DNA of 64,000 nt, from assembly GCA_965649765.1 (NCBI GenBank), contig OZ287748.1:106206001-106270000 (forward strand), in the 5' to 3' direction. How positions within the stretch are numbered: the stretch's first letter is position 1; each line of letters starts with the position of its first letter. Below the pieces are notes generated by a model. It saw only the letters and a list, made by a program, of their open reading frames with translations, made no database searches and had not been told where the DNA came from. This DNA is from Bispira polyomma. Its lineage: Eukaryota. Below, one piece after another: positions 1 to 64,000 of the stretch. The translations under genes were made by a program, and so were the position numbers.

Positions 1-143
1 TTCAACACAGTCCCTCAGGTAGCTTTGACAGGCGGTGGTACATTGCCAGTACTTGTTACAGTCATAGGCGTAAGGATGCAGGTCCTCCACACATTCTCCG
101 GGACCGGCAGAGTCACAGGTAAACTCCTGACTCCAGGACTGGC
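1..143 (-). CDS. Exon 2 (partial, runs off window) of secreted ChtBD2/peritrophin-A protein, paralog A
   Basis: Acceptor tttacAG at 145-144, phase 1. Translates (G)QSWSQEFTCDSAGPGECVEDLHPYAYDCNKYWQCTTACQSYLRDCVE, with the P-x-x-x-D-C-x-K-Y/F-W-x-C core. Aligns residue-for-residue with exon 17029-17229. Not in the ORF track. Confidence 0.85.
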
Positions 144-779
144 CTGTAAAGTTTGTTATACAAGTCAGTCAAATAACGTTTATAGTTAGGGTAAGAACAC
201 TTATGCTTAAGGCACATCTACCTGTACGAATGTGGCCACCCAGATACCTTGCTGGTTGGCCAGGACATTGATAAGAAAATGAGGTAATTTTTGCCTTGAA
301 TTGTTAGAAATGATGCTACATTTACATAAAGCAAGGTAGGGAAATATATGCGATGTTCATTGAATGCATGACGACGAAAGCGTTAATTTTGGACAGCATC
401 TTGGCTCTATGGGACACCTTAGATACAGACAGATCAAAACAGTTGCAAAACATTGTACATTTCATTATTGGGCCCGTAGGTGGTCGTAGCATTATGCATG
501 CTATAAAGACATTTTCTAACAAGATGCAATGTTTGTAGATGCTGCCGTTACATAGAATATAATGGGTGTGTCGTTGATATGTTACCAACTAAAAGGACAC
601 TTGGTAAAGCACATATTATTATTTTGTTTTTATAATTTACCTGATTCCCCCATTTAAAACACAAAACTGAGCCATCAGCTGAGTAAAGAGTTGTAAAACT
701 CATACTGTGGTTTTAACCAGATGTCACATCTCTCATACCTTTACATTCATAGTTTGCTCATAAATACATCAAAATGGCG

Positions 780-1600
780 ACTATTTTTATTTTATCTTAC
801 AAAAGGTTACACAATTACTGCACTGATATAATACGAAATTACAAATTACGGTTCATACGTTATGCAATATAGGACCACACTTATCATGATCAACTTTGAA
901 CTTTTTCCATTTCTCTCTAATGGAACTTTTTCTAATTTAGTATGGTGACATATAATTCTAATAACACATTCTACTTGCAGACAACTTTCTGAACATTATA
1001 TTTTATATACATATTTTTTGTACTATATTTATAACATGGTTTACAAGCAATGCAAATTTAATTGATATATATCCCAGTAAAACTTGTTGGCTGTTATATC
1101 TGCTATATACCGTAAACAGCTTTTTAATTTCTTTAATATTTTAGTGATAATTTAGAATTTCTAAGTTAACAAGTTCAACGCTGAAACATATATCAAGAAC
1201 AACAAATGTCTTCACCCACATTAAACTTAAGTTTTCACAGATACCATCTTTCATATTATTTCTCCTCCCTAGTCATACTGCTTGCATTTTCTCTAGATTT
1301 ATTAAAAGACCAGAACACAATGAAAAATCATTTAAGATGTCTATGCTTAAAATTAAAGATTCTCTAGAACCATCTAACAATAGGAAAGTATTATCCGCAT
1401 ACTGAGCTATTTTAATAGGTTCATTCTCCATTGGAATACCATTTATGTTTGACCTCTGCTTTATTGTCATCACAAGAGGCTCTATTGTAAGTAAAAAGAT
1501 ATAAACACTGAGAGGGTCATCTGGTCTACACGACCTGTGTAGTTTATAAAAATGGAAAAATGTCCATTGTTTATAACACAACTACAAGAGTTTTTTATAA
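780..1600 (-). mobile_element. Degraded L1/Tx1-clade LINE reverse transcriptase fragment and 3' end
   Basis: ORF 1273-1581: RSCRPDDPLSVYIFLLTIEPL...KIAQYADNTFLLLDG...FSLCSGLLINLEK matches the RQGDPLSPYLF / QYADD / SGLKIN motifs of L1-Tx1 RTs. Confidence 0.8.
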
Positions 1601-1799
1601 ATTATACTGAACCACCTTATATAATCATTGCTAAAGATATATTTCATCAAGGCCCCATTAAAATAGTTCCACTCCAAATCAAACCACAACTGCTTGTGGC
1701 ATGGTAGACTATGTATATTATCTCTGATCCCCAGTCTATCTTAACGTTTACTGCATTTATCTCATCTATAAAACAATTATTTTTATTAATTATTAATTA

Positions 1800-2640
1800 T
1801 TGTTATTAATATACAAAATTTATATAGCGCTTTATATATATTACTCTTAATTGCTTTACAGATTAATGGTTAACATATGTTGAATTGATTGCTTTTACAG
1901 GATGATTTAACAATAGGTGAGTCTAAAAAGATGTTTTGAGGGTGGTGTTTGGCAGACCATGCAGCAGCACATTGCCATAATCTAATCGTAATATTAGGTT
2001 GAACAATATAAGTGAACAATGGTTTTACAGACATCATCACATAAGTAATGACGAATGCGACTAATGTTTCGTATGTGGTAGTGACAGGCTTTGGTAACAA
2101 GGCTCACATGTTTCTGCATGGATAAGGTCTGATCCAGGATAACACAAAGATTCCTAACCTCGGGCTTAGCAATGACAGTTGCATCCCAAATAGTGACTGC
2201 GATATCTTGACATCTGTACTTTTGTGGAGAAAATGATCAATTCTGTTTTATAATTATTCAATTTAGCATATTGAGAGTTATCCAGGACTTAACCTCATCC
2301 ACAAATTTTTCTATCCTAGAGACAATACCTCCCAATTGTCTGTTGATGGTTTTAGTGCCATATATATTTGGATATCATCTGCATATATGTGGTACATAAG
2401 TCTATGTCGGTGTATGATGTCTCTAACTGGCTTAGTATGCATACAGTAAGATTTGGGTGAAAGCACAGAACCTTGTGGTACACCAAAATCAAATACTTGA
2501 TCTTTTGATGCAGCATCACTGATGGTTACGCACTGGGTCCTATTCGTGAGGTACAACTTATACCACTCCAGAGCCTGGCCAGTAATTCTGAAAGTATGTT
2601 TGAACCATGCAAGTAAAATACTATGATCTCTTGTTTTAAA
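1800..2640 (-). mobile_element. Degraded L2/CR1-group LINE RT fragment
   Basis: ORF 2311-2556: YLTNRTQCVTI...FGVPQGSVLSP...HIYADDIQIY (GVPQGS and YADD motifs). AAT-rich tail near 1800. Confidence 0.85.
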
Positions 2641-3978
2641 TGAATGGAGATGTTCAGTTTTTTATCCAGCGAAATAGATTATATCTCTTTTTACTATCGG
2701 CTAGCCCCCTGACATTCATACATCCAATTTTAATGAATCAAAACAAGTGGTATTATGTGTAGTCCATATGTGGTGTCCTCATATATTTCTTTTTATTATG
2801 TCATAATAACTTGTAATTTTTATATTCATGCATGTGTGTGTTTGTATGTATAGTTATGTTAAGGTTGAAAGTTTCAATCGTTCATATATATTTTTCACTG
2901 CACTGAAATAAAACAGTATGAAAGTTTAGAAAGGGTAACACTGGAGGCGTAGGGATCCAGTGTGTATGTGTATAGTTTCTCAGAATAGTTTATTTCACAA
3001 GTATTGTGCCACTGTATGTACATTGTATAATGAACAATTGATAGTATCTCATGGTAGTGACTTTTTGGGATGTAATGGCTTGTTTTTTTGTATTACTATA
3101 ATTTAATGAATAACAATTACCATATAGTAGAAGTTTACTTATTTGGCTGCCTGGACTATCTGGCTACCACTTATTTTTTATTATAGCAATACCAAAATGT
3201 TAGTGTATAAAAATATGAACTTTTACCAGTGAAAATCAATAACTATGGAATAACTAATATGAATTATACAAGAAAGTCTGAGCATCTTGAATGCTTTGTT
3301 TTTAGATGACTTTTGTTCTGAAGATTTAGTCAAAAAATCGTACATACATTCTTACTTAATTTTAGTCAAACTAATACAATCTAGACTATGAAAGTTAATC
3401 AATCTTCAACAATTTTACGTTGAAATACATCTTTTGATTATGCTATAAATGTTGCAAATAAACTTCATGAGGTTGTGACATTTTGTTTCTTGGTCATTTG
3501 ATTACCATAATAAGTAATAATCACTCCACTCTAATGACAAAACAAGTTAAATCTGTTTCACACGGATAGTCAAAATCCTGACCAAGATAAAAAACCTCCA
3601 CTCCCGCTACATGCTAAAAAATATTAGCTACAGATATGTAATATTCAGACTGATCATTTCTCTTAATATTTAGCAAGAGTCAAAAGTTTTTAGACGATTA
3701 ATTACTCAAAACATTTTTACTTAAAATTTAAAAAAGATTCAACAAGCTTGAAAAAGTTTAAAAGTTGATGACACAAAGTGTGACGATGTGTGTAGTCAGT
3801 CTCAATAACCTTATTGACAAACAAAACCAAAAAAACACTTGTTTAAAGTTTGTCTCTAACTAGTGAAAAAACCAAAACAATAACAACCTATGTTCAAAGT
3901 TGGTCTCGAACTTTCATAAGTGTGACTCCAAGTAAGTTGTTTCCCTTGTATTCCCTAGTTTGAATCTCAATGCAGTTC

Positions 3979-4040
3979 CACCCCCACCCCCCTCCACCCC
4001 ACCCCCCCACCCCCCACCCCGCCCCACACACACACACAGT
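3979..4040. repeat. C-rich (CCCCA-type) and (CA)n simple repeat
   Basis: cacccccacccccctccaccccaccccccc...cacacacacaca read directly. Confidence 0.9.
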
Positions 4041-4420
4041 CATGAGCATTACACTCTACAAACATCTTGTGTCCTGTTGCATTTAATAGGTTCTGAAGTT
4101 TTTTTATTTTGTTCAAACTTACATTTCAGTCCTTGGAACATGGCTGCAGCAGATATATCATCCTTCTAAAGTGCGCTGTCTAAGTTATCTTCAATGTGTT
4201 TCGCCTCCACTGGGCCGTCTGTATTTAAGATTTCAAATGCTGTTTGTTCCTTTCCAAGAAAGATAGCTTTTCGATACTGGTAAATCTACTCAACACAATG
4301 ATACTGTTGACCTTCTATTACCAAATTACGGGGGTAGAAGTTACTGTTAATCTTGTAACGTGAATCCCTTTCCCCTGTAAATGAGCTTGTCCCTTTGAAG
4401 AAACACTTTTGGTCAAGCAC
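4030..4420 (-). pseudogene. NADAR (YbiA-like) domain relic, probably mobile-element derived
   Basis: Manual translation: SNFYPRNLVIEGQQYHCVE*IYQYRKAIFLGKEQTAFEILNTDGPVEAKHIEDNLDSAL*KDDISAAAMFQGLKCKFEQNKK/LQNLLNATGHKMFVECNAHDCV. This carries the NADAR motifs SNFYP, E..YQ..KA, KF.QN..L...L..TG and VE....D..WG. Two stops and one frameshift. Confidence 0.8.
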
Positions 4421-4869
4421 ATTGTCGACGATTTTCAATGTTATGTGTGTTGAGGTTGTCTGAAATTTGTTGTGACACAGTTTTCTCGATGAGTTTTAAG
4501 ATAAAGCTGAGATTTAAGACTGCTCTGTAGTTTGTGAGCTGTTGTTTTATCGTACCTTATAATCTAAATTTGGTGGATTCTTCCTTGACCCGAGCCCCAT
4601 GGCTCCACTAAATTTGTTATAAATCTGTACTTATTGTGTAATTCTAGTAAAAAACAAACCAACTAATCAGTGGACATGGGTGAAAATACACCCTCCCTGG
4701 CAGAGGTAATTGTCTACATATATACGATGTGGGTACATAGAATTTAGGTCAACTCTATGCATCATTGTAATTGAGACAGTCGACAAGCATCAATCTCTTA
4801 ACTAATCGTTACATCTTTAATGTCAATAGTTATGGATTTAACGGATAATATAAGTTTCTTGCTACTCAC

Positions 4870-4909
4870 CAATCAAACTTAGAAGCAGGTAAATCCATGT
4901 GTGTGCCAT
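4870..4909 (-). CDS. Exon 1 (signal peptide) of ChtBD2 paralog A
   Basis: ATG at 4909-4907, MAHTWIYLLLSLI + G, then donor GTGAGT (4869-4864). 40 nt, phase 1. Joins exon 1-143 to give MAHTWIYLLLSLIGQSWS|QEF. Same length and phase as paralog exon 19505-19544. Confidence 0.8.
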
Positions 4910-6711
4910 CTCAGTTGTCTGATTGTAAACTGACTGGAATGTATTCTGCACACAAACACACAGACTCACAGCTGGCCTGTTGTTTTATCTTCTCAGGTCA
5001 AATTTATGAAATCATTAAAAAAGTTTGTAATTTTTGTGTTAATTTTTTTAATAACAGGCCACAGAATTTAGTGATAATAGATAATGGCTACTGTGAAAAT
5101 TGTTAACAAAACAATCAATTAACAACAAATGGCATATTTTTAAGCGTTTAACATCGATGACTTAGTAAATTTTAAGTGTGACATCATTGGACCACTGCAA
5201 TAGCTGATAAGATCAACTAAAAATATTTAGATGTACATGTATAGAAAGAATGTGTGTTTCCAAAAAAAGTTAAAATTTTAATAATTGTGTAGGGACAAAA
5301 TACCCAAGCCAAAAGTTGAGCTAATAGGGCTGATGTTGAATATTGAAAATACAAATCTGACATAATAATAAACACATTGTTTATTGCATAAAAATCATCA
5401 TTCAATAGATGTTATCGGTTACAACGGGACTCTAATCACAAACCTTTTCCTTCTATCAGACTAATCACCTCCTATCTTGATTAGGATTTGTATTAACATA
5501 AATGAGAACTTATATTTATTTACTCTACAGTCATTCTTTTCCATGTGTGTTTTGTTTAAACTCTTGATATCATAATAGTTATACTGAGGTTTTTCCTTAT
5601 AAAGTAGTCAGGAAACAATACATTAGAAAAAGACTGAGTCTAGGGGGAAAAGTGTATGTATAATGCGCTTGACAATTCTAATTGTCGCGTAAATACGTTA
5701 ATCTGACAAGGGAAGAAATGACAATTGTAATTTTTTGATTGAATGCATTGTGAATGGTCTGACAATGAACAAAAATGTGTGGCAAGGGGCGGCGATTTTT
5801 GGTTCTACACCAAAGACAATCTATTATTTAATGCAACACTAGGCTCTGTGAACGAATGCCACAATCTGAACATCCTCAAGTAACAACACATCAGCAGGAC
5901 AGCTATGTAGGTATTTGCAATTCGAGATGTTGGTTTCGACCAGCTCCCAGGTGCACAATCAACACCACACACACATTCATCGACCAGGTTATTGTGACCT
6001 GGTACGATTGGCCCCACAAAACCAATAGTTAAACACTCTTCAGCACATGCTACCAGAATGACACAAAATCACTGGCGGATGTGGGTGTTGTGGTGGTGAC
6101 ATTTGTCCCACACACTATTAAATTGCCAATAGATCTTTTTCAATTCATTAAAGCCACCATGTTTAAACGAGGTACCTTTTTAAAAGAGGTAATCATAGGT
6201 TATGCCATTAAAAAATAAGGGGTGTTGGAAAACTGATTTAAATTGACCAGACATTGCTCAAATCTTGGGGAAATGTTTGCCCAACAAGAAAGCATTAAGG
6301 CTGGTTCACAATGAACAAGACTGACACATTTTTGTTGAACAGGATAGTATAAATAATTTTATTGACATAAACAATTTATAGGTTTCATGTTATATCTTTG
6401 AAGTTAGAGTCTGTTGTATATATGAAGTCCAGTAAATCCTAAAAGCATCAGTCTGAAAACCTTTTTGCCAATTGCATATTTACTTCAAATTAGACAACAG
6501 CCAAATTAAGCAGCTTATTAACATACATATGACCAATATTGTTTTATTAAGATGATTTTGTCTATTGTTGAGCTATTCTATACATCACTCCAGTCAGTAA
6601 GGAAACAACACAGAAATGTCAAATTCCTAGGTATCCTACATTTTTCTTAAAACTGATAAGTGTTTCTAGTGATCTGAGCTCAACTGGGAGACTGTTGGTG
6701 GGTTTAACAGG

Positions 6712-6969
6712 AATTGGAATTTCGATATTTAACGTCCACTCTAGTACCTGTTTAGGTTATATTAGGACAAGTAGTTGAAAACGCTGGAAGAAACACTGCA
6801 TACAGTTGATCAAGATTCTGCACTGCAACCAGTGGCCCACAGTAAGGAACTACCACCTTTTCCACATAGGCATCAACGGAAGTCAACCCACGACAGCTGA
6901 TCCTAGAGGTGAGAGACAAGTGATTGTGAAGCCCAATGCTTGCTAACCACTAGGTCACCGTTGTCCCCC
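6712..6969 (-). mobile_element. tRNA-headed SINE (family also at 50482-50710 and 63077-63298)
   Basis: Closely similar to the other two copies (ccactctagtacc...cagtaaggaa.taccacctt.cccacataggcatc...gtgattgtgaagc.caatgcttgctaaccactagg). Pol III A-box-like head on the minus strand. Confidence 0.85.
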
Positions 6970-8480
6970 TAACAGAAAGTCTATTACCTATCTTTAGGTC
7001 ACTGAAAGAAGAAGAGAAGCAAGGGATGTTGAGTGACTTTAAAGTGGTGACATTGATATTGAAATAATTTTATAGTGAATGGAAGGCCAGTGTAGTTTTT
7101 GAGGTATGAAATGACATTGGAAAAAATACCCTGCATAGATCGTTTTAAATGGATTGCAGCTTTTAATATATGACTTATTAACCCTAAATGAATGGGTATT
7201 GCAGAAGTCAAGGCGAATTCTTACAAGGTCATTAGCTACAGTTAGCATACCTTCGGTGTTTGATATTGTGATTTTTAATAGCAGTAGTAAAGGAATGTGT
7301 ATCCAGGGCAAAAAGTGGAGGCATGAAAACGGACCCCTGGGATACTCCATATGTTAAAAAGTTAAAAAAGATGAGAATTGATCATCTAATTAATTTGTTG
7401 TGCTCTAGGAGTGAAATAGGATCTGATCCAATCAAGAACAATCAAGTGCTATTAAGTCCATACCATTGATTGAGTGTGTCAAATCGTAAGCCGTGGTCAA
7501 TGGTGTCAAAGTCTGCTGAGCGATATAGAAGGGTGCCAAATTGATGAGAACATTCTCTGATATCAAAAAAAACAAAGGTCCAGGGGCAAGCAAATGGTCG
7601 TTACCAAAAAGCATCCTCCAGGAAAGAATGACCAAGGAGGAGCGCAGGCTAGTCTGAAAGGGTAAGTTTTGAGATGGCTTCTGAGACCAGTGATTGTATC
7701 CTGTGTTCTGACAGAAATTGCAATAGTCTCAGTGACTACTAATCATGGCATTTGCCTCCTGGACCGCAGTTTTAAGACTGAAATACCTGCATATTCTGCT
7801 CAGGTCATTTAGATGGCTTAACAGGCCCGGCAGACACTGGCTACATGACTACATGACTACTGTATGAATTGTCTTGGTCAAAGCAGGTATAACACCATCA
7901 TTCTTTAATTGGCTTCCTGGAGACACATTTTTGTCAAGGGGAATGATTGGGAAGAACGGTTTCAAACTGTCTTGAGTAGTATCATCACCTATAGTGATAT
8001 GTTTAGTGATAAGTACATTATTTTTACATCCCCATTACTTGCAGAAATGGTATGTAATACCAACTAACCCACATAGATAATATAAAACACATTTAAACGT
8101 GTTTAAAGGGTGCACACATTCTGGTTTTTTGATACTATTGGTGGAGGTGGTAATTTGACAGGGTTACAAAGTTAATGAGGGTCATAGATCTTTAAAAAGT
8201 GACCACTTTACTCACTTGAAAAAGGTCTATTGACCTTTGTGAATGAAAATCTTTCTTTTGTCAATAAAGCTTGGTTTGAACAAAATTGCCTCGCTTGTTT
8301 TCCAATTGGAATATGTTAAAATTATTAATTTGATACAAATGTTATCTTAAATGTTATTAAATAAAATTTTAATGAAAAGGTGTTTATTGTGATTGTCAGT
8401 CTTATTCATGGATGACCAGGGTCATATACCGATATTAAAAGTAAAGTTATGGGTTTATAGTCAATGTAGCTGACATTGGA

Positions 8481-8695
8481 GGGGCTGCAGTGGCCTAGGG
8501 TTAGAAGCACCTCTTTCACAATCACTGGTCTCTCATCAATGTGGGTTCGAATTCAATTAATTTCTCCATGTGGGAAAGTTTGTCAGGTATGGCTGCAGGT
8601 CGGTGGTTTACAGTGTCTGCATTGGTTTCTTCCAGCATTGAATCTGGCTATTTAATATGACCTAAACTGTTGAAAACTGTTGTAAATTCAAATTC
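8481..8695 (+). mobile_element. tRNA-headed SINE, related subfamily
   Basis: ggggctgcagTGGCCTAGGGTTAG (A-box-like) ... GGTTCGAATTC (B-box). Core tgtgggaaagtttgtcag...ggtcggtggttt is shared with the other SINEs. Confidence 0.75.
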
Positions 8696-8833
8696 ACAGT
8701 ACTGAGTGACAGTAAAGCCAGTTAAAATAAAAACTTCAAATTTCGACTTTAAGTGATATATTTAACCTTGCTTTACAATGATAATTGTAATTCTAAATAT
8801 TTATGCTGTCAACAGGTTAAATATTTAGGATCC

Positions 8834-9377
8834 TTATTCAGTGGAGTAGAGCTGTATTCCCAGGAAGTAGGTCAGCTTAGCTACACTGTCACCGACAAAG
8901 CTCGTCCTGGATTCGGCCTCAATCTTTAGCTGATCTCCAGCTGCAAAGGCCTGAATGTAGCCACGTGACATGCTGTCTACTCCAGTCTGGTAGCCATTTA
9001 CCCGGATGATATTAGCCAGGTGGTTTACATCATTGAGCACGAGTGTCAGTTCTACAGGTTGTTCACTCATGGCACCTGCCCCAAAGTGGATGTAGTAGAA
9101 ACCAGCAGAGTTGATGGTCACTATATAGGTATCTCTGTCATACAGGCCCCCTGCATTGATTAAAATGTCATCAAAGTCGACTGGTGAGAGTACACCTTCT
9201 AGAACACCACCGTCCCAGGAAGATGACCTGCTCACAAACCAAGCTTGAGGTGTAAGGAAGCGGGGCTGGACCAGGAAACCAGAGAATGAGGTCTGAAGCA
9301 AGCTGTCACTGGTGAGGGACCCACTGGTGAGGTAGTACTGGACTGCATCTCCCTGATTGAGGTTTAGTATCATGGAT
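8834..9377 (-). CDS. Exon 5 (last) of ChtBD2-3xC1q gene: end of C1q domain 2 and all of C1q domain 3
   Basis: Acceptor tctttAG 9379-9378, phase 2. AG|A restores ...DTLSR-SMILNLNQGDAVQ...QTSFSGFLV, then AWFVSR...VDFDDILINAGGLYD...AGFYYIHF...GDQLKI...TYFLGIQLY* (C1q motifs). Confidence 0.9.
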
Positions 9378-9674
9378 CTAAAGATAATGAAACACTTAAT
9401 ATCTGTGTTATATCAAGGAATCAAAGGTGGGCATCCATAAAAAAACCTAAAACAAGGAGGAGAAATTATATTTGAATTTAATTGATTCTAAATTTGCAAT
9501 AGAAATACAGTGATTAAACCATTTACTGTTATATCTAAGTCAAGTATCTAAATAGTTTTTTTTACAACCAATAGTCAAGTACAAATGCGTTATTTAGTAT
9601 TACGGTTTTTAAAGCTTATACTTTATGACGTGTCTGTGACTGTTCTGAATTCACGGTGTACAACTTATTAGTTG

Positions 9675-10300
9675 GTAGCAGACTGGACTACTGCAATTCA
9701 CTGTAAATTTTAAAAAAAAGACCTAAACAAATTGCAATGCATCCAGAACTCATTGGCACGTCTGGTCAGTTGTTCTGCACGGCTTTCAAATGCTTCACCG
9801 ATTCTGAAGTCACTCCACTGGCTCCCTGTTAGGTATTGGTGTGTTTTTAAAACTGCTACAACTGTATATAAGTTTCTCGATTCAGGTTTGCCTAAATACT
9901 TTGAACCACACTTGAGTTACTACAAGTGTAATGTCAATACCAAAAGAGCCGCTCCCAAATATAATTTCCTTCTTGTTCCAAAATATAAGTCCAAAGTACA
10001 CAGGTCAAAGGGTCACTTTGATAAAAGTTTTGCAAATGATGCCCCCAAACTATGGAATAGTTTACCTCAACACATTAGGACAGCTCTATCCATGTATTCC
10101 TCCGGCGCAGTTTAAAGACCTATCTGTTCAATGATGCATTCCCTCCATAGTCTCTTTCCTGTTCTCAGTGGACGCATTGATGACGACTTCCTTCTGTCTA
10201 TCACCTATAATTTTTGACTCTGGCTGTTTTTTTTTTTTGCGCTTTAGAATTCGTTACAACGAAAATAAGTGCTAAAATAGTCTGATATATTATTATTATT
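9675..10300 (+). mobile_element. L2/CR1-group LINE 3' fragment (intron 4 of C1q gene)
   Basis: SRLDYCNSL and LQCIQNSLARLV...ILKSLHWLPV...FKTATTVYK...APKLWNSLP motifs; (ATT)n tail. Confidence 0.85.
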
Positions 10301-10369
10301 AGGTACCTGTCTCATCTATTCAGTTTACCTTAAACTAACTGGGACAGAGTACTTGCATTATCACTCATT

Positions 10370-10765
10370 ATCATACTGTATAAAATACCAGTATTATCAA
10401 ACATTATTTCACCTGTATAAAATACCTGTATGATGACTCACTATCTCACCTGTATAAAATACCTGTATTATCACTCATTATCTTAACTGTGTAAAATACC
10501 AGTATTATCAGTCACTATCTCACCTGTGTAAAATACCTGTATGATGACGCACTATCTCACCTGTGTAAAATAGTTGTATTATCACTTATTATCTCATCTG
10601 TATAAAATACCTGTATGATGGCACACTATCTCACCTGTGTCAATACCTGTATGATGACTCACTATCTCATCTGTATAAAATATCTGTATGATGACTCATG
10701 ATCTCATCTGTACAAAATACCTGTATGATGACTCATTATCTCATCTGTATAAAATACCTGTATTC
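10370..10765. repeat. 37-bp minisatellite, ~10 copies (tgatgactcactatctcacctgtataaaatacctgta)
   Basis: Tandem unit read directly. One more degenerate unit lies at 11625-11660 on the far side of the LINE. Confidence 0.9.
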
Positions 10766-10766
10766 T

Positions 10767-11622
10767 CAGAGGGAGAAGTTGAAAGCACGGTTTCCAGTTG
10801 ACATCCTGGGTAGCCCTTTCAGCCAAGCTGATTCTGTCAAGAACCTGAGTATATGGTTTGACTCTGACTTTTCCTTTTCTAAACACGTTCAGGGTGTCTG
10901 CAAAAGTTGTTTTGTGCAACTCCGGGACTTTAGACTTGTCAGGCGGTTTCTCACTTATGATGCTTCTATACTTGTGGTCAATGCTTTTGTCAGTAGTAGA
11001 CTGGATTACTGCAATTCACTTTTCAGGAGTCTCTTAAAGTTTAATTTACATAAATTACAATGCATTCAAAATAGTGCAGCTAGAATTGTGTCAAATACCA
11101 GTCGATACACCAGTATAACTCCTGTTCTTAAGAAATTGCATTGGCTCCCTGTTGAACAGCGTTCAGTGTTTAAAACAGCTACACTTGTTTATAAGTTTCT
11201 TCACACTGGTTTTTAAAAGTATTTTGCCCCATATCTTTTCTCTTACAGTAGTTTCTGTCATATCAGGCGCAGTCAGAGTGGTAGCAATTTCTTTGTTGTT
11301 CTAAAGTTCCACCCATCTACTCAAAAGTCAGTTAAACAATTTGGTCACAGCTTTGATTTTGATGCTCCCATTGTTTGGAACGCTCTTCCTGATGTGATTC
11401 ATGCTTCCCCCTCACTAGCCTCTTTTAGAAAGCAGCTTAAAACCCACTTGTACACCAGAGCATACCCACCTTAGTCTCAATCATCCCCCGGCGCGCTCTG
11501 TGGTGCTCGACCCTTTTCTGTCCCTTGATATTGGGAATTGGATTTCTGTCTTTTGTGCTGTTGCGCCTTAGAGTCTCCTTCGTTAAGAGGAGATTAAGTG
11601 CTATAAAAGTCTAATTACTATT
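10767..11622 (+). mobile_element. L2/CR1-group LINE, 5'-truncated, inserted into the 37-bp array
   Basis: VKNLSIWFDSDFSF...LVVNAFVSSRLDYCNSL...LQCIQNSAARIV...LKKLHWLPVEQRSVFKTATLVYK, followed by 3'UTR and short tail. Confidence 0.9.
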
Positions 11623-11677
11623 ACTTACTCACCATCTCAACTGTATAAACCATCTATATTAAAACGCCTAGACTCAC

Positions 11678-12350
11678 CTGCTGAGGGTGTCTGTGTTATC
11701 GTGTACTGTGTGCTGTCTTGTCAGCTGTGCCTGGACAGCACCATTGACCTGAATATCCACATTCAGGGTAGTGCCCCCTACAGCCCCTGCACTCACTGAC
11801 ACCAAATACAGCCCGGCTACTGGTGCAATGTACGAGCTTGTGCTACCCACAAAGTCATCATTCGTGTTCACACCAATAGTATCAAAGTCAACAACGCCCA
11901 CACTGCTAAAGCCAGATGATCTACCAACACTAAAGACGGAGACTGTTTCCATGGAATTGTGTAAGCTGAATCCTCCCCACGATGTCTGCTGTTGGTCATC
12001 GCTATAGTAACCACCTGCTGTCGATGTGACATGGAATGGGTCATCAGTCGTTAGGTTTGCAATCAGGTCCCGACTCACAGTATCTTCTCCGGAGTGAACT
12101 TCTGAGTCCCGCAGGACGTTGGCAAACTGCCCGAGAAGCCCGGGAACCTCAATACGGTAGTTGACACCCGAGTTAGGACGAAGACCAACATTGAGGTTGA
12201 AGAAATAGATTCCCGGGTTTGGTGTCGTAAAAGTGTTTTCATCTGCGTTAAAATCATTGTGTCTGTCACATATAATGGCTTGATAATCCACTGGGTCTTG
12301 ACGAATGACGCGACTGGTAACTCTGGTCACATAGAAGATGGTGGGATCCA
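11678..12350 (-). CDS. Exon 4 of ChtBD2-3xC1q gene: C1q domain 1 and most of domain 2
   Basis: Acceptor ccttccAG 12352-12351 (phase 1), donor GTGAGT 11677-11672 (phase 2). C1q motifs FTTPNPGIYFFNL, QTSWGGFSL, VVDFDTIGVN, YIAPVAGLYLVSV. Confidence 0.9.
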
Positions 12351-13081
12351 CTGGAAGGCAGAATACAATATTGACTTGGACACATTGAGATAATACAAGA
12401 TCCAATATAATGTATCAATATAAAATAGATCCAAGGAGTGGCATTAATATACAAAATGGAAAGAAATATTAAGAAATAATTTTTTGTATGCTAACTGTAG
12501 GCAATGCTATTTTCAGACAGAATTCTTTACAATCACGAACAGTAGGACTTATATGTTGCTCTACCACTGATACAAAGTGCTACTCCATAACCCCTAGCAA
12601 ATACTTTCATTGTAAACACAAATTTCTAAAAAAACACTTTTGATGAAAACATTTACAAAATTAAAAGTATACATTATGGCACACAAGCCATCATCGCCCA
12701 AACCCCCATCCCTCAAGCAAAACGGGAATTTTAGATTTAGATTTGAGATTTCCTCCTGCAAATACTGCTACTACACCCAGGTCCAGAGATGTCTATATAT
12801 TCATGGTGCCTGTATTTGCTGCTCAAAGCACCAATTCTACCGTTATGTGACTACACAAGTACAACACCAGTATAGGCCGCCAAACAAATCACAAAAGGCT
12901 TGCCAAAGGTTCTTTGTCTAAACACAGGACCACCATTTTATCTGGTCATCAGAGTTGCTGGCATTATCCTACTGCTCCATATTAGCATCGAACCTACGTC
13001 TATGTCGTTTGTGAGTCGACTTGAATGCCAGACAATGCAGTCACTGTGCTACATATTAGACCAGAGTCGCGCTGTACTTAC

Positions 13082-13240
13082 ATGGTGGACCTGAAGAAAT
13101 GGTTGTTGTGGGCTGAGTGGTGGTTGGTAAGGTAGTGCTTGACGCAGTACTTTCTGGAGTAGGCTGAGTAGTGGTTGGTAAGGTAATGGTTGAAGCAGTA
13201 CTTTCTGGAGTAGGCTGAGTGGGGTCCACAGTGGTAGTCA
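13082..13240 (-). CDS. Exon 3 of ChtBD2-3xC1q gene: Thr/Pro/Ser-rich linker with internal 18-aa duplication
   Basis: Acceptor ttacatAG 13242-13241, donor GTAAGT 13081-13076, 159 nt, phase 1-1. VTTTVDPTQPTPESTASTITLPTTTQPTPESTASSTTLPTTTQPTTTISSGPP. Confidence 0.85.
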
Positions 13241-13692
13241 CTATGTAACAGAGAAATGTGTGGGTGTTTTAGTCATTATTTGTTATGATCATTTTGTATT
13301 TATTTATTTATTCAAGTTTATACACATAGTACACTATTTTAAGAACAAAAATACAGAAATAGAGAATTACCAATACAAAATTCAAATAAATAAAACGAAA
13401 TACAATCATACATATAAAAGGGTTAAATAATAAATCAGTGCAAGTTACAGCAAGTTATAGCATAAAATACTCCTTTATTGGATGAATATTAATTAATCCG
13501 GAAATTATCAATTAAATCAATTAATTCTTTCTCGGTGAATCAAGTGTTACAATTCTCTTATTTTCTTATTTTAACTGATCCATTAGGTTGAAAAATATTT
13601 ATCATAATAATTCGATTAAAACTGACTCTATCTCTGTTTCTCAGTTGTAATACCACAGGCATGGAAGCTGCAACATGCCTAGAATAATTATG

Positions 13693-14212
13693 GCCTGGTC
13701 ACACCTACACGTACTAACGTCTCACAATGTAGCAAGCAAATAAACTGAAAATGTGATAGCTTTGTTTCCATTTTTTAAAAAGGGGGAGTCACTTGTGACG
13801 TTTTTATGACGATGTACAAACACTTTACTGGTAGGATATCACTACCTACTACTACGTAGAGCTACTATACTGCTACTTACTGATGCGTTCTGCTACTAGT
13901 AACACTTTCCACGACGGATACATACAAAGGAAGATGATTTAACTACTTACCTCTATTTAATACTACGTTAGGCTACATTATGCTACTTATACAGACGAGT
14001 GGAGACGTCCTCGAGAAACATAGAGCTCTGCTCTGATTGTTTTAAACAGTTTGAAACAATCGTGGTAGCAGACCAACATATATCATCCGTTAAGCAACAT
14101 CACGGAACGAACGCACCAGGGATCATCACTTTGGCACTATCCTCTACTACGTTTCCAAACAGGTCCAAATGTCACACACACGTAGCTCCAGCATGTGTAG
14201 GTGTGACTAGGC
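13693..14212. mobile_element. MITE with ~18-bp TIRs (possibly PIF/Harbinger-type); partial second copy at ~54330-54613
   Basis: gcctggtcacacctacac ... gtgtaggtgtgactaggc are inverted termini. Internal aacgaacgcaccagggat...cgtagctccagca recurs at ~54495-54612. Confidence 0.65.
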
Positions 14213-14699
14213 ATGTAGAGATTGCAAATCGTTCACTTATGACTATTGATACTATTTGTATGGCACCCAAAGACACTGGTGTTTTCAGACAAAGAACAGA
14301 CCTTCAACATGGCAAACATCACAAGGGAATTGTTGGGAGTTGAACTACTGGTGTTAATGAAACCAGACCATTACCATAACCGCCTTAGGCCATGAATATA
14401 TGAGACAAACTATTATCATATTTTGTTAATTGTAACTCACAAGCCTTTTTTAACCTACTACTAGATTTTGAGATATATTTAGGATCTCAGGGCTTTTGTT
14501 GACAATCACAGTTTTGATTCAGCAACTTACAATGATCATACTCTAATACATCAGTTCAAGTTCCTCAACTAACTCTCGTTAGCATGCAACAACGCATCTA
14601 TACATGTAGTCCATTATATGGTCTTACATATGGTGCATCTTTGAAGTTGACATAAACAGAAGTACTTCTTTAGCAAAGTGTTTGGATTAATGTACCTGT

Positions 14700-15190
14700 A
14701 AAACTGGATCAAACCCCCGTTGATATGTTAATTAGAAAGATCTCTGAAGTAATTGATAAGAAACTTTAGGAGAAACTGGAACCAAATAACAACAAAACTT
14801 GCAAATAATGAATAACTCTGTGCGATAAGCATTAAATGAAAACTAAGTAGATTAGTGCAATTGAGGAGCAGTTGGAAGACAAAGACAAGCTATTGGTCAC
14901 TGGGAAACTAAAATAATACATTTGAAACATCAAAAAAAGCTACTTGAAAAAAAAACTGTTGGAAAAAGTTGAAAATGTACATGAACAGACAGAATGTGAA
15001 ACTTTTGAGGTATCCCAGAGAAAAGAAATGAAAATGTGGAAGAAAAATTGTTGAAGTAATTCTCAGTATATAGTGTAAACTTATCAGAACTGGATATCAT
15101 CGGTGCACACAGATTGGTACTATTGAAAACTAAAGGGACAATATCAGTTATTGTCCATCTGAAGGACAAAGCATTGGTGTTTCAAAAGAC
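14700..15190 (+). mobile_element. Degraded LINE ORF1-like fragment
   Basis: Broken frame reads ...GIPEKRNENVEEKL...LDIIGAHRL...IVHL, resembling the coiled-coil/RRM region of non-LTR ORF1 proteins. Confidence 0.45.
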
Positions 15191-16439
15191 CACCATTAAT
15201 AGCTTAACATCGTAGGCTAAAGGTCAAGACATACAGGCCCGATCCAGAAATTGGATCCGTATCATTATGAAACAAAAAAACAACAGTGCAAGCATTCATA
15301 TTGAAGACGGATCTGCTGATCCCGGATAAAAATGGGCATTTCTAATTTGTGACGAATCCATATCCGGGTCCCTACCAAGCACATGCAAAGTAGCTTAAAA
15401 TTTCACATACATAAACACTAAAATTATAAGCAAAAAAGATTTATGGGTGCACACACAAAATTTTTTTTAAATTTGTGATGTAATCAGTTATTGCAAAAAA
15501 CGTCAAATGTGACGGCATTAAAGTGGGTCAAAGTATTCTCTATCGTTATAGTACAATTACTGTCCATCGGTGGCGATGTGGTTCAATACTTTGACTGTAA
15601 TCAAGTTTGTTGTGTTCTATTCTTTACACATAATCATCCAATCCTTTTGTTTGACAATATCGCTTTATAGATTAATTATGACACATACATCAGGGTTTGT
15701 AACAGCAAAGTAGCCATCTGCTAAATTTAAACAAATTTGCTCAACAAAAAACATAATTGCAACAAACAAAAATAACCCAACATCATACAGAATGTGAAAT
15801 AATACAAAACCTCAAGGAATGGAAAGCTCAATCAAAACAGTCTGACCCGACTATTGTACAAAGACCTTATACGATTTGTGCCAAGTCTGTGTGTTTGGTG
15901 ATCTACTAAATATGTGCCTTGAAAACAATTGTGTCAACAGTGAACTTAAAAGTTATTTGTTGGGGCAACGCAAGACACACCACAAAGTGAAAGATCTCAA
16001 TAATAAGCTGAAGTTAATTCAAAACTTATAACGCAATGGTCGATATTGTTCAAAGTACTGTAATGTTTCTTGACATTATACACAAGCACTTACAAGTAAT
16101 CAATATATACTACCATATTGGATACACTGCTGGAAAAAGTATTACTGGACCTGGAATCTACAGAGATTTGAATTGTGTGACGTCACAATACAATGTTTAG
16201 TTTTACCATACTTTGCTTATTTTATCTCACTTTTTTGTCTTGCAATATCGAACCAATATGTATACACAGGGTGAAATGTAATACATTTTTATAGTGTGAC
16301 GTCAGAACACAATTATCTGTATATGGTTTAATAACATAATGTATGGATATGATGAGTTTTTACAGAACGCCTACACTGATGCCTACACTGATGCATTTCT
16401 TGGGAGTTGGAAGATTTGATCTACCATCACATGACACTG

Positions 16440-17028
16440 ACTCCCATCACTTGACATGACTATCCGTCTGTCCAACTACATTGACACATGACTATCTGTC
16501 CATCTACATTGACACATGACTACCTGTCTGACCAACTACATTGACACATGACTACCTGTCTGACCAACTACATTGACACATGACTACCTGTCTGCCCAAC
16601 TACATTGACACATGACTACCTGTCTGTCCACCTACTGTGGCACATCTACCTTGACACATGACTATCTGTATGTCCATCTACCTTGACACATGACTACCTG
16701 TCTGTCAATCTACCTTGACACATGACTATCTGTATGTTTATCTACCTTGACACATGACTATCTGTATGTCCATCTACCTTGACACATGACTATCTGTATG
16801 TCCATCTACCTTGACACATGACTGTATGTCCATCTACGTTGACACATGGCTACCTGTCTGTCCATCTACCTTGACACATGACGATTTGTATGTCCATCTA
16901 CCTTGACACATGACTATCTGTATGTCCATCTGCATTGACACATGACTATCTGTATGTCCATCTACGTTGACACATGACTATCTGTCCATCCACCTACATT
17001 GACACATGGCGTCTGTCTGCCCACTTAC
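16440..17028. repeat. ~32-bp minisatellite, ~18 copies (ttgacacatgactatctgtatgtccatctacc), abutting a splice donor
   Basis: Period of 32 bp read directly (16747, 16779). The first unit overlaps the exon 2/intron 2 junction. Confidence 0.92.
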
Positions 17029-17229
17029 CTTGGCACATGGCGTCCACTTGATGCAGACAGATGAGATGTGTAGCGCTGAAGTGTAGTGTAGCTGGGCAGT
17101 CCATGAGGTAGGCAATACATCCGTCTGTACACGCCCAGAACTTGGTGCAGTCTGCAGCATAGGGATACTCTCCCTCTTGGCAGGGGCCAGGACTCCCAGG
17201 ACAATCAAACTCCTGGCCTGATGTACAGG
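17029..17229 (-). CDS. Exon 2 of ChtBD2-3xC1q gene: chitin-binding type-2 domain
   Basis: Acceptor gtgttcAG 17231-17230, donor GTAAGT 17028-17023, 201 nt, phase 1-1. QEFDCPGSPGPCQEGEYPYAADCTKFWACTDGCIAYLMDCPATLHFSATHLICLHQVDAMC has the DC.KF..C / CP..L.F.....C pattern. Confidence 0.9.
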
Positions 17230-17289
17230 CTGAACACAAAAAGGTAAAACATCATCTACAGTAAACATAGACCTGGTCTGGGACGTTCT

Positions 17290-17700
17290 TATGTCAGCAG
17301 GTAGCTGGGGGCCGCCATCTTGTATGATAGGTCTAAGATGAACCATTTAGTGAGTGTAACTTTCTTGATATTATTCATCATAACATATATTTTGTATTAT
17401 TGTGGTTACTGTTATATTTGTTTTATATTTATGATTAATATATTTCTCTCTTTTTGGTAGACTGGAAAAAGTTTGAAGAATTAAATAATTAATTGATGTA
17501 GAAATACAATGTTTTATGTTGAATACGCTAAGACCACTTTTTTATATCTGGTAAGGTGTCAGTGAGTAGGTCAAATCACTAAGTGAAACAGTTGCTACTA
17601 AAGCTAGGAATGTCAATAGGAACCGGAATAGACCCGCCAAAGTGTTGGCACTTAAAGAAGCCTCTGACCTGCCTTTTGTATAGGCTATTTTTGTTGGGGG
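17290..17700. mobile_element. Unclassified interspersed repeat, related copy at ~55340-55740
   Basis: Shared ggggccgccat...gttatatttgt...aattaattgatgta.aaataca...ttttatgttgaa..gctaa segments. Confidence 0.55.
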
Positions 17701-18164
17701 GCATCAAATGTTTGCAGGTTTCTACTGAAGGAAAATTTTTTAGAACACCGAAAACTATAGATCACCAAAAAACACAGCAGTTGAGGAATACCTGTGCTGG
17801 AATAAAATAAATAGTAAGCAACAAAGAGTGCTTACAGAAAAAAAAAACATTCTAACGTATTACTAGTAACTAAGCTTTTTTATTATAACTAGTCACTTTG
17901 TTTAACTGAACATTATTTCCAACTGAAATAGGCAGAATGGTAAAATGCCATAATGTTTATCCTTTTCAACAATGTCTTTGAAACGTTTGTTTAAACCAGA
18001 GCTTTTATTGTATGTGTTCCTATTTTGTCAGAAAAAACACTGGCATGATATTTACGTTTCAAAATTTACAGTTTATTCAGTTCATGTACCAGTGGTGATT
18101 TCAACCCAATCACATCAGACTTTTACGTTTGTAAACTCTATATAAGCATCTAGTATCTAAGGTC

Positions 18165-18390
18165 GGCTTTAGTGTATTGGTAACCCACTCACCTCCCACC
18201 TCTGTAGTCGTCGGTTTGAAGCCTAACCAGGGCCTGTGTATGTTGGAAAGTTACAAGTCGATTTACTGAAGGTGGTTTGCAAAGCAGAAACCCAGACTAA
18301 CTACCTTGTTCTGACTTCCTCCACCAGTGAGCTGCCTTTGTGATCTCACACAACACTGATTGAAAGCCACTTTAAACCCAATACTAAATC
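18165..18390 (+). mobile_element. Diverged tRNA-headed SINE
   Basis: A-box-like and B-box-like (ggtttgaagcct) head; core tgttggaaagtt...ggtggttt...ttcctccacca; tail ttgaaagccactttaaaccc. Confidence 0.55.
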
Positions 18391-19144
18391 GAAGGCACAA
18401 CAAAGGAAGTCTATTTAAGTTGTCAGATTTAGCCATTTCATAGAAAAGGATCATAACAAGGGAAATATTGCTACTACAAGATACCAAGAGAGGATAATAT
18501 AATATGGAGTTTTTGAGTTTGTGCCAAAAGGAAAGAGACACTTGAATTGGAATTGAATTGGGTTTTTGTCTCTTTCAACTGCTCAGGGCATATCCCGATG
18601 GTCATATTTAATGGTGACGGAAACCAGAGCGAAAGCCACTGTAAACCACTGATCTATGGCAAATACCTTACAAACTTTCCCACAAGAACAAATAAACAGG
18701 TTTTGAACCCACATTAGTGAGTTATTTTTGACATTAGAACTCATCGGAATTCTCATTGACAGAAGTTGCAGGAAGTTCCTGCAACTTCTGTCAATGAGAA
18801 TTCCGATTCAAAACCTGTTTATTTGTTCTTGTGGGAAAGTTTGTAAGGTATTTGCCATAGATCAGTGGTTTACAGTGGCTTTCGCTCTGGTTTCCGTCAC
18901 CATTAAATATGACCATCGGGATACTGAGCAGTTGAAAGAGACAAAAACCCAATTCAATTCTAATTCAAGTGTCTCTTTCCTTTTGGCACAAACTCAAAAT
19001 CTCCATATTATATTATCCTCTCTTGGTATCTTGTAGTAGCAACATTTCCCTTGTTATCATCCTTTTCTATGAAATGGCTAAATCTGACAACTTAAATAGA
19101 CTTCCTTTGTTGTGCCTTCGATTTAGTATTGGGTTTAAAGGTGG
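18367..19144. repeat. ~780-bp near-perfect inverted repeat with central perfect 65-bp palindrome
   Basis: 18370-18707 is the reverse complement of 18807-19140, with about five differences. 18743-18774 pairs perfectly with 18776-18807 around a single G. Confidence 0.95.
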
Positions 19145-19504
19145 GTAATTTGGTGTTAAGAGCTGTGGCTTAAGATAATGAAGAATATGGTAAAAGAATT
19201 ATACACATCGCACTAATATAAGAAAGTAATGACTTAAAAATAAAACTCTAATAAACTAAATTATCCCGCTTGGTGGCGGTGTATAGATTACGTGTATGTG
19301 TAACTTGCGCATGGTACGTCATTACAACATCCAATCAGGTCAGAAAGACTATTTCTAGAAAATGATGCATACCACAGTGATAAAATGCCATCAACAACTT
19401 TATCTAACCGAACAAAATAACAATAAAACAAAAATGAATAAATGTTATTTTTAAATTTACAAAAAAAAGCCAAAAAACATGTTGCAATAGTTGTAATTTC
19501 TCAC

Positions 19505-19544
19505 CCCAGATTGCTAGCAGTGTAGTGTAGGTTAACCAAGTCAT
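19505..19544 (-). CDS. Exon 1 (signal peptide) of ChtBD2-3xC1q gene
   Basis: ATG 19544-19542, MTWLTYTTLLAIW + G, donor GTGAGA. 40 nt, phase 1. Gives MTWLTYTTLLAIWACTSG|QEFDC. Total CDS 40+201+159+673+544 = 1617 nt, divisible by 3. Confidence 0.82.
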
Positions 19545-19647
19545 CTTTGTGATGTGCTGAACTGTGTGTGGAGAGGAATGTTTGCCAGTAAAAACTGGTG
19601 GGAAACAGGACAGCAGTTGATTGTCACATACACAAGTAGAAAGGGGC

Positions 19648-19850
19648 ATACATGCACACACTCACACAGATATACAGCCACACACACATATATATAAAGA
19701 CAGACACAGACATTCACACACAGAGATACAGACACACACAGACACTTACACATACAGAGATAAAGCCACACACAAGTAGAGAGCGACACATACATTCACA
19801 CACACACACACAGAAACAGCCACACAGACACTGACACACAGATACACAGT
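19648..19850. repeat. Degenerate (CA)n/(CAGA)n microsatellite
   Basis: Read directly. Confidence 0.9.
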
Positions 19851-20899
19851 GTAAGAAAAGAAACTTTCCTTCGGCTAGGATTCGATCTGTGGATCTTAAA
19901 CTGAATAGTCGTACACTTAACATTTGAACTAAAGGGAAGACTCTATACTGCTATTACATACCTCTCCCCCACAAAGACCTGTCCTCGTGTCTTATACTGC
20001 TACATTATGATTCTACAACTCAATTTGCATGGTTGAGTAGGTGGGGGTCTTGATGCATCTCGACTATGTAAGTTTATGAATGAATTTGCGTCAGCTAGGA
20101 TTCGATTCGTGGATCTTGCGGATCTTAAGATTAATAGTCGCACACTTCACAGTTGAACTAAAAGAAAGACACCGGAAGCCTGAGTATTGAATCCGCTGAT
20201 ATGCATTGATAGTACAGAAGTTACAGATCACACAGTGGATGCCACAAAATGTCCCATCTGGTGAGACCACTGAGCAGTGTTAATAACTACTTATAACTTA
20301 TAAACATTACTATATTCTTAAAAAATCCAAAAATGTTTGCTTATAGATAGTTAAGTACACCATCAATCATGGTAATTTTTTCTTCCATTTTAATAATATA
20401 TAAGCAAAAATAAATAATAAAATAATAACTAAATATTAACTAAAATATTAAGTAGGGTATGATATTTCAAAGTTAATCTAAAAAAAAAAGATTTAAGTGG
20501 TATTTATTTCTTTTTGTAAGTGGATATAATTGTTGGTCTATTTAAGAGTTTGTACTTTACCTACCAGGTTTATATCTCACTTGTAGCCTGTGGTGACGTC
20601 ACACACCTGTAAATTCACACAACCTCCACTGTTTGAGGTTAAACAGGCACTAATATAAGATAATTAAATCTAATCAACTTTATCTACGAATCAGAGAGAA
20701 ATAATAGATTGCATGAAGTGTTGTGTAATAAATAGAATGACTGATAAGGTGAAGTATTGCGTAATCGGTGCTGATAATATTCAAAATACTGACCTACTTT
20801 ATCCAAACGAAAAAAAAATCAAAATGAAAAAAAAATTGTAATGGAAAAACTAGGCTTAAGGGCTCACATAAATTTAGTTGCATTGGGATTTTGAAAATT

Positions 20900-23300
20900 A
20901 AAACATCAGTTTACCTAGTTGGTGGTGAGAAGGTCAGATATAGTTTTTGACCTGATTGATTGTGAAAGGTCAAATTGAAGTCCATGAATTCTAAAGTTTC
21001 TGATATGGTTGATTTAGTGAAGAAATCTAATGAAGTTTGAGATATTTTATTTTACATGTTTCTCTACTGCTATTTTGTGTTTGCAGTGCAGAATGATGGT
21101 TTGTATCTGAATGTGTCAATGAAAGAGGGAAGCCAAATTTCAAATATTGTATCAGTAATTTGTCTGGATAATCTTTAAGTACTCTTTCCCATCCTTCAAT
21201 ATTTAAGCCAGATATAATAGGGATACGTGCCTCCTTGTAATTTTGGCATCCTGTTTCTTTAATTATTTTGGCTCAGTCATTTAGGAAACAGAGCAAATCT
21301 CAATAGGACATCTATCTGGTCCTTTGAATTTGAATTCTGTCTGAGAAAGAAGTATAAAACCCTTAGTTTTTTCTGGTGAATTAAAATCTTTGACAACCTG
21401 TGTGTGGTGAGATTTCAGAAAGTTGTTTGGAGAAGTCGGGCGACGCCAGCATGAGATTACCATTGGCATTTAATACATTGTAATTGTTAGTACAGTTAGA
21501 TTCACAAGACGCGTTTTGTGTTACATCTGTCTCCCATTATCATCATCTCTCTCAATTAAATTTTCTATAATATTTGACATGTGCTTTGTATAGTCATGCC
21601 CATATTCATCTATGCATTTCTGATATTACTTAAAATTTTTGTAAGTCTGTTTTTTCAAACTGATCTCAGCTTTATCTCTCTGATGTATCTCCCTACAATT
21701 CATACATTCCTCTTCTAGTCATAGTCATACCACTGACTACCAGGGTTATATCTTTGGATATAAAATCCAGCCAAGCCACCTTTAGTGGATCCTTATTTTG
21801 AACATGACAAAAGGACCAATTTGTGGCAGAAACAGTAGCAGTGACTAACTTACTATCAGAATTTGCACAGTCAATGTTATTATCTGACTTCATTACTTCA
21901 AATACTGGGCTGCTCTGGAATATATGATCATTACAGGTGTTAGTTACATAAATATTTTCATCAGTATCTGGATTATTGTGCTTACTGTGAACATAATGCA
22001 CCCTGTGATTTAGATTTTTCTTATTTTCATAATCGCCCCTTCAGATTTCTGTTTCTGTTTGGCCAATATTTCTATATGACCACAGCATTTACTATAACCA
22101 TTATATATCAAATGCTCACTAGAATAGCTTGCCACATTTAATTCATTATTATTATTGTCATATACTTTCTCTAGAAATAATTCAGATCTAGACTTATTTC
22201 TATCATTTTTCTTTAACTTTCCATTGTCATTGTCAATTAATTCACAAAACTGTTCATTCTTAATACCTAAACTGTCTTCATACTGCTTACTAAAATTGCC
22301 TTGATTTCTCACCCTAAACTTATCGGTTCTGACCTTAACACTCACTTTCATTGTCACGTTTTCTGGTCGACGGCCAGCATCCTAACTATTATTTAAAGTT
22401 CCGTCCCCCGCTTGCTTGGCAGAATTTGCCCTATAACATTTCAACTCTGGATGTGTGGCATCCTTCTTCAGTACTGTTGCACAGTGCGAACAGTTGTGCT
22501 TATATTGAACGTGGCCGGTACGATGGGAGAGTTGAAAAGCTTGCAGATTGTTTTGCCGGAAGTAGACATCTGTAAGTTGGACGAGAACACGCCTGTAAAA
22601 TGAGTAGTAGACGGATTGACCATAGCCATCTCTGATGCGCTTAACCGGTTCAGGGCCCACTGGGTGGTATCGTTCCATCCAAGTCACCCCCCTCCACTTT
22701 GTGCATGCTGAGAGACCATGCCCTTCGCACCACGTCCCAAGGTAGTGAAGCCGCATCCCTAAGTGACAGCACAACCTGCTGGATCATATCAAGGGAGACT
22801 TGCTGACCACTGTGGCAAAGTTTAGTTATCGTACATTGGGCGTTTCCGACAAGCACCGCCCACTCACCCTTCATTGACCAATCTAAACCTTGGTTTGGTA
22901 ACAGTAATGTCCTGGTTATTGAAATGCCCAAACTGTTGAAGCTTTCCTTGAGCAAGTGCGCACTGGGCATGGGCCTCATACTGAGCAAGTCGTTGGTTCA
23001 CCATGGCCTGTACGTCGGGGATGGCTTTCAACATCTCCACAGAAGGAACTATCCTGTACCATAAATATTGCTGTTGATTCGGACCTTGCAGCTGCGCTGT
23101 GCTACTGTTTTGAGAACGTGACCTGTCCCTGACTGGGGGGAACAAAGTATAATATAGTTCTGATAACATTTCCGAGTTAAGCTGTTTGACTTTTGATGCT
23201 CTCATTGCCTTTCCTTTCGTCGTACTCTTGCTAGTGGTTACTTTGTTGCTGTTGTCCTTGTGGTTTGCCCCATAGTATTACCGTTACATGTATAGAAGAT
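20900..23300 (-). mobile_element. Truncated DIRS/Ngaro-type retrotransposon (gag plus start of pol)
   Basis: Broken gag: VEMLKAIPDVQAMVNQRLAQYE, SLRDAASLPWDVVRRAW, C/H-rich CSHCATVLKKDATHPELKC. At ~21120-21240, ARIPIISGLNIEGWERVLKDYPDKLLIQYLKFGFPL is typical of the DIRS-group pol N-terminus. Gag resembles that at 34068-35051. Confidence 0.7.
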
Positions 23301-23749
23301 TAAAACGGTCAAAAATATACTCAGAATTATAAAAAACAAGAAAATAAAATTATAAAAAACTAAAATGTAAAACTTTCAATATGGCTGACAATATGTACAC
23401 CATTTGTATACGTGGGCGCAATTTTTGATGCTGCTCTATAAAAGTGTGGTTCCAATATGAAAGGGTACCCAATCCTATTGCCCATATTTGGGGGTTCAAT
23501 GAATCTAATTGGTTATGGGCAGAATGAAGTAGTGTTCAAGACTGCCCATAGGAATTAAGGTGGCCATATAACCAAGTGGAGAACTGCATTAGCAGACCCC
23601 TATGTGGTCGTGCTGTCTATTTGGTGATGTAATGACAATGACAAAGGCAAGTATGTCTGACCACCATCCTGCCATCCTGCTGAAATTGATATAATATATC
23701 AGACCTTTCCTATGAAGTCTGCAAATAGTTCACATAGATTTCAAACCTC

Positions 23750-24320
23750 AGTTTCTCCTGGTATTATAAATGATTTCTTGTTCACTATATTCTAGAAGTA
23801 TTAAGCCTTTTCCCTGGTATTATAAATGACTTCTTGTTCACTATATTCTAGAAGTATTTGGCCTTTTCTCCTGGTATTATAAATGACTCCTTGTTCACTA
23901 TATTGTGGAAGTATTAAGCCTTTTCTCCTGGTATTATAAATGACTCCTTGTTCACTATAATGTAGAAGTATTTAGCCTTTTCTCCTTGTATTATAAATGA
24001 ACTCTTGCTCACTATATTGTGGAAGTATTAAGCCTTTTCTCCTGGTATTATAAATTACTTCTTGTTCACTATATTGTGGAAGTATTTGGCCTTTTCTCCT
24101 GGTATTATAAATGACTCCTTGTTCACTATAATGTAGAAGTATTTAGCCTTTTCTCCTGGTATTATAAATGAATTCTTGTTCACTATGTTCTAGAAGTATT
24201 TGACATTTTCTCCTGGTATTATAAATGACCTCTTGTTCACTATGTTGTAAAACTATTTAGGATTTTCTCTTGGCATTATAGATGATTTCTTATTCACTAT
24301 GTTGTAGAAGTATTTGGCCT
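23750..24320. repeat. 57-bp minisatellite, ~10 copies
   Basis: Unit ttctcctggtattataaatgactccttgttcactatattgtggaagtattaagcctt read directly. Confidence 0.92.
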
Positions 24321-24405
24321 CTTCAATGCACCTTATTGAAGCGAGGAATATTCTGAAGCACAACAAAATTAATGAACCAATGATGAATTCTAAGCACGGA
24401 TCTAA

Positions 24406-24426
24406 GGGGGGGGGGGGGGGGGGGGG
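24406..24426. repeat. Poly-G tract
   Basis: About 21 consecutive G. Confidence 0.95.
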
Positions 24427-25753
24427 TTAAGTGAGTTTAAAGAGATAAGGTTTCTCCTAAACCCATAAGTCGTTTTCAGTAATCCAAGCTCAACTGAGAG
24501 ACTATTCTATACTATGGCTGCAGCGATTGAACAAACTCTTGATTCAACCCGGTGTACACTTTATACACAACACAAAACGAATAAGTACCACACAATTATA
24601 CTGAATATTTGGATTCTGTTAATTCTAACAAACTATGACGCAAATTTTAGTTGATTGTGAATTGTATCTAAAATGTTTGTGTACATGCTCTGTCAAAGTT
24701 TGATATTTATTCTATGTGGAGTGTTAACAGAACTTGCATACATTGTGAAAAGATGTATGCAAGTTTTGTAGAAAAGGGCACCTTGTACCGAAAGACATGT
24801 GCAATGACTTGTAACCCAATAAACATTTAAAAGAGCTTGGAACAACATCATAAATACCAAAATAATTATTTGTATTTAGTAGGTTAAAATTTTAGGAACA
24901 CACATTTGTATGATAAATGCTGTTTTTAAGGAACTTAGTTCTGATCTTCAACTCTATTAATTAACAAGCCCCATCCTATCTGACCGATCTTTCACCGCCA
25001 CGCTGGTCCTCCGCTTACTACAATGGCTTATATTGTGGTTCTCAATTTTGTAAAACAAACTTACCATTTGGACACAAATGTTTTCAAAATCGTGTTCCTA
25101 AGCTATGAAATATGTTACCTACAGAAATTAAGGACATAGATTACCTATAGAATTGTTATAAAGAACAGAAACGTTCTTATATAGCATTGACACTAATTTC
25201 CACTAATATATATTTTAATATTACACTGTACAGCACTGTACAGTTTTCAATAGTTGAAGTGCTTTGGAATATTCAGTAATAATAATGTCAACTCTTCTGT
25301 TATTGATGCCATTTTGATTCAACTAACCTTGTCCACACTGAAATGCTGGTATACTAATGATGGCTATTACTTGACAGAGCTATGACCAAAATGGTTTGCT
25401 CTGCAATTTGGTTAACAACACTGTATAGTTTTTTGTTTGGAATATGTCTAATTTGCTAGAACATAAAGCTTATTGATAATGAGCTGTGCATTGTAGCAAT
25501 TGTCATTCATTTTCCGTAATTGGTGTAAAAATAGAAAATGACTAGATACATATATAGGCAAAGCTGCAAATATCAAGTACATTTTACACTGGTTTGCAAT
25601 TCACATCTGTACTGAGGAACTAAAAATTAATTGTTTCATTGGAATGACAAACCTCCAACCATATTACATTTAGAAAACCGTCCTGCTTTTTTAGAAGTTC
25701 AACAATATTTACAGTGGGACAGTTCTTAAACACGCTTCACACAAAGGCCCAGG

Positions 25754-27058
25754 ATGCACTGTTTACTATCAGTGTTTATCGTAATCTTTTTATACCTCTT
25801 TAGCTGTATCTCGGCTCATCGTGTGATACTTAACACTAGGGAGAGGAGCCCAAACGTCTCCTCCAAGTACAGTGTGGCTGGAGGACAGTGTTGGTTTGAA
25901 CAGCGTGTAGACCCTTTGCCACAGGTAGGAGATCATGACGTCGCCATGGCATCGGTAACCCTAGAGGAATGCCAGCTGTGGTGTGCTTACGCCTTGGGTT
26001 GGGACTGCCTCTCACTAAAATACACAGCACATACACAAAGGTGTGAGCTGAGCTCAACAAATCCAGAAGAGCCTCTTGCTGAAGACATAAACATTGTCTC
26101 GGATGTTGACAAAGAGTTTTGGGAAAAGAAGTGCAGCGGTACGGTCGAGGAGGGAGCAGGAGCTTGCCCAGGAGGATATTTCTCTTGTAAAGATAATGGA
26201 GTGTGCGTGGACACAAGTCTGGTGTGCGATGGAGAAGCCCAGTGTTACGACAGTTCTGACGAAGAGAACTGCGCTGACTCTGCTGCTACCACCATGTCAG
26301 CCAGTGTGGAAGATGAAGAAGACGAAGAAGCCAGCTTCTGCTGGGCAGATGAGTTCCGCTGTCCGGGTACCGCTTCTTGTTTAAGTAAGATACTGGGATG
26401 TGATGGACGAGTAGACTGTCCTTGGGGTGAAGATGAACGGGGCTGCCTGTCTACTTGCCCAAGTGCGAAGAAGTTTAGCTGCAGGGATAGCAAGCGATGC
26501 ATTCCAGAATCATTGGTCTGTGATGGCCTTAACGACTGTACAGACGCTAGTGATGAGACAGACTGCGCCTACCACTGCAGGGAGGGCCAGATGCACTGCG
26601 AGGGATCTTCTCAATGTATCCCTGAGTGGTGGGCCTGTGATGGACAGAAGGATTGCGAAAATGGAGCTGACGAATTGATGGATTGTCAGGACAGCCAAGT
26701 CAAGCCTCAGTGTAAACAGGCCGAGTTCACGTGTAAAAAGGTTAACGTTTGCATCTATAAAAAGAGAGTATGCGATGGACACATCGATTGCCCCGATGGC
26801 TCGGACGAAGAGGGCTGCGGCCCTAAAAAGTGTCCAACTCACGAGTACCTGTGTCCAGACACCAAGAAGTGTATACCAAAGTTCTACCTCTGTGACTATG
26901 ACGAGGACTGTCCTGGAGGCGAGGATGAACTAGATTGTGGAGTGTGTCAGCTGACCAAAGAGTTTACCTGTTGGACCTCCGGCAGATGCATCCCCATCTC
27001 CTGGAAGTGTAATGGCTATCAAGACTGCAGCGATAGCTCAGATGAAAAGGATTGTTAA
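25754..27058 (+). CDS. Secreted protein: signal peptide, PAN/apple domain and seven LDL-receptor class A repeats (single coding exon)
   Basis: 434-aa intact ORF. Hydrophobic N-terminus. PAN-like TLEECQLWC...CLSLKY...CELS. Seven 6-Cys modules each ending in an acidic SDE/EDE/ADE...C motif. No transmembrane segment. Confidence 0.93.
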   Translation: MHCLLSVFIVIFLYLFSCISAHRVILNTRERSPNVSSKYSVAGGQCWFEQRVDPLPQVGDHDVAMASVTLEECQLWCAYALGWDCLSLKYTAHTQRCELSSTNPEEPLAEDINIVSDVDKEFWEKKCSGTVEEGAGACPGGYFSCKDNGVCVDTSLVCDGEAQCYDSSDEENCADSAATTMSASVEDEEDEEASFCWADEFRCPGTASCLSKILGCDGRVDCPWGEDERGCLSTCPSAKKFSCRDSKRCIPESLVCDGLNDCTDASDETDCAYHCREGQMHCEGSSQCIPEWWACDGQKDCENGADELMDCQDSQVKPQCKQAEFTCKKVNVCIYKKRVCDGHIDCPDGSDEEGCGPKKCPTHEYLCPDTKKCIPKFYLCDYDEDCPGGEDELDCGVCQLTKEFTCWTSGRCIPISWKCNGYQDCSDSSDEKDC

Positions 27059-29015
27059 TAAGTTTGGTCAAATTCATAGTGCATAAAGTATAGTATTTTT
27101 GTTTTACTCAATGGCTCATAGCACTTATTCTATTGTCATGCTCAGGAGCAGCAAATATGTTACATTCAATGGCATTATATTGCCAACCTAATGCGTTAGA
27201 TAGTGTGTGGTTTGTTTTTCATTCAAAATAGTGCAGTACTTTGTTTATATATCTGACATGGATAGAACATTGATGAAGAACATGATAAAACTTATTGAAC
27301 CACAACAAGAGAGACTGTATTGAATAAAACTAGTTGGGTCTATCTCTGAGTGCACAGAAATGATGTATGATGTATTTAGAAGAAATTATTTAAGTAATAA
27401 TAGAATAATAATAATATGCAGTCACATACTAGCGAATATTTGACATTTTAAATATTAAAAAACTTAAATAACACTCACACTGCTCCTAAATTGTATTACC
27501 TTTCAGGTAAAATACATTCAAGGAATAAGCTATGACAAAGCAGGGATATAGAGAAGTTTACTACAAGGCCTTATGTTTCTACCAGTCCAAGACATCCCTT
27601 TACTACCAATATACTGTATATTAAAATGTTAAACTAGCTATTAAATTAATATCAACATTGCAAAACTCATTTAAATATGTTAGCTGCAGTTTCACTACAA
27701 AATATATATTACGGTTATGCTATTGCAATTAAATGGTATTGGTATGTAATCATATGGTTAGACTTACCGATTTTTTAGAACTTATATAAGCATTAGTCTT
27801 CTAAGTGAACTGTCTGTATTATATTTAATTTAAAATAAACCCTGCAAAACACTTTCAAAGCAGAATGATTTCTCAACATCCCAAACCTCCGTCAATGTCA
27901 CCCTGAGGGGGAAATAAAAAGTCAAACAGTTTGTTGAAAGCAATATGTCAATGTTGTACATTTCAACCGCATCGGTCATATTTATATGACCATAATTAAT
28001 TGTGGAAGTAACCAGTGCTAAAGCACTGTAAATCACCTACCTATGGTAAGTACCAGACAAACTTTCCTACACAAAAAAACCAGTAAGATTTAAACTCATT
28101 TTGATAAGATGGAAGTGTTTGTGAAGCAGGTTCTAAAATTCTAATTGCAATAAGATTTCCAAGTTGGTACAGGTCTGATTAAAGTTATTCCTGGGACGTT
28201 CTTATTGAACAAAAAGAAATTTGGAAGAGCTTCTTTGGACCTGTGCTATTTTACTGTTGTAGTCTTTTAAAACTTTATTCATCAGTGACATGTTCACACT
28301 AATAAGAGTAGACATTACTTAGAATACACATATACAGGTCTAAATAATGTCTTCATATATGACAGATCAAAATTATGTACAAATACAAGAATCGTTGTAT
28401 GATTGTATTTAACACATATAAAGTGATTATAAACTTTCCAAAATATCAGGTTAACGTAACCATTGTGGGTATATAGGCTAAAACTTATGTATTAGGTCAC
28501 AGCTACAGATACTAACCAAATGGCCAATGTGTTATTGACTCGGTTATTATTGTTATTAAACAAAAGTGAAATTAATATAAGACCAACAAGGTCAATTATA
28601 CATTGGAAACAGTCAGCCCCTGTAAAGTGTAAACTGGTTGAACATACAACAAAGGGTCTGAACTTACAATTTTGACTTCTAGACTGTCCCTGTGTTAAGT
28701 TAACAACACGATTCAGTTGAAACAATTAAAAAAAAAAAAAAATAACAAATATTTTTCTTAGTATGTCAGTGTAAATATATTGCCTGGCCTAAGTCCTCTC
28801 GGTACAGAAAACTTTAGAAATTACTACTTATAAATACAAGTGCGTAATTCTACATAGTCTACATCTCAAGCATAGGGTGGAATATTGGGTTACAGAAGTT
28901 GGGGGTGGGGAAAGGTGTCATATAATTCGGCAGGCTGAAGGTAGCAAAGACAGAGAAAACAGCTGTTTTAAAACGCCCTACAGCCAATGTATCCAAAAGG
29001 TAAGGTGCAGAAGTC

Positions 29016-29706
29016 TAAGCCTACGCTTCCTTTCAGCATGTTTTTATCGGCCGACGTCGGTCGATGTCGGCCGATTTTTTCCCTTGTTATACAATACTAG
29101 CAAGTGCTTCCTTTCAACAGATTTGCATCAGATCCGATCAGACGTCGGTCGACATCTGTTAGGCCATCAGATTTTATCTGTCAGGGAGCGAAAAAATCGG
29201 GAGGACTGACCGATTTTGAAGCAAAATTGTTTACAAATACACTGTCTTAAGTATATTATTCATCTGATATATACTTAATATTTGTCGTATATTGATTTGG
29301 AAAATGGCATGAGAAAGCTCATTTTACTGTGATTACTGTGCTTCTTTTTAACTTTAAATAGGGGTACTCCCTTTAACCATACTCTTCTACTGTGAATTAT
29401 ACGTCACAGCAACGTCATAATGACGCCACTTTTGTAACTACGTCACAACGGACACATACGGAAGTAAAAATGGGTACCAATGTATAAACTTAAATTTCTG
29501 AGCCATTTTTCAACGGATTTTGATGAAAAAAGAGGCACAGTAATCACAATAAATTAAGTTTTCTCATGCCATTTTCAAAGTCCACATCCGACGAATATTG
29601 AGTGTATATCTGATGAAAGGAAGTGCTACATTGGCCGACGTCGACCGACGTCGGACACTCACAAATCGGCCGACGTCAGAATATGCTGAAAGGAAGCGTA
29701 GGCTTA
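29016..29706. mobile_element. MITE with perfect 24-bp inverted ends (TAA/TTA termini, Harbinger/Tourist-like) and a second internal inverted-repeat pair
   Basis: taagcctacgcttcctttcagcat (29016-29039) versus atgctgaaaggaagcgtaggctta (29683-29706). Inner ~90-bp imperfect inverted repeat at ~29259-29350 and ~29525-29617. Confidence 0.8.
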
Positions 29707-30132
29707 TAAAACCATGATCAAAGGTTAAAGTGCAAAAGTCTTATACAACCATGATCAAAGGTTAGAGTACAAAAGTCTTATACAACCATGATCAAAGGTT
29801 AGAGTACAAAAGTCTTATACAACCATGATCAAAGGTTAAAGTACAAAAGTCTTATACAACCATGATCAAAGGTTAGAGTACAAAAGTCTTATACAACCAT
29901 GATCAAAGGTTAGAGTACAAAAGTCTTATACAACCATGATCAAAGGTTAAAGTACAAAAGTCTTATACAACCATGATCAAAGGTTAGAGTACAAAAGTCT
30001 TATACAACCATGATCAAAGGTTAGAGTACAAAAGTCTTATACAACCATGATCAAAGGTTAGAGTACAAAAGTCTTATACAACCATGATCAAAGGTTAAAG
30101 TTAAAGTATTAAACCATGACCAAAGGTCAGAG
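29707..30132. repeat. 37-bp minisatellite, ~11 nearly identical copies (aaccatgatcaaaggttagagtacaaaagtcttatac)
   Basis: Read directly. A degenerate first unit precedes the MITE at 28984-29017. Confidence 0.95.
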
Positions 30133-30859
30133 TTCAAGCTGTGGGTCAGAGTATGTCATTTGCATATCACCCACGCAGACTCATGGCATCAGTTGCCACA
30201 TCAGAAAACAAATTTGCACTAAATATAGAGCATATACAAACCTAAGCTCAACTATTTTGTTTAATGTTTTTCACAGTAAAACTTCAAAGTTAAATATAAG
30301 ATGGACATAAAGTAACAATTTTATGTATCTCATTATTTATATTTTTCCTGACAATGGGCTTTTGGTTGCATACTTAAATTCGGCCAATAGGGAGTAAATA
30401 TACATGATTGAGTTGCAAGGCCTGGATTAGATGTATGGCTCTATCTGTCAGAGTCGACTGATGCATTGATCTCTCAACTGATCGTCACAGCTTTAGTCAA
30501 AGTACAAGGTGGTGGATTATCGTTGAGGTAATACAATTTACAGGCAATCATTTAAATAACTAAACTATACGGATAGACGGACCATTGACAAAAGTATTTG
30601 ACCGGACCAAAGTACTTTTAGGTCAAAGGCAAATGTCATTTAGACAGTTTTGTCCATAGCTAACATGAATACATCTTTTCATGGTTACTGGGTCACTGGA
30701 TAAGCACGATGCATTGTGGAAAGACTGTGTCCCATTATTTTGCATAGAGTGCTCAATCTTTATGGCAATTTTCACGTAATTATATGTGTTTTCAACATAC
30801 ATTACTAAAATATTTTATATCTGATGAATTATAAGAACAGCTCCTTCTTCAAGGTTTAA

Positions 30860-31290
30860 CACCTGAGCCTTCATCAATGCTAGAAAATCATATCATATGC
30901 ATCATATGAGAAACTATTGTTAAAATGTCTTTTTAACTTGTGAACTGATCGTACAAAGGTAGAAGAGAAAGCATTTTCAGGCCTACTACGCCTTGTATTG
31001 CGTTGACATGTATAGGGAGACGAATGAGGAATGAAATACCAAGGGAAACCTGAATCGAGATATTTATAGGCTAATGTAGCAGTTTTGATTATTGCTCTAT
31101 ACTCAAAAGGCAGTCCGTGGAGGTTTTTAAAACAGGAGTAATGTGAGTAAACTTGAATTTCCTTATTACTATCGAAGCTAAACTGTGTTGGACACACTGC
31201 AATTTGCGCAGGTCAGTCACAGGGAGACCTCTGAAAAGAGAGTTACAGTAATCAAGGCGAATAGAGTTGTTGTGTAAGGCACTCACTAAC
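30860..31290 (-). mobile_element. L2/CR1-group LINE 3' fragment
   Basis: IRLDYCNSLFRGLP...LQCVQHSLAS...HITPVLK / LHGLPFEYRAIIKTATLAYK. Confidence 0.85.
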
Positions 31291-31609
31291 AGTCAAAGGA
31301 TATGCAACAGGATTTGACTTGGTAGTCAAAAGTCAAACATGATTAACAATTTCTTGTCAATAAAGATGTAATCATTTAAAACGCCGAAGTCTGACTTAAA
31401 ACAATAACATGCCAGTTGTTTTTCTATTTGTACCACAAATAATGGTCTATGGTGCCAATTTCTTCTAAATCTCACTCTGGTAGTGGAGTGAATTTTATCT
31501 GCCTGGACAGCAATTCGACAGGGCCAGATTGTAGCAGGAGTGGCTTTCAAAGTGACGATAACATTTTCAGAGTGGAATATGAATATGAGTTGTAACACAG
31601 TTAAAGAAT

Positions 31610-34600
31610 TGCGGTAATATTTTTATTAGTATGACTAGGATGTTATATCTAACATTGAATATATACGGTTTCAGCTTTACAGCATGGGATCAACTTAAAC
31701 TGGTCACCTTAAGTTAAAATTTTGAAATTGAGGCCACCATTAGGTGACCTTAAATTAAGTTAAGTAGGGCCAGGATGAGGTGACCCTAATTTAAGTTTAG
31801 AATAATTTAGAAGAGGTAAGGGGGACATTTGGTGGCCCTAAGTTCAGTTTAAGCATACCAAAAGGTAATCTAACAGAATTTGAAGATATAATCTAAATGA
31901 TTACATTATGTATTAAAGTGTAAGTTGACCTTATGCCCAGGACAGTGTGTACCGTCCAGTTTTATATTTTATTTGACATTAAAGTTGTATATATTATTTA
32001 TTCAGCTGACCAGAGGCCAGAACACCAAACCCAGAGACGCCTAGGAGTTGGGCTGTAGGGTTTCCTGAAAGAATCAGCAACCTGGGAGCCAAGCAGAATC
32101 TTTAATATACTGCCAAACGCAATCCGACATCTAGGTGCCATGACGTTGAATGTCCTGGACATTGACGTTATTGTTGAAAGCAAATGTGGTACCCGAACGT
32201 CGGAACGCATGGAAGGTCAGATTCGCCTACTGGCAACCAAGCAGCTGGAGAACATTCTTCAGGTGTCTCCTAACACGGGTATCAGTCAAGGGGCCCCTAG
32301 TACTACCAACCTTGTACTGAAAAAGAGGTGCATTGGGGTCAGTAGGGGTTAATGTTAATGCATTCCTGAGAGTCGCCACTGGACACAGGCTGGAGTGGGG
32401 GATAACTGGAGTAGTTAACAGTCTAATTGCGTTGTTTGACTGTAAGGTTTTAGATCATTTAATTAACATTACATAGCCTGGTTTGAACAGGACATCACCC
32501 CTAGCTAGGTGCTTTAACAGAGAAAATGCCGCCACAGAGTGGGGGCAAAGATTTGATAATCTCAAAAAACTAAAGAAACTAGTCAAATAGATAGCCTTAA
32601 AGATCTGGCCCATATAGGTGCTGTCACATTTAGCTACCAGAGCAGTAAGGAGAGGGATATCGAAAATGTTCTTAAGCTTAGCTGGAGTGGTCTGTGAATA
32701 ACCAGAGCTCGATTAAAGTATGAAATTCTGGGGTCTGCAAAGCAGTCCACATTAATATGAAACAGTATACATTTGGCTTTAATTGCTGACAAGTGATTAG
32801 CTATTTGAGAGGCCGACATTGAATTATAGTTCAGTAATTCTAAGAAACAAAAGAGTCTAAGTACAGTCACCTGAGTGGGGGCCCAGTTGATAAAGGCCCC
32901 AAAGGCAATGAAGATTCTGAACATGCTGTCGTAAGCCCTGGCTGTGGAAGCCGCAAAAGCAAAGTGGAGCCTTTTACAGGCCCGACTCGTCAACAGAGAG
33001 TCCAAAGGGTGGAGAGCTGTAACATATTATAAACATAACATACATTATATGTTATTATCAAGTTGCAGGAATGTGGCGTCTACATATAACCATTCCACAG
33101 GACCTGCCCACTGAGCTAGTATTTGACTGTTATTACAGGTTTTGTCCCAACGTGAGAGGAGATCAGCAATTTTATTTTTGACACCAATAATATTAATCAC
33201 CCTTTTGTCAATGTCAAAGTGACTAGCCCCCATATAGATATTTCTTGTGTATGAGGCCAATACGGGGTCTTGGGTTCGCCCAGTTTCAAGCATGCTAACT
33301 ACAGCCTGATTATCGCATTTAAACAGAACTTTCTGTCCCCGCCAGGCACTAGACCATAGTTTTAATGCAACAAGAATATTAATCATTTCGAGTGAGGCAA
33401 TATTGTCCTCAGTCATATTTTCTGGAACTTTAAGCTTGTAAACTTGAACCGTTGGACACCATTGAACCGTTGGACACCATTGAACCGTTGGACACCATTG
33501 AACCGTTGGACACCATTGAACCGTTGGACACCATTGAACCGTTGGACACCATTGAACCGTTGGACAAATGTATAAAACCAGTTAAGGTCCTTATTAAAAT
33601 CTCGGGTTACTTTAAATCTGTTTCTGACAGGTGGGAATTTTCCCCTCACACCCTCAACTTTCCTTTGTTTTAAATCACAGTTTTGTTTTTTTATTTTGGG
33701 CGATAGAAACAAAGGAGGGCCGACATCTGTCCAGAAATTTCACACCTTTGCTCTGAGTGCCCTGAGACCTTCCAGTCTTCACATTATAAACATCTTACGT
33801 GTTGTTTCAATACCAACTTTTGAAATGGGCTTTTGGCTGAAGTTTCTGTAATGTTAGTACATGGTTTAATATTCTGATACTTTCTATGTACATTTTGAAC
33901 AGCCTCGCTGTAAGAACAACGAGTCTTTTTATCTCGATTATATGCAACCATTTTCTCTCTAACTGACTTCTTGAATAAGTGAGCTTCCTGAAAGTTGGAA
34001 TTATAAAATTCCCTACTAAAAACTGAATTGTCCACTGAATTGTCCACTGAATTGTCGCAGTGGCCACTTAGTTTTTTGCCCTTTTTTTGCTGCATGTGTT
34101 GCTTTTATGTGCGCCCCCACACGACTCGCAGACATGCTTAAAGTATGTATTGCCCGTTTTGTGGCTGCTTGGGAATTGGCATGAACCATCCTGGTAAAAC
34201 TTGCAATTTGCTGTACCCTGTTTGTTAACCGAACCACCATTTTTACTACCAGCCCGGCCAGCATTATTGTGGTTAGAATTGGCACTTGAAATGTGTCTTT
34301 GAGCGTGGGCTCTTCTGAGCCTGTCGAGTTTATCAACATCTGACAACTTATCCATCTCTATTTGTGTTAACACCACAGCATGGCATGCTTTCGCAGTTTC
34401 CCACAAAAAATCCTCCCAATCTTCCATAAGGTTCGTCATGTATTCAAGCATGGTTTCCCTTGTGGAATTCGACTTTTCATCTTGCACAATTCTAAGGACC
34501 GAAAACTATCTGTTAATATGTGGTTTTAAGGCTACTTAACTAAACGTTTCACAACAACATCTACAACCCCCCCCCCCCCCCTTTGGGATTTTAATTTACC

Positions 34601-35335
34601 TTGGGTAGGGCTTTCATTCAAAAGTTTTAAATCTGCCAAACGCAATTCAACTTGTGTTTGAATCTGTGCATTGGTTTTTAAAAAATCTACAGTTGGAACC
34701 ACACTGTCCACTACATTTTCTAGGGCAACAACATTGGTAGCTACAGGAGCATTGTTAGAAATAGAAATACTGGCCTGACTTTTAACTCGTTCTCCTGCCA
34801 ACGCTGCCTCCATGAGTTAGAAAAGCTGATCCATTATTTCCATTATATTGCTCATGGATTGTAGTTGAAGCAGTATCTGGCCTTTTAATTTGATTCATAC
34901 TACCTTCCAGAGCTGGAGTATCAGACGTGTCCTCCTCATGAACGGTGACCTTGGCAGTACATTCAGCAGTACCAGCTTCAAACAAACAACCAGCACCAAC
35001 TGGTCTGGCGTGCTTTCCCAAACATTTTGAACAATTTACAACAGGAGGCATAGCGACACGTAAAAGTTACAATAAAATGTAAAACAGACTGAAAACTCTT
35101 ATAAAAGCAGTTTAAAATTCAAAGTAAATTCCAGAGACTCCACCATCTGTTTAAAATACTGGTAGTTTCGTGGATGCTATTGTGTAAAAGGCGGGAGAAT
35201 TTGAAATTGGCTTGCCTTTTATACTACCCGCAATCACTGAGGCGTTACAAACTAGGACTGGTACCCCAGAACTGAAAGCGCCAGCACTGGGGCGCTGCCT
35301 TATATGGGTAGGGTAGAGGCGAACAGCTATTATTT
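31610..35335 (-). mobile_element. DIRS/Ngaro-type tyrosine-recombinase retrotransposon, internally deleted and frameshifted
   Basis: gag (35051-34068) ends in CKFYQDGSC...H...KHVCESCGGAHKSNTC. RNase H at 33045-33416: LEMINILVALKLW...CDNQAVV...NKIADLLSR. YR at ~33005-32100, including HAFRRSGTTFAF...IQRHGT*MSDCVWQY. RT core missing. Outer boundaries approximate. Confidence 0.88.
33443..33566. repeat. 18-bp perfect tandem repeat x~7 (ttgaaccgttggacacca) inside the DIRS pol
   Basis: Encodes (QRFNGV)n on the minus strand, directly after DLNWFYTFV. Confidence 0.95.
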
Positions 35336-36913
35336 TAATTATGTATATATTTGTTTATAGTTTTAAAGTTTAGAAATACCTTTAATGTCAAAACTTTTTC
35401 ATTTGTTTATCAGTAATGACAAATAATTGATATAACACTGTCACAAATACAATCCAACTTTGGCAAACATTTGCATCTATTTCATATGCATACATAAGCA
35501 CAGGTACAGAAAAGGTTTGTTTATTCAAACGCCAATTGATGATGTGGTAGGTGGTACCAGAAGGTATTGTTTAACATATCAGCTGCTCCATCTAAGGGAA
35601 ATATACCCCTTTATATGGAGTGAAACTGGACCAGATATCAGACACGGAAACAATTACTGGCAAGGAAGAGTTTTGGGTGCGGTGTTAAGGCACGGAACAT
35701 GTCAGTCCTGCACAGCCTTAATTCAGTTAAGTAGGGTACCAGACCAGAAAACTGACAGAGTGACATGGAAAAAACAATTTAAACATAAGATGGTTTTATT
35801 CTACTTGTGTTACAAACTACTTTATTTTATCTTATAATTTTTTTAGTTGGATTTAATACATTTTATATTTTAAACAGTCATTTAATATACATACTGGAGA
35901 TACTAAAAATGGACTTGTTACAAAGGAATATAGTGATCGGCTGTGGTGACCCGATAGCCCCATATCTGTTTCTTATATGTGGTCAAAATTTAGTCTATCT
36001 AATATCTATCTGTCTATCTATTTAGATCTTAATATATTTTTAATTTTGTTATTCTTTTGTTTTTAAACTGGTTTACCTCTCCTGTCAGGGTACCAGTTTT
36101 TTGAAAATGGCAGTGGTTGCATTGTAAATAAAAATGTTTTAAAAAAATCCAGCACTTGAGCACTCATGAATGAGGGGGCAGTCCCATTGCAGAATGAGCC
36201 TGACTTAATCCTAACCACCTGAGCCTGATGAGAATCTACCCCGAGCCTGAGATGTTGCAGTAGCTGTAACCAAAAACCGTCTTTTTCAGGACCACCAAAA
36301 TATTCTAAGAACTATTAAAAAGCTGTTTGTTGATACCCCTCAACCCCTAACCCCATCGCATCTCACAAATCGCACAAGGTTTAAGCCTAACATCCATAGA
36401 TGTAATATTTTAGGGCCCACCATTGAAACATAATAGGTTCGAACCCAAGCCTTTTCACTGACATGAAAACTTCCTACTGGGGCCCCTCTTAATATATAAT
36501 CTAATGATTTCCCAGCAATAGATAGCTTAATGGGCCATTGAGTATCAGAGATCATGGGTTCAAACCCTGTCATTGGTGTGACCACTTGTTTGGGAAAAAT
36601 ACTGGGTTCTAATCCTGTCAGCTGTTTGACAACTTGTTTGGGAAAGGGACATTTCAGGAAATATTTATTTTGTCCACGAAAAACTCTTTGTATTGCACAA
36701 TTATCAAAATATGGAGTCACTGGACCAGTGATTTATTAGTTCTGTGTGTTTGTGTGAATTGTTTTTGAGGGGACAGTGTAATCAGTTTGTTTGGGATTTT
36801 CAACAAAATAGCCTAAATAATGTTATTGGAAGATTCGGGTGGTCCTAAAAAAATAACTTGGAAGTTTCGATGAATAGTAGTCTGAAAAGGAGCGCCAGGA
36901 GAACACTGACTGG

Positions 36914-38330
36914 CTACTGCAGTGGCTGTGGAGGATGCTGTGACTGTGATGCGGAGGTGATGCTGGGTGGTGGCAGTGAAAGCGTTACAAGCTGTTGTTG
37001 CTGATCACTGGCTTGTTGTAGTGTGAGCGTTCTAAGCTGTTGTTGCTGATCACAAGCTGGTTGTGTTGTGAACGTTCCAAGCTTTTGTTGCTGATTACCG
37101 GCTGGTTGTATTGTGAGCATTCCATGCTGTTGTTGCTGATTACCGGTTGGTTGTATTGTGAGCGTTCCAAGCTTTTGTTGCTGATTACCGGCTGGTTGTA
37201 TTGTCAGCGTTCAAAGCTTTTGCTGCTGATTACCGTCTGGTTGTATTGTGAGCGTTCCATGCTTTTGTTGCTGATTACCGGCTGGTTGTAGTGTTAGCGT
37301 TCAAAGCTGTTGTTGCTGATTACCGGTTGATTGTATTGTGAGCGTTCCAAGCTTCTTTTGCTGATTACCGGCTGGTTGTAGTGTGAGTGTTCCATGCTTT
37401 TGTTGCTGATTACCGGCTGGTTATAGTGTTAGCGTTCCAAGCTGTTGTTCATTGTGTTGTTGAAATCATGCCAGGTGTTGGACTCAGGAGCTGTTCATAT
37501 CCGATAGCTGTTAAGTCTGTGTTAAAACATTTGAAAAAAAACTGGAAATAAATGTGGTGTTGTGTGTTGTGTCATCATATGTGGAGGCATTCGACGGTAG
37601 GCTGGACTGTTTGCTGGGTGATGGTCTGACCAGTTTTACCTGCTTGGTTGTCCCTGTGGCCTCATTCAGAATGAAGTATGGTATCTTTGGACGTGGCTGC
37701 AGGTCACCCTGTAAGACCTGCAGCTTGGCAGTCAGGGAGGTCGACGCTGTATCCACATAAACAACTTGATGTTGAGGCACATAGGTTAAAACTGCAGGTG
37801 TGGTGTGGTTCTGGTAAAAGCACTACGTTGGTGACTTTTGTCTCGCTGAATTTTACTGAGTGTGAAAAATGTCTTATTTGTAAATATCTGAAAATCACAC
37901 TCATCTAGCTTCTCTGCCTCAGCAGTCAAGTACTAGAAAAACACTGCCCTGTTGGACTGTGGCTGCTCAAGCTTATGTGTCTTGAGCACAAAACTAGACA
38001 TCATGCTGTACATCTGTCCCAGGTGCTCCATCAGCTGGGTGCTGATGTCAGAGTCCTGACAGGGTGGAGAAGGTCTGTGATTACTTCTAAGACTGGTATG
38101 TGAGGGGGCTGTGTCCACCAATACTTGAACACCTGGACAGATCCTGGATCTTGGTTTGTCTCTGTGGAGAGTCTGAAGCTTCCTGGGTTGACGTGACACT
38201 AGGCTTGAATGCTGAAAACAAACAACAAAATCAACTACATACTCCTTGTTGGCCTCAGTGAGTACCACGTGGACCATCTTGCCTGTAGTCTTCACTCTCC
38301 CTCTGAACTAAAACTACTTTATTGACTCCT
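36914..38330 (-). pseudogene. Decayed ORF, possibly the accessory (Myb/MADF-like) gene of a PIF/Harbinger element
   Basis: Broken frame: VLTEANKEYVVDF...FQHSSLVSRQPRK...QSNRAVFF*YLTAEAEKLDECDFQIFTNKTFFTL, then a Q/P/T-rich tail. Possible TIR-like end near 38866-38888. Family assignment is from resemblance only. Confidence 0.35.
36980..37450. repeat. 45-bp minisatellite, ~10 copies
   Basis: Unit ctgattaccggctggttgtattgtgagcgttccaagcttttgttg. Minus strand reads QQKLGTLTIQPAGNQ. Confidence 0.92.
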
Positions 38331-40721
38331 CTCTGTCACTCTATTCTTTCTCGATTTCACTCAGTGCTGGGCTAGCCCTCTCATCTCTCCTCTTCAGTCT
38401 GGGTCTCTGAATCTTCCTAATGATTGTATGATTCCCCCGTTCGATCGTTAAGCTCCCAAGGCAGATCCTATAGTCAATACGTTCTGTCCTGGCCAGTTTG
38501 ATCGGGGAAAAAAGTATCACATCCAAGTTCTAATGGGGTGACAATATGTTCGATCGGGGGGACAATTCTTCAGATTGGGATATTAATAGGTTTCATTCTA
38601 ACACTAGCCCGTTCTGTTCTACCCAAATAGGGGAAATAGGATCAAACGGGCCAGTGTTAGGACAGACCTGAAGTGCGATAAAACCTATCCGACAAAATGT
38701 ATTGACAATATGATCAAACATTCACAAATACGTTTTGGAAGTCGGGCAGGCTAGTCCTGGGGACTTTTGGAAAATATCAAACATGCTGGATTTCCTGCAT
38801 TTTGGTTAACCGGACTATACGAAAACTCCCCAAACCTCAAAATTGAGAAGGTCGGGGACCAAATTGGCAATGTAGAACCGCAACTTAAGAAGTTATGCAG
38901 CTCTATATTAATTATTTTTTACAATAATATATTAAGATGATTTTATGTTCTGTCTCCTGTTGAATATGAAACATGTTATAATTGCTGATATAAAACACTG
39001 TAAGTAGAAGGAAATAAATGTTAATCACAAACATAATATTTGTTACTATATGTGGAATGAAGTAAAAAAATCTGAATCACTGTCTTCGCACGTATTAATC
39101 ACTGGTCAATATTTTTTTATAAAATTAAATAATTACAATAGTTTAGGCACTTTTGCACCTTTTGAGGACTCTTATTATTGAAGACAACAACCTACTTAAA
39201 TTACACTCTAAACAGAGTCCTGCACCAGTTGAATAAAATATACTTTCCCTTAGTTTATGGTCTAGCACTCCACCACACTGTTAGCAAAAATGACACAGCT
39301 GTAATTGACAGTGTTAAATAGTAGAAATTTAAAAAAATAGAAATTGCAGAAATTATGCAATGCTTTCTTGCTTGGCCCATGCAATAAGTGCTCCACCAAC
39401 TTTGGTCAGAATCAGTTTGATTGTCTTTCTGTAATTGTGCGAACAATTTAAACTAACAACAGACATGGTTGAAGCCATAACATTCTTGATGATGTGAAGA
39501 AGAAACCAAATACACCTCAGAGACATATCCTTGATATAGGTCCTTGAGAACTCGGCATTGTCTTTTGCTTTTTCAACATTTATTTTTATCTTTTTATTTC
39601 TGACATATACATTAGCACAATTCACAGGAACACTTTCTTACAATACAAAAAAACCCCAACAAAAACAAGATACAAATACCCTGTTCCCTGTTAAAAGGTA
39701 CGTAAGTGTACAATCTTTTTCATTAATCACAAAATTTCAATATTTCACACTTTGGTAAGCTATAGAAATTGACATCTTAAACTTAAATACTCATGTATGT
39801 ATATTTATGTAGCGACTATCCCAATTAAATCTATATTTTGTAAAATTTGCTTCACTTCATGGTCAGTTCCCTCAAATGATCCAGTAAATATAACATTATA
39901 TATTTTGAATTTTCTCTTGATAATATGTCTAAATTCTAGAAAAATTATACTTTTTTTGTCTTGCAATGATTTATGTAGCACTTACCATAGACTATGACAA
40001 AGTTTATAGCGGCATTAGCTGGTATTACTTTTCCTGTCAATCCAATGCCCAATAATACTTCACAAATTGACAGTTTAATCCTAGGTTTAATATTTAAGGC
40101 CTCTGAAACCAACTTTCAACCAGCTTCCAAAATTGTTTGTTATATGCACACAAATAAATATGATGCTCTAATGTCTGGACAAAAGGGCAAAAATTGCAAA
40201 ATGGGTTTTCTCTAATATTTCATTTAGACAAATTGTAGTTACAGTTTAAGGTTCTATTAACAATCTTATACTGGAATGTTTGTAACTATGTTTCCAACAC
40301 CCTCACCACTAGACCAGGATTACACGTGTACTTTTTGGTAATTTTGTATCAGAGGTATACGCTCCACTGAGAACTGTTATAATTGGTTTTATATTTGTAG
40401 ATATGTGTGTGGGTGTTTTTTATGTTTCTTTATTTATAATGAATTTTTACATTACGTCTGTATACACCCATTACATGTCCATGTTACATTACAAAAGAAC
40501 TGCATTATCTTTCAAGTTGGTCACTTGTTAACACGTTAACAGTCTCTCATTGTCTTCTACAACAATACTTGTCCAGGTTCACTGATAAGACACATGATGT
40601 CAAATATTCTTCAAAATAGCCAAAACTTAGCCAAAGGTCTCTATTTGACCAGCCACTTTATCCTCAGGTTGACATACCTTGCTTTTTTGTGAGTATATTC
40701 AAGTATTGATGTTTCTATTGA

Positions 40722-40729
40722 TATATAAG
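40722..40729 (+). promoter_or_regulatory. Possible TATA box upstream of the receptor gene
   Basis: TATATAAG about 90 nt upstream of ATG 40818. Weak evidence in AT-rich DNA. Confidence 0.25.
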
Positions 40730-40817
40730 TAGGTCAAATAATTTTGCGTAGTTTCTGTGTTTTGATCAAACATATATATCCACTCTAACATACTAGAAGA
40801 GTTAGAAGTCAGCAAGC

Positions 40818-40893
40818 ATGGCAAGTGTAAAAGTAAGAATTACCACAAGGATAGCATCCTGTCTTCTGGTTGTGATGATTTTATTAGTAACAG
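40818..40893 (+). CDS. Exon 1 (signal peptide) of ChtBD2-mucin-TM receptor-like gene
   Basis: agcATGG start context. MASVKVRITTRIASCLLVVMILLVT + G, donor GTAATT at 40894. 76 nt, phase 1. Joins 44762 to give ...LLVTDAVS|KSPC. Confidence 0.75.
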
Positions 40894-41109
40894 GTAATTA
40901 TGACAACGGTTGCTATTGCTTTATTTTTTTCTAACAAACGAAACAACAGAAACAGGCAAAAACATCCATGGCGGTGTTAATCATGACAATATTAGTAATT
41001 TTGACAGAAGGCTGGAAACGTTTGTTGTCGATAATACTTTTTAATATTTTCTTAGTAGTGCGGGAGACAATATTTGGCTTATTTGGCCACAAATTGTTAT
41101 TATCTTTAT

Positions 41110-41720
41110 GAATTTTTAAAGTGCTTTATTGATGCTAGGCATTTGTTAAAGGGCAACAGCAGAATCCAATCGTCAAGTCTATGAGCATAGTAGAGTTGTA
41201 AGGAAAGAAGTGGGAGTGTACATAAAGGAAGCTAAGGTGGGTAGGCAGAATTGAAAAGAGAGGTTTTAAGCTTTTTTCTAAAACCGATGAGTGTATCAAC
41301 TGATCTGAGGTCAACTGGGATACTGTTCCATAACAAAGGAGAACACTCTGGATCCCGCCTTCCTAAAGGGTCTGACCAAAGAAACAGAGAGTCTGTTGCC
41401 TCTCTTACGGTTACTGAAAGTGAGAAGGGAAGAGAAGTAGGAGGGCTTTTGAGTGACTATGGCCTTAAAAGTGGAAACAAAATGCAGGATTGAATGGGCA
41501 GCCGGTGTAATGTTTTGAGGTAAAGATTGACGTCTGTACGACTTCCTAGGCGAAAAATAACCCTGCATAAGTAGTTTTGAATGGACTGGAGCTTTTTAAT
41601 CTGTGACTTGTTTACTCTGTACAGAAGAGAGTTGCAGTAGTCAAGGCGGCTGTTCAGAAGGGCGTTAGCCACAGTTATCGCTGTGTCCATTAGCAGGTGG
41701 TTTCGGATTCTTTTGTGTTG
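41110..41720 (-). mobile_element. L2/CR1-group LINE 3' fragment
   Basis: VANALLNSRLDYCNSLLY...LQSIQN...LKTLHRLPI. Confidence 0.85.
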
Positions 41721-42338
41721 TTATGAAGTCTAAAATTTTTCATCTGGACTGTTTCAAAGTACCTCTGCATGGAAACAAAGTGCCTCTGCATAAAACAAAA
41801 TAAATTTGCAACCAGAAAAGTTGCAGTCTAGTTTCTGTTCATATTGTGATATGGTATCGAACAGACTTCAAGTTTTTCTTGACTAATGCCACTGTATCTT
41901 TAATTGTTGCTTCTATCATAAAACAAAGTAAGTGAAATTATCTGACATTATTCTATCCTTGACCTTTATGAAGGTTTAGGCATTGCAATGTCCACCTTAC
42001 CCGGCTCCAAATTTGGTTAGAAATAAGGCCAGACGCAAAGGTACACAGAGAGGTCAAATGGTTATGAAAACAGGGAAACAATTCATTGATGAATATTTAC
42101 TTTAGTTACATGATAGCTTCAGAGAGTGTTATGTTCTAAACTAATTTTCATTTCGATATCTGATCTACAATATAAGGTATTATGTAGAGTACACTAAGTT
42201 GACCATAACTTTGGGTACACATGTAGAGCCTGAACTAGGTAAGGAAGTTTTAACTGAAGGTTAAATAACACTGGTAAAAATGTAAGGTGACAATAACTTA
42301 AAAAGTATACTTGCTATAAATAGTCAATCTACTAACAG

Positions 42339-42642
42339 GATAGTTCAAGTTACAGAGTAACTTAGACGAAAGGAGTCAAGACTAGTTTTAAGAGGTAACG
42401 AAACAAAGTATGGCATCAACTTATTGACGTGCCAGTAAACGAGTACTATGTTAATCACTAAATGAATATGTATGGGGGCAGCAAATCCCTAGATAGTTCA
42501 AGTTACAGAGTAGCTTAGACGAAAGGAGTCAAGACTAGTTTTAAGAGGTAACGAAACAAAGTATGGCATCAACTTATTGACGTGCCAGTAAACGAGTACT
42601 ATGTTAATCACTAAATGAATATGTATGGGGGCAGCAAATCCC
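42339..42642. repeat. 153-bp direct tandem duplication
   Basis: gatagttcaagttacagag...ggggcagcaaatccc occurs at 42339 and 42492 with about one substitution. Confidence 0.92.
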
Positions 42643-44049
42643 AAACACAAAGAATATGACCATTCAAAAAGTAGGCATTGAAACCAGAGAGTGACAGATT
42701 GGCCTGCCTACTGAGTCTGTACAATATACAGGTTCCCTGAAGCTTTTAATGATGAAGGTCAAATTACAATTGTTATGTCTAGGTCAGACATACATGTAGC
42801 TCTGGATACCTCCACGGTTTAACATGGAACTTTGAAATCATCGCTAAAATGTGATTAATTTCACTCAAAGAAAGTGACTTATTGTAATGTTCATCATTTA
42901 AAAATTATTCACAGAGGTAGCAAAATCATTGTAAATAGTGTTCTTTGTTTCATAAACGTTGCACGCATAATCACCTCACGATAGTTTGTAGTCGAACCAA
43001 TTAAGGCTGTACGTAGTGTTAATGTTCATGCAAGGTTGGTAAAACAGTAATCGACACAAAGTTTTTTCAGATGACCCCTACTCTTAAAACTCTAAACCCC
43101 TAGCTTCTAATAAGACACCACTGTGTTTGCCAGATTGTTGTGTAACATTACAGATGTTGGGTAATGCCACTACATGTGGTGATCAACACACAAATATCTG
43201 CACATTCTTACCTTGATTGGTGTGATAATATCTTTGGGCAAGATATGGACACTGCCTACTAATGACGACCAAGGAGCTTTCTTGTGACACGTGTTTACTT
43301 CTCTTCGCCGCATGACCATAGTTGTATCTTCAGTCTGTGGTTAGCACAAGCCAAATTTGCATTGTTCGACTTTAGTGTCAGCACACCCTTGGTCCATACA
43401 AATCTATTTGTTATGTTATTAGTCACAGCACTTTGTCTTCAAGTTTTATTAAGACAGCTGCTGTACTAAGTTAACATGTATCCATTAACCACATATGTCA
43501 CCCCACCAATGAGCCTTTCATTCTATAGACCTGGCACAAACATGTCCAAAATGACATCAACGTTGTCTTGGATATAAATTGGATGGCTGCTTAAACCCTC
43601 CTTGATTAGTTAATCACATTGGACACAATTGGTCACAATATACTCATTGGATGTTTAAATTCTTCGTTTGTCAATGTCCGTGCTCCAGTGGAGTGCATCA
43701 TATCTAGCCTATTATAGCGAAATCATCGCAGTTGGTGAAACTAAGTTATAACCTTTCAATTAGCCCTTTCCTACTAGGTTCTTTCAAATTCCTTAGATTT
43801 CTTCTATTCTCATTGTATCCAAGTTAGAAATGTAAGTTCGTCACACAACAGTATTAGCTATAGCACGTCCACACAGATGATACTCATATCTACAGCTCTC
43901 TCAGTTTTAAAAACTGTTCTGAATTTTTGTTCAATTTAATCTAGGACGAGGCTGTACTCGATAAAACAAAATTATTACTGCTCAATAATTTATTGCTTAT
44001 AATCTAGGAGTCAATTTCTTATTTATCTTTCAAAAACCATGTTTCAATC

Positions 44050-44340
44050 AACACATGTTGTGTGCCATCTGGGATCTCCTTTTTCTCCAAAGGCTTCATT
44101 GGCTACCTGTGAAGTACCACATCATTTTCAAGACCAATGTTACTACATACAAAGGTATAAACCTATGTCAGCCCCCATATCTTGCCTTATTATGGTCTTT
44201 CAACAGGCTTAATAGGGAAAGAGAATTTCAGTCTCTGATACCAGAGCTAGTAAACAGACTATGGAATAATTTACCAACCGATATATGATCCCAGGAAAAC
44301 CCTCTTTGGCTTCAGAAGTAACATTAAGACTCTCACGAAT
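44050..44340 (+). mobile_element. L2/CR1-group LINE small fragment
   Basis: LQRLHWLPVKYHIIFKTNVTTYK...RLWNNLP. Confidence 0.75.
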
Positions 44341-44761
44341 TTGCTTTGGAAACAGACTGTGACTTTTATAACTTCAAGATACAATTTTGATGTCTTTAAT
44401 TTTAAGACTATATCCATGTTCAACAACCAGCCTACTTATGGATGGCATAATCTCTCTGACGGTATCATTACTGAAACAAAGATTACAGGCTTTTGCAATC
44501 AACTCACTTTTCTGGTCATAGCATATATCTACCGTGTGTGAGTGGACTCTGATTCCAAATATTTTACTTCTATCAGGCCACGCTTAGATGTCCAGAGCAT
44601 GGTTGGACATCGACTATAAAGCTATAAAAGTTTAAAATTAGGGGTCAGCTAAATACCTCTATTAGGAGTTCCCTAACAACTTACACTTATGATTAAACCA
44701 AAATTAACATTGTTCATAATAGTAGTTTATACCAGTTAACATTCTTAATCTGTACTTCCAG

Positions 44762-45010
44762 ATGCTGTCTCAAAATCGCCCTGTACCATTGACCCCTGTG
44801 ACAAACCACCCTTCTGTTCTGATGGTGAAATGACAGGTAATGTAGAGGACTGTGGTACATTCTATCAATGTGTATTCAATGGCTGGAATGTCCAATCTTG
44901 TGGTGGCCCTACCCTGGGCTTTGACGTGAACACCTGCCTGTGTACCTATTTGACTGAGGCACACTGTGCAACCTGTAACAGCTCTAGTCCTGATGGCACA
45001 GTCCCACCAG
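44762..45010 (+). CDS. Exon 2 of receptor-like gene: ChtBD2 domain 1
   Basis: Acceptor cttccAG (44760-44761), donor GTATGT (45011), 249 nt, phase 1-1. ...FCSDGEMTGNVEDCGTFYQCVFNGWNVQSCGGPTLGFDVNTCLCTYLTEAHC... Confidence 0.87.
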
Positions 45011-45808
45011 GTATGTGTACACCAATATCTTCTCAACTGAAACTACACTGAGTTTTATATGCCAGCTCAGCCATGGCCATAAAGTGATAGACAGTCTTTG
45101 ACAGATAGTGTCAATCATAGTTAGTTTAATACATCTTTATGTGTCTGAGATGAAAAACCAGAAAATGAGTCAATTGTAGTTATTCACATGTGTCAATAAT
45201 CACAGAGATCATATTACATGTTTTGTAATGTGTTGCCATTCTCATGTCGGCCTCTGTGGCAATCCCTTTCAAGGGGTGGTGTTCCAGAATATTACAAGCA
45301 GTATTACCTCTGATGCTGCAATTTAATGACCAACGGCCCCAATAAATGTACATGTGTACGAATGTGGCATATTTTATATGACATCACTTGCCTTAGTGTG
45401 TGTAATATTTTTATTTAAAGTTTAGATATAATAGTAAAACTACCTGAGTGGTGTTTAATAAACAAATATTTGACGAAAAGGTCTAAAACATTGAAATATT
45501 CACGGCCATATAAACAAAAAGTAATGACTTGTTACCTTCAAATTTGCTTCAAATACAAACTTCTACCAATCTAAAAATCAGGTTTTGGACACAATAACAT
45601 TGCATAATACTTATATTTTATAGAACTCAAAAGTTTTAAATAGTTCAGTGATTAATTAGTTTACAATGGCCATATTAAAACAATCCCAAAGATAGTCTTT
45701 GTTTCGTGTCAAAAACCTTCTATTATGACGTCACAAAGCACATTTGAAAGGCCAGAAGTACCTTAAAGATTTAACTTCAAATTTGTACTAAGAAGGTACT
45801 AAAAATCC

Positions 45809-45990
45809 AGTTTAATATGTCATTGTGTTGTTTAAGGTTTATATTTTATAATAAACATAGTATTTCTCACTTTACTATCTCAAATATTTAATAAAATGAC
45901 ATTAAAAACAAGTTTAATATGTCATTGTGTTGTTTAAGGTTTATATTTTATAATAAACATAGTATTTCTCACTTTACTATCTCAAATATT
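45809..45990. repeat. ~80-bp direct duplication (period ~102 bp)
   Basis: agtttaatatgtcattgtgttgtttaagg...ctatctcaaatatt occurs twice. Confidence 0.85.
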
Positions 45991-46137
45991 AAAAACAATT
46001 TTCATGTACATTTCCACATGCACAGGCGTCGGGTTCATTGTATCACCCGGTCTGTATTAGCCACGAAAACGTCTTAATAACGTCACAGTGGATAATAAAA
46101 TATCAGAAAACAAACTAAGAGCAGCTTCTGATTTCAG

Positions 46138-47778
46138 GAGCATGTCCTGGTGTACCTGATGTGTGTACAGAAGGACAGCGGTACCCAGACGCTTCTGACT
46201 GTGAGTACTTCTTTGAGTGTACTGGAGGAGAACTGATCCATCAGGAATGTGATCCACCTATACACAGCTGTCTGTTCCCAGCAATGGCCTGTGCCTTTGA
46301 TATTCACAGCTTGGAGTGTGTTAATCCTGACCCTTCCTTTAATTGTGACTACAGATGTCTGACAACTTTACCTTATACTGGAACTACGACAGAACTCAGC
46401 ACAGCAAACATAGAGACTACTGAACCGGTGTTAACTACTATCAAACCAACTACAGAAAATGTAATAACTACTATCCAGCCAACTACAGAAAATGTGATAA
46501 CTACTGTGATCCCTACTACAGAAAATGTAATAACTACTGTCCAACCAACTACAGAAAATGTGATAACTACTACCCAACCAACTACAGAAAATGTGATAAC
46601 TACTATCCAACCAACTACAGAAAATGTGATAACTACTATCATCCCTACTACAGAAAATGTAATAACTACTGTCCAACCAACTACAGAAAATGTAATAACT
46701 ACTGTCCAACCAACTACAGAAAATGTAATAACTACTGTCCAACCAACTACAGAAAATGTGATAACTACTATCATCCCTACTACAGTAAATGTGATAACTA
46801 CTGTCCAACCAACTACAGAAAACGTGATAACTACTATCATCCCTACAACAGATAATGTGATAACTACTATCAAACCAACTACAGAAAATGTAATAACTAC
46901 TATCAAACCAACTACAGAAAATGTGATAACTACTATCCAACCAACTACAGAAAATGTAATAACTACTGTCCAATCAACTACAGAAAATGTGATAACTACT
47001 ATCATCCCTACTACAGAAAATGTGATAACTACTGTCCAACCAACTACAGAAAATGTGATAACTACTATTATCCCTACTACAGAAAATGTGATATCTACTA
47101 TCCAACCAACTACAGAAAATGTAATAACTACTATCAAACCAACTACAGAAAATGTAATAACTACTATCCAACCAACTACAGAAAATGTGATAACTACTAT
47201 CAAACCAACTACAGAAAATGTGATAACTACTACCCAACCAACTACAGAAAATGTGATAACTACTGTCCAACCAACTACAGAAAATGTAATAACTACTATC
47301 AAACCAACTACAGAAAATGTGATAACTACTACCCAACCAACTACAGAAAATGTGATAACTACTGTCCAACCAACTACAGAAAATGTAATAACTACTATCA
47401 AACCAACTACAGAAAATGTGATAACTACTACCCAACCAACTACAGAAAATGTGATAACTACTGTCCAACCAACTACAGAAAATGTGATAATTACTATCCA
47501 ACCAACTACAGAAAATGTAAAAACCACTATTCTACCAACTACAGAAAGTGTGATAACCACTGTTCAACTTACTACAGAAAGTGTGATAACCACTGTTCAA
47601 CCAACTACAGAAAATGTGATAACTACCGAAACACTAACCACAGAGAATATAAAAACAACTGATAAGACAACCACAGAGCATATTGTAACTACTGAGAAAA
47701 TCACTACTGAGAAAATCACTACAGATACCAGTGAAGTTGTCATGACAACAACCCTACCTTTGTCTACAACATCAACTG
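46138..47778 (+). CDS. Exon 3 of receptor-like gene: ChtBD2 domain 2 and Thr-rich mucin stalk
   Basis: Acceptor atttcAG (46136-46137), donor GTAAGT (47779), 1641 nt open, phase 1-1. CTEGQRYPDASDCEYFFEC...AFDIHSLEC, then the (QPTTENVITTV/I)n repeat. Confidence 0.92.
46432..47630 (+). repeat. Coding 33-bp VNTR, ~36 copies (11-aa mucin repeat)
   Basis: ccaaccaactacagaaaatgtgataactactgt units, all in frame with no stop. Confidence 0.95.
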
Positions 47779-48094
47779 GTAAGTGTTACATATAAATGTG
47801 TGTTTGTGTGTAATATTAGGGATTTTTATCTGTCACGTAATTGAACAACACAGTTGTGTAGTAAGCAAAGCAATATGGCGGCGTATGTAAAAAACAATCA
47901 ACAAGAAAAAACATTGATCTTCCTTTGAACTAACGACATGCCACAATCACCCATTCTTTACCTGTAACAAATCATACCTCCATTTATTATGACAACACAG
48001 CTCAAGTATTGAAGCAAATGTCACAATGAACTAATACAACAATGAACTAATACAACAATGAACACATATGGATTGTTTTGCTCTCTGTCTTTGT

Positions 48095-48218
48095 GTGCAG
48101 TCAGTAAAACAGCATCTAGTGTGTGTGTGTAGTCAGTATAACAGCATCTAGTGTGTGTGTGTAGTCAGTATAACAGCATCTAGTGTGTGTGTGTAGTCAG
48201 TATAACAGCATCTAGTGT
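48095..48218. repeat. ~32-bp tandem repeat x3-4 containing (GT)n
   Basis: gtagtcagtataacagcatctagtgtgtgtgt read directly. Confidence 0.85.
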
Positions 48219-49401
48219 ACTTGATTTGTCTCTTTCTTCTCAAGAATGACACTCTTCTCTGTCCTGTCAGTCTGTTTCTTACCATTACAAAGCCTTACTG
48301 TTTTGTGTGTGTGTGTGTGATGTGAGCACTTAAACAGACTTGTTTACACCTGTACCCAGTGGTTCTACAACCTCAACAACAACATGACTACACAACATAC
48401 TGTGTTTGATCAGTGTGTTACACAACAGCTCCAGGTCAAGCAAGGTTATCACACACCACACAACAAGGGTTTATTGAAATACAAGGAGTTTGTGTCTAGG
48501 CTAAAATGATGTGTCATATTTACTTTATCAATTAGGTTATCAGCTTCTATACTGTCAGTATGCCTGTCACTTAAGGTAGTTATTTACCTGTATCTGGACA
48601 GTTACAGATCAATTACACGTTGTTACTGATAAACACAAATTGATTTCTGCAGTTAATTATCTTTATAAATTATTAAGTTTGATGACAAGTTTTATAGATA
48701 TACATCATAGACAAGCATGATTAAAAAATTTAAAAGGCCTTAAATATGTTACATACAATACAATGACTTGCTATTTGACCTGTACTTTTAAGAATATGAT
48801 ACACTCATTTAGCAGGTAAGTAAGATAAGATTTATTCCAATTAATTACTTAAGCAAAAAACAACTACAACTAATCAATATGTGCTGGTGATAGTAAAAAA
48901 CAACAAGTAAATTTGACACAATATACAGTGTCAATCCAGTGTAAAAGGTCACTAAATGTTTAGAGTCTTGTGATATTTGGTGAGGCTGTACTAAATAAAA
49001 AGATATAATATACATCAACTGAGAAATAATAAAATTATATTTTGGGGTGTCGACTGCCTCTTGACAACATACGTTCTGGCTGTCACAAATGCTGTCAAGT
49101 ACTGGCCAACAGCAAAGGGATAGAACTGGTTAATATAAGAGCTCAGACAGAATTAACTACTGAAAAAGGACAATTAAATTCATGTTACATGCAGTCAAAT
49201 GCATTGGCTATATAAATATAAGATTAGAATGGAACACTTCCAATACTCTTTTAAGTTGATATTATCATTATGTCATGAACCGTGTGTAGTGTTATGACTC
49301 CATGTTTTCAGTGTATTGTATTAATATTTATAACCTGCACATTACCTGCACTGTGCTTTTCTTTATTGTACTTTACTTCTTTCCCCTGAATGATTTTTCA
49401 G

Positions 49402-49510
49402 GTACTGATGGGTATCCAGTGGCCTACATGGTTAGTGTGACCAGTGTCTCCCTACTTGTAGTGGTCTGTATCTGTATCATTGTTTACTGTGTCTGCAGAC
49501 GTTCTGACAG
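49402..49510 (+). CDS. Exon 4 of receptor-like gene: transmembrane helix
   Basis: Acceptor tttttcAG (49400-49401), donor GTAGGT (49511), phase 1-2. GTDGYPVAYMVSVTSVSLLVVVCICIIVYCVCRRSD is a hydrophobic run with juxtamembrane Cys and an RR stop-transfer. Confidence 0.88.
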
Positions 49511-50285
49511 GTAGGTGAAGGTATTCAAAGGTATGTGAAGGTATCCAAGGGTAGGCGACGGTATACAAGGGTAGGTGAAGGCATCCAAGGGTAGGTGAAT
49601 TTATACAAGGGTAAGTGAAGGTATACAAGGGTAGGTGAAGGTATACAAGGTTAGGTGAAGGTATACACGGTTAGGTGAGGGAATCCAAGGGTAGGTGAAG
49701 GTATCCAAGAATATGTGAAGGTATCCAAGAGTAGGTGAAGGAATACAAGGGTAGGTAAAGATATCCAAGGGTAGGTGAAGGTATACAAGGGTAGGTGAAG
49801 GTATCCAAGAATATGTGAAGGTATACAAGGGTAGGTGAAGGTATACAAGGATATGTGAAGGTATCCAATGGTAGGGGAAGGTATACAAGGGTAGGTAAAG
49901 GTATACAAGGGTAGGTGAAGGTATCCAAGGGTTGGTAAAGGTATCCAAGAGTTGGAGAATGTATCCACATTTAGGTGAAGATATCCAAGAGTAGGTGAAG
50001 CTACCCAAGGGTAGGTGAAGGTATTAAAGGGTAGGTAAAGGTAACCAAAGGATATGAGAATGTTTACACATCTAGGTGAAGGTAACTGAGGTTAGGTGAA
50101 GGTATCTAAGGTTAGATGAAAGTATCAAAGGTTAGGTGAATGTATCCAAGTTTAGCTGAAGGTATCCAAAAGTTGATGAAGGTATCCAAGGGTATGTGAA
50201 GCTATCCAAGGGTAGAGGAAGCTATTCAAGGGTATGTGAAGCTATTCAAGGATATATGAAGGTACCTAAGGGTAGGTGAAGGTAT
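49511..50285. repeat. 20-bp minisatellite, ~38 copies (gtaggtgaaggtatacaagg), starting at the first base of intron 4
   Basis: Read directly. Made of two related 10-mers. Confidence 0.95.
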
Positions 50286-50481
50286 TTGTTGTGGGCTTGA
50301 ATCATTGTCCTGGATGGTATGTTGTAAAGTTGGCAGTCATCGCGGATTCTCAGCTCTGGAGTCAATACAGGAAAGTTGAATATAGACGTTCTACAGGCCG
50401 GTGGTTTAAAGAGCCAAAAAATTTAACCAACTATCCTGTTCAGTTTCTCCCAACCAGTAAACTGTCCATCGTTATATGACT

Positions 50482-50710
50482 TGAATTTGAATTTGGATAT
50501 TTAATGTCCACTCTAGTACCTTTTAGTAGTTGGAAATGCTGGAGGAAACACTGCAAAAACAGTCGGTCAAGGTTCTGCACTGAAACCAGTGGGCCACAGT
50601 AAGGAAGTACCACCTTTCCCACATAGGCATCGACGGGATTTGAACTCACACCGCCTAGAGGTGAGAGACCAGTGATTGTGAAGCGCAATGCTTGCTAACC
50701 ACTAGGCCCC
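50482..50710 (-). mobile_element. tRNA-headed SINE
   Basis: Same family as 6712-6969 and 63077-63298. B-box GAGTTCAAATCC on the minus strand. Confidence 0.85.
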
Positions 50711-50946
50711 CATCATTATATGACACAGGACATATTAAAAGCCACATTAAGGCGAAAGTAAACTACCTATCAAGTGACCCTGAAATATACAGAGATTTAA
50801 GGGGCTAAGAATAATATAATCAGAACCTAGAATATTTTTTCGAAGTATTATAGATTTTCTTACTGATGAGAAGAAATACGAAAATAATGTAATGACAGGG
50901 TAGGTAGACACTTGTATAGATCATAGGTGTATCTTTTATTTAACAG

Positions 50947-51025
50947 TGGAGATAAAGTGACAGAAGTGAACACACTCTCTACTTCTGACATTAACCAGAA
51001 GATATCAGTCAAAGATCAACCCAAG
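50947..51025 (+). CDS. Exon 5 of receptor-like gene (cytoplasmic juxtamembrane)
   Basis: Acceptor tttaacAG (50945-50946), donor GTAGGT (51026), 79 nt. Phase 2-0 exactly bridges exon 4 and exon 6. SGDKVTEVNTLSTSDINQKISVKDQPK. Confidence 0.75.
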
Positions 51026-51636
51026 GTAGGTGATAGTCAGCATATTAACTGATTTATCCTTTTCCACCAAACAATAGTATAACTTCAATGTAAAAGTACC
51101 AAACCAGTACTGAAACTTAGGAGTCTAATTTGCTCTCCTTTATTTGCTGAACACCCATTAGAACATATTGAACTATACCATTCAGTGATACAGTACCACA
51201 CAAACAAGATATTACCTGTACCTATATTTGTATATTATCAATGGAAACTATCAACTAGTACTTGATATATGTGTATGTTTATTTATGGATAGAGATTTTT
51301 ATATTTGCCCTCTAAATGGTTTGTTGTTTGAGAATATTGCAGTGATACAATATACTACACAAACGATATAAGCTGGTTTCTTGGGGGTTTGAATTTAAAT
51401 TTTGTTGAACATTTTAATAAATTAACTAGTTCAGATGCAAGCAGGATTTAGGACAAATATACAGACATGTCTTTGAGAGAAAATGAAAACATTTTTATCA
51501 TTTAAATTAAACAACCAAGATGGACTATTTAAGGTGTTAGGTCACTATTTTTTACGCAGAGATAACTAAACACTCAACTATCCCCTGACAAAACCCAAAT
51601 GGAATCTTTAAGGCATTAGTTCATTATTTTAAACAG

Positions 51637-52227
51637 ATGGTAGTCCCCCAGCCTTTACCAACAATACACACAAGTCAGATGGCGGCTGACCCTCCTCTAC
51701 CAACTTATGACAGACACTCTGGCCCCTGGATTCCTCACAGCATCAGTCATGACGGCTACGACTTAACCCAAAGCAGAGACGACGTCTCGTTTATCATGAA
51801 CCCCATCTATGTAGATTTCTTCGCTCGAGGAGAGAGTAACCATGGTAACAGAAACAACAGCAGATCGTATGGAGAGAGGGTTGCTTACGGCGATAGCCCT
51901 GTCTATGCAGATGTCCATCGTAATGGCAGTAACCATGGAGTTAACTACAGGTCACATGACATGGAAAGCTTTGGTTTCGGTAGAAAACCTTATTACGAAG
52001 ATGTTGTAAGGAGAGACAGTCGCCATGAATATAACAACAGTAGATCAGCATATGGGAATCCTATTTATGAAGAGGTCTCACGGAGAAGCAGTAACTATAA
52101 TCACATGAACCATAGCAATGGGATTGCCAAAAGTCCTGTATACCAAGATACAGGAGATTACGAGATGGTAGACAAGAATGTATGGCCACCATACTACATG
52201 GGTAACACACCGAGTGACCGACGCTAG
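51637..52227 (+). CDS. Exon 6 (last) of receptor-like gene: tyrosine-motif-rich cytoplasmic tail
   Basis: Acceptor ttttaaacAG, phase 0, 196 aa to TAG. Motifs NPIYVDF, SPVYADV, KPYYEDV, NPIYEEV, SPVYQDT, DYEMV. Total CDS 2745 nt = 914 aa + stop. Confidence 0.85.
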   Translation: MVVPQPLPTIHTSQMAADPPLPTYDRHSGPWIPHSISHDGYDLTQSRDDVSFIMNPIYVDFFARGESNHGNRNNSRSYGERVAYGDSPVYADVHRNGSNHGVNYRSHDMESFGFGRKPYYEDVVRRDSRHEYNNSRSAYGNPIYEEVSRRSSNYNHMNHSNGIAKSPVYQDTGDYEMVDKNVWPPYYMGNTPSDRR

Positions 52228-53874
52228 AAACGGCAGAGAACACCCGGCAAGACGGATTAAAGAGATTTGAACACATTCAAACGCTGAACTTACATCCAGA
52301 GAGAAACAGAAGTTGTAAAAAGTTTATGCTTGTTATCAGGGATCTTTTAGTGGCAGTTGATTTCTGTATCTCACAGGAGCTTCTGCACTATAAATCATAA
52401 CAGACATACACTTTATTTTTGTCAGTAATATGCCGCTTGGTGCAATTTTCAATAAAAAAAAACTTATTTGTGGGTACATTATTATAGTTGATATTTTTTA
52501 AATATGTATTATTGGGGTCTTGGTCAAAGATGTAATTTAGTGAAGGAACTATATCAATATCGCAAATTGAACTTATATTGAAATTTTTAATATTATTTAA
52601 CGACAAATACTTTTCACCATTAAACCATTTTTAAAAGCTTGTTTTTGTTAGGCTAATTTTTCTTAATAAGATGCGTAATTGTAATATCAGTCGGCGTAGA
52701 AATAATTTACTGTGCTATTAATTTTGTGAAAGAGGTATGATTTACACACTATATATCGTCTTAATCAGACATTATTTTTATTATTTAATATGTTGAAGTG
52801 ATTACGGACCTTGTTAGCTCAGGTTGTATGCTTTTGTTCCACAGTTGTCATAATGTTTTCCAATGTAATAACCTTTATATCTCAAGTTTGCTATGATAAA
52901 ATATAATCAAAAGACAGATTATCTTTACTTAAAATATTTACTAAAAATTAAAAAAGGGTTTCTGGCATTTAAGAAGGTTTCTTAAAATCGACGTGTATGC
53001 GCTCGGACCAGATTATAACAATTACAGATATAAGCACGTCTTATAATAAAAAATTGCCATAATAACATCACAATGACGTTTGTCTATGATGTGTTTTGCC
53101 ACCAACGCATATTCTAACATGACACAGGTGTGTCAGTGATTCTGATTGGCTGAACGTTACGGTAAAAGTCCCCACTAATACACCTGGGCCATTTCCGTCC
53201 GTATTGGAGATTCTTAGAGGTAAATAGTTCTTAATTATTTTAATTTGTCAGACTTGACCTTTGTGTTACTACGCGTCAAATCGTGGTAAAAATTACTCTG
53301 TCTCATGATTTGTCGTGTGTTTTTTCTTAAATAAATAATGTAAAAATAGAGTTTGTTCAATGTTATTGTTAATATTTACAACTGTAAGCACTTTCTTTAT
53401 AGAGAAATATTTTTTTCGAAGCTACAACATCATAATTACGTATTGATGACCTGTCATAATATTTATTTTCATAATGTCTAAAAAAAACCATCCAAAAACG
53501 ATTAATTATTGCTCATGAGGTGATACATGGGATCCCAAGGTGTGTTTATGTTATACTTATATTTTATGCTATTGTAACCGCAATGATGGTCGCCTTAATC
53601 TCAGGTAATTAAATTCATGGGCCTTTTTTAAAAGTATCAATGGTTGTTTGTTTGATTTTGTAAATGTTAATTGAACATGATTTGTTATATTGTAAGTATA
53701 TGTATAAATTAATAATCCTTGTGCTCTGTGTATGTGTGTATATGTGTCCCGATGTACGTATTTATTGTACACTTTCATTCTGTATATGTGTCCCCAATGT
53801 TACTATTTATTGTACACTTCCAATTATACCGTAAGACTGATGGGCTTATAGTTGTATTATATTGTATTTTGCAT

Positions 53875-54230
53875 TTTTAACGTGCCTTATTGATGCAAGG
53901 CATCTTCTAAAGTGCAACGCACAATCACTTAACCAATCGAGAAGTCCAGCAAAAATAGCAAGGTCATAAGGAAGGATGTGGGAGTGTACAGGGAGGGAAC
54001 TAAGGAAGGATGTGGGAGTGTACAGGGAGGGAACTAAAGCGGATATGCGAGTCTAGAGAGATAGGGCGACGTTTTCTACTGAACTCAAACAGAGTTCCAA
54101 GTCATCTAAGCTCCACTGGCAGACTATTCCATAATAAGGGGCCAGTGACTAAGCAAGCTCTAGATCCAGCTCTCTTGGTGGGTTAGATACTGTGGCCATA
54201 ATACATACTGTCCATCCTGTGTTGAATTTA
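53875..54230 (-). mobile_element. LINE 3' end fragment with a ~36-bp local duplication
   Basis: 3'UTR gccttattgatgc...aaggatgt.gg.gtgtacagggagggaacta is shared with 59995-60350 and resembles 41110-41250. Confidence 0.65.
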
Positions 54231-56092
54231 TAGTAAAAATATAGGCCAGTGGTAGAATATGAATTGAAGTATAGAATATTGTACTATATTTAATCAATCC
54301 ATGTTTACACAATATAATCTCTATGTTTTGGACCATGCTAACAGCAGACTACTATTATAGAGAACCGTGTAGTGTAAGGAGGTATTCACAAAATAAGCTG
54401 TATCTTTGTTCTTCGTCTGGTCCCACATCAAACAGTTTGAAATAATCGTGGCAGTACACTAAACGGAGACGTTTCCGGAACGATATCAGTCACACAACGA
54501 ACGCACCAGGGATGCTCACTTTTGCATTACCTTCTACTACGTATATACTAGGTTTCAAAACAGTTAAAACGTTACATACACGTAGCTCCAGCAGGTGTAG
54601 GTGTGACCCGGCTATTATAAGAACACAAAACAAGTCTTGTCACTGATACTAAACAAAGACCATTTGTAAACACTGCTTGGCCAAATGTATATAATGAGAC
54701 ATTGCAGTATTCTGAAATACTGATATTCTGTCAAATTATTCAGCAAACCATATAGCTAAACTGATTAATAAAAGTAGAACGTTACTCAGGATGGAGAGAG
54801 CCAACAATGAAACCTATAAATGCTTTGTCCTTCCATTGTGGCAGCTGAGTGATTTTCTAGTCTGTACCAGTTATGTGCAAAATCATCAAATCATGTCAAT
54901 TCAGTTTATATATTTCACTAGTTCCTGGCTAAATATTTTTTATATTTATTTAATTATTTTGTATCTTTGATAAATGTTTGAATTAAATTATTTTAGTTAT
55001 AATATCGCATATTTGGCCCTCCAGAATAAGGGCATAGTAATAATTATGACGTCACATAAAAGTAAAAATACATGTACAAAAAAATTTACAAATGACGTCA
55101 CACATGTACATATTTGTGCATTACCTTTCCCCATCAACTGTGAAGGATTCACACTACATTCAATGCTGTCTTTCTTCTCCAGCATTAAATACTTAAATAG
55201 ACTAATATTCTTCTGCTAGACCTTCCATAGGAGCTGGATCTGGCTTTCTAAGCTTTCTGAGCAGCTTCACCCATGGTATGGAAAACCTTCCAGCTAAATT
55301 TAAGTCACAAGAATTACTTGTGGGTTCAGGAGAAAACGTAAGGCTATTGGGTTTTTAGGTGGAAGACCTTCTAACGTGGGGGGCCGCCATGTGTATAGAT
55401 TTATTAACAATATTCATATCTCGTTTTATCATGGTTAATGTTATATTTGTCTCATATTTATGGTTAATAAATTTATCTTACATAAGTGGACTGATAGCTT
55501 TTTATTTTAAGAATTAATTGATGTAAAAATACATGGTTTTATGTTGAAAAAGCTAACATAGTAATGCGTCAGAGCTCACCAAATTAAAAAGTTGGTCAAG
55601 CCCCGAAATTCACTCAGAACAAGAATATACCTGCAAAAGTGTATCATAGACATACATAAAGCGACCTTCACCATCCATCGACCTGCCATTTTTAAAAGCT
55701 ATTCTTGTTTAACTTGCTTGCCCACCCTTTATTGTTTTTGGTCACCCGTTTAAAATGTGATATCAAGTATTTACTGTCTGTAGCAGAAGATACTGGAGAT
55801 TTCAAGGAAAACAAATGTTTTTCCTCTTCTGGTTTGGAGTTAATATTTAGAAGTACTAGGCACAACTTCAGTTTTGACTGATTTATTCATGATTCCATTG
55901 ATGTGAGACATTTTATGAAGCACTTTGTGTAACAGCTTTTAGAGCTGTAGATATAAGTATTATATGCGTAAAAGTGATAGCTGATATTGTGATGTGAGTA
56001 TATTACTTCACCAAGTGGATTTGTGTCAAGTAGAAACCAAAAGGCCCAAAATATGACAGTCTCCATATGATTCAATTCATTGAAGAAAGGAT

Positions 56093-56320
56093 TTGGTTGG
56101 GGTTTAACGTCACTTTCTACACCTTATATAGGTGATCTTATGATGGGCAGTTCAGTGCGAGAGGAAACCTGTGTATACTAATTGGTCAAGATTCTACACT
56201 GTAAACCAGTGACCATTGGCAATTAACTGACAATTTTCCCATTTAAAACCCTGGCAGAGATTTGACATGGGACCATAGAGGTGGTAGGTGAGCATGTTAG
56301 TACTGCACCACTGACGCCCC
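56093..56320 (-). mobile_element. Diverged tRNA-headed SINE
   Basis: ggtttaacgtcacttt...gaggaaacc...ggtcaagattctacactgtaaacc...actgacaattttccca...agaggtg...ttagtactgcaccactgacgcccc parallels the other SINE copies. Confidence 0.65.
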
Positions 56321-57739
56321 CATATTTTGTCTGAAAGGGTCTGGACTGCACTATAAATGCCTTTGAGGCATACAAGAGTCTGTAAGGCTTTATTGGCAAA
56401 TTCTACCACTCTTGTTACAGGTCAATTAAATTTGAAAGTTTCATTTCCCTTGATCACTTAAGATAGAACCAACGGTACTTCAGTTGTGTTAACATTGGGT
56501 AAAAATCAGATAAATCTTAGCAACCCTCTATGTTTCCTAAAGTGACTTTGGATTTTGCTACTAGTGCTAAAAATTAAGCATTATGGACATTATTAGTGGC
56601 TCAAGCTAAAATAACCATAATTTTACTGGTATTAAAGAAGTGAAATTGACACCTAACATGTTTCAACAGCCAATATATAAGTCAAAGAGTGTGTTGTTTT
56701 TACCCATATTTAGTACGTGTCTACAATTATATGTACTAGGTCTGAACAGGAAATCCTGTGATTTCATTAATATTGAAACTTCAACACATGAAACCATCAC
56801 TGAGAATTTACTAAATATAAAAACAGAATACGTTTTTAAAGAATTTAGTAATTAGGCCCAAAAACTCAACTAGCGTTGTGAGACGAAAGAAAGCATCAAA
56901 AATAAAATATCTGGTTAAAACTTGCATATTGCGTTTACGATTATGGAGGTGTGTGTTATGATTATTTGCCTTGCTTTGCAAAAAAAAAGTAACGTATGTT
57001 TCTACGGTAGAATACATGGTAGTATAAGTAGCAAACATATTGAGTAACATACATCACTGAAAATTGTCACTAAGTTACCAGTTTACACTGATTTTAGTAG
57101 GTAAATAAGGTAAAATATAGATTTGGTAAAATAGACCGGCGCTACATTTGTTTATTGATGTTACTAAATCTTTAAAATAAACCGCTTAAAAAGCTTGCAA
57201 ACTACAAAACAATACACAGTTAAGCTGAACGTTCTCCAAGTGCTTAGGTGTCCACAACGGCCACATTTTTTTCTGGACATTAAAATGGAATTACTCAGTC
57301 AAGACAACCACTGACAAAATGATTTAAAATGGTGATAGGTGTGTCATAACTCAGATCTATTGCCTGAAGCAGTGTACACCACAAAGTTCAGGTGAAACAG
57401 GGTCTAGCCACTCAATTAATGTAGAATGTACAGCAAAAGTCAAAATCAAAAAGAATACTCCAAACGCCATTTGTATTGTATACTCAAATTTATACTTGGC
57501 GCATTTATCTACCTTTGTTTAGTATTCAAACTGCTTATTAACCTTTTTTGGACGGCTAACAGCCACCCAATTGAGAGAGGTAATTGTGCAAGATATTAAC
57601 TGGTGCCGTGTCAGGCCAATGGATGTACTCTGACTTAACAGACTTAACCTCTTTTTCAAGGCGTCATTAGTTTGAGTTAGTTACTGAAATCCAAATCAAG
57701 AAATCAAAATCATAGCATCATCACAAACAAAATGCTGCC

Positions 57740-58190
57740 TGCTTGATCCCAGGCCGACCTTCAGTTTCTGGTTCTTGCTTTATGTCCAAGCTTACAGAAC
57801 TAGATCGTTGCTTCACACCTTAAATCCCATTTCGAAAGAAACCTTGCTTTTTATTAGGATTGATATTCGCGAATCTTTGGCAAAAAGAATCCCAACAGCT
57901 CTTGTGGTGCTTGACTTGCCAGAGGCTTTTGATGCTATTAATCACAGCGAACATTTTTAATTGATAACCTGGTTTGCCTTCTGTGTTTTTAGATGGTTGA
58001 CCTCATAATTATTAAATTTGATGTGTACCACAGGGTTCCACCCTTTGTCCTATCCTTTAAACAACACCACTCTAAACAGGAAACAACTTTTGTACAAATG
58101 ACACACATACTTACATTCGTTTTACTCTAGGCCTGTGCAATACGATTGAGCTGCTCAACAGATGCTTAAAACAACATTTAGGAGTGTATC
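57740..58190 (+). mobile_element. Degraded L2/CR1-group RT fragment
   Basis: KETLLFIRIDI...PTALVVLDLPEAFDAINHS matches the LLDLSAAFDTIDH motif. A VPQGS-like sequence follows downstream. Confidence 0.7.
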
Positions 58191-59994
58191 GCATCACATC
58201 TTGTAGTCACTGCTCGCAAGCATGGCAAGTCAGTCGTGAAGTTTAAGTACTTTACTGTAATGTTTACCTCCTTAAAAAATTGTTTACCTAGTCACACCAA
58301 TCATAGTGTAGAACACATATGGTTCACAACCTATCACATTCCTTAATTGTAAGTGGATTCCCGCCTTTTCCTCTATTTTGGCATTATTTAGTTGCAAGTC
58401 ATTAAGGCAACATTGAACATTTTCCCTTCCCACCTCCCTTCTTAAAAACATCTACTGATAAATATAATTTTTAAATTTTTGACCTTAGACGGAGCTCATT
58501 AACCATGTGTATAATCCCCTTTCTTACCCCTCCTCTGAGTTCACATTTAGGGTTCCAGGGTTGAAAAAGAGCTCTGTGAAGCGGGATTCTCTGCAGGCGA
58601 ATCGGTGCCCAGCGTTTTGAGCTCCTATTCTTTTACAAATTAACTCTTCTAAATTTTTCCCAACAAACCACATTTTTCTCCTATGTATTAACTTTTAAAC
58701 TTATTAATTGTATGTCAACTAATGATAATATTGAAAAATATTTTATTTTAAGCACTTTACATGCTTTTTAATGGGTTGTGTTTCGTGCCCAATATACTTT
58801 ATAGAGGGTTGTATTTCGACCTATTTACCAGTCGTACTCTAGTTACTGTCTGGTGCTTATTATGTTATCATGTAGCCGTAGTGGCATTTTAAAATTTTAT
58901 ATACAAAATTTTATTGTACAGTTGTAAATAAGAAACAAGTAGATAGAAAATATACATCCCAAACCGCATCTGGCTTCATCACTCATATACCTCATGACCT
59001 TGAAGGTCACATCTTCAAGGTCAAAGCTAACTTGACCTTCATCATGACTGATTAAACTTAAACGACTGAATTAAAATTGATCAGAGTTCATTTTATTGGA
59101 CCAAGCTTTCCAAACTTGGTCCTGTCTGTAGTTATTATTGATTCATTATTGTCCACTAATCATGGAATACCCAATCTTTGTGTTGTGTTTCATGGCGATT
59201 TTTCCATCTCTAGTCTCTTTTGAGTTTCAGAGACACTCATCCTTTCTTATGATCTGGCTATGTTTATGGATTACACGATTGGATAACTGATTCTGTGGTT
59301 GCGCATTAGAAGATGCCTAGCATCAATAAAGAGTGTTAAAAATGCATAATAATTATAGCAAATCAGATTGTTCCGGAAAAAAATCAGTGGCAATAAAGGT
59401 TGTCTATGGTACCAGGTAGCAAACGTATTGATTATAACAATTCGCGACTTTGATTACACCCCTGTTTCCAAATGTCAACAGTGCCTTTTAGATATTAGAC
59501 CCTGTAAAGCTTTTAATAGTGTAAATAGGGAATCCAGACCCCACCTACTACCCATCCCTTAGTAAAATCGTTTTTGGAGCTGCAACAAACATCTGCATAA
59601 CAACCAAATTTTAACATTCATGTTCACAAAATGAACTCATTAATTTTTGGATTTGATCTTTCTACGGCAAAGCTGATGTAATAAAGGGGATAAATTGTAA
59701 CGTTGGCTCTGATGAACATGTAAATATGACGTCACAGCAGCAAATGTTGAAAACGGTGGTGTTTTGTCCAAAACAAATCCTTTTAGTTTGTCATATTAAG
59801 CCTACCTTTAGAAAAGAAGGTCACAATTATGGTTTCTGGAGCCCTACCTTTTTACTAAAAGCAGTGGCCTGCGACAGTCGCGACTCAGTCTGTGTTTTAG
59901 TACAAACCTTGGAGAGCTTGTTTTGCACTGGTAATTACTTCCATTGACATTTGACATGACATTCATATTGCATTGTATTGGATTTTTTTATTTT

Positions 59995-60350
59995 TAACGC
60001 ACCTTATTGATGCACCTTATCCTCTATAGTGCGACAACAGAATCAGTTAACCAACAGGGAAGTCCAAAAACATAGCCAAGGTCATACTCAAGGATGTAGG
60101 GTGTACAGGGAGGGAACTATGGTGGGTAAGCGAGTTTGAAGAGATAGGTTTTCAAGTTTTTCCCCAAACCCAGCTAAGCTCAAAAGGGATGCTATTGAGA
60201 AAGCTCTATATCTGCCCCACTTAGTAGGTTTGATAAGTAAGACAAAGGTAAGGTTACTGAATGAAAGGCGAGTAGCAGGTACTGGGGCTATTAAGAGATA
60301 CATGACCACATGATTGACATACCTCAGGATAGTCATGTTTGAAATAATCC
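59995..60350 (-). mobile_element. LINE 3' end fragment
   Basis: Same 3'UTR as 53875-54100. Coding remnant PTKWGRYRAFSIA. Confidence 0.65.
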
Positions 60351-60561
60351 TAATTAAGAGATTGGACACAATGTACTCTTATGTTTCACCATCCAAACAG
60401 ACACGGAACAATTCATGACATCACTTTAATAACATTGATTGTGTTAAATATTAGATCTTGATATTTAAATTCATATATAATGCTCCATCCACAGTATGGA
60501 GGCCTTGGTTTTGTATTTTTTTTTATTTATTTATTTGTACATACATATATTTCAATTTTAT

Positions 60562-60563
60562 AC

Positions 60564-60607
<44 letters not shown>
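60562..60607. repeat. (TA)n microsatellite
   Basis: Read directly. Confidence 0.95.
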
Positions 60608-60614
<7 letters not shown>

Positions 60615-60939
60615 TGGAATTTTTATACAACGTAAATTTACATATATATATGTTTGGACACATATTTGTTTACTCATCACACTGACTATGTATGATAACT
60701 GACCGTGTGAAAAAGTTATGTACTTTTCCTTCCTCATAGTTATTCATTTTCTTATAACACTGCATGCAATTGTATAAACATCATCATCACATAAGGAAAT
60801 AGACAATAATATAGCATTAACACTGTTCAAATTCATGCTCGGATGTTGGCCATTCACTCAAGACCATTAGAACTTAAACGATCATGAGAGAAGGGGGCTA
60901 AATGCTCATTTGCAGATGATTAATATTAATGTAACGTCT

Positions 60940-62340
60940 TCTACAGTTTTATAAAGTTGACGATACATTCTCACCAGTTTGAGCCCTGGCTCGGCTGAGC
61001 TCGGTTGTTGTTACGTTCTAACAAGTTCTCACAATGTTCACGAAACGTTTTAACCAGTTTATGCCAGTTGGCGTCTCGGCGGTGCCCCGTTTATGCCAGT
61101 TTGAGCCCCAACCATAGTCGTTTGCTCCAGTTCTCATAAGTTCTCAGGACCAAACAAGTTCGAATTCTGATTACGCTAGGTTCTCACAAGTTCATGTCCC
61201 AGCATGCTCCGATCATGACACATTCTCACCCGTTATACAGAATCATACAAATACCAGGCTCTAACTGAGCTCATCCTCACAATCCATATAGAAGTCAGAG
61301 TTAACACATATATGCCGATTCTACATTGATTGATATTCTATACTTCATATTGTACACTTTCATAGTGTATAATGAGGAGACAACTGATACCAGCTGCTTT
61401 CTTGTGTGATCTTTGAAATATTTTTTTAAACATTTGTTCAATCTGTTTTTGTATTTTTAGGTCAACATGAAAGGGCCAAATGAACAGCGGATCCAACTTC
61501 TGCGGGCACAGCTGAACCTGTATCAGGCAAAAAGGATTCACAACAAAACAAGGTGGCTCTCTACATCCAGATGAGGCAGCGTGCGGGGTTAAAGTGCCAC
61601 AGGATCAGGCCTTGGCTACTGAGAAGGCCAGTGAACTCCTGATGAGGCTGACTCCAAGGATAGAGAAGTAGAGGACCTTTTTCCGGTCACTAATCTCTCC
61701 TGGGTTGAAACTTGTCCTGACCCTGAAATATCTGGCCAGTAGAGACTTTTACCAGAGCATGGAGCATAACTTCTGTGTGGAATACCACCTGCTTGTTCAT
61801 CCCTGCGGTGTATGAGGCCATCTATTCAGCCTACAAGGAAGAAGTCCTGAAGTGCCCAGATAACCCCCAGGATTGGAAGCAGTAAGGGAAGTCTATGGCA
61901 ACCGTTGGAATTTTCCACATGCAGTGGAGGCTTTGTATGGGAAGCATGTCTCGGTAATGTCCACTGTAAAGAACGCATCTTCAAGTACAAGTTGTCCAGA
62001 GCCAGGCGTGTGGTTGAGAATGGCTTCAGGATACTGACCAACCACTTCAGGTGTCTGCTATCAACCCTAACCCAGGCACCAGATACTGTCACCAGCATTG
62101 TGTTAGCCTGTGTGACCCTCCACAACATCCTCAGGCGCAGATACAGAGAGGTACACCAGGATCTGCTCGACCACGAGGATAACCAGCACATGCTTGTTTG
62201 TAGCTAATTGTATAAGTTTAAGCTATTGTAGAAGTTCATTTCTATTGAAATCTCAAAGATGCAGATATAGTTACTATTGTTAAGGTAGTTGTTGTTGTGT
62301 CAATGAAAGATGTTCAATAAAGCTCCCCACACGTACCTCC
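60940..62340 (+). mobile_element. PIF/Harbinger transposon remnant (DDE transposase pseudogene, internally deleted)
   Basis: LTPRIEK*RTFFRSLISPGLKLVLTLKYLAS; RWNFPHAVEALYGKHV (DGKH motif degenerate); then ERIFKYKLSRARRVVENGFRILTNHFRCLL...IVLACVTLHNIL. Subterminal ttctcac.agtt repeats at 60960-61230. Confidence 0.85.
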
Positions 62341-62444
62341 AGGTGAATACCAAGGTCAACCTGGGAACATAACTGCCAACATTAACAGTTCATTGAGATT
62401 CTAACCCAAGAACTCAGAGGTTTTATTGGTGTCAGTCAGTGGCT

Positions 62445-62560
62445 TACAATTGGTTTCCTCCTCCAATACAATTGGTTTCCTCCTCTAATACAATTGGTTT
62501 TCTTATCCAATACAATCGGTGTACTCCTCCAATACAATTGCTTTCCACCTCCAGTGTTAT
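62445..62560. repeat. ~22-bp tandem repeat (tacaattggtttcctcctccaa), 4-5 copies
   Basis: Read directly. Confidence 0.75.
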
Positions 62561-62699
62561 TGCTTTTTCAGAATCTCAGCGAGGCACCCAATACTCATAC
62601 ATGCATTCATACATACAACTCAGTTAAAAGATAAATACAGGCAATAGACAATGAGGATTCGCAACAACCAGCTCTCTATATACAGATGAGGCAGCAACT

Positions 62700-63500
62700 A
62701 ACATTTATTATGAAACCATCAAACATTTATGTCATGCTGTAAAGGTGCATACCCATAAAGTTAAACTATGAAACCATCAATCATTTACTATGAAACCACC
62801 AAGCATTTACTGTGAAATCGTCAAACATTTATTATGAAACCACAAAGTATTTACTGTGAACCACCAATTATTTACTATGAAACCATCAATTATTTACTAT
62901 AAAACCATTAGTTATTTACTATGAAACCATCAGTCATTTACAACATCCTGTAAAGGGGCATACCCACCAACTCAAAATATGAAACCATCAATCATGTACT
63001 TTGAAACCATCAGTCATTTACATCAAGCTGTAAAGGGGTATACCCACCAACTTGAACTATGAAACCATCAATCATTGCGCTTCACAATCACTGGTCTCTC
63101 ACCTCTGGGCGGCGTGAGTTCGAATCCCGTTGATGCCTATGTGGGAAAGGTGGTAGTACCTTACTGTGGGCCGCTAGTTTCAGTGCAGAACCTTGATCAA
63201 CTGTATGCAGTGTTTCCTCCAGCGTTTCCAACTACCCGTCCCAATATAACCTAAACAGGTACTAGAGTGGATGTTAAATATACAAATTAAAAAAAAAACA
63301 AGCATTTACTGTGAAACCATCAAACATTTACTATGAAACCACCAAGCATTTACTATAAAACCATCAGTTATTTACTTTGAAACCATCAGTCATTTACATC
63401 AGGCTGTGAAGGGGCATACCCACCAACTTGAACAATGAAACCATCAATAATTTACTATGAAACCATCAATCATTTACTAAGAAACCACCAAGCATTTATA
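62700..63500. repeat. ~22-bp degenerate minisatellite (tatgaaaccatcaatcatttac) with higher-order inserts, interrupted by a SINE
   Basis: Read directly. A longer variant ctgtaaaggggcatacccaccaact recurs four times. Confidence 0.85.
63077..63298 (+). mobile_element. tRNA-headed SINE, 5'-truncated, with A-rich tail
   Basis: B-box GAGTTCGAATCC; reverse complement of the 6712 and 50482 copies. Confidence 0.88.
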
Positions 63501-64000
63501 TCCATTAGCAATTTGAAACTGTATCAACTTAAAAAGTTCCTAACTTGAAACTGTGCCGACTGAAAAACTTACTAACTTGAAACTGTATTGACTTAAAAAG
63601 TTATCAATTTAAATAGTTAGCAACTTAAAATCATATCGACTATTTATTAAAGCTTTGACAATAGACACTAGAGAAAACTGAAACTATTACACAGTTACAC
63701 AGTTAGAAGTGAGAGTGAACTATTAAAAAAATGTTATTTGACCTTGACAATAGACGCTATAAAACCAACTGAAACAATCAAGCAGTTACACAGTTAGAAG
63801 TGAAATTGCGGTTTACTTGCCAGCTGAAACTATTACACAGTTACACAGCCAGAAGTGAGATTACATTATTTACAACATCATTGAAGCTTTCACCAGTTTA
63901 AAAGAGATTGCCAATGACTGACAGTAGTGCCAGTAAAAACAACTCCCTGGAGAGACATGGTAATATATGAAATACTGTATAATAATAAGAATTGAAATAC

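Follow-up and report, generated by a model that had tools for sequence, protein, structure and literature searches.

What kind of protein is encoded by the minus-strand gene in the 64,000-nucleotide stretch of Bispira polyomma DNA analyzed here (the window), and what might such a protein do? At the sequence level, our analysis confirmed that the five-exon CBM14 plus triple-C1q model in Table 1 is right and that this is a real animal gene. As a preliminary description of the locus had claimed, the five exons join in frame at these positions: all introns are GT-AG introns with pyrimidine-rich acceptors and phases 1, 1, 1, and 2, and the spliced coding sequence of 1617 nt yields 538 amino acids with one terminal stop. 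GC content is 45 to 55% in the exons versus 35 to 38% in the introns.

Table 1. Features of the CBM14-C1q gene and its tandem paralog, with positions in the window
Feature	Position	Strand	Remarks
Tandem paralog, CBM14 exon	1..143	-	Same acceptor phase and cysteine pattern as exon 2
Tandem paralog, first coding exon	4870..4909	-	40 nt, phase 1, hydrophobic; directly downstream of the CBM14-C1q gene
Candidate polyadenylation hexamers	8383..8656	-	ATTAAA at 8656, AATAAA at 8388
Exon 5, 544 nt coding	8834..9377	-	Rest of gC1q domain 2, ending at 9263; domain 3 at 8843-9247; then the stop codon
Exon 4, 673 nt, phase 1-2	11678..12350	-	gC1q domain 1 at 11956-12342; opening two-thirds of domain 2, starting at 11940
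Exon 3, 159 nt, phase 1-1	13082..13240	-	Thr/Pro/Ser stalk
Exon 2, 201 nt, phase 1-1	17029..17229	-	Signal peptide end and CBM14/peritrophin-A domain, 8-cysteine variant
CBM14 cysteines, Cys 23-79, in exon 2	17033-17203	-	
Exon 1, coding, 40 nt, ends in phase 1	19505..19544	-	Most of the predicted 18-aa signal peptide; matches Capitella N termini and the same-length paralog exon
Probable 5' UTR portion of exon 1	19545..19594	-	Inferred from sequence; acceptor-like pyrimidine tract and AG ahead

Pfam, a profile built from relatives, and residue composition upheld the layout proposed earlier, which runs from a predicted signal peptide through CBM14 and a Thr/Pro linker to three gC1q domains, without collagen. 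Pfam matched the protein to C1q/BclA_C and CBM_14 only, with 39 bits for CBM_14 in exon 2 (cut-off 22.1, E 9e-10) and 64 and 46.4 bits for C1q in exons 4 and 5, respectively, each in two stretches (cut-off 23.7). The relatives-built profile delimited three complete gC1q domains (residues 137-265, 271-396, and 402-536), and no run of three or more collagen Gly-X-Y triplets was found, which places the protein outside the type I C1q-like group (complement C1q and CTRPs). The CBM14 module adds a cysteine pair to the six-cysteine framework, making it an 8-cysteine variant. The stalk (residues 81-134) has 21 Thr, 10 Pro, and 7 Ser among its 54 residues and an internal 51-nt duplication in exon 3; it is probably O-glycosylated and was disordered in the predicted model of a Capitella homolog, P0052.

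The same layout is found in three Capitella teleta proteins of 509-539 aa (CAPTEDRAFT_223944, 223943, and 190519), which have a signal peptide, the 8-cysteine CBM14 spacing, a Thr/Pro stalk, and three C1q domains; their identity to the window protein is low, at about 27%. Since all three share both the layout and the 8-cysteine variant, they support the fusion independently. They are labeled "hypothetical," and their UniRef label is "C1q domain-containing protein." Thus, the CBM14 plus C1q pairing, described earlier as unfamiliar, is already present in public protein records, albeit as hypothetical entries, and our literature search found no published description of it.

The triple-C1q part belongs to an already named class, smultiC1q (PMC6835236), which includes HcC1qDC6 (PMC5519582) and is defined by multiple, usually three, C1q domains per chain, as seen in residues 137-536. 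The bivalve members HcC1qDC6 and CfC1qDC-2 are likewise secreted, with three tandem gC1q domains and no collagen, and Crassostrea virginica has 21 smultiC1q genes; no CBM14 has been reported for this class, and chitin is absent from the main texts of the papers describing it (PMC5519582, PMC6835236, and PMC10672478). An extra N-terminal binding module on gC1q also occurs in oyster SUEL/C1q and in the gastropod QREPs (PMC6835236 and PMC8878817); the modules differ, and QREPs carry C1q with one or two Ig domains rather than a triple head. The window protein is a domain-combination variant and not a new kind of system.

As to function, we put at roughly 45% the probability that this is a secreted, monomeric, two-ended recognition or adhesion protein that is anchored to a matrix and works like a VCBP. 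In this reading, the three gC1q domains are predicted to close into one asymmetric C1q-like trimeric head, each face of which could carry its own specificity; closure within one chain would make collagen or a coiled coil unnecessary. The CBM14 module would anchor the protein to a chitin-containing surface matrix, such as the gut peritrophic layer, mucus, or a chitinous secretion of another kind; the stalk would project the head, which may bind microbial or host glycans. Chitin is present in the annelid peritrophic matrix (PMC6109156). In the mussel triple-C1q protein HcC1qDC6, each domain binds bacteria, LPS, and peptidoglycan (PMC5519582). VCBPs of Ciona and amphioxus are likewise secreted and join a chitin-binding domain to a separate recognition module; as described in parts of PMC4757023 and PMC6414549, they act on chitin-rich gut mucus and on microbes, with binding shown experimentally. 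The VCBP recognition module consists of Ig V domains, whereas that of the window protein is gC1q, with no Ig V match in Pfam. The VCBP chitin-binding domain stands at the C terminus, and the module here is N terminal. A VCBP is an analogue and not a homolog of the window protein, whose binding of chitin and microbes is putative; both would pair a chitin anchor with a recognition head to control microbes at a barrier, using unrelated parts. The VCBP-like reading gains support from the CHIT1 chitin-pocket equivalents Pro451 and Leu454, which are kept in the window module, and from three further CBM14-type exons in the window; it is weakened by replacement of Gly453 with Thr, by the acidity of the module (pI 4.2), and by loss of the equivalent of Trp465. 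If the N-terminal module binds chitin, annelids hold a convergent counterpart of the protochordate VCBPs and a concrete candidate for microbe handling at a chitinous gut or mucus barrier.

The same parts could instead serve a structural purpose, with the protein cross-linking chitin fibrils to proteins in a tube, chaetae, jaw, or cuticle-like layer, the C1q head mediating protein interactions as NC1 does in collagen VIII/X, without any function in immunity; we consider this possible but rather unlikely. Triple-C1q relatives P0127 and P0147 carry CBM14, TSP1, or VWA modules (P0127 has two CBM14 modules, a TSP1, and three C1q domains), the toolkit seen in tubes of the siboglinid Paraescarpia, whose proteins combine ChtBD2, VWA, and TSP1 with LamG; yet no C1q protein was found in the Paraescarpia tube proteome as covered in the relevant parts of PMC8476170. 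Mollusc shell matrix commonly has both CBM14 and C1q (in passages of PMC6368272), and the whole window protein is acidic (pI 4.3), but a single compact head offers low valency for building a network.

Tethering of the head to chitin, as proposed earlier, was not established and is uncertain because the key chitin-stacking Trp of CBM14 is absent from the window protein and its three homologs. Loss of this residue, Trp465 of CHIT1, most impairs or abolishes chitin binding, according to sections of PMC5459812 and PMC4844120. Its equivalent (tachycitin Trp55) is His73 in the window protein and Asp, Asn, and His in the Capitella proteins, so that it is missing in 4/4 single-CBM14 fusion proteins; neither CBM14 module of P0127 has Trp or Tyr after the fifth canonical Cys. 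Histidine is able to stack on sugars. These substitutions, together with the extra cysteine pair common to the four fusion proteins and the marginal Pfam scores of the homologs' modules (22.8, 28.6, and 18.3 bits versus 22.1), are what speaks for a CBM14-fold module that no longer binds chitin and that, with its extra disulfide, binds another glycan or a protein (a receptor or mucin) in a soluble lectin or signaling ligand. We judge this unlikely, as the window domain reaches 39 bits, retains the pocket Pro and Leu, and contains further aromatics of the exposed type (Tyr34, Tyr36, Phe44, Trp45, Tyr54, and Phe64). Were the module not to bind chitin, it would represent a non-chitin CBM14 subtype and a caution against reading function from a Pfam label.

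The suggestion of a single-chain pseudo-trimeric head found computational support in the predicted P0052 model, linkers of about 4 residues, and domain counts of three or six. Among 152 relatives, three C1q domains were found in 92, six in 1, two in 55 (all 349 aa or shorter), and one in 4, and none had four or five. The inter-domain gaps have a median of 4 residues (5-95% range 1-6, n=167); part of PMC4774423 describes an undistorted single-chain C1q head with 3-residue linkers. For 233 of 243 domains, window domain 2 being one of the 10 exceptions, the nearest relative occupies the matching position of a different protein, which points to an old triplication with position-specific interfaces. 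The P0052 model (pLDDT 90.9, pTM 0.79) matched single-chain adiponectin 4dou over 376 residues (Z 50.3, 2.0 A) and single-chain C1q 5hkj over 387 residues (Z 48.1, 2.5 A), with Z 20.3 or less for single domains; it models a homolog 27% identical overall to the window protein, whose own model covers domains 1-2 through exon 4, and the matching engineered structures date from 2012-2016 and may be in the predictor's training data. For window exon 4, the predicted model (pLDDT 93.8, pTM 0.87) gave TM 0.79 over 241 columns against the Cbln1 trimer chain 5kca and about 0.5 against single domains; C1QL1 and caprin-2 domains aligned with TM 0.83-0.84 and rmsd 2.1-2.5 A, in line with a predicted ten-strand jelly-roll fold. 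When exon 4 and the third domain, from exon 5, were predicted as a complex without alignments, the score was 0.30 against a mark of 0.34, which speaks neither for nor against any reading. Like the family in its predicted geometry, 4dou, 5hkj, and 5kca each connect three gC1q domains into a single chain through short linkers; these are laboratory constructs, of which the CBM14-triple-C1q family would be a natural counterpart, and the PDB matches included no solved natural single-chain triple-gC1q structure. The Asp of the adiponectin Asp-Gln motif, which we take to be the apical calcium site, is kept in all three window domains, and the Gln is replaced by Thr/Ser; the Gly that follows the motif is Arg in 66, 46, and 62 of 81 proteins at domain positions 1 to 3, respectively.

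That the three domains pair instead with those of other chains, giving oligomers or networks, is very improbable given the three-or-six counts, the 4-residue linkers, the position-specific conservation, and the confident closed models, even though structure predictors favor known trimer geometry and single domains of HcC1qDC6 bind ligands when expressed alone (PMC5519582). The word trimer is absent from that paper. Our evidence suggests that a single closed head of three domains is the functional unit, whereas invertebrate multi-C1q proteins have so far been studied domain by domain. As a natural version of the engineered C1q and adiponectin trimers, such a head could be a scaffold with three independently evolving faces.

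Positions 9378-19504 were also scanned blind for open exons of phase 1 bearing strong splice signals. The scan returned 10 candidates, of which eight were exons 2, 3, or 4 or nested same-frame variants of exons 3 and 4 (one further out-of-frame exon 3 variant is counted by position among the eight), one was an out-of-frame variant of the exon 4 region, and one (18193-18265) had no domain match; no additional C1q or CBM14 exon was found in this interval. The phase-2 junction between exons 4 and 5 also stood, being spanned by the best alignment of 110/152 relatives; in each of 5 exon-limited relatives that end at the same motif as exon 4, the next codon is compatible with a phase-2 GT donor. The signal peptide, predicted from alignment with homolog signal peptides, is the weakest element of the model: its hydrophobicity is no more than moderate, with 1.77 as the best mean over 9 residues versus 2.9-3.1 in the Capitella homologs. 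It is supported by the tandem paralog, whose first coding exon is likewise 40 nt long and whose CBM14 exon also has a phase-1 acceptor. A search of the minus strand from 140 to 25000 for hydrophobic ATG..GT first exons gave 7 alternatives, none otherwise supported: the paralog's own (4870-4909), 2 in an upstream GT-rich repeat, and 4 in intron 2. There is little chance that the main transcript lacks the join of exon 2 to exons 4 and 5, either because the CBM14 and C1q exons are parts of different genes or because exons 2 and 3 are usually left out. In favor of this, both of these exons are symmetric (phase 1-1), so that skipping either or both keeps the frame (471, 485, or 418 aa), the four intron 2 candidates (15295, 13923, 13771, and 13413), which are at chance level, lie between, and the Capitella support apparently consists of gene predictions; against it, domain order and cysteine pattern recur in three independent Capitella records, the exon 4 frame has no Met before residue 268, and no other CBM14 or C1q exon lies between the two.

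Regarding distribution, Pfam domain calls cover 42/150 first matches, and the matches with an assigned taxon were four Capitella records. When exon 4 was used to look for longer relatives by word-indexed search, 0/1491 candidates passed, weak evidence that an exhaustive HMMER search overturned. With an 82-row alignment, a word-indexed search gave 8 matches among 8000 candidates and no new CBM14 fusion; P0154 and P0155 from it were ignored, as they match only 6-9% of the query. The CBM14 profile matched 4/155 proteins, a fraction from which fusion frequency cannot be inferred, since a rough test, which overlooked even the window protein, detected signal-peptide-like starts in only 13/82 full-head proteins, indicating that most records are N-terminally incomplete. 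In the ESM Atlas, exon 4 retrieved C1q clusters, including one of 377 aa and most commonly from Annelida, and P0052 retrieved no feature match and no CBM14 plus C1q cluster by structure, which shows neither absence nor novelty. For the C1q heads, an exclusive clade of the window protein, the three Capitella proteins, and P0080 was rejected (AU p 6e-5), and a looser clade was not rejected (p 0.32); the tests used 34/83 rows, with both groups fixed after a quick tree had been seen, so that the p-values are indicative.

The expansion of C1q-domain genes ascribed earlier to lophotrochozoans holds for bivalves, with 121-360 genes, but not for annelids, with 1-9 (PMC8476170 Table S11; PMC8878817). 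One survey counted 7 such genes in Capitella (PMC8476170), where at least 3 fusion proteins occur. A bolder and more tentative reading, doubtful as a whole, is that a VCBP-like barrier molecule arose independently in annelids: a chitin-matrix-anchored family, old and so far undescribed, with a natural single-chain heterotrimeric C1q head and a family-specific Arg near the calcium site, making up a large share of the few C1q proteins that annelids have, the triple head being a plug-in module placed behind CBM14, TSP1, or VWA through phase-1 exon shuffling.

The consecutive numbers of CAPTEDRAFT_223943 and 223944 and the identical length of their contigs suggest tandem genes, as in the window, where the CBM14 exon of the paralog, cut by the window edge, is 54% identical to exon 2 over 41 aa. 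One of the three other CBM14-type exons within the window carries a long Thr-rich mucin region.

The gene is spliced from five minus-strand exons, whose positions in the preliminary description proved exact: all introns are GT-AG (2275, 3788, 731, and 2300 nt; phases 1, 1, 1, and 2), and the joined frame holds 538 codons and one stop. In Pfam, exon 2 scored 39 bits against CBM_14 (cut-off, 22.1); against C1q (cut-off, 23.7), exon 4 scored 64 bits and exon 5 scored 46.4. A locally built profile delimited three complete C1q domains at residues 137-265, 271-396, and 402-536, which share only 24-29% pairwise identity. Thr, Pro, or Ser make up 38 of the 54 stalk residues, and the 538-aa protein contains no collagen run. 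A blind splice-signal scan returned 10 candidate exons, 9 overlapping exons 2 to 4 and 1 matching no domain. When all six frames were searched with profiles, the window yielded no further C1q exons.

The most likely reading, with a probability of roughly 0.45, is a matrix-anchored recognition protein that works like VCBP, the secreted protochordate gut immune protein with a chitin-binding domain and Ig V domains. The CBM14 module would sit on a chitin-containing barrier, the Thr/Pro stalk would act as a spacer between anchor and head, and the closed C1q head would bind microbial or host glycans. VCBP is described as binding chitin-rich gut mucus and bacteria via separate domains (PMC4757023, PMC6414549); the likeness lies in pairing a barrier anchor with a separate recognition module, with binding presumed for the window protein. 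Unlike the gene structure, which is observed, both ligands (anchor side and head side) and the tissue are what we infer. Chitin is present in the annelid peritrophic matrix (PMC6109156), and a mussel triple-C1q protein is reported to bind LPS and peptidoglycan with each of its domains (PMC5519582). A structural cross-linker built from the same anchor and head is the leading alternative, if a rather unlikely one.

We aligned the CBM14 module to tachycitin and CHIT1. The binding-pocket Pro and Leu are kept, Gly453 is replaced by Thr, and Trp465 by His; in three Capitella homologs the Trp465 equivalent is Asp, Asn, and His. In CHIT1, Trp465 is reported to have the strongest effect on chitin binding and is termed highly conserved in CBM14 (PMC5459812, PMC4844120). 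With this residue replaced, the module belongs to the CBM14 fold family while failing that family's best-known binding feature. Judged from sequence, the odds that it binds chitin are a little better than even, and an N-terminal module with a non-chitin role is improbable, somewhat more so than a cross-linker. Of the bifunctional chitin-tethered opsonin or cross-linker proposed earlier, the single-chain head has good computational support; the weakest part is the chitin anchor.

Exon 4 served as query in an exhaustive HMMER search, which matched 321 proteins at E ≤ 0.001; the best 150 of these entered the analysis. In the set of 152 relatives compared, the number of C1q domains is three (92), two (55), one (4), or six (1), and none carries four or five; all 55 two-domain relatives are ≤ 349 aa. 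The six-domain relative, P0002, comprises two triplets with a Thr-rich linker between them. Neighbouring domains in these relatives are separated by a median gap of 4 residues (n = 167), and a single-chain C1q head is reported to stay undistorted with linkers of three residues, since its termini come together at the base (PMC4774423). In 81 three-domain proteins among these matches, the nearest relative of 233 of 243 domains was the same-position domain of another protein, domain 2 of the window protein being one exception. The full three-domain AlphaFold2 model is that of P0052 (Capitella teleta CAPTEDRAFT_223944; pLDDT 90.9, pTM 0.79, stalk disordered), a stand-in 27% identical to the window protein; all three of its domains superposed on the engineered single-chain trimers of C1q (5hkj; Z 48.1, 2.5 Å, 387 residues) and adiponectin (4dou; Z 50.3, 2.0 Å, 376 residues), each at a Foldseek TM of 0.85 of target, structures possibly seen by the predictor. 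The model of window exon 4 (pTM 0.87) matched trimer chains over both of its domains at TM 0.72-0.79 and rmsd 3.7-6.0 Å, compared with a TM of about 0.5 for single domains. These data argue well for the pseudo-trimeric head suggested at first sight, a predicted closed three-domain C1q head in one chain, and assembly of C1q domains between chains is very improbable. At the position of the adiponectin Asp-Gln-Ala-Ser-Gly motif, which we take to be a calcium site, the triple-C1q family has Asp-Thr-x-Ser-Arg; the Arg occurs at domain positions 1, 2, and 3 in 66, 46, and 62 of the 81 proteins listed. An effect of this substitution on calcium use is speculation.

That the CBM14 and C1q exons are unjoined, or that exons are skipped, is as improbable as assembly between chains: exons 2 and 3 both begin and end in phase 1 and could be skipped without loss of frame, but alignments of 110 of the 152 relatives listed span the exon 4/5 junction, and the combination of CBM14 and three C1q domains in one gene, as first described, recurs in three Capitella proteins. 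P0052 (536 aa) has the complete layout, and C. teleta 223943 and 190519 share its CBM14, stalk, and triple C1q; all three and the window protein carry the same eight-cysteine CBM14 variant with last spacings 6-12-7. P0001, a relative 78% identical, terminates at the exon 4 boundary, and it and four other exon-limited relatives end after the same motif, the next codon fitting a phase-2 donor. Annelida is the commonest phylum in an ESM Atlas cluster of relatives, which, together with the Capitella records, makes an annelid the likely source. Downstream lies a tandem paralog whose CBM14 exon has the same acceptor phase and whose remainder falls beyond the window edge.

In C1q-region trees (83 rows in a quick tree, 34 of them in a careful one), the window protein branches near the base without resolved placement, and the Capitella fusions fall inside a 10-row group with good support, some members of which show no CBM14. 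Grouping the window protein strictly with the Capitella fusions was rejected (AU p 6e-5); placing it as sister to the whole group was not (p 0.32). The shared eight-cysteine module points to either one old fusion or repeated capture of that module by phase-1 exons. By Pfam, the triple head also follows 2xCBM14+TSP1 (P0127) and VWA (P0147). Another relative, P0057, is a separate recent triplication (internal identity, 74-79%) behind a coiled-coil-like region.

Secreted proteins with several C1q domains form a named class (smultiC1q), reviewed in PMC10672478, with 21 genes in eastern oyster, most having three domains (PMC6835236); one oyster smultiC1q entry in that paper's supplement has a cysteine-rich N-terminus and Thr-rich linker ahead of its C1q domains. 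Fusions of C1q to SUEL (PMC6835236) and Ig (PMC8878817) are known. The expansion of C1q proteins first ascribed to lophotrochozoans is a bivalve one in Table S11 of PMC8476170, where four bivalve columns have 121-360 C1qDC genes, against 7 for Capitella and a range of 1-9 across the first five columns (species from abbreviations). Within the largely non-subscription literature searched (including PMC8878817, PMC6409975, PMC6368272, PMC11312191, and PMC8789280), we found neither a CBM14 + C1q protein described nor any account of natural multi-C1q proteins forming a trimer within one chain. The architecture is present in public Capitella records, yet appears undescribed.

Other features of the window are listed below. 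The longer plus-strand CBM14-type exon, which continues into a Thr-rich repeat, belongs to a peritrophin/mucin-like gene; counting those of both minus-strand genes, CBM14-type exons total four in 64 kb. No membrane segment was seen in the PAN/LDL-receptor class A ORF, and the 212-aa ORF could be a cytoplasmic tail exon. The retroelement-like fragments resemble DIRS-type remains by eye.

Features of the window, in window coordinates
Feature	Position	Strand	Remarks
CBM14 + triple-C1q gene, exons 1 to 5	19505-19544, 17029-17229, 13082-13240, 11678-12350, 8834-9377	-	
Tandem paralog, first exon	4870-4909	-	40 nt, hydrophobic
Tandem paralog, CBM14 exon	1-143	-	
CBM14-type exon	44749-45010	+	16.6 bits, below Pfam cut-off
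CBM14-type exon	46119-47780	+	17.3 bits, below Pfam cut-off; continues into ~450 aa of 11-residue Thr-rich repeat
Intronless ORF	25754-27058	+	Secreted; PAN domain + seven LDL-receptor class A repeats
212-aa ORF	51589-52224	+	Many Tyr-x-Asp-Val type repeats; no Pfam match
Decayed LINE-like reverse transcriptase fragments	9714-10112, 10695-11213	+	Intron 4; by eye
Decayed LINE-like reverse transcriptase fragments	1276-1581, 2314-2661	-	Paralog's first intron; RVT_1 matches
Retroelement-like ORF fragments	32637-35066, 21696-23277	-	By eye; no Pfam match
Transposase fragment	61851-62204	+	DDE_Tnp_4
Apparent long inverted duplication	18575-19100		Intron 1; by eye
Minisatellites	10350-10770, 16420-17040

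Follow-up and report, generated by a model that had tools for sequence, protein, structure and literature searches.

In a 64,000-nucleotide window of the Bispira polyomma genome (the whole stretch of DNA that was analyzed), a terminal exon on the plus strand probably encodes, as judged from a predicted splice model, the cytoplasmic tail of a type I surface protein, which crosses the membrane once. This tail carries five P-x-Y-x-D/E motifs in one stop-free frame, and the modules around the first four arose by internal duplication. We favor, with somewhat better than even confidence, the reading that the protein is a candidate receptor for chitin or matrix and that its tail is a multivalent tyrosine docking array for SH2 and PTB adaptors.

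The prolines of the five motifs start at positions 51802, 51898, 51988, 52060, and 52135. Composition shuffles of the exon contained PxYx[DE] 0.17 times on average, and 0 of 20,000 reached five; in the whole window, read in all six frames, the pattern occurs 16 times, including the 5 in this exon. Because the pattern was picked post hoc, a pattern-free self-alignment test was added. The best off-diagonal self-alignment of the tail scored 48 against 30.6 +/- 5.0 in shuffles, a value reached by 7 of 1,000, and the sum over the six best diagonals was 255, whereas no shuffle exceeded 206. Thus, the repeated motif claimed in a preliminary description of this DNA holds both by its count beyond shuffles and by self-comparison. 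The elements of the tail are as follows, with tyrosines in tail numbering.

51799 to 51846, plus strand: module 1, I-M-N-P-I-Y (hydrophobic-x-NPxY), Y58.
51895 to 51939, plus strand: module 2, S-P-V-Y-A-D-V, Y90, with Y84 six residues upstream.
51985 to 52029, plus strand: module 3, K-P-Y-Y-E-D-V, Y119/Y120.
52051 to 52101, plus strand: module 4, Y-G-N-P-I-Y-E-E-V, Y139/Y144, an exact [FY]xNPx[YF] overlapping Y-E-E-V.
52132 to 52152, plus strand: module 5 (core only), S-P-V-Y-Q-D-T, Y169.
52177 to 52215, plus strand: NVWPxYxMGNTPS block, outside the repeat, Y186, 11 of 13 residues identical in the homologue P0003.

Modules 1 to 4 score 37 to 51 against one another, whereas module 5 scores just 22 to 27 against the others. 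The earlier count of five modules therefore stands for four clear copies and extends to the fifth in its shared core only. The spacing had been put at about 27 to 31 residues; it is actually 32, 30, 24, and 25 residues. Extra tyrosines had been listed as well, and those of PTYD and GYDL (51706 and 51757) lie just upstream of the start that the region had been given. Tandem Repeats Finder did not list the tail region at a score of 30, so the repeats are old and degenerate.

The duplication is recorded in the DNA. In the register set by the protein alignment, nucleotide identity among the modules is 228 of 420 positions, versus 198 +/- 7 in synonymous shuffles, and none of the 10,000 shuffles reached it. 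At the 54 identical residues, the codons are also identical in 31 cases, where synonymous shuffling within the tail predicts 20.2 +/- 3.5 (P 0.006), and the result was nearly the same when recoding followed local-gene codon usage (P 0.007). These shared synonymous codons and the nucleotide identity above shuffles bear out, for modules 1 to 4, the internal duplication that had been proposed. The DNA echoes of the repeat that had been pointed out were located at 51835, 51928, 52018, and 52090 and nowhere else in the window. The alignment of modules 1 and 2 with modules 3 and 4 has a score of 73, where the highest of 5,000 shuffles was 69, and because of this score and a spacer word common to both halves, we think that a two-module unit was probably copied once, from 1 and 2 to 3 and 4.

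The exon is the last of six in a predicted gene model, at 40818 to 52227 on the plus strand, for a 914-amino-acid type I membrane protein with GT-AG borders, no internal stops, and phases 1/1/1/2/0.

40818 to 40893, plus strand: exon 1, ATG in good context, signal peptide, phase-1 donor ranking 12th of the 792 GT sites in the gene span.
44762 to 45010, plus strand: exon 2, peritrophin-A-like (CBM14) domain 1, PF01607 E value of 2.3e-4, six-Cys pattern.
46138 to 47778, plus strand: exon 3, CBM14-like domain 2, which has one additional Cys pair, followed by the Thr-rich mucin stalk.
49402 to 49510, plus strand: exon 4, single predicted transmembrane (TM) helix at residues about 665 to 687, ending C-V-C-R-R, hydropathy peak of 2.86.
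50947 to 51025, plus strand: exon 5, 26-amino-acid juxtamembrane linker without tyrosine, leading from phase 2 to phase 0.
51637 to 52227, plus strand: exon 6 (terminal), 196 amino acids, 17 tyrosines, stop TAG.
52451 to 52456, plus strand: AATAAA, candidate poly(A) signal, 224 nucleotides past the stop.

All five donors rank between 2nd and 12th of 792, with that of exon 4 in 2nd place, and the acceptors rank 8th to 102nd of 752, the exon 6 acceptor being a middling 102nd; these scores come from a splice model with rounded generic frequencies. The splice-model scan found no frame-preserving candidate exons in introns 3 to 5, four weak ones in intron 1, and in intron 2 a single AT-rich, hydrophobic pseudo-exon candidate. 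Exon 1, whose signal peptide has a basic n-region and a hydrophobic core, is the least certain exon of the model. Given the phases, skipping exon 4, exon 5, or both causes a frameshift, and exon 6 is therefore read only behind the TM helix. The order of a predicted signal peptide, one TM helix, an RR stop-transfer, and then exon 6 upholds the cytoplasmic topology that had been assumed. GC content rises from 26 to 34% to 50% in a step at the exon 6 acceptor, and each of the five other frames contains 5 to 20 stops in the exon 6 region.

Exon 6 could also be left unspliced to the TM gene and yield either a small cytosolic protein that begins at a Met inside the exon or a structural protein, rich in Tyr, His, and Gly, that belongs to a chitinous matrix. 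Such an arrangement would suit an exon that begins with ATG behind an acceptor of only moderate strength, as well as P0003, whose initial Met corresponds to M54 of the tail. We nevertheless hold it to be very improbable. The strong phase-0 donor of exon 5 must be joined to an exon farther on, and no other frame-preserving one lies in intron 5; the GC step falls at the acceptor and not at M54; exon 6 has no signal peptide; and the start of P0003 would be the choice of an ORF caller in an isolated exon.

The TM helix and its end (about 49470 to 49505, plus strand) contain four cysteines, including a juxtamembrane C-x-C before R-R. By analogy with transmembrane adaptors, we take these cysteines to be candidate palmitoylation sites, and the C-x-C presumably recalls palmitoylated adaptors. 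A 20-nucleotide satellite (38.8 copies, 49510 to 50285) begins precisely at the TM exon's donor, and a donor-like GGTAGGT recurs with its unit, which gives many potential cryptic 5' splice sites behind that exon.

Beyond the TM helix, the modeled tail is 227 amino acids long and is predicted to be disordered. It has a FoldIndex of -0.12 and no cysteine, and its AF2 model, weak in that it was built from a two-sequence alignment only, has a mean pLDDT of 38 and no secondary structure.

On the other side of the membrane are the two CBM14-like domains. Domain 1 matches PF01607 at 21.7 bits, slightly below the Pfam gathering cutoff of 22.1, and domain 2 falls under the same cutoff at 17.1 bits (E value of 0.006). 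Both show, in a pattern scan, the six-Cys spacing with aromatics between C2 and C3, and the top ESM Atlas matches of domain 2 are CBM14 (0.85 to 0.86, lead level). The AF2 model of domain 1, made from a single sequence, was poor (pLDDT of 45). None of 13 candidates among longer proteins was kept for domain 1, and a search of PDB sequences returned nothing for domain 1 and one weak match (E value of 0.097) for domain 2. The mucin stalk is about 450 amino acids long, and Tandem Repeats Finder places in it 36.3 copies of a 33-nucleotide (11-amino-acid) Thr-rich unit (46428 to 47626). Apolipoprotein-type Pfam matches on the stalk were under the cutoff and were set aside as low-complexity noise. 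CBM14 mucins are usually secreted matrix proteins. The studied protein is like the peritrophin-A (CBM14) mucins in its six-Cys chitin-binding-type domains and Thr-rich mucin stretch and unlike them in its predicted TM anchor and signaling-type tail. CBM14 is widespread among molluscan matrix proteins (PMC6368272), and the excerpts of that paper describe no membrane-anchored CBM14 mucin with such a tail.

A phmmer search with the tail against 1.84 billion representatives gave two matches, both at an E value of about 7e-4. One of them, P0002 (E value of 7.2e-4), was not accepted as homologous: this Ser-rich repeat protein contains no PxY and aligns outside the motifs, with a score of 78 where shuffles reach at most 71. 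The other, P0003 (E value of 7.8e-4), is a 183-amino-acid protein on a 307-kb contig that scores 170 against the tail, with a maximum of 94 in 3,000 shuffles. P0003 is the only putative homologue found, its E value is at the level of the spurious P0002, and the comparison covers the tail region alone. The tail matched no Pfam family, none of 192 candidates among longer proteins in a word-index search, nothing usable in the ESM Atlas, and only one PDB sequence, by chance (E value of 1). A profile search at near lengths recovered P0003 itself only (1 of 169 candidates), and the exact sequence of the tail is absent from the protein collection.

Tail residues 142 to 193 align with P0003 at 23 identities in 53 columns. 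In this reliable core, P0003 keeps Y144, Y169, and Y186; it has other residues in place of Y154 and Y187 and is gapped at Y175. The NPxY at Y58 is probably kept too, judging from the N terminus of P0003, which has 5 of 7 residues in common with module 1. MAFFT paired 9 of 14 aligned tyrosines versus 45 of 145 other residues, in an alignment whose N-terminal half is of low complexity and unreliable. Like the tail, P0003 contains 17 tyrosines, 5 PxY, 2 NPxY, and one YxNPxY, the last in a C-terminal extension and thus at another position than in the tail. It has fewer modules than the tail, and modules 2 and 4 both find their best match in one P0003 motif (scores of 38 and 29), so the copy number has changed. 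Y-[DE]-x-V sites number three in the tail and none in P0003. A check had been suggested of whether the tyrosines are conserved while the spacers diverge; in this one homologue, several tyrosines are kept and the spacers have diverged, but the Y-E-[DE]-V sites are absent.

The best-conserved block is the C-terminal NVWPxYxMGNTPS and not the repeat. Together with the difference in copy number and the N-terminal halves, for which two alignments gave different registers, this strongest conservation outside the repeat would agree with a low-complexity tail, rich in Tyr, Asn, Ser, Gly, and Arg, that expanded by slippage, in which the tyrosines are generic stickers or drift and only NVWPxYxMGNTPS has a specific partner. 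We consider that account improbable, since P at -2 and D/E at +2 are present in all five copies even though the modules share just 2 to 6 of 11 residues around the tyrosine, and since P0003 has a PxY excess of its own (5 seen, P 0.003).

Two further features of the tail were observed. Paired tyrosines of the type Y-x1-2-[NST]-P-[IV]-Y, 5 to 6 residues apart, occur twice in the tail and twice in P0003 and are possible priming or tandem sites.

51886 to 51906, plus strand: paired tyrosines in the tail.
52051 to 52068, plus strand: paired tyrosines in the tail.
P0003 residues 105 to 111 and 165 to 170: paired tyrosines in the homologue.

The shuffle P value is 0.0002 for each protein, for a pattern chosen post hoc. 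V-W-P-x-Y within the conserved block (52177 to 52215, plus strand) resembles, we would suggest loosely, the C-terminal Groucho-binding pentapeptide of Runx; it is without that pentapeptide's Arg and is not terminal. The T-P that follows could presumably be a site for a proline-directed kinase.

The tail was also compared with defined motif classes, with ITAM and ITIM taken as in bioRxiv 10.1101/2022.03.04.482883 and [FY]xNPx[YF] as in PMC3338440. Neither the tail nor P0003 contains an ITAM (Yxx[IL]x6-9Yxx[IL]), an ITIM ([ILVS]xYxx[ILV]), or a nephrin-type YDxV. A relaxed ITAM has one match in the tail (Y144/Y154), which is lost in P0003. Strict EPIYA, as E-P-I-Y-A or E-x-[IL]-Y-[AG] with an acidic residue at -3, is found in none of the five modules and nowhere in P0003; the residues at -3 of modules 1 to 5 are N, S, K, N, and S. 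ITAM and EPIYA, both invoked in the preliminary description, thus fail as memberships, and of its combined label for the modules, NPxY applies to two of the five and the E of EPIYA to none. Both proteins contain one exact [FY]xNPx[YF] (P about 0.016 by shuffling in either case), along with a second NPxY. The YxxPhi class is not enriched in the tail (6 seen, P 0.067). Readings as PPxY (a WW ligand), YxxM, or relaxed ITAM were dropped, as these are not kept in P0003. The tail does combine the features of a multivalent phosphotyrosine tail, with at least three spaced tyrosine motifs in a predicted disordered segment that is cytoplasmic according to the predicted splice model.

By analogy, the tail may work like those of nephrin and LAT and those of LRP1 and Draper, but it belongs to none of these families. 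Tyrosines lie about 20 residues apart in the nephrin and LAT tails (PMC9333988), and clustering depends on valency (PMC4238058). The studied protein resembles nephrin and LAT in its single pass and disordered tail with several tyrosine motifs about 20 to 30 residues apart (PMC9333988), and its three Y-E-x-V sites are similar to Nck and Src SH2 ligands. It differs in that the tail has no strict YDxV and Y-E-x-V is lost in P0003; unlike that of nephrin, its ectodomain consists of CBM14 and mucin rather than Ig, and no sequence homology was found in Pfam or PDB. With the LDL-receptor family, LRP1, and Draper, both the tail and P0003 share the exact [FY]xNPx[YF], and as in LRP1, the signal of the tail overlaps a YxxPhi and is accompanied by a more membrane-proximal NPxY (PMC3338440). 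The gene model, however, has no LDLa, YWTD, or EGF domains, and unlike the LRP1 signal, that of the tail lies about 170 residues from the membrane, inside a duplicated array, and differs in position in P0003.

PTB clathrin adaptors read [FY]xNPx[YF] (PMC3338440), and the tail might instead be mainly a set of sorting signals, with redundant, unphosphorylated NPxY and YxNPxY sites for these adaptors and YxxPhi for AP-2. The protein would then be a receptor that takes up or recycles chitin or matrix and not a kinase-signaling scaffold. This alternative strikes us as unlikely, although YxNPxY is present in both proteins, five of the initial six residues of the LRP1 signal recur in the P0003 copy, endocytic signals often come in tandem (PMC3338440), four of the five anchor tyrosines have a hydrophobic residue at +3, and the SH2-type Y-E-x-V sites are not conserved in P0003. 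What speaks against it is that just two of the five modules have NPxY and that the tail has no dileucine signal. The acidic or Ala context at +1 is also kinase-substrate-like. So is the conserved aliphatic residue at -1, as described for Abl substrates (PMC3561454).

With the EPIYA arrays of CagA, Pragmin, and p140Cap, the tail has in common a repeated P-[IV]-Y core, a variable copy number, and [IV]-Y-[AE]-x-V in modules 2 and 4 and the P0003 motif. It is unlike them in that no module has E at -3 and in that the protein is of animal origin and membrane-bound, unlike a bacterial effector or a cytosolic scaffold; the likeness is convergent only. That the array stems from a bacterial EPIYA-type effector, by acquisition or as a copy, has in our view next to no probability. 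The motif likeness that would speak for such an origin is superficial, whereas the gene has introns, the 185,579 prokaryotic genomes searched contain no relative of the tail (31 pattern matches, 0 confirmed), and EPIYA proteins have no homology in common beyond the motif (PMC4030455).

Invertebrate ITAM/ITIM receptors of the Hydractinia Alr family are single-pass proteins that are restricted to a lineage and have fast-evolving tyrosine-motif tails (bioRxiv 10.1101/2022.03.04.482883). The studied protein is like the Hydractinia Alr family in being a lineage-restricted single-pass protein with a tyrosine-motif tail, and unlike it in having no ITAM or ITIM by the definition of that source and CBM14 and mucin instead of Ig/Fn3.

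For the docking-array receptor that we favor, the two CBM14-like domains would be held off the membrane by the mucin stalk, and the binding of polymeric chitin or a chitinous matrix would cluster the protein. The [IV]-Y sites could then be phosphorylated by Src/Abl-type kinases, after which phospho-sites 24 to 32 residues apart would bring in several SH2 adaptors simultaneously; the NPxY and YxNPxY sites would bind PTB adaptors and support uptake. A further-reaching proposal, which we offer tentatively and regard as doubtful, is that of a lineage-specific animal chitin receptor in which the CBM14 domains would engage chitin fibers and clustering would lead to a multivalent phosphotyrosine condensate and from there to phagocytosis or the assembly of actin, with the number of motif copies tuning the response and NVWPxYxMGNTPS as an undescribed linear motif for a core partner. 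The chitin could come from the animal's own chaetae, gut, or shell matrix or from fungi or prey.

Tyrosine-motif tails are familiar in invertebrate single-pass proteins (bioRxiv 10.1101/2022.03.04.482883), and the repeat alone is therefore of modest interest. What matters is the combination, in which a mucin stalk and a single TM helix join chitin-binding-type domains to a docking array. Were it confirmed, it would offer a testable path for the sensing or uptake of chitin by an invertebrate cell and a natural case of phosphotyrosine valency changed by duplication, and the conserved NVWPxYxMGNTPS block would be a motif with no known partner. Exact-word searches of open-licence PMC and bioRxiv texts found no description of a CBM14-mucin-TM-Tyr-array architecture; given that scope, this absence is weak, and supplementary gene tables could contain such a protein.

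The rest of the window was surveyed as well; Rfam reported no families in it. The other features are the following.

17033 to 17227, about 13080 to 13242, 11674 to 12340, and 8837 to 9400, minus strand: exons of a neighboring gene, including a clear CBM14 exon (Pfam E value of 8.5e-10).
25754 to 27058, plus strand: intronless ORF of 434 amino acids with a signal peptide, 7 LDL-receptor class A stretches (Pfam), and no TM helix.
33045 to 33581, minus strand: retroelement RNase H-like ORF piece with a 21-nucleotide tandem insert, recognized by eye, with no Pfam match.
61851 to 62207, plus strand: transposon remnant, DDE_Tnp_4 fragment (Pfam E value of 5e-10).

The neighboring minus-strand gene has a CBM14 exon, a Thr/Pro mucin exon, and tandem C1q exons, and probably encodes a CBM14-mucin-multi-C1q protein that is secreted. 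Over 29 amino acids, the CBM14 of this gene and domain 2 of the studied gene are 55% identical, a likeness that hints at shuffling of a common phase-1 exon type. The gene content of the window is that of an invertebrate animal, and the tandem C1q and CBM14 genes would suit a lophotrochozoan. The exact sequence of the 434-amino-acid ORF is absent from the protein collection; its N-terminal Cys pattern looks PAN/apple-like by eye, a match that Pfam did not report. Between 18370 and 19140, a self-complementary stretch of about 770 nucleotides, 89% identical to its own reverse complement, is probably a fold-back element.
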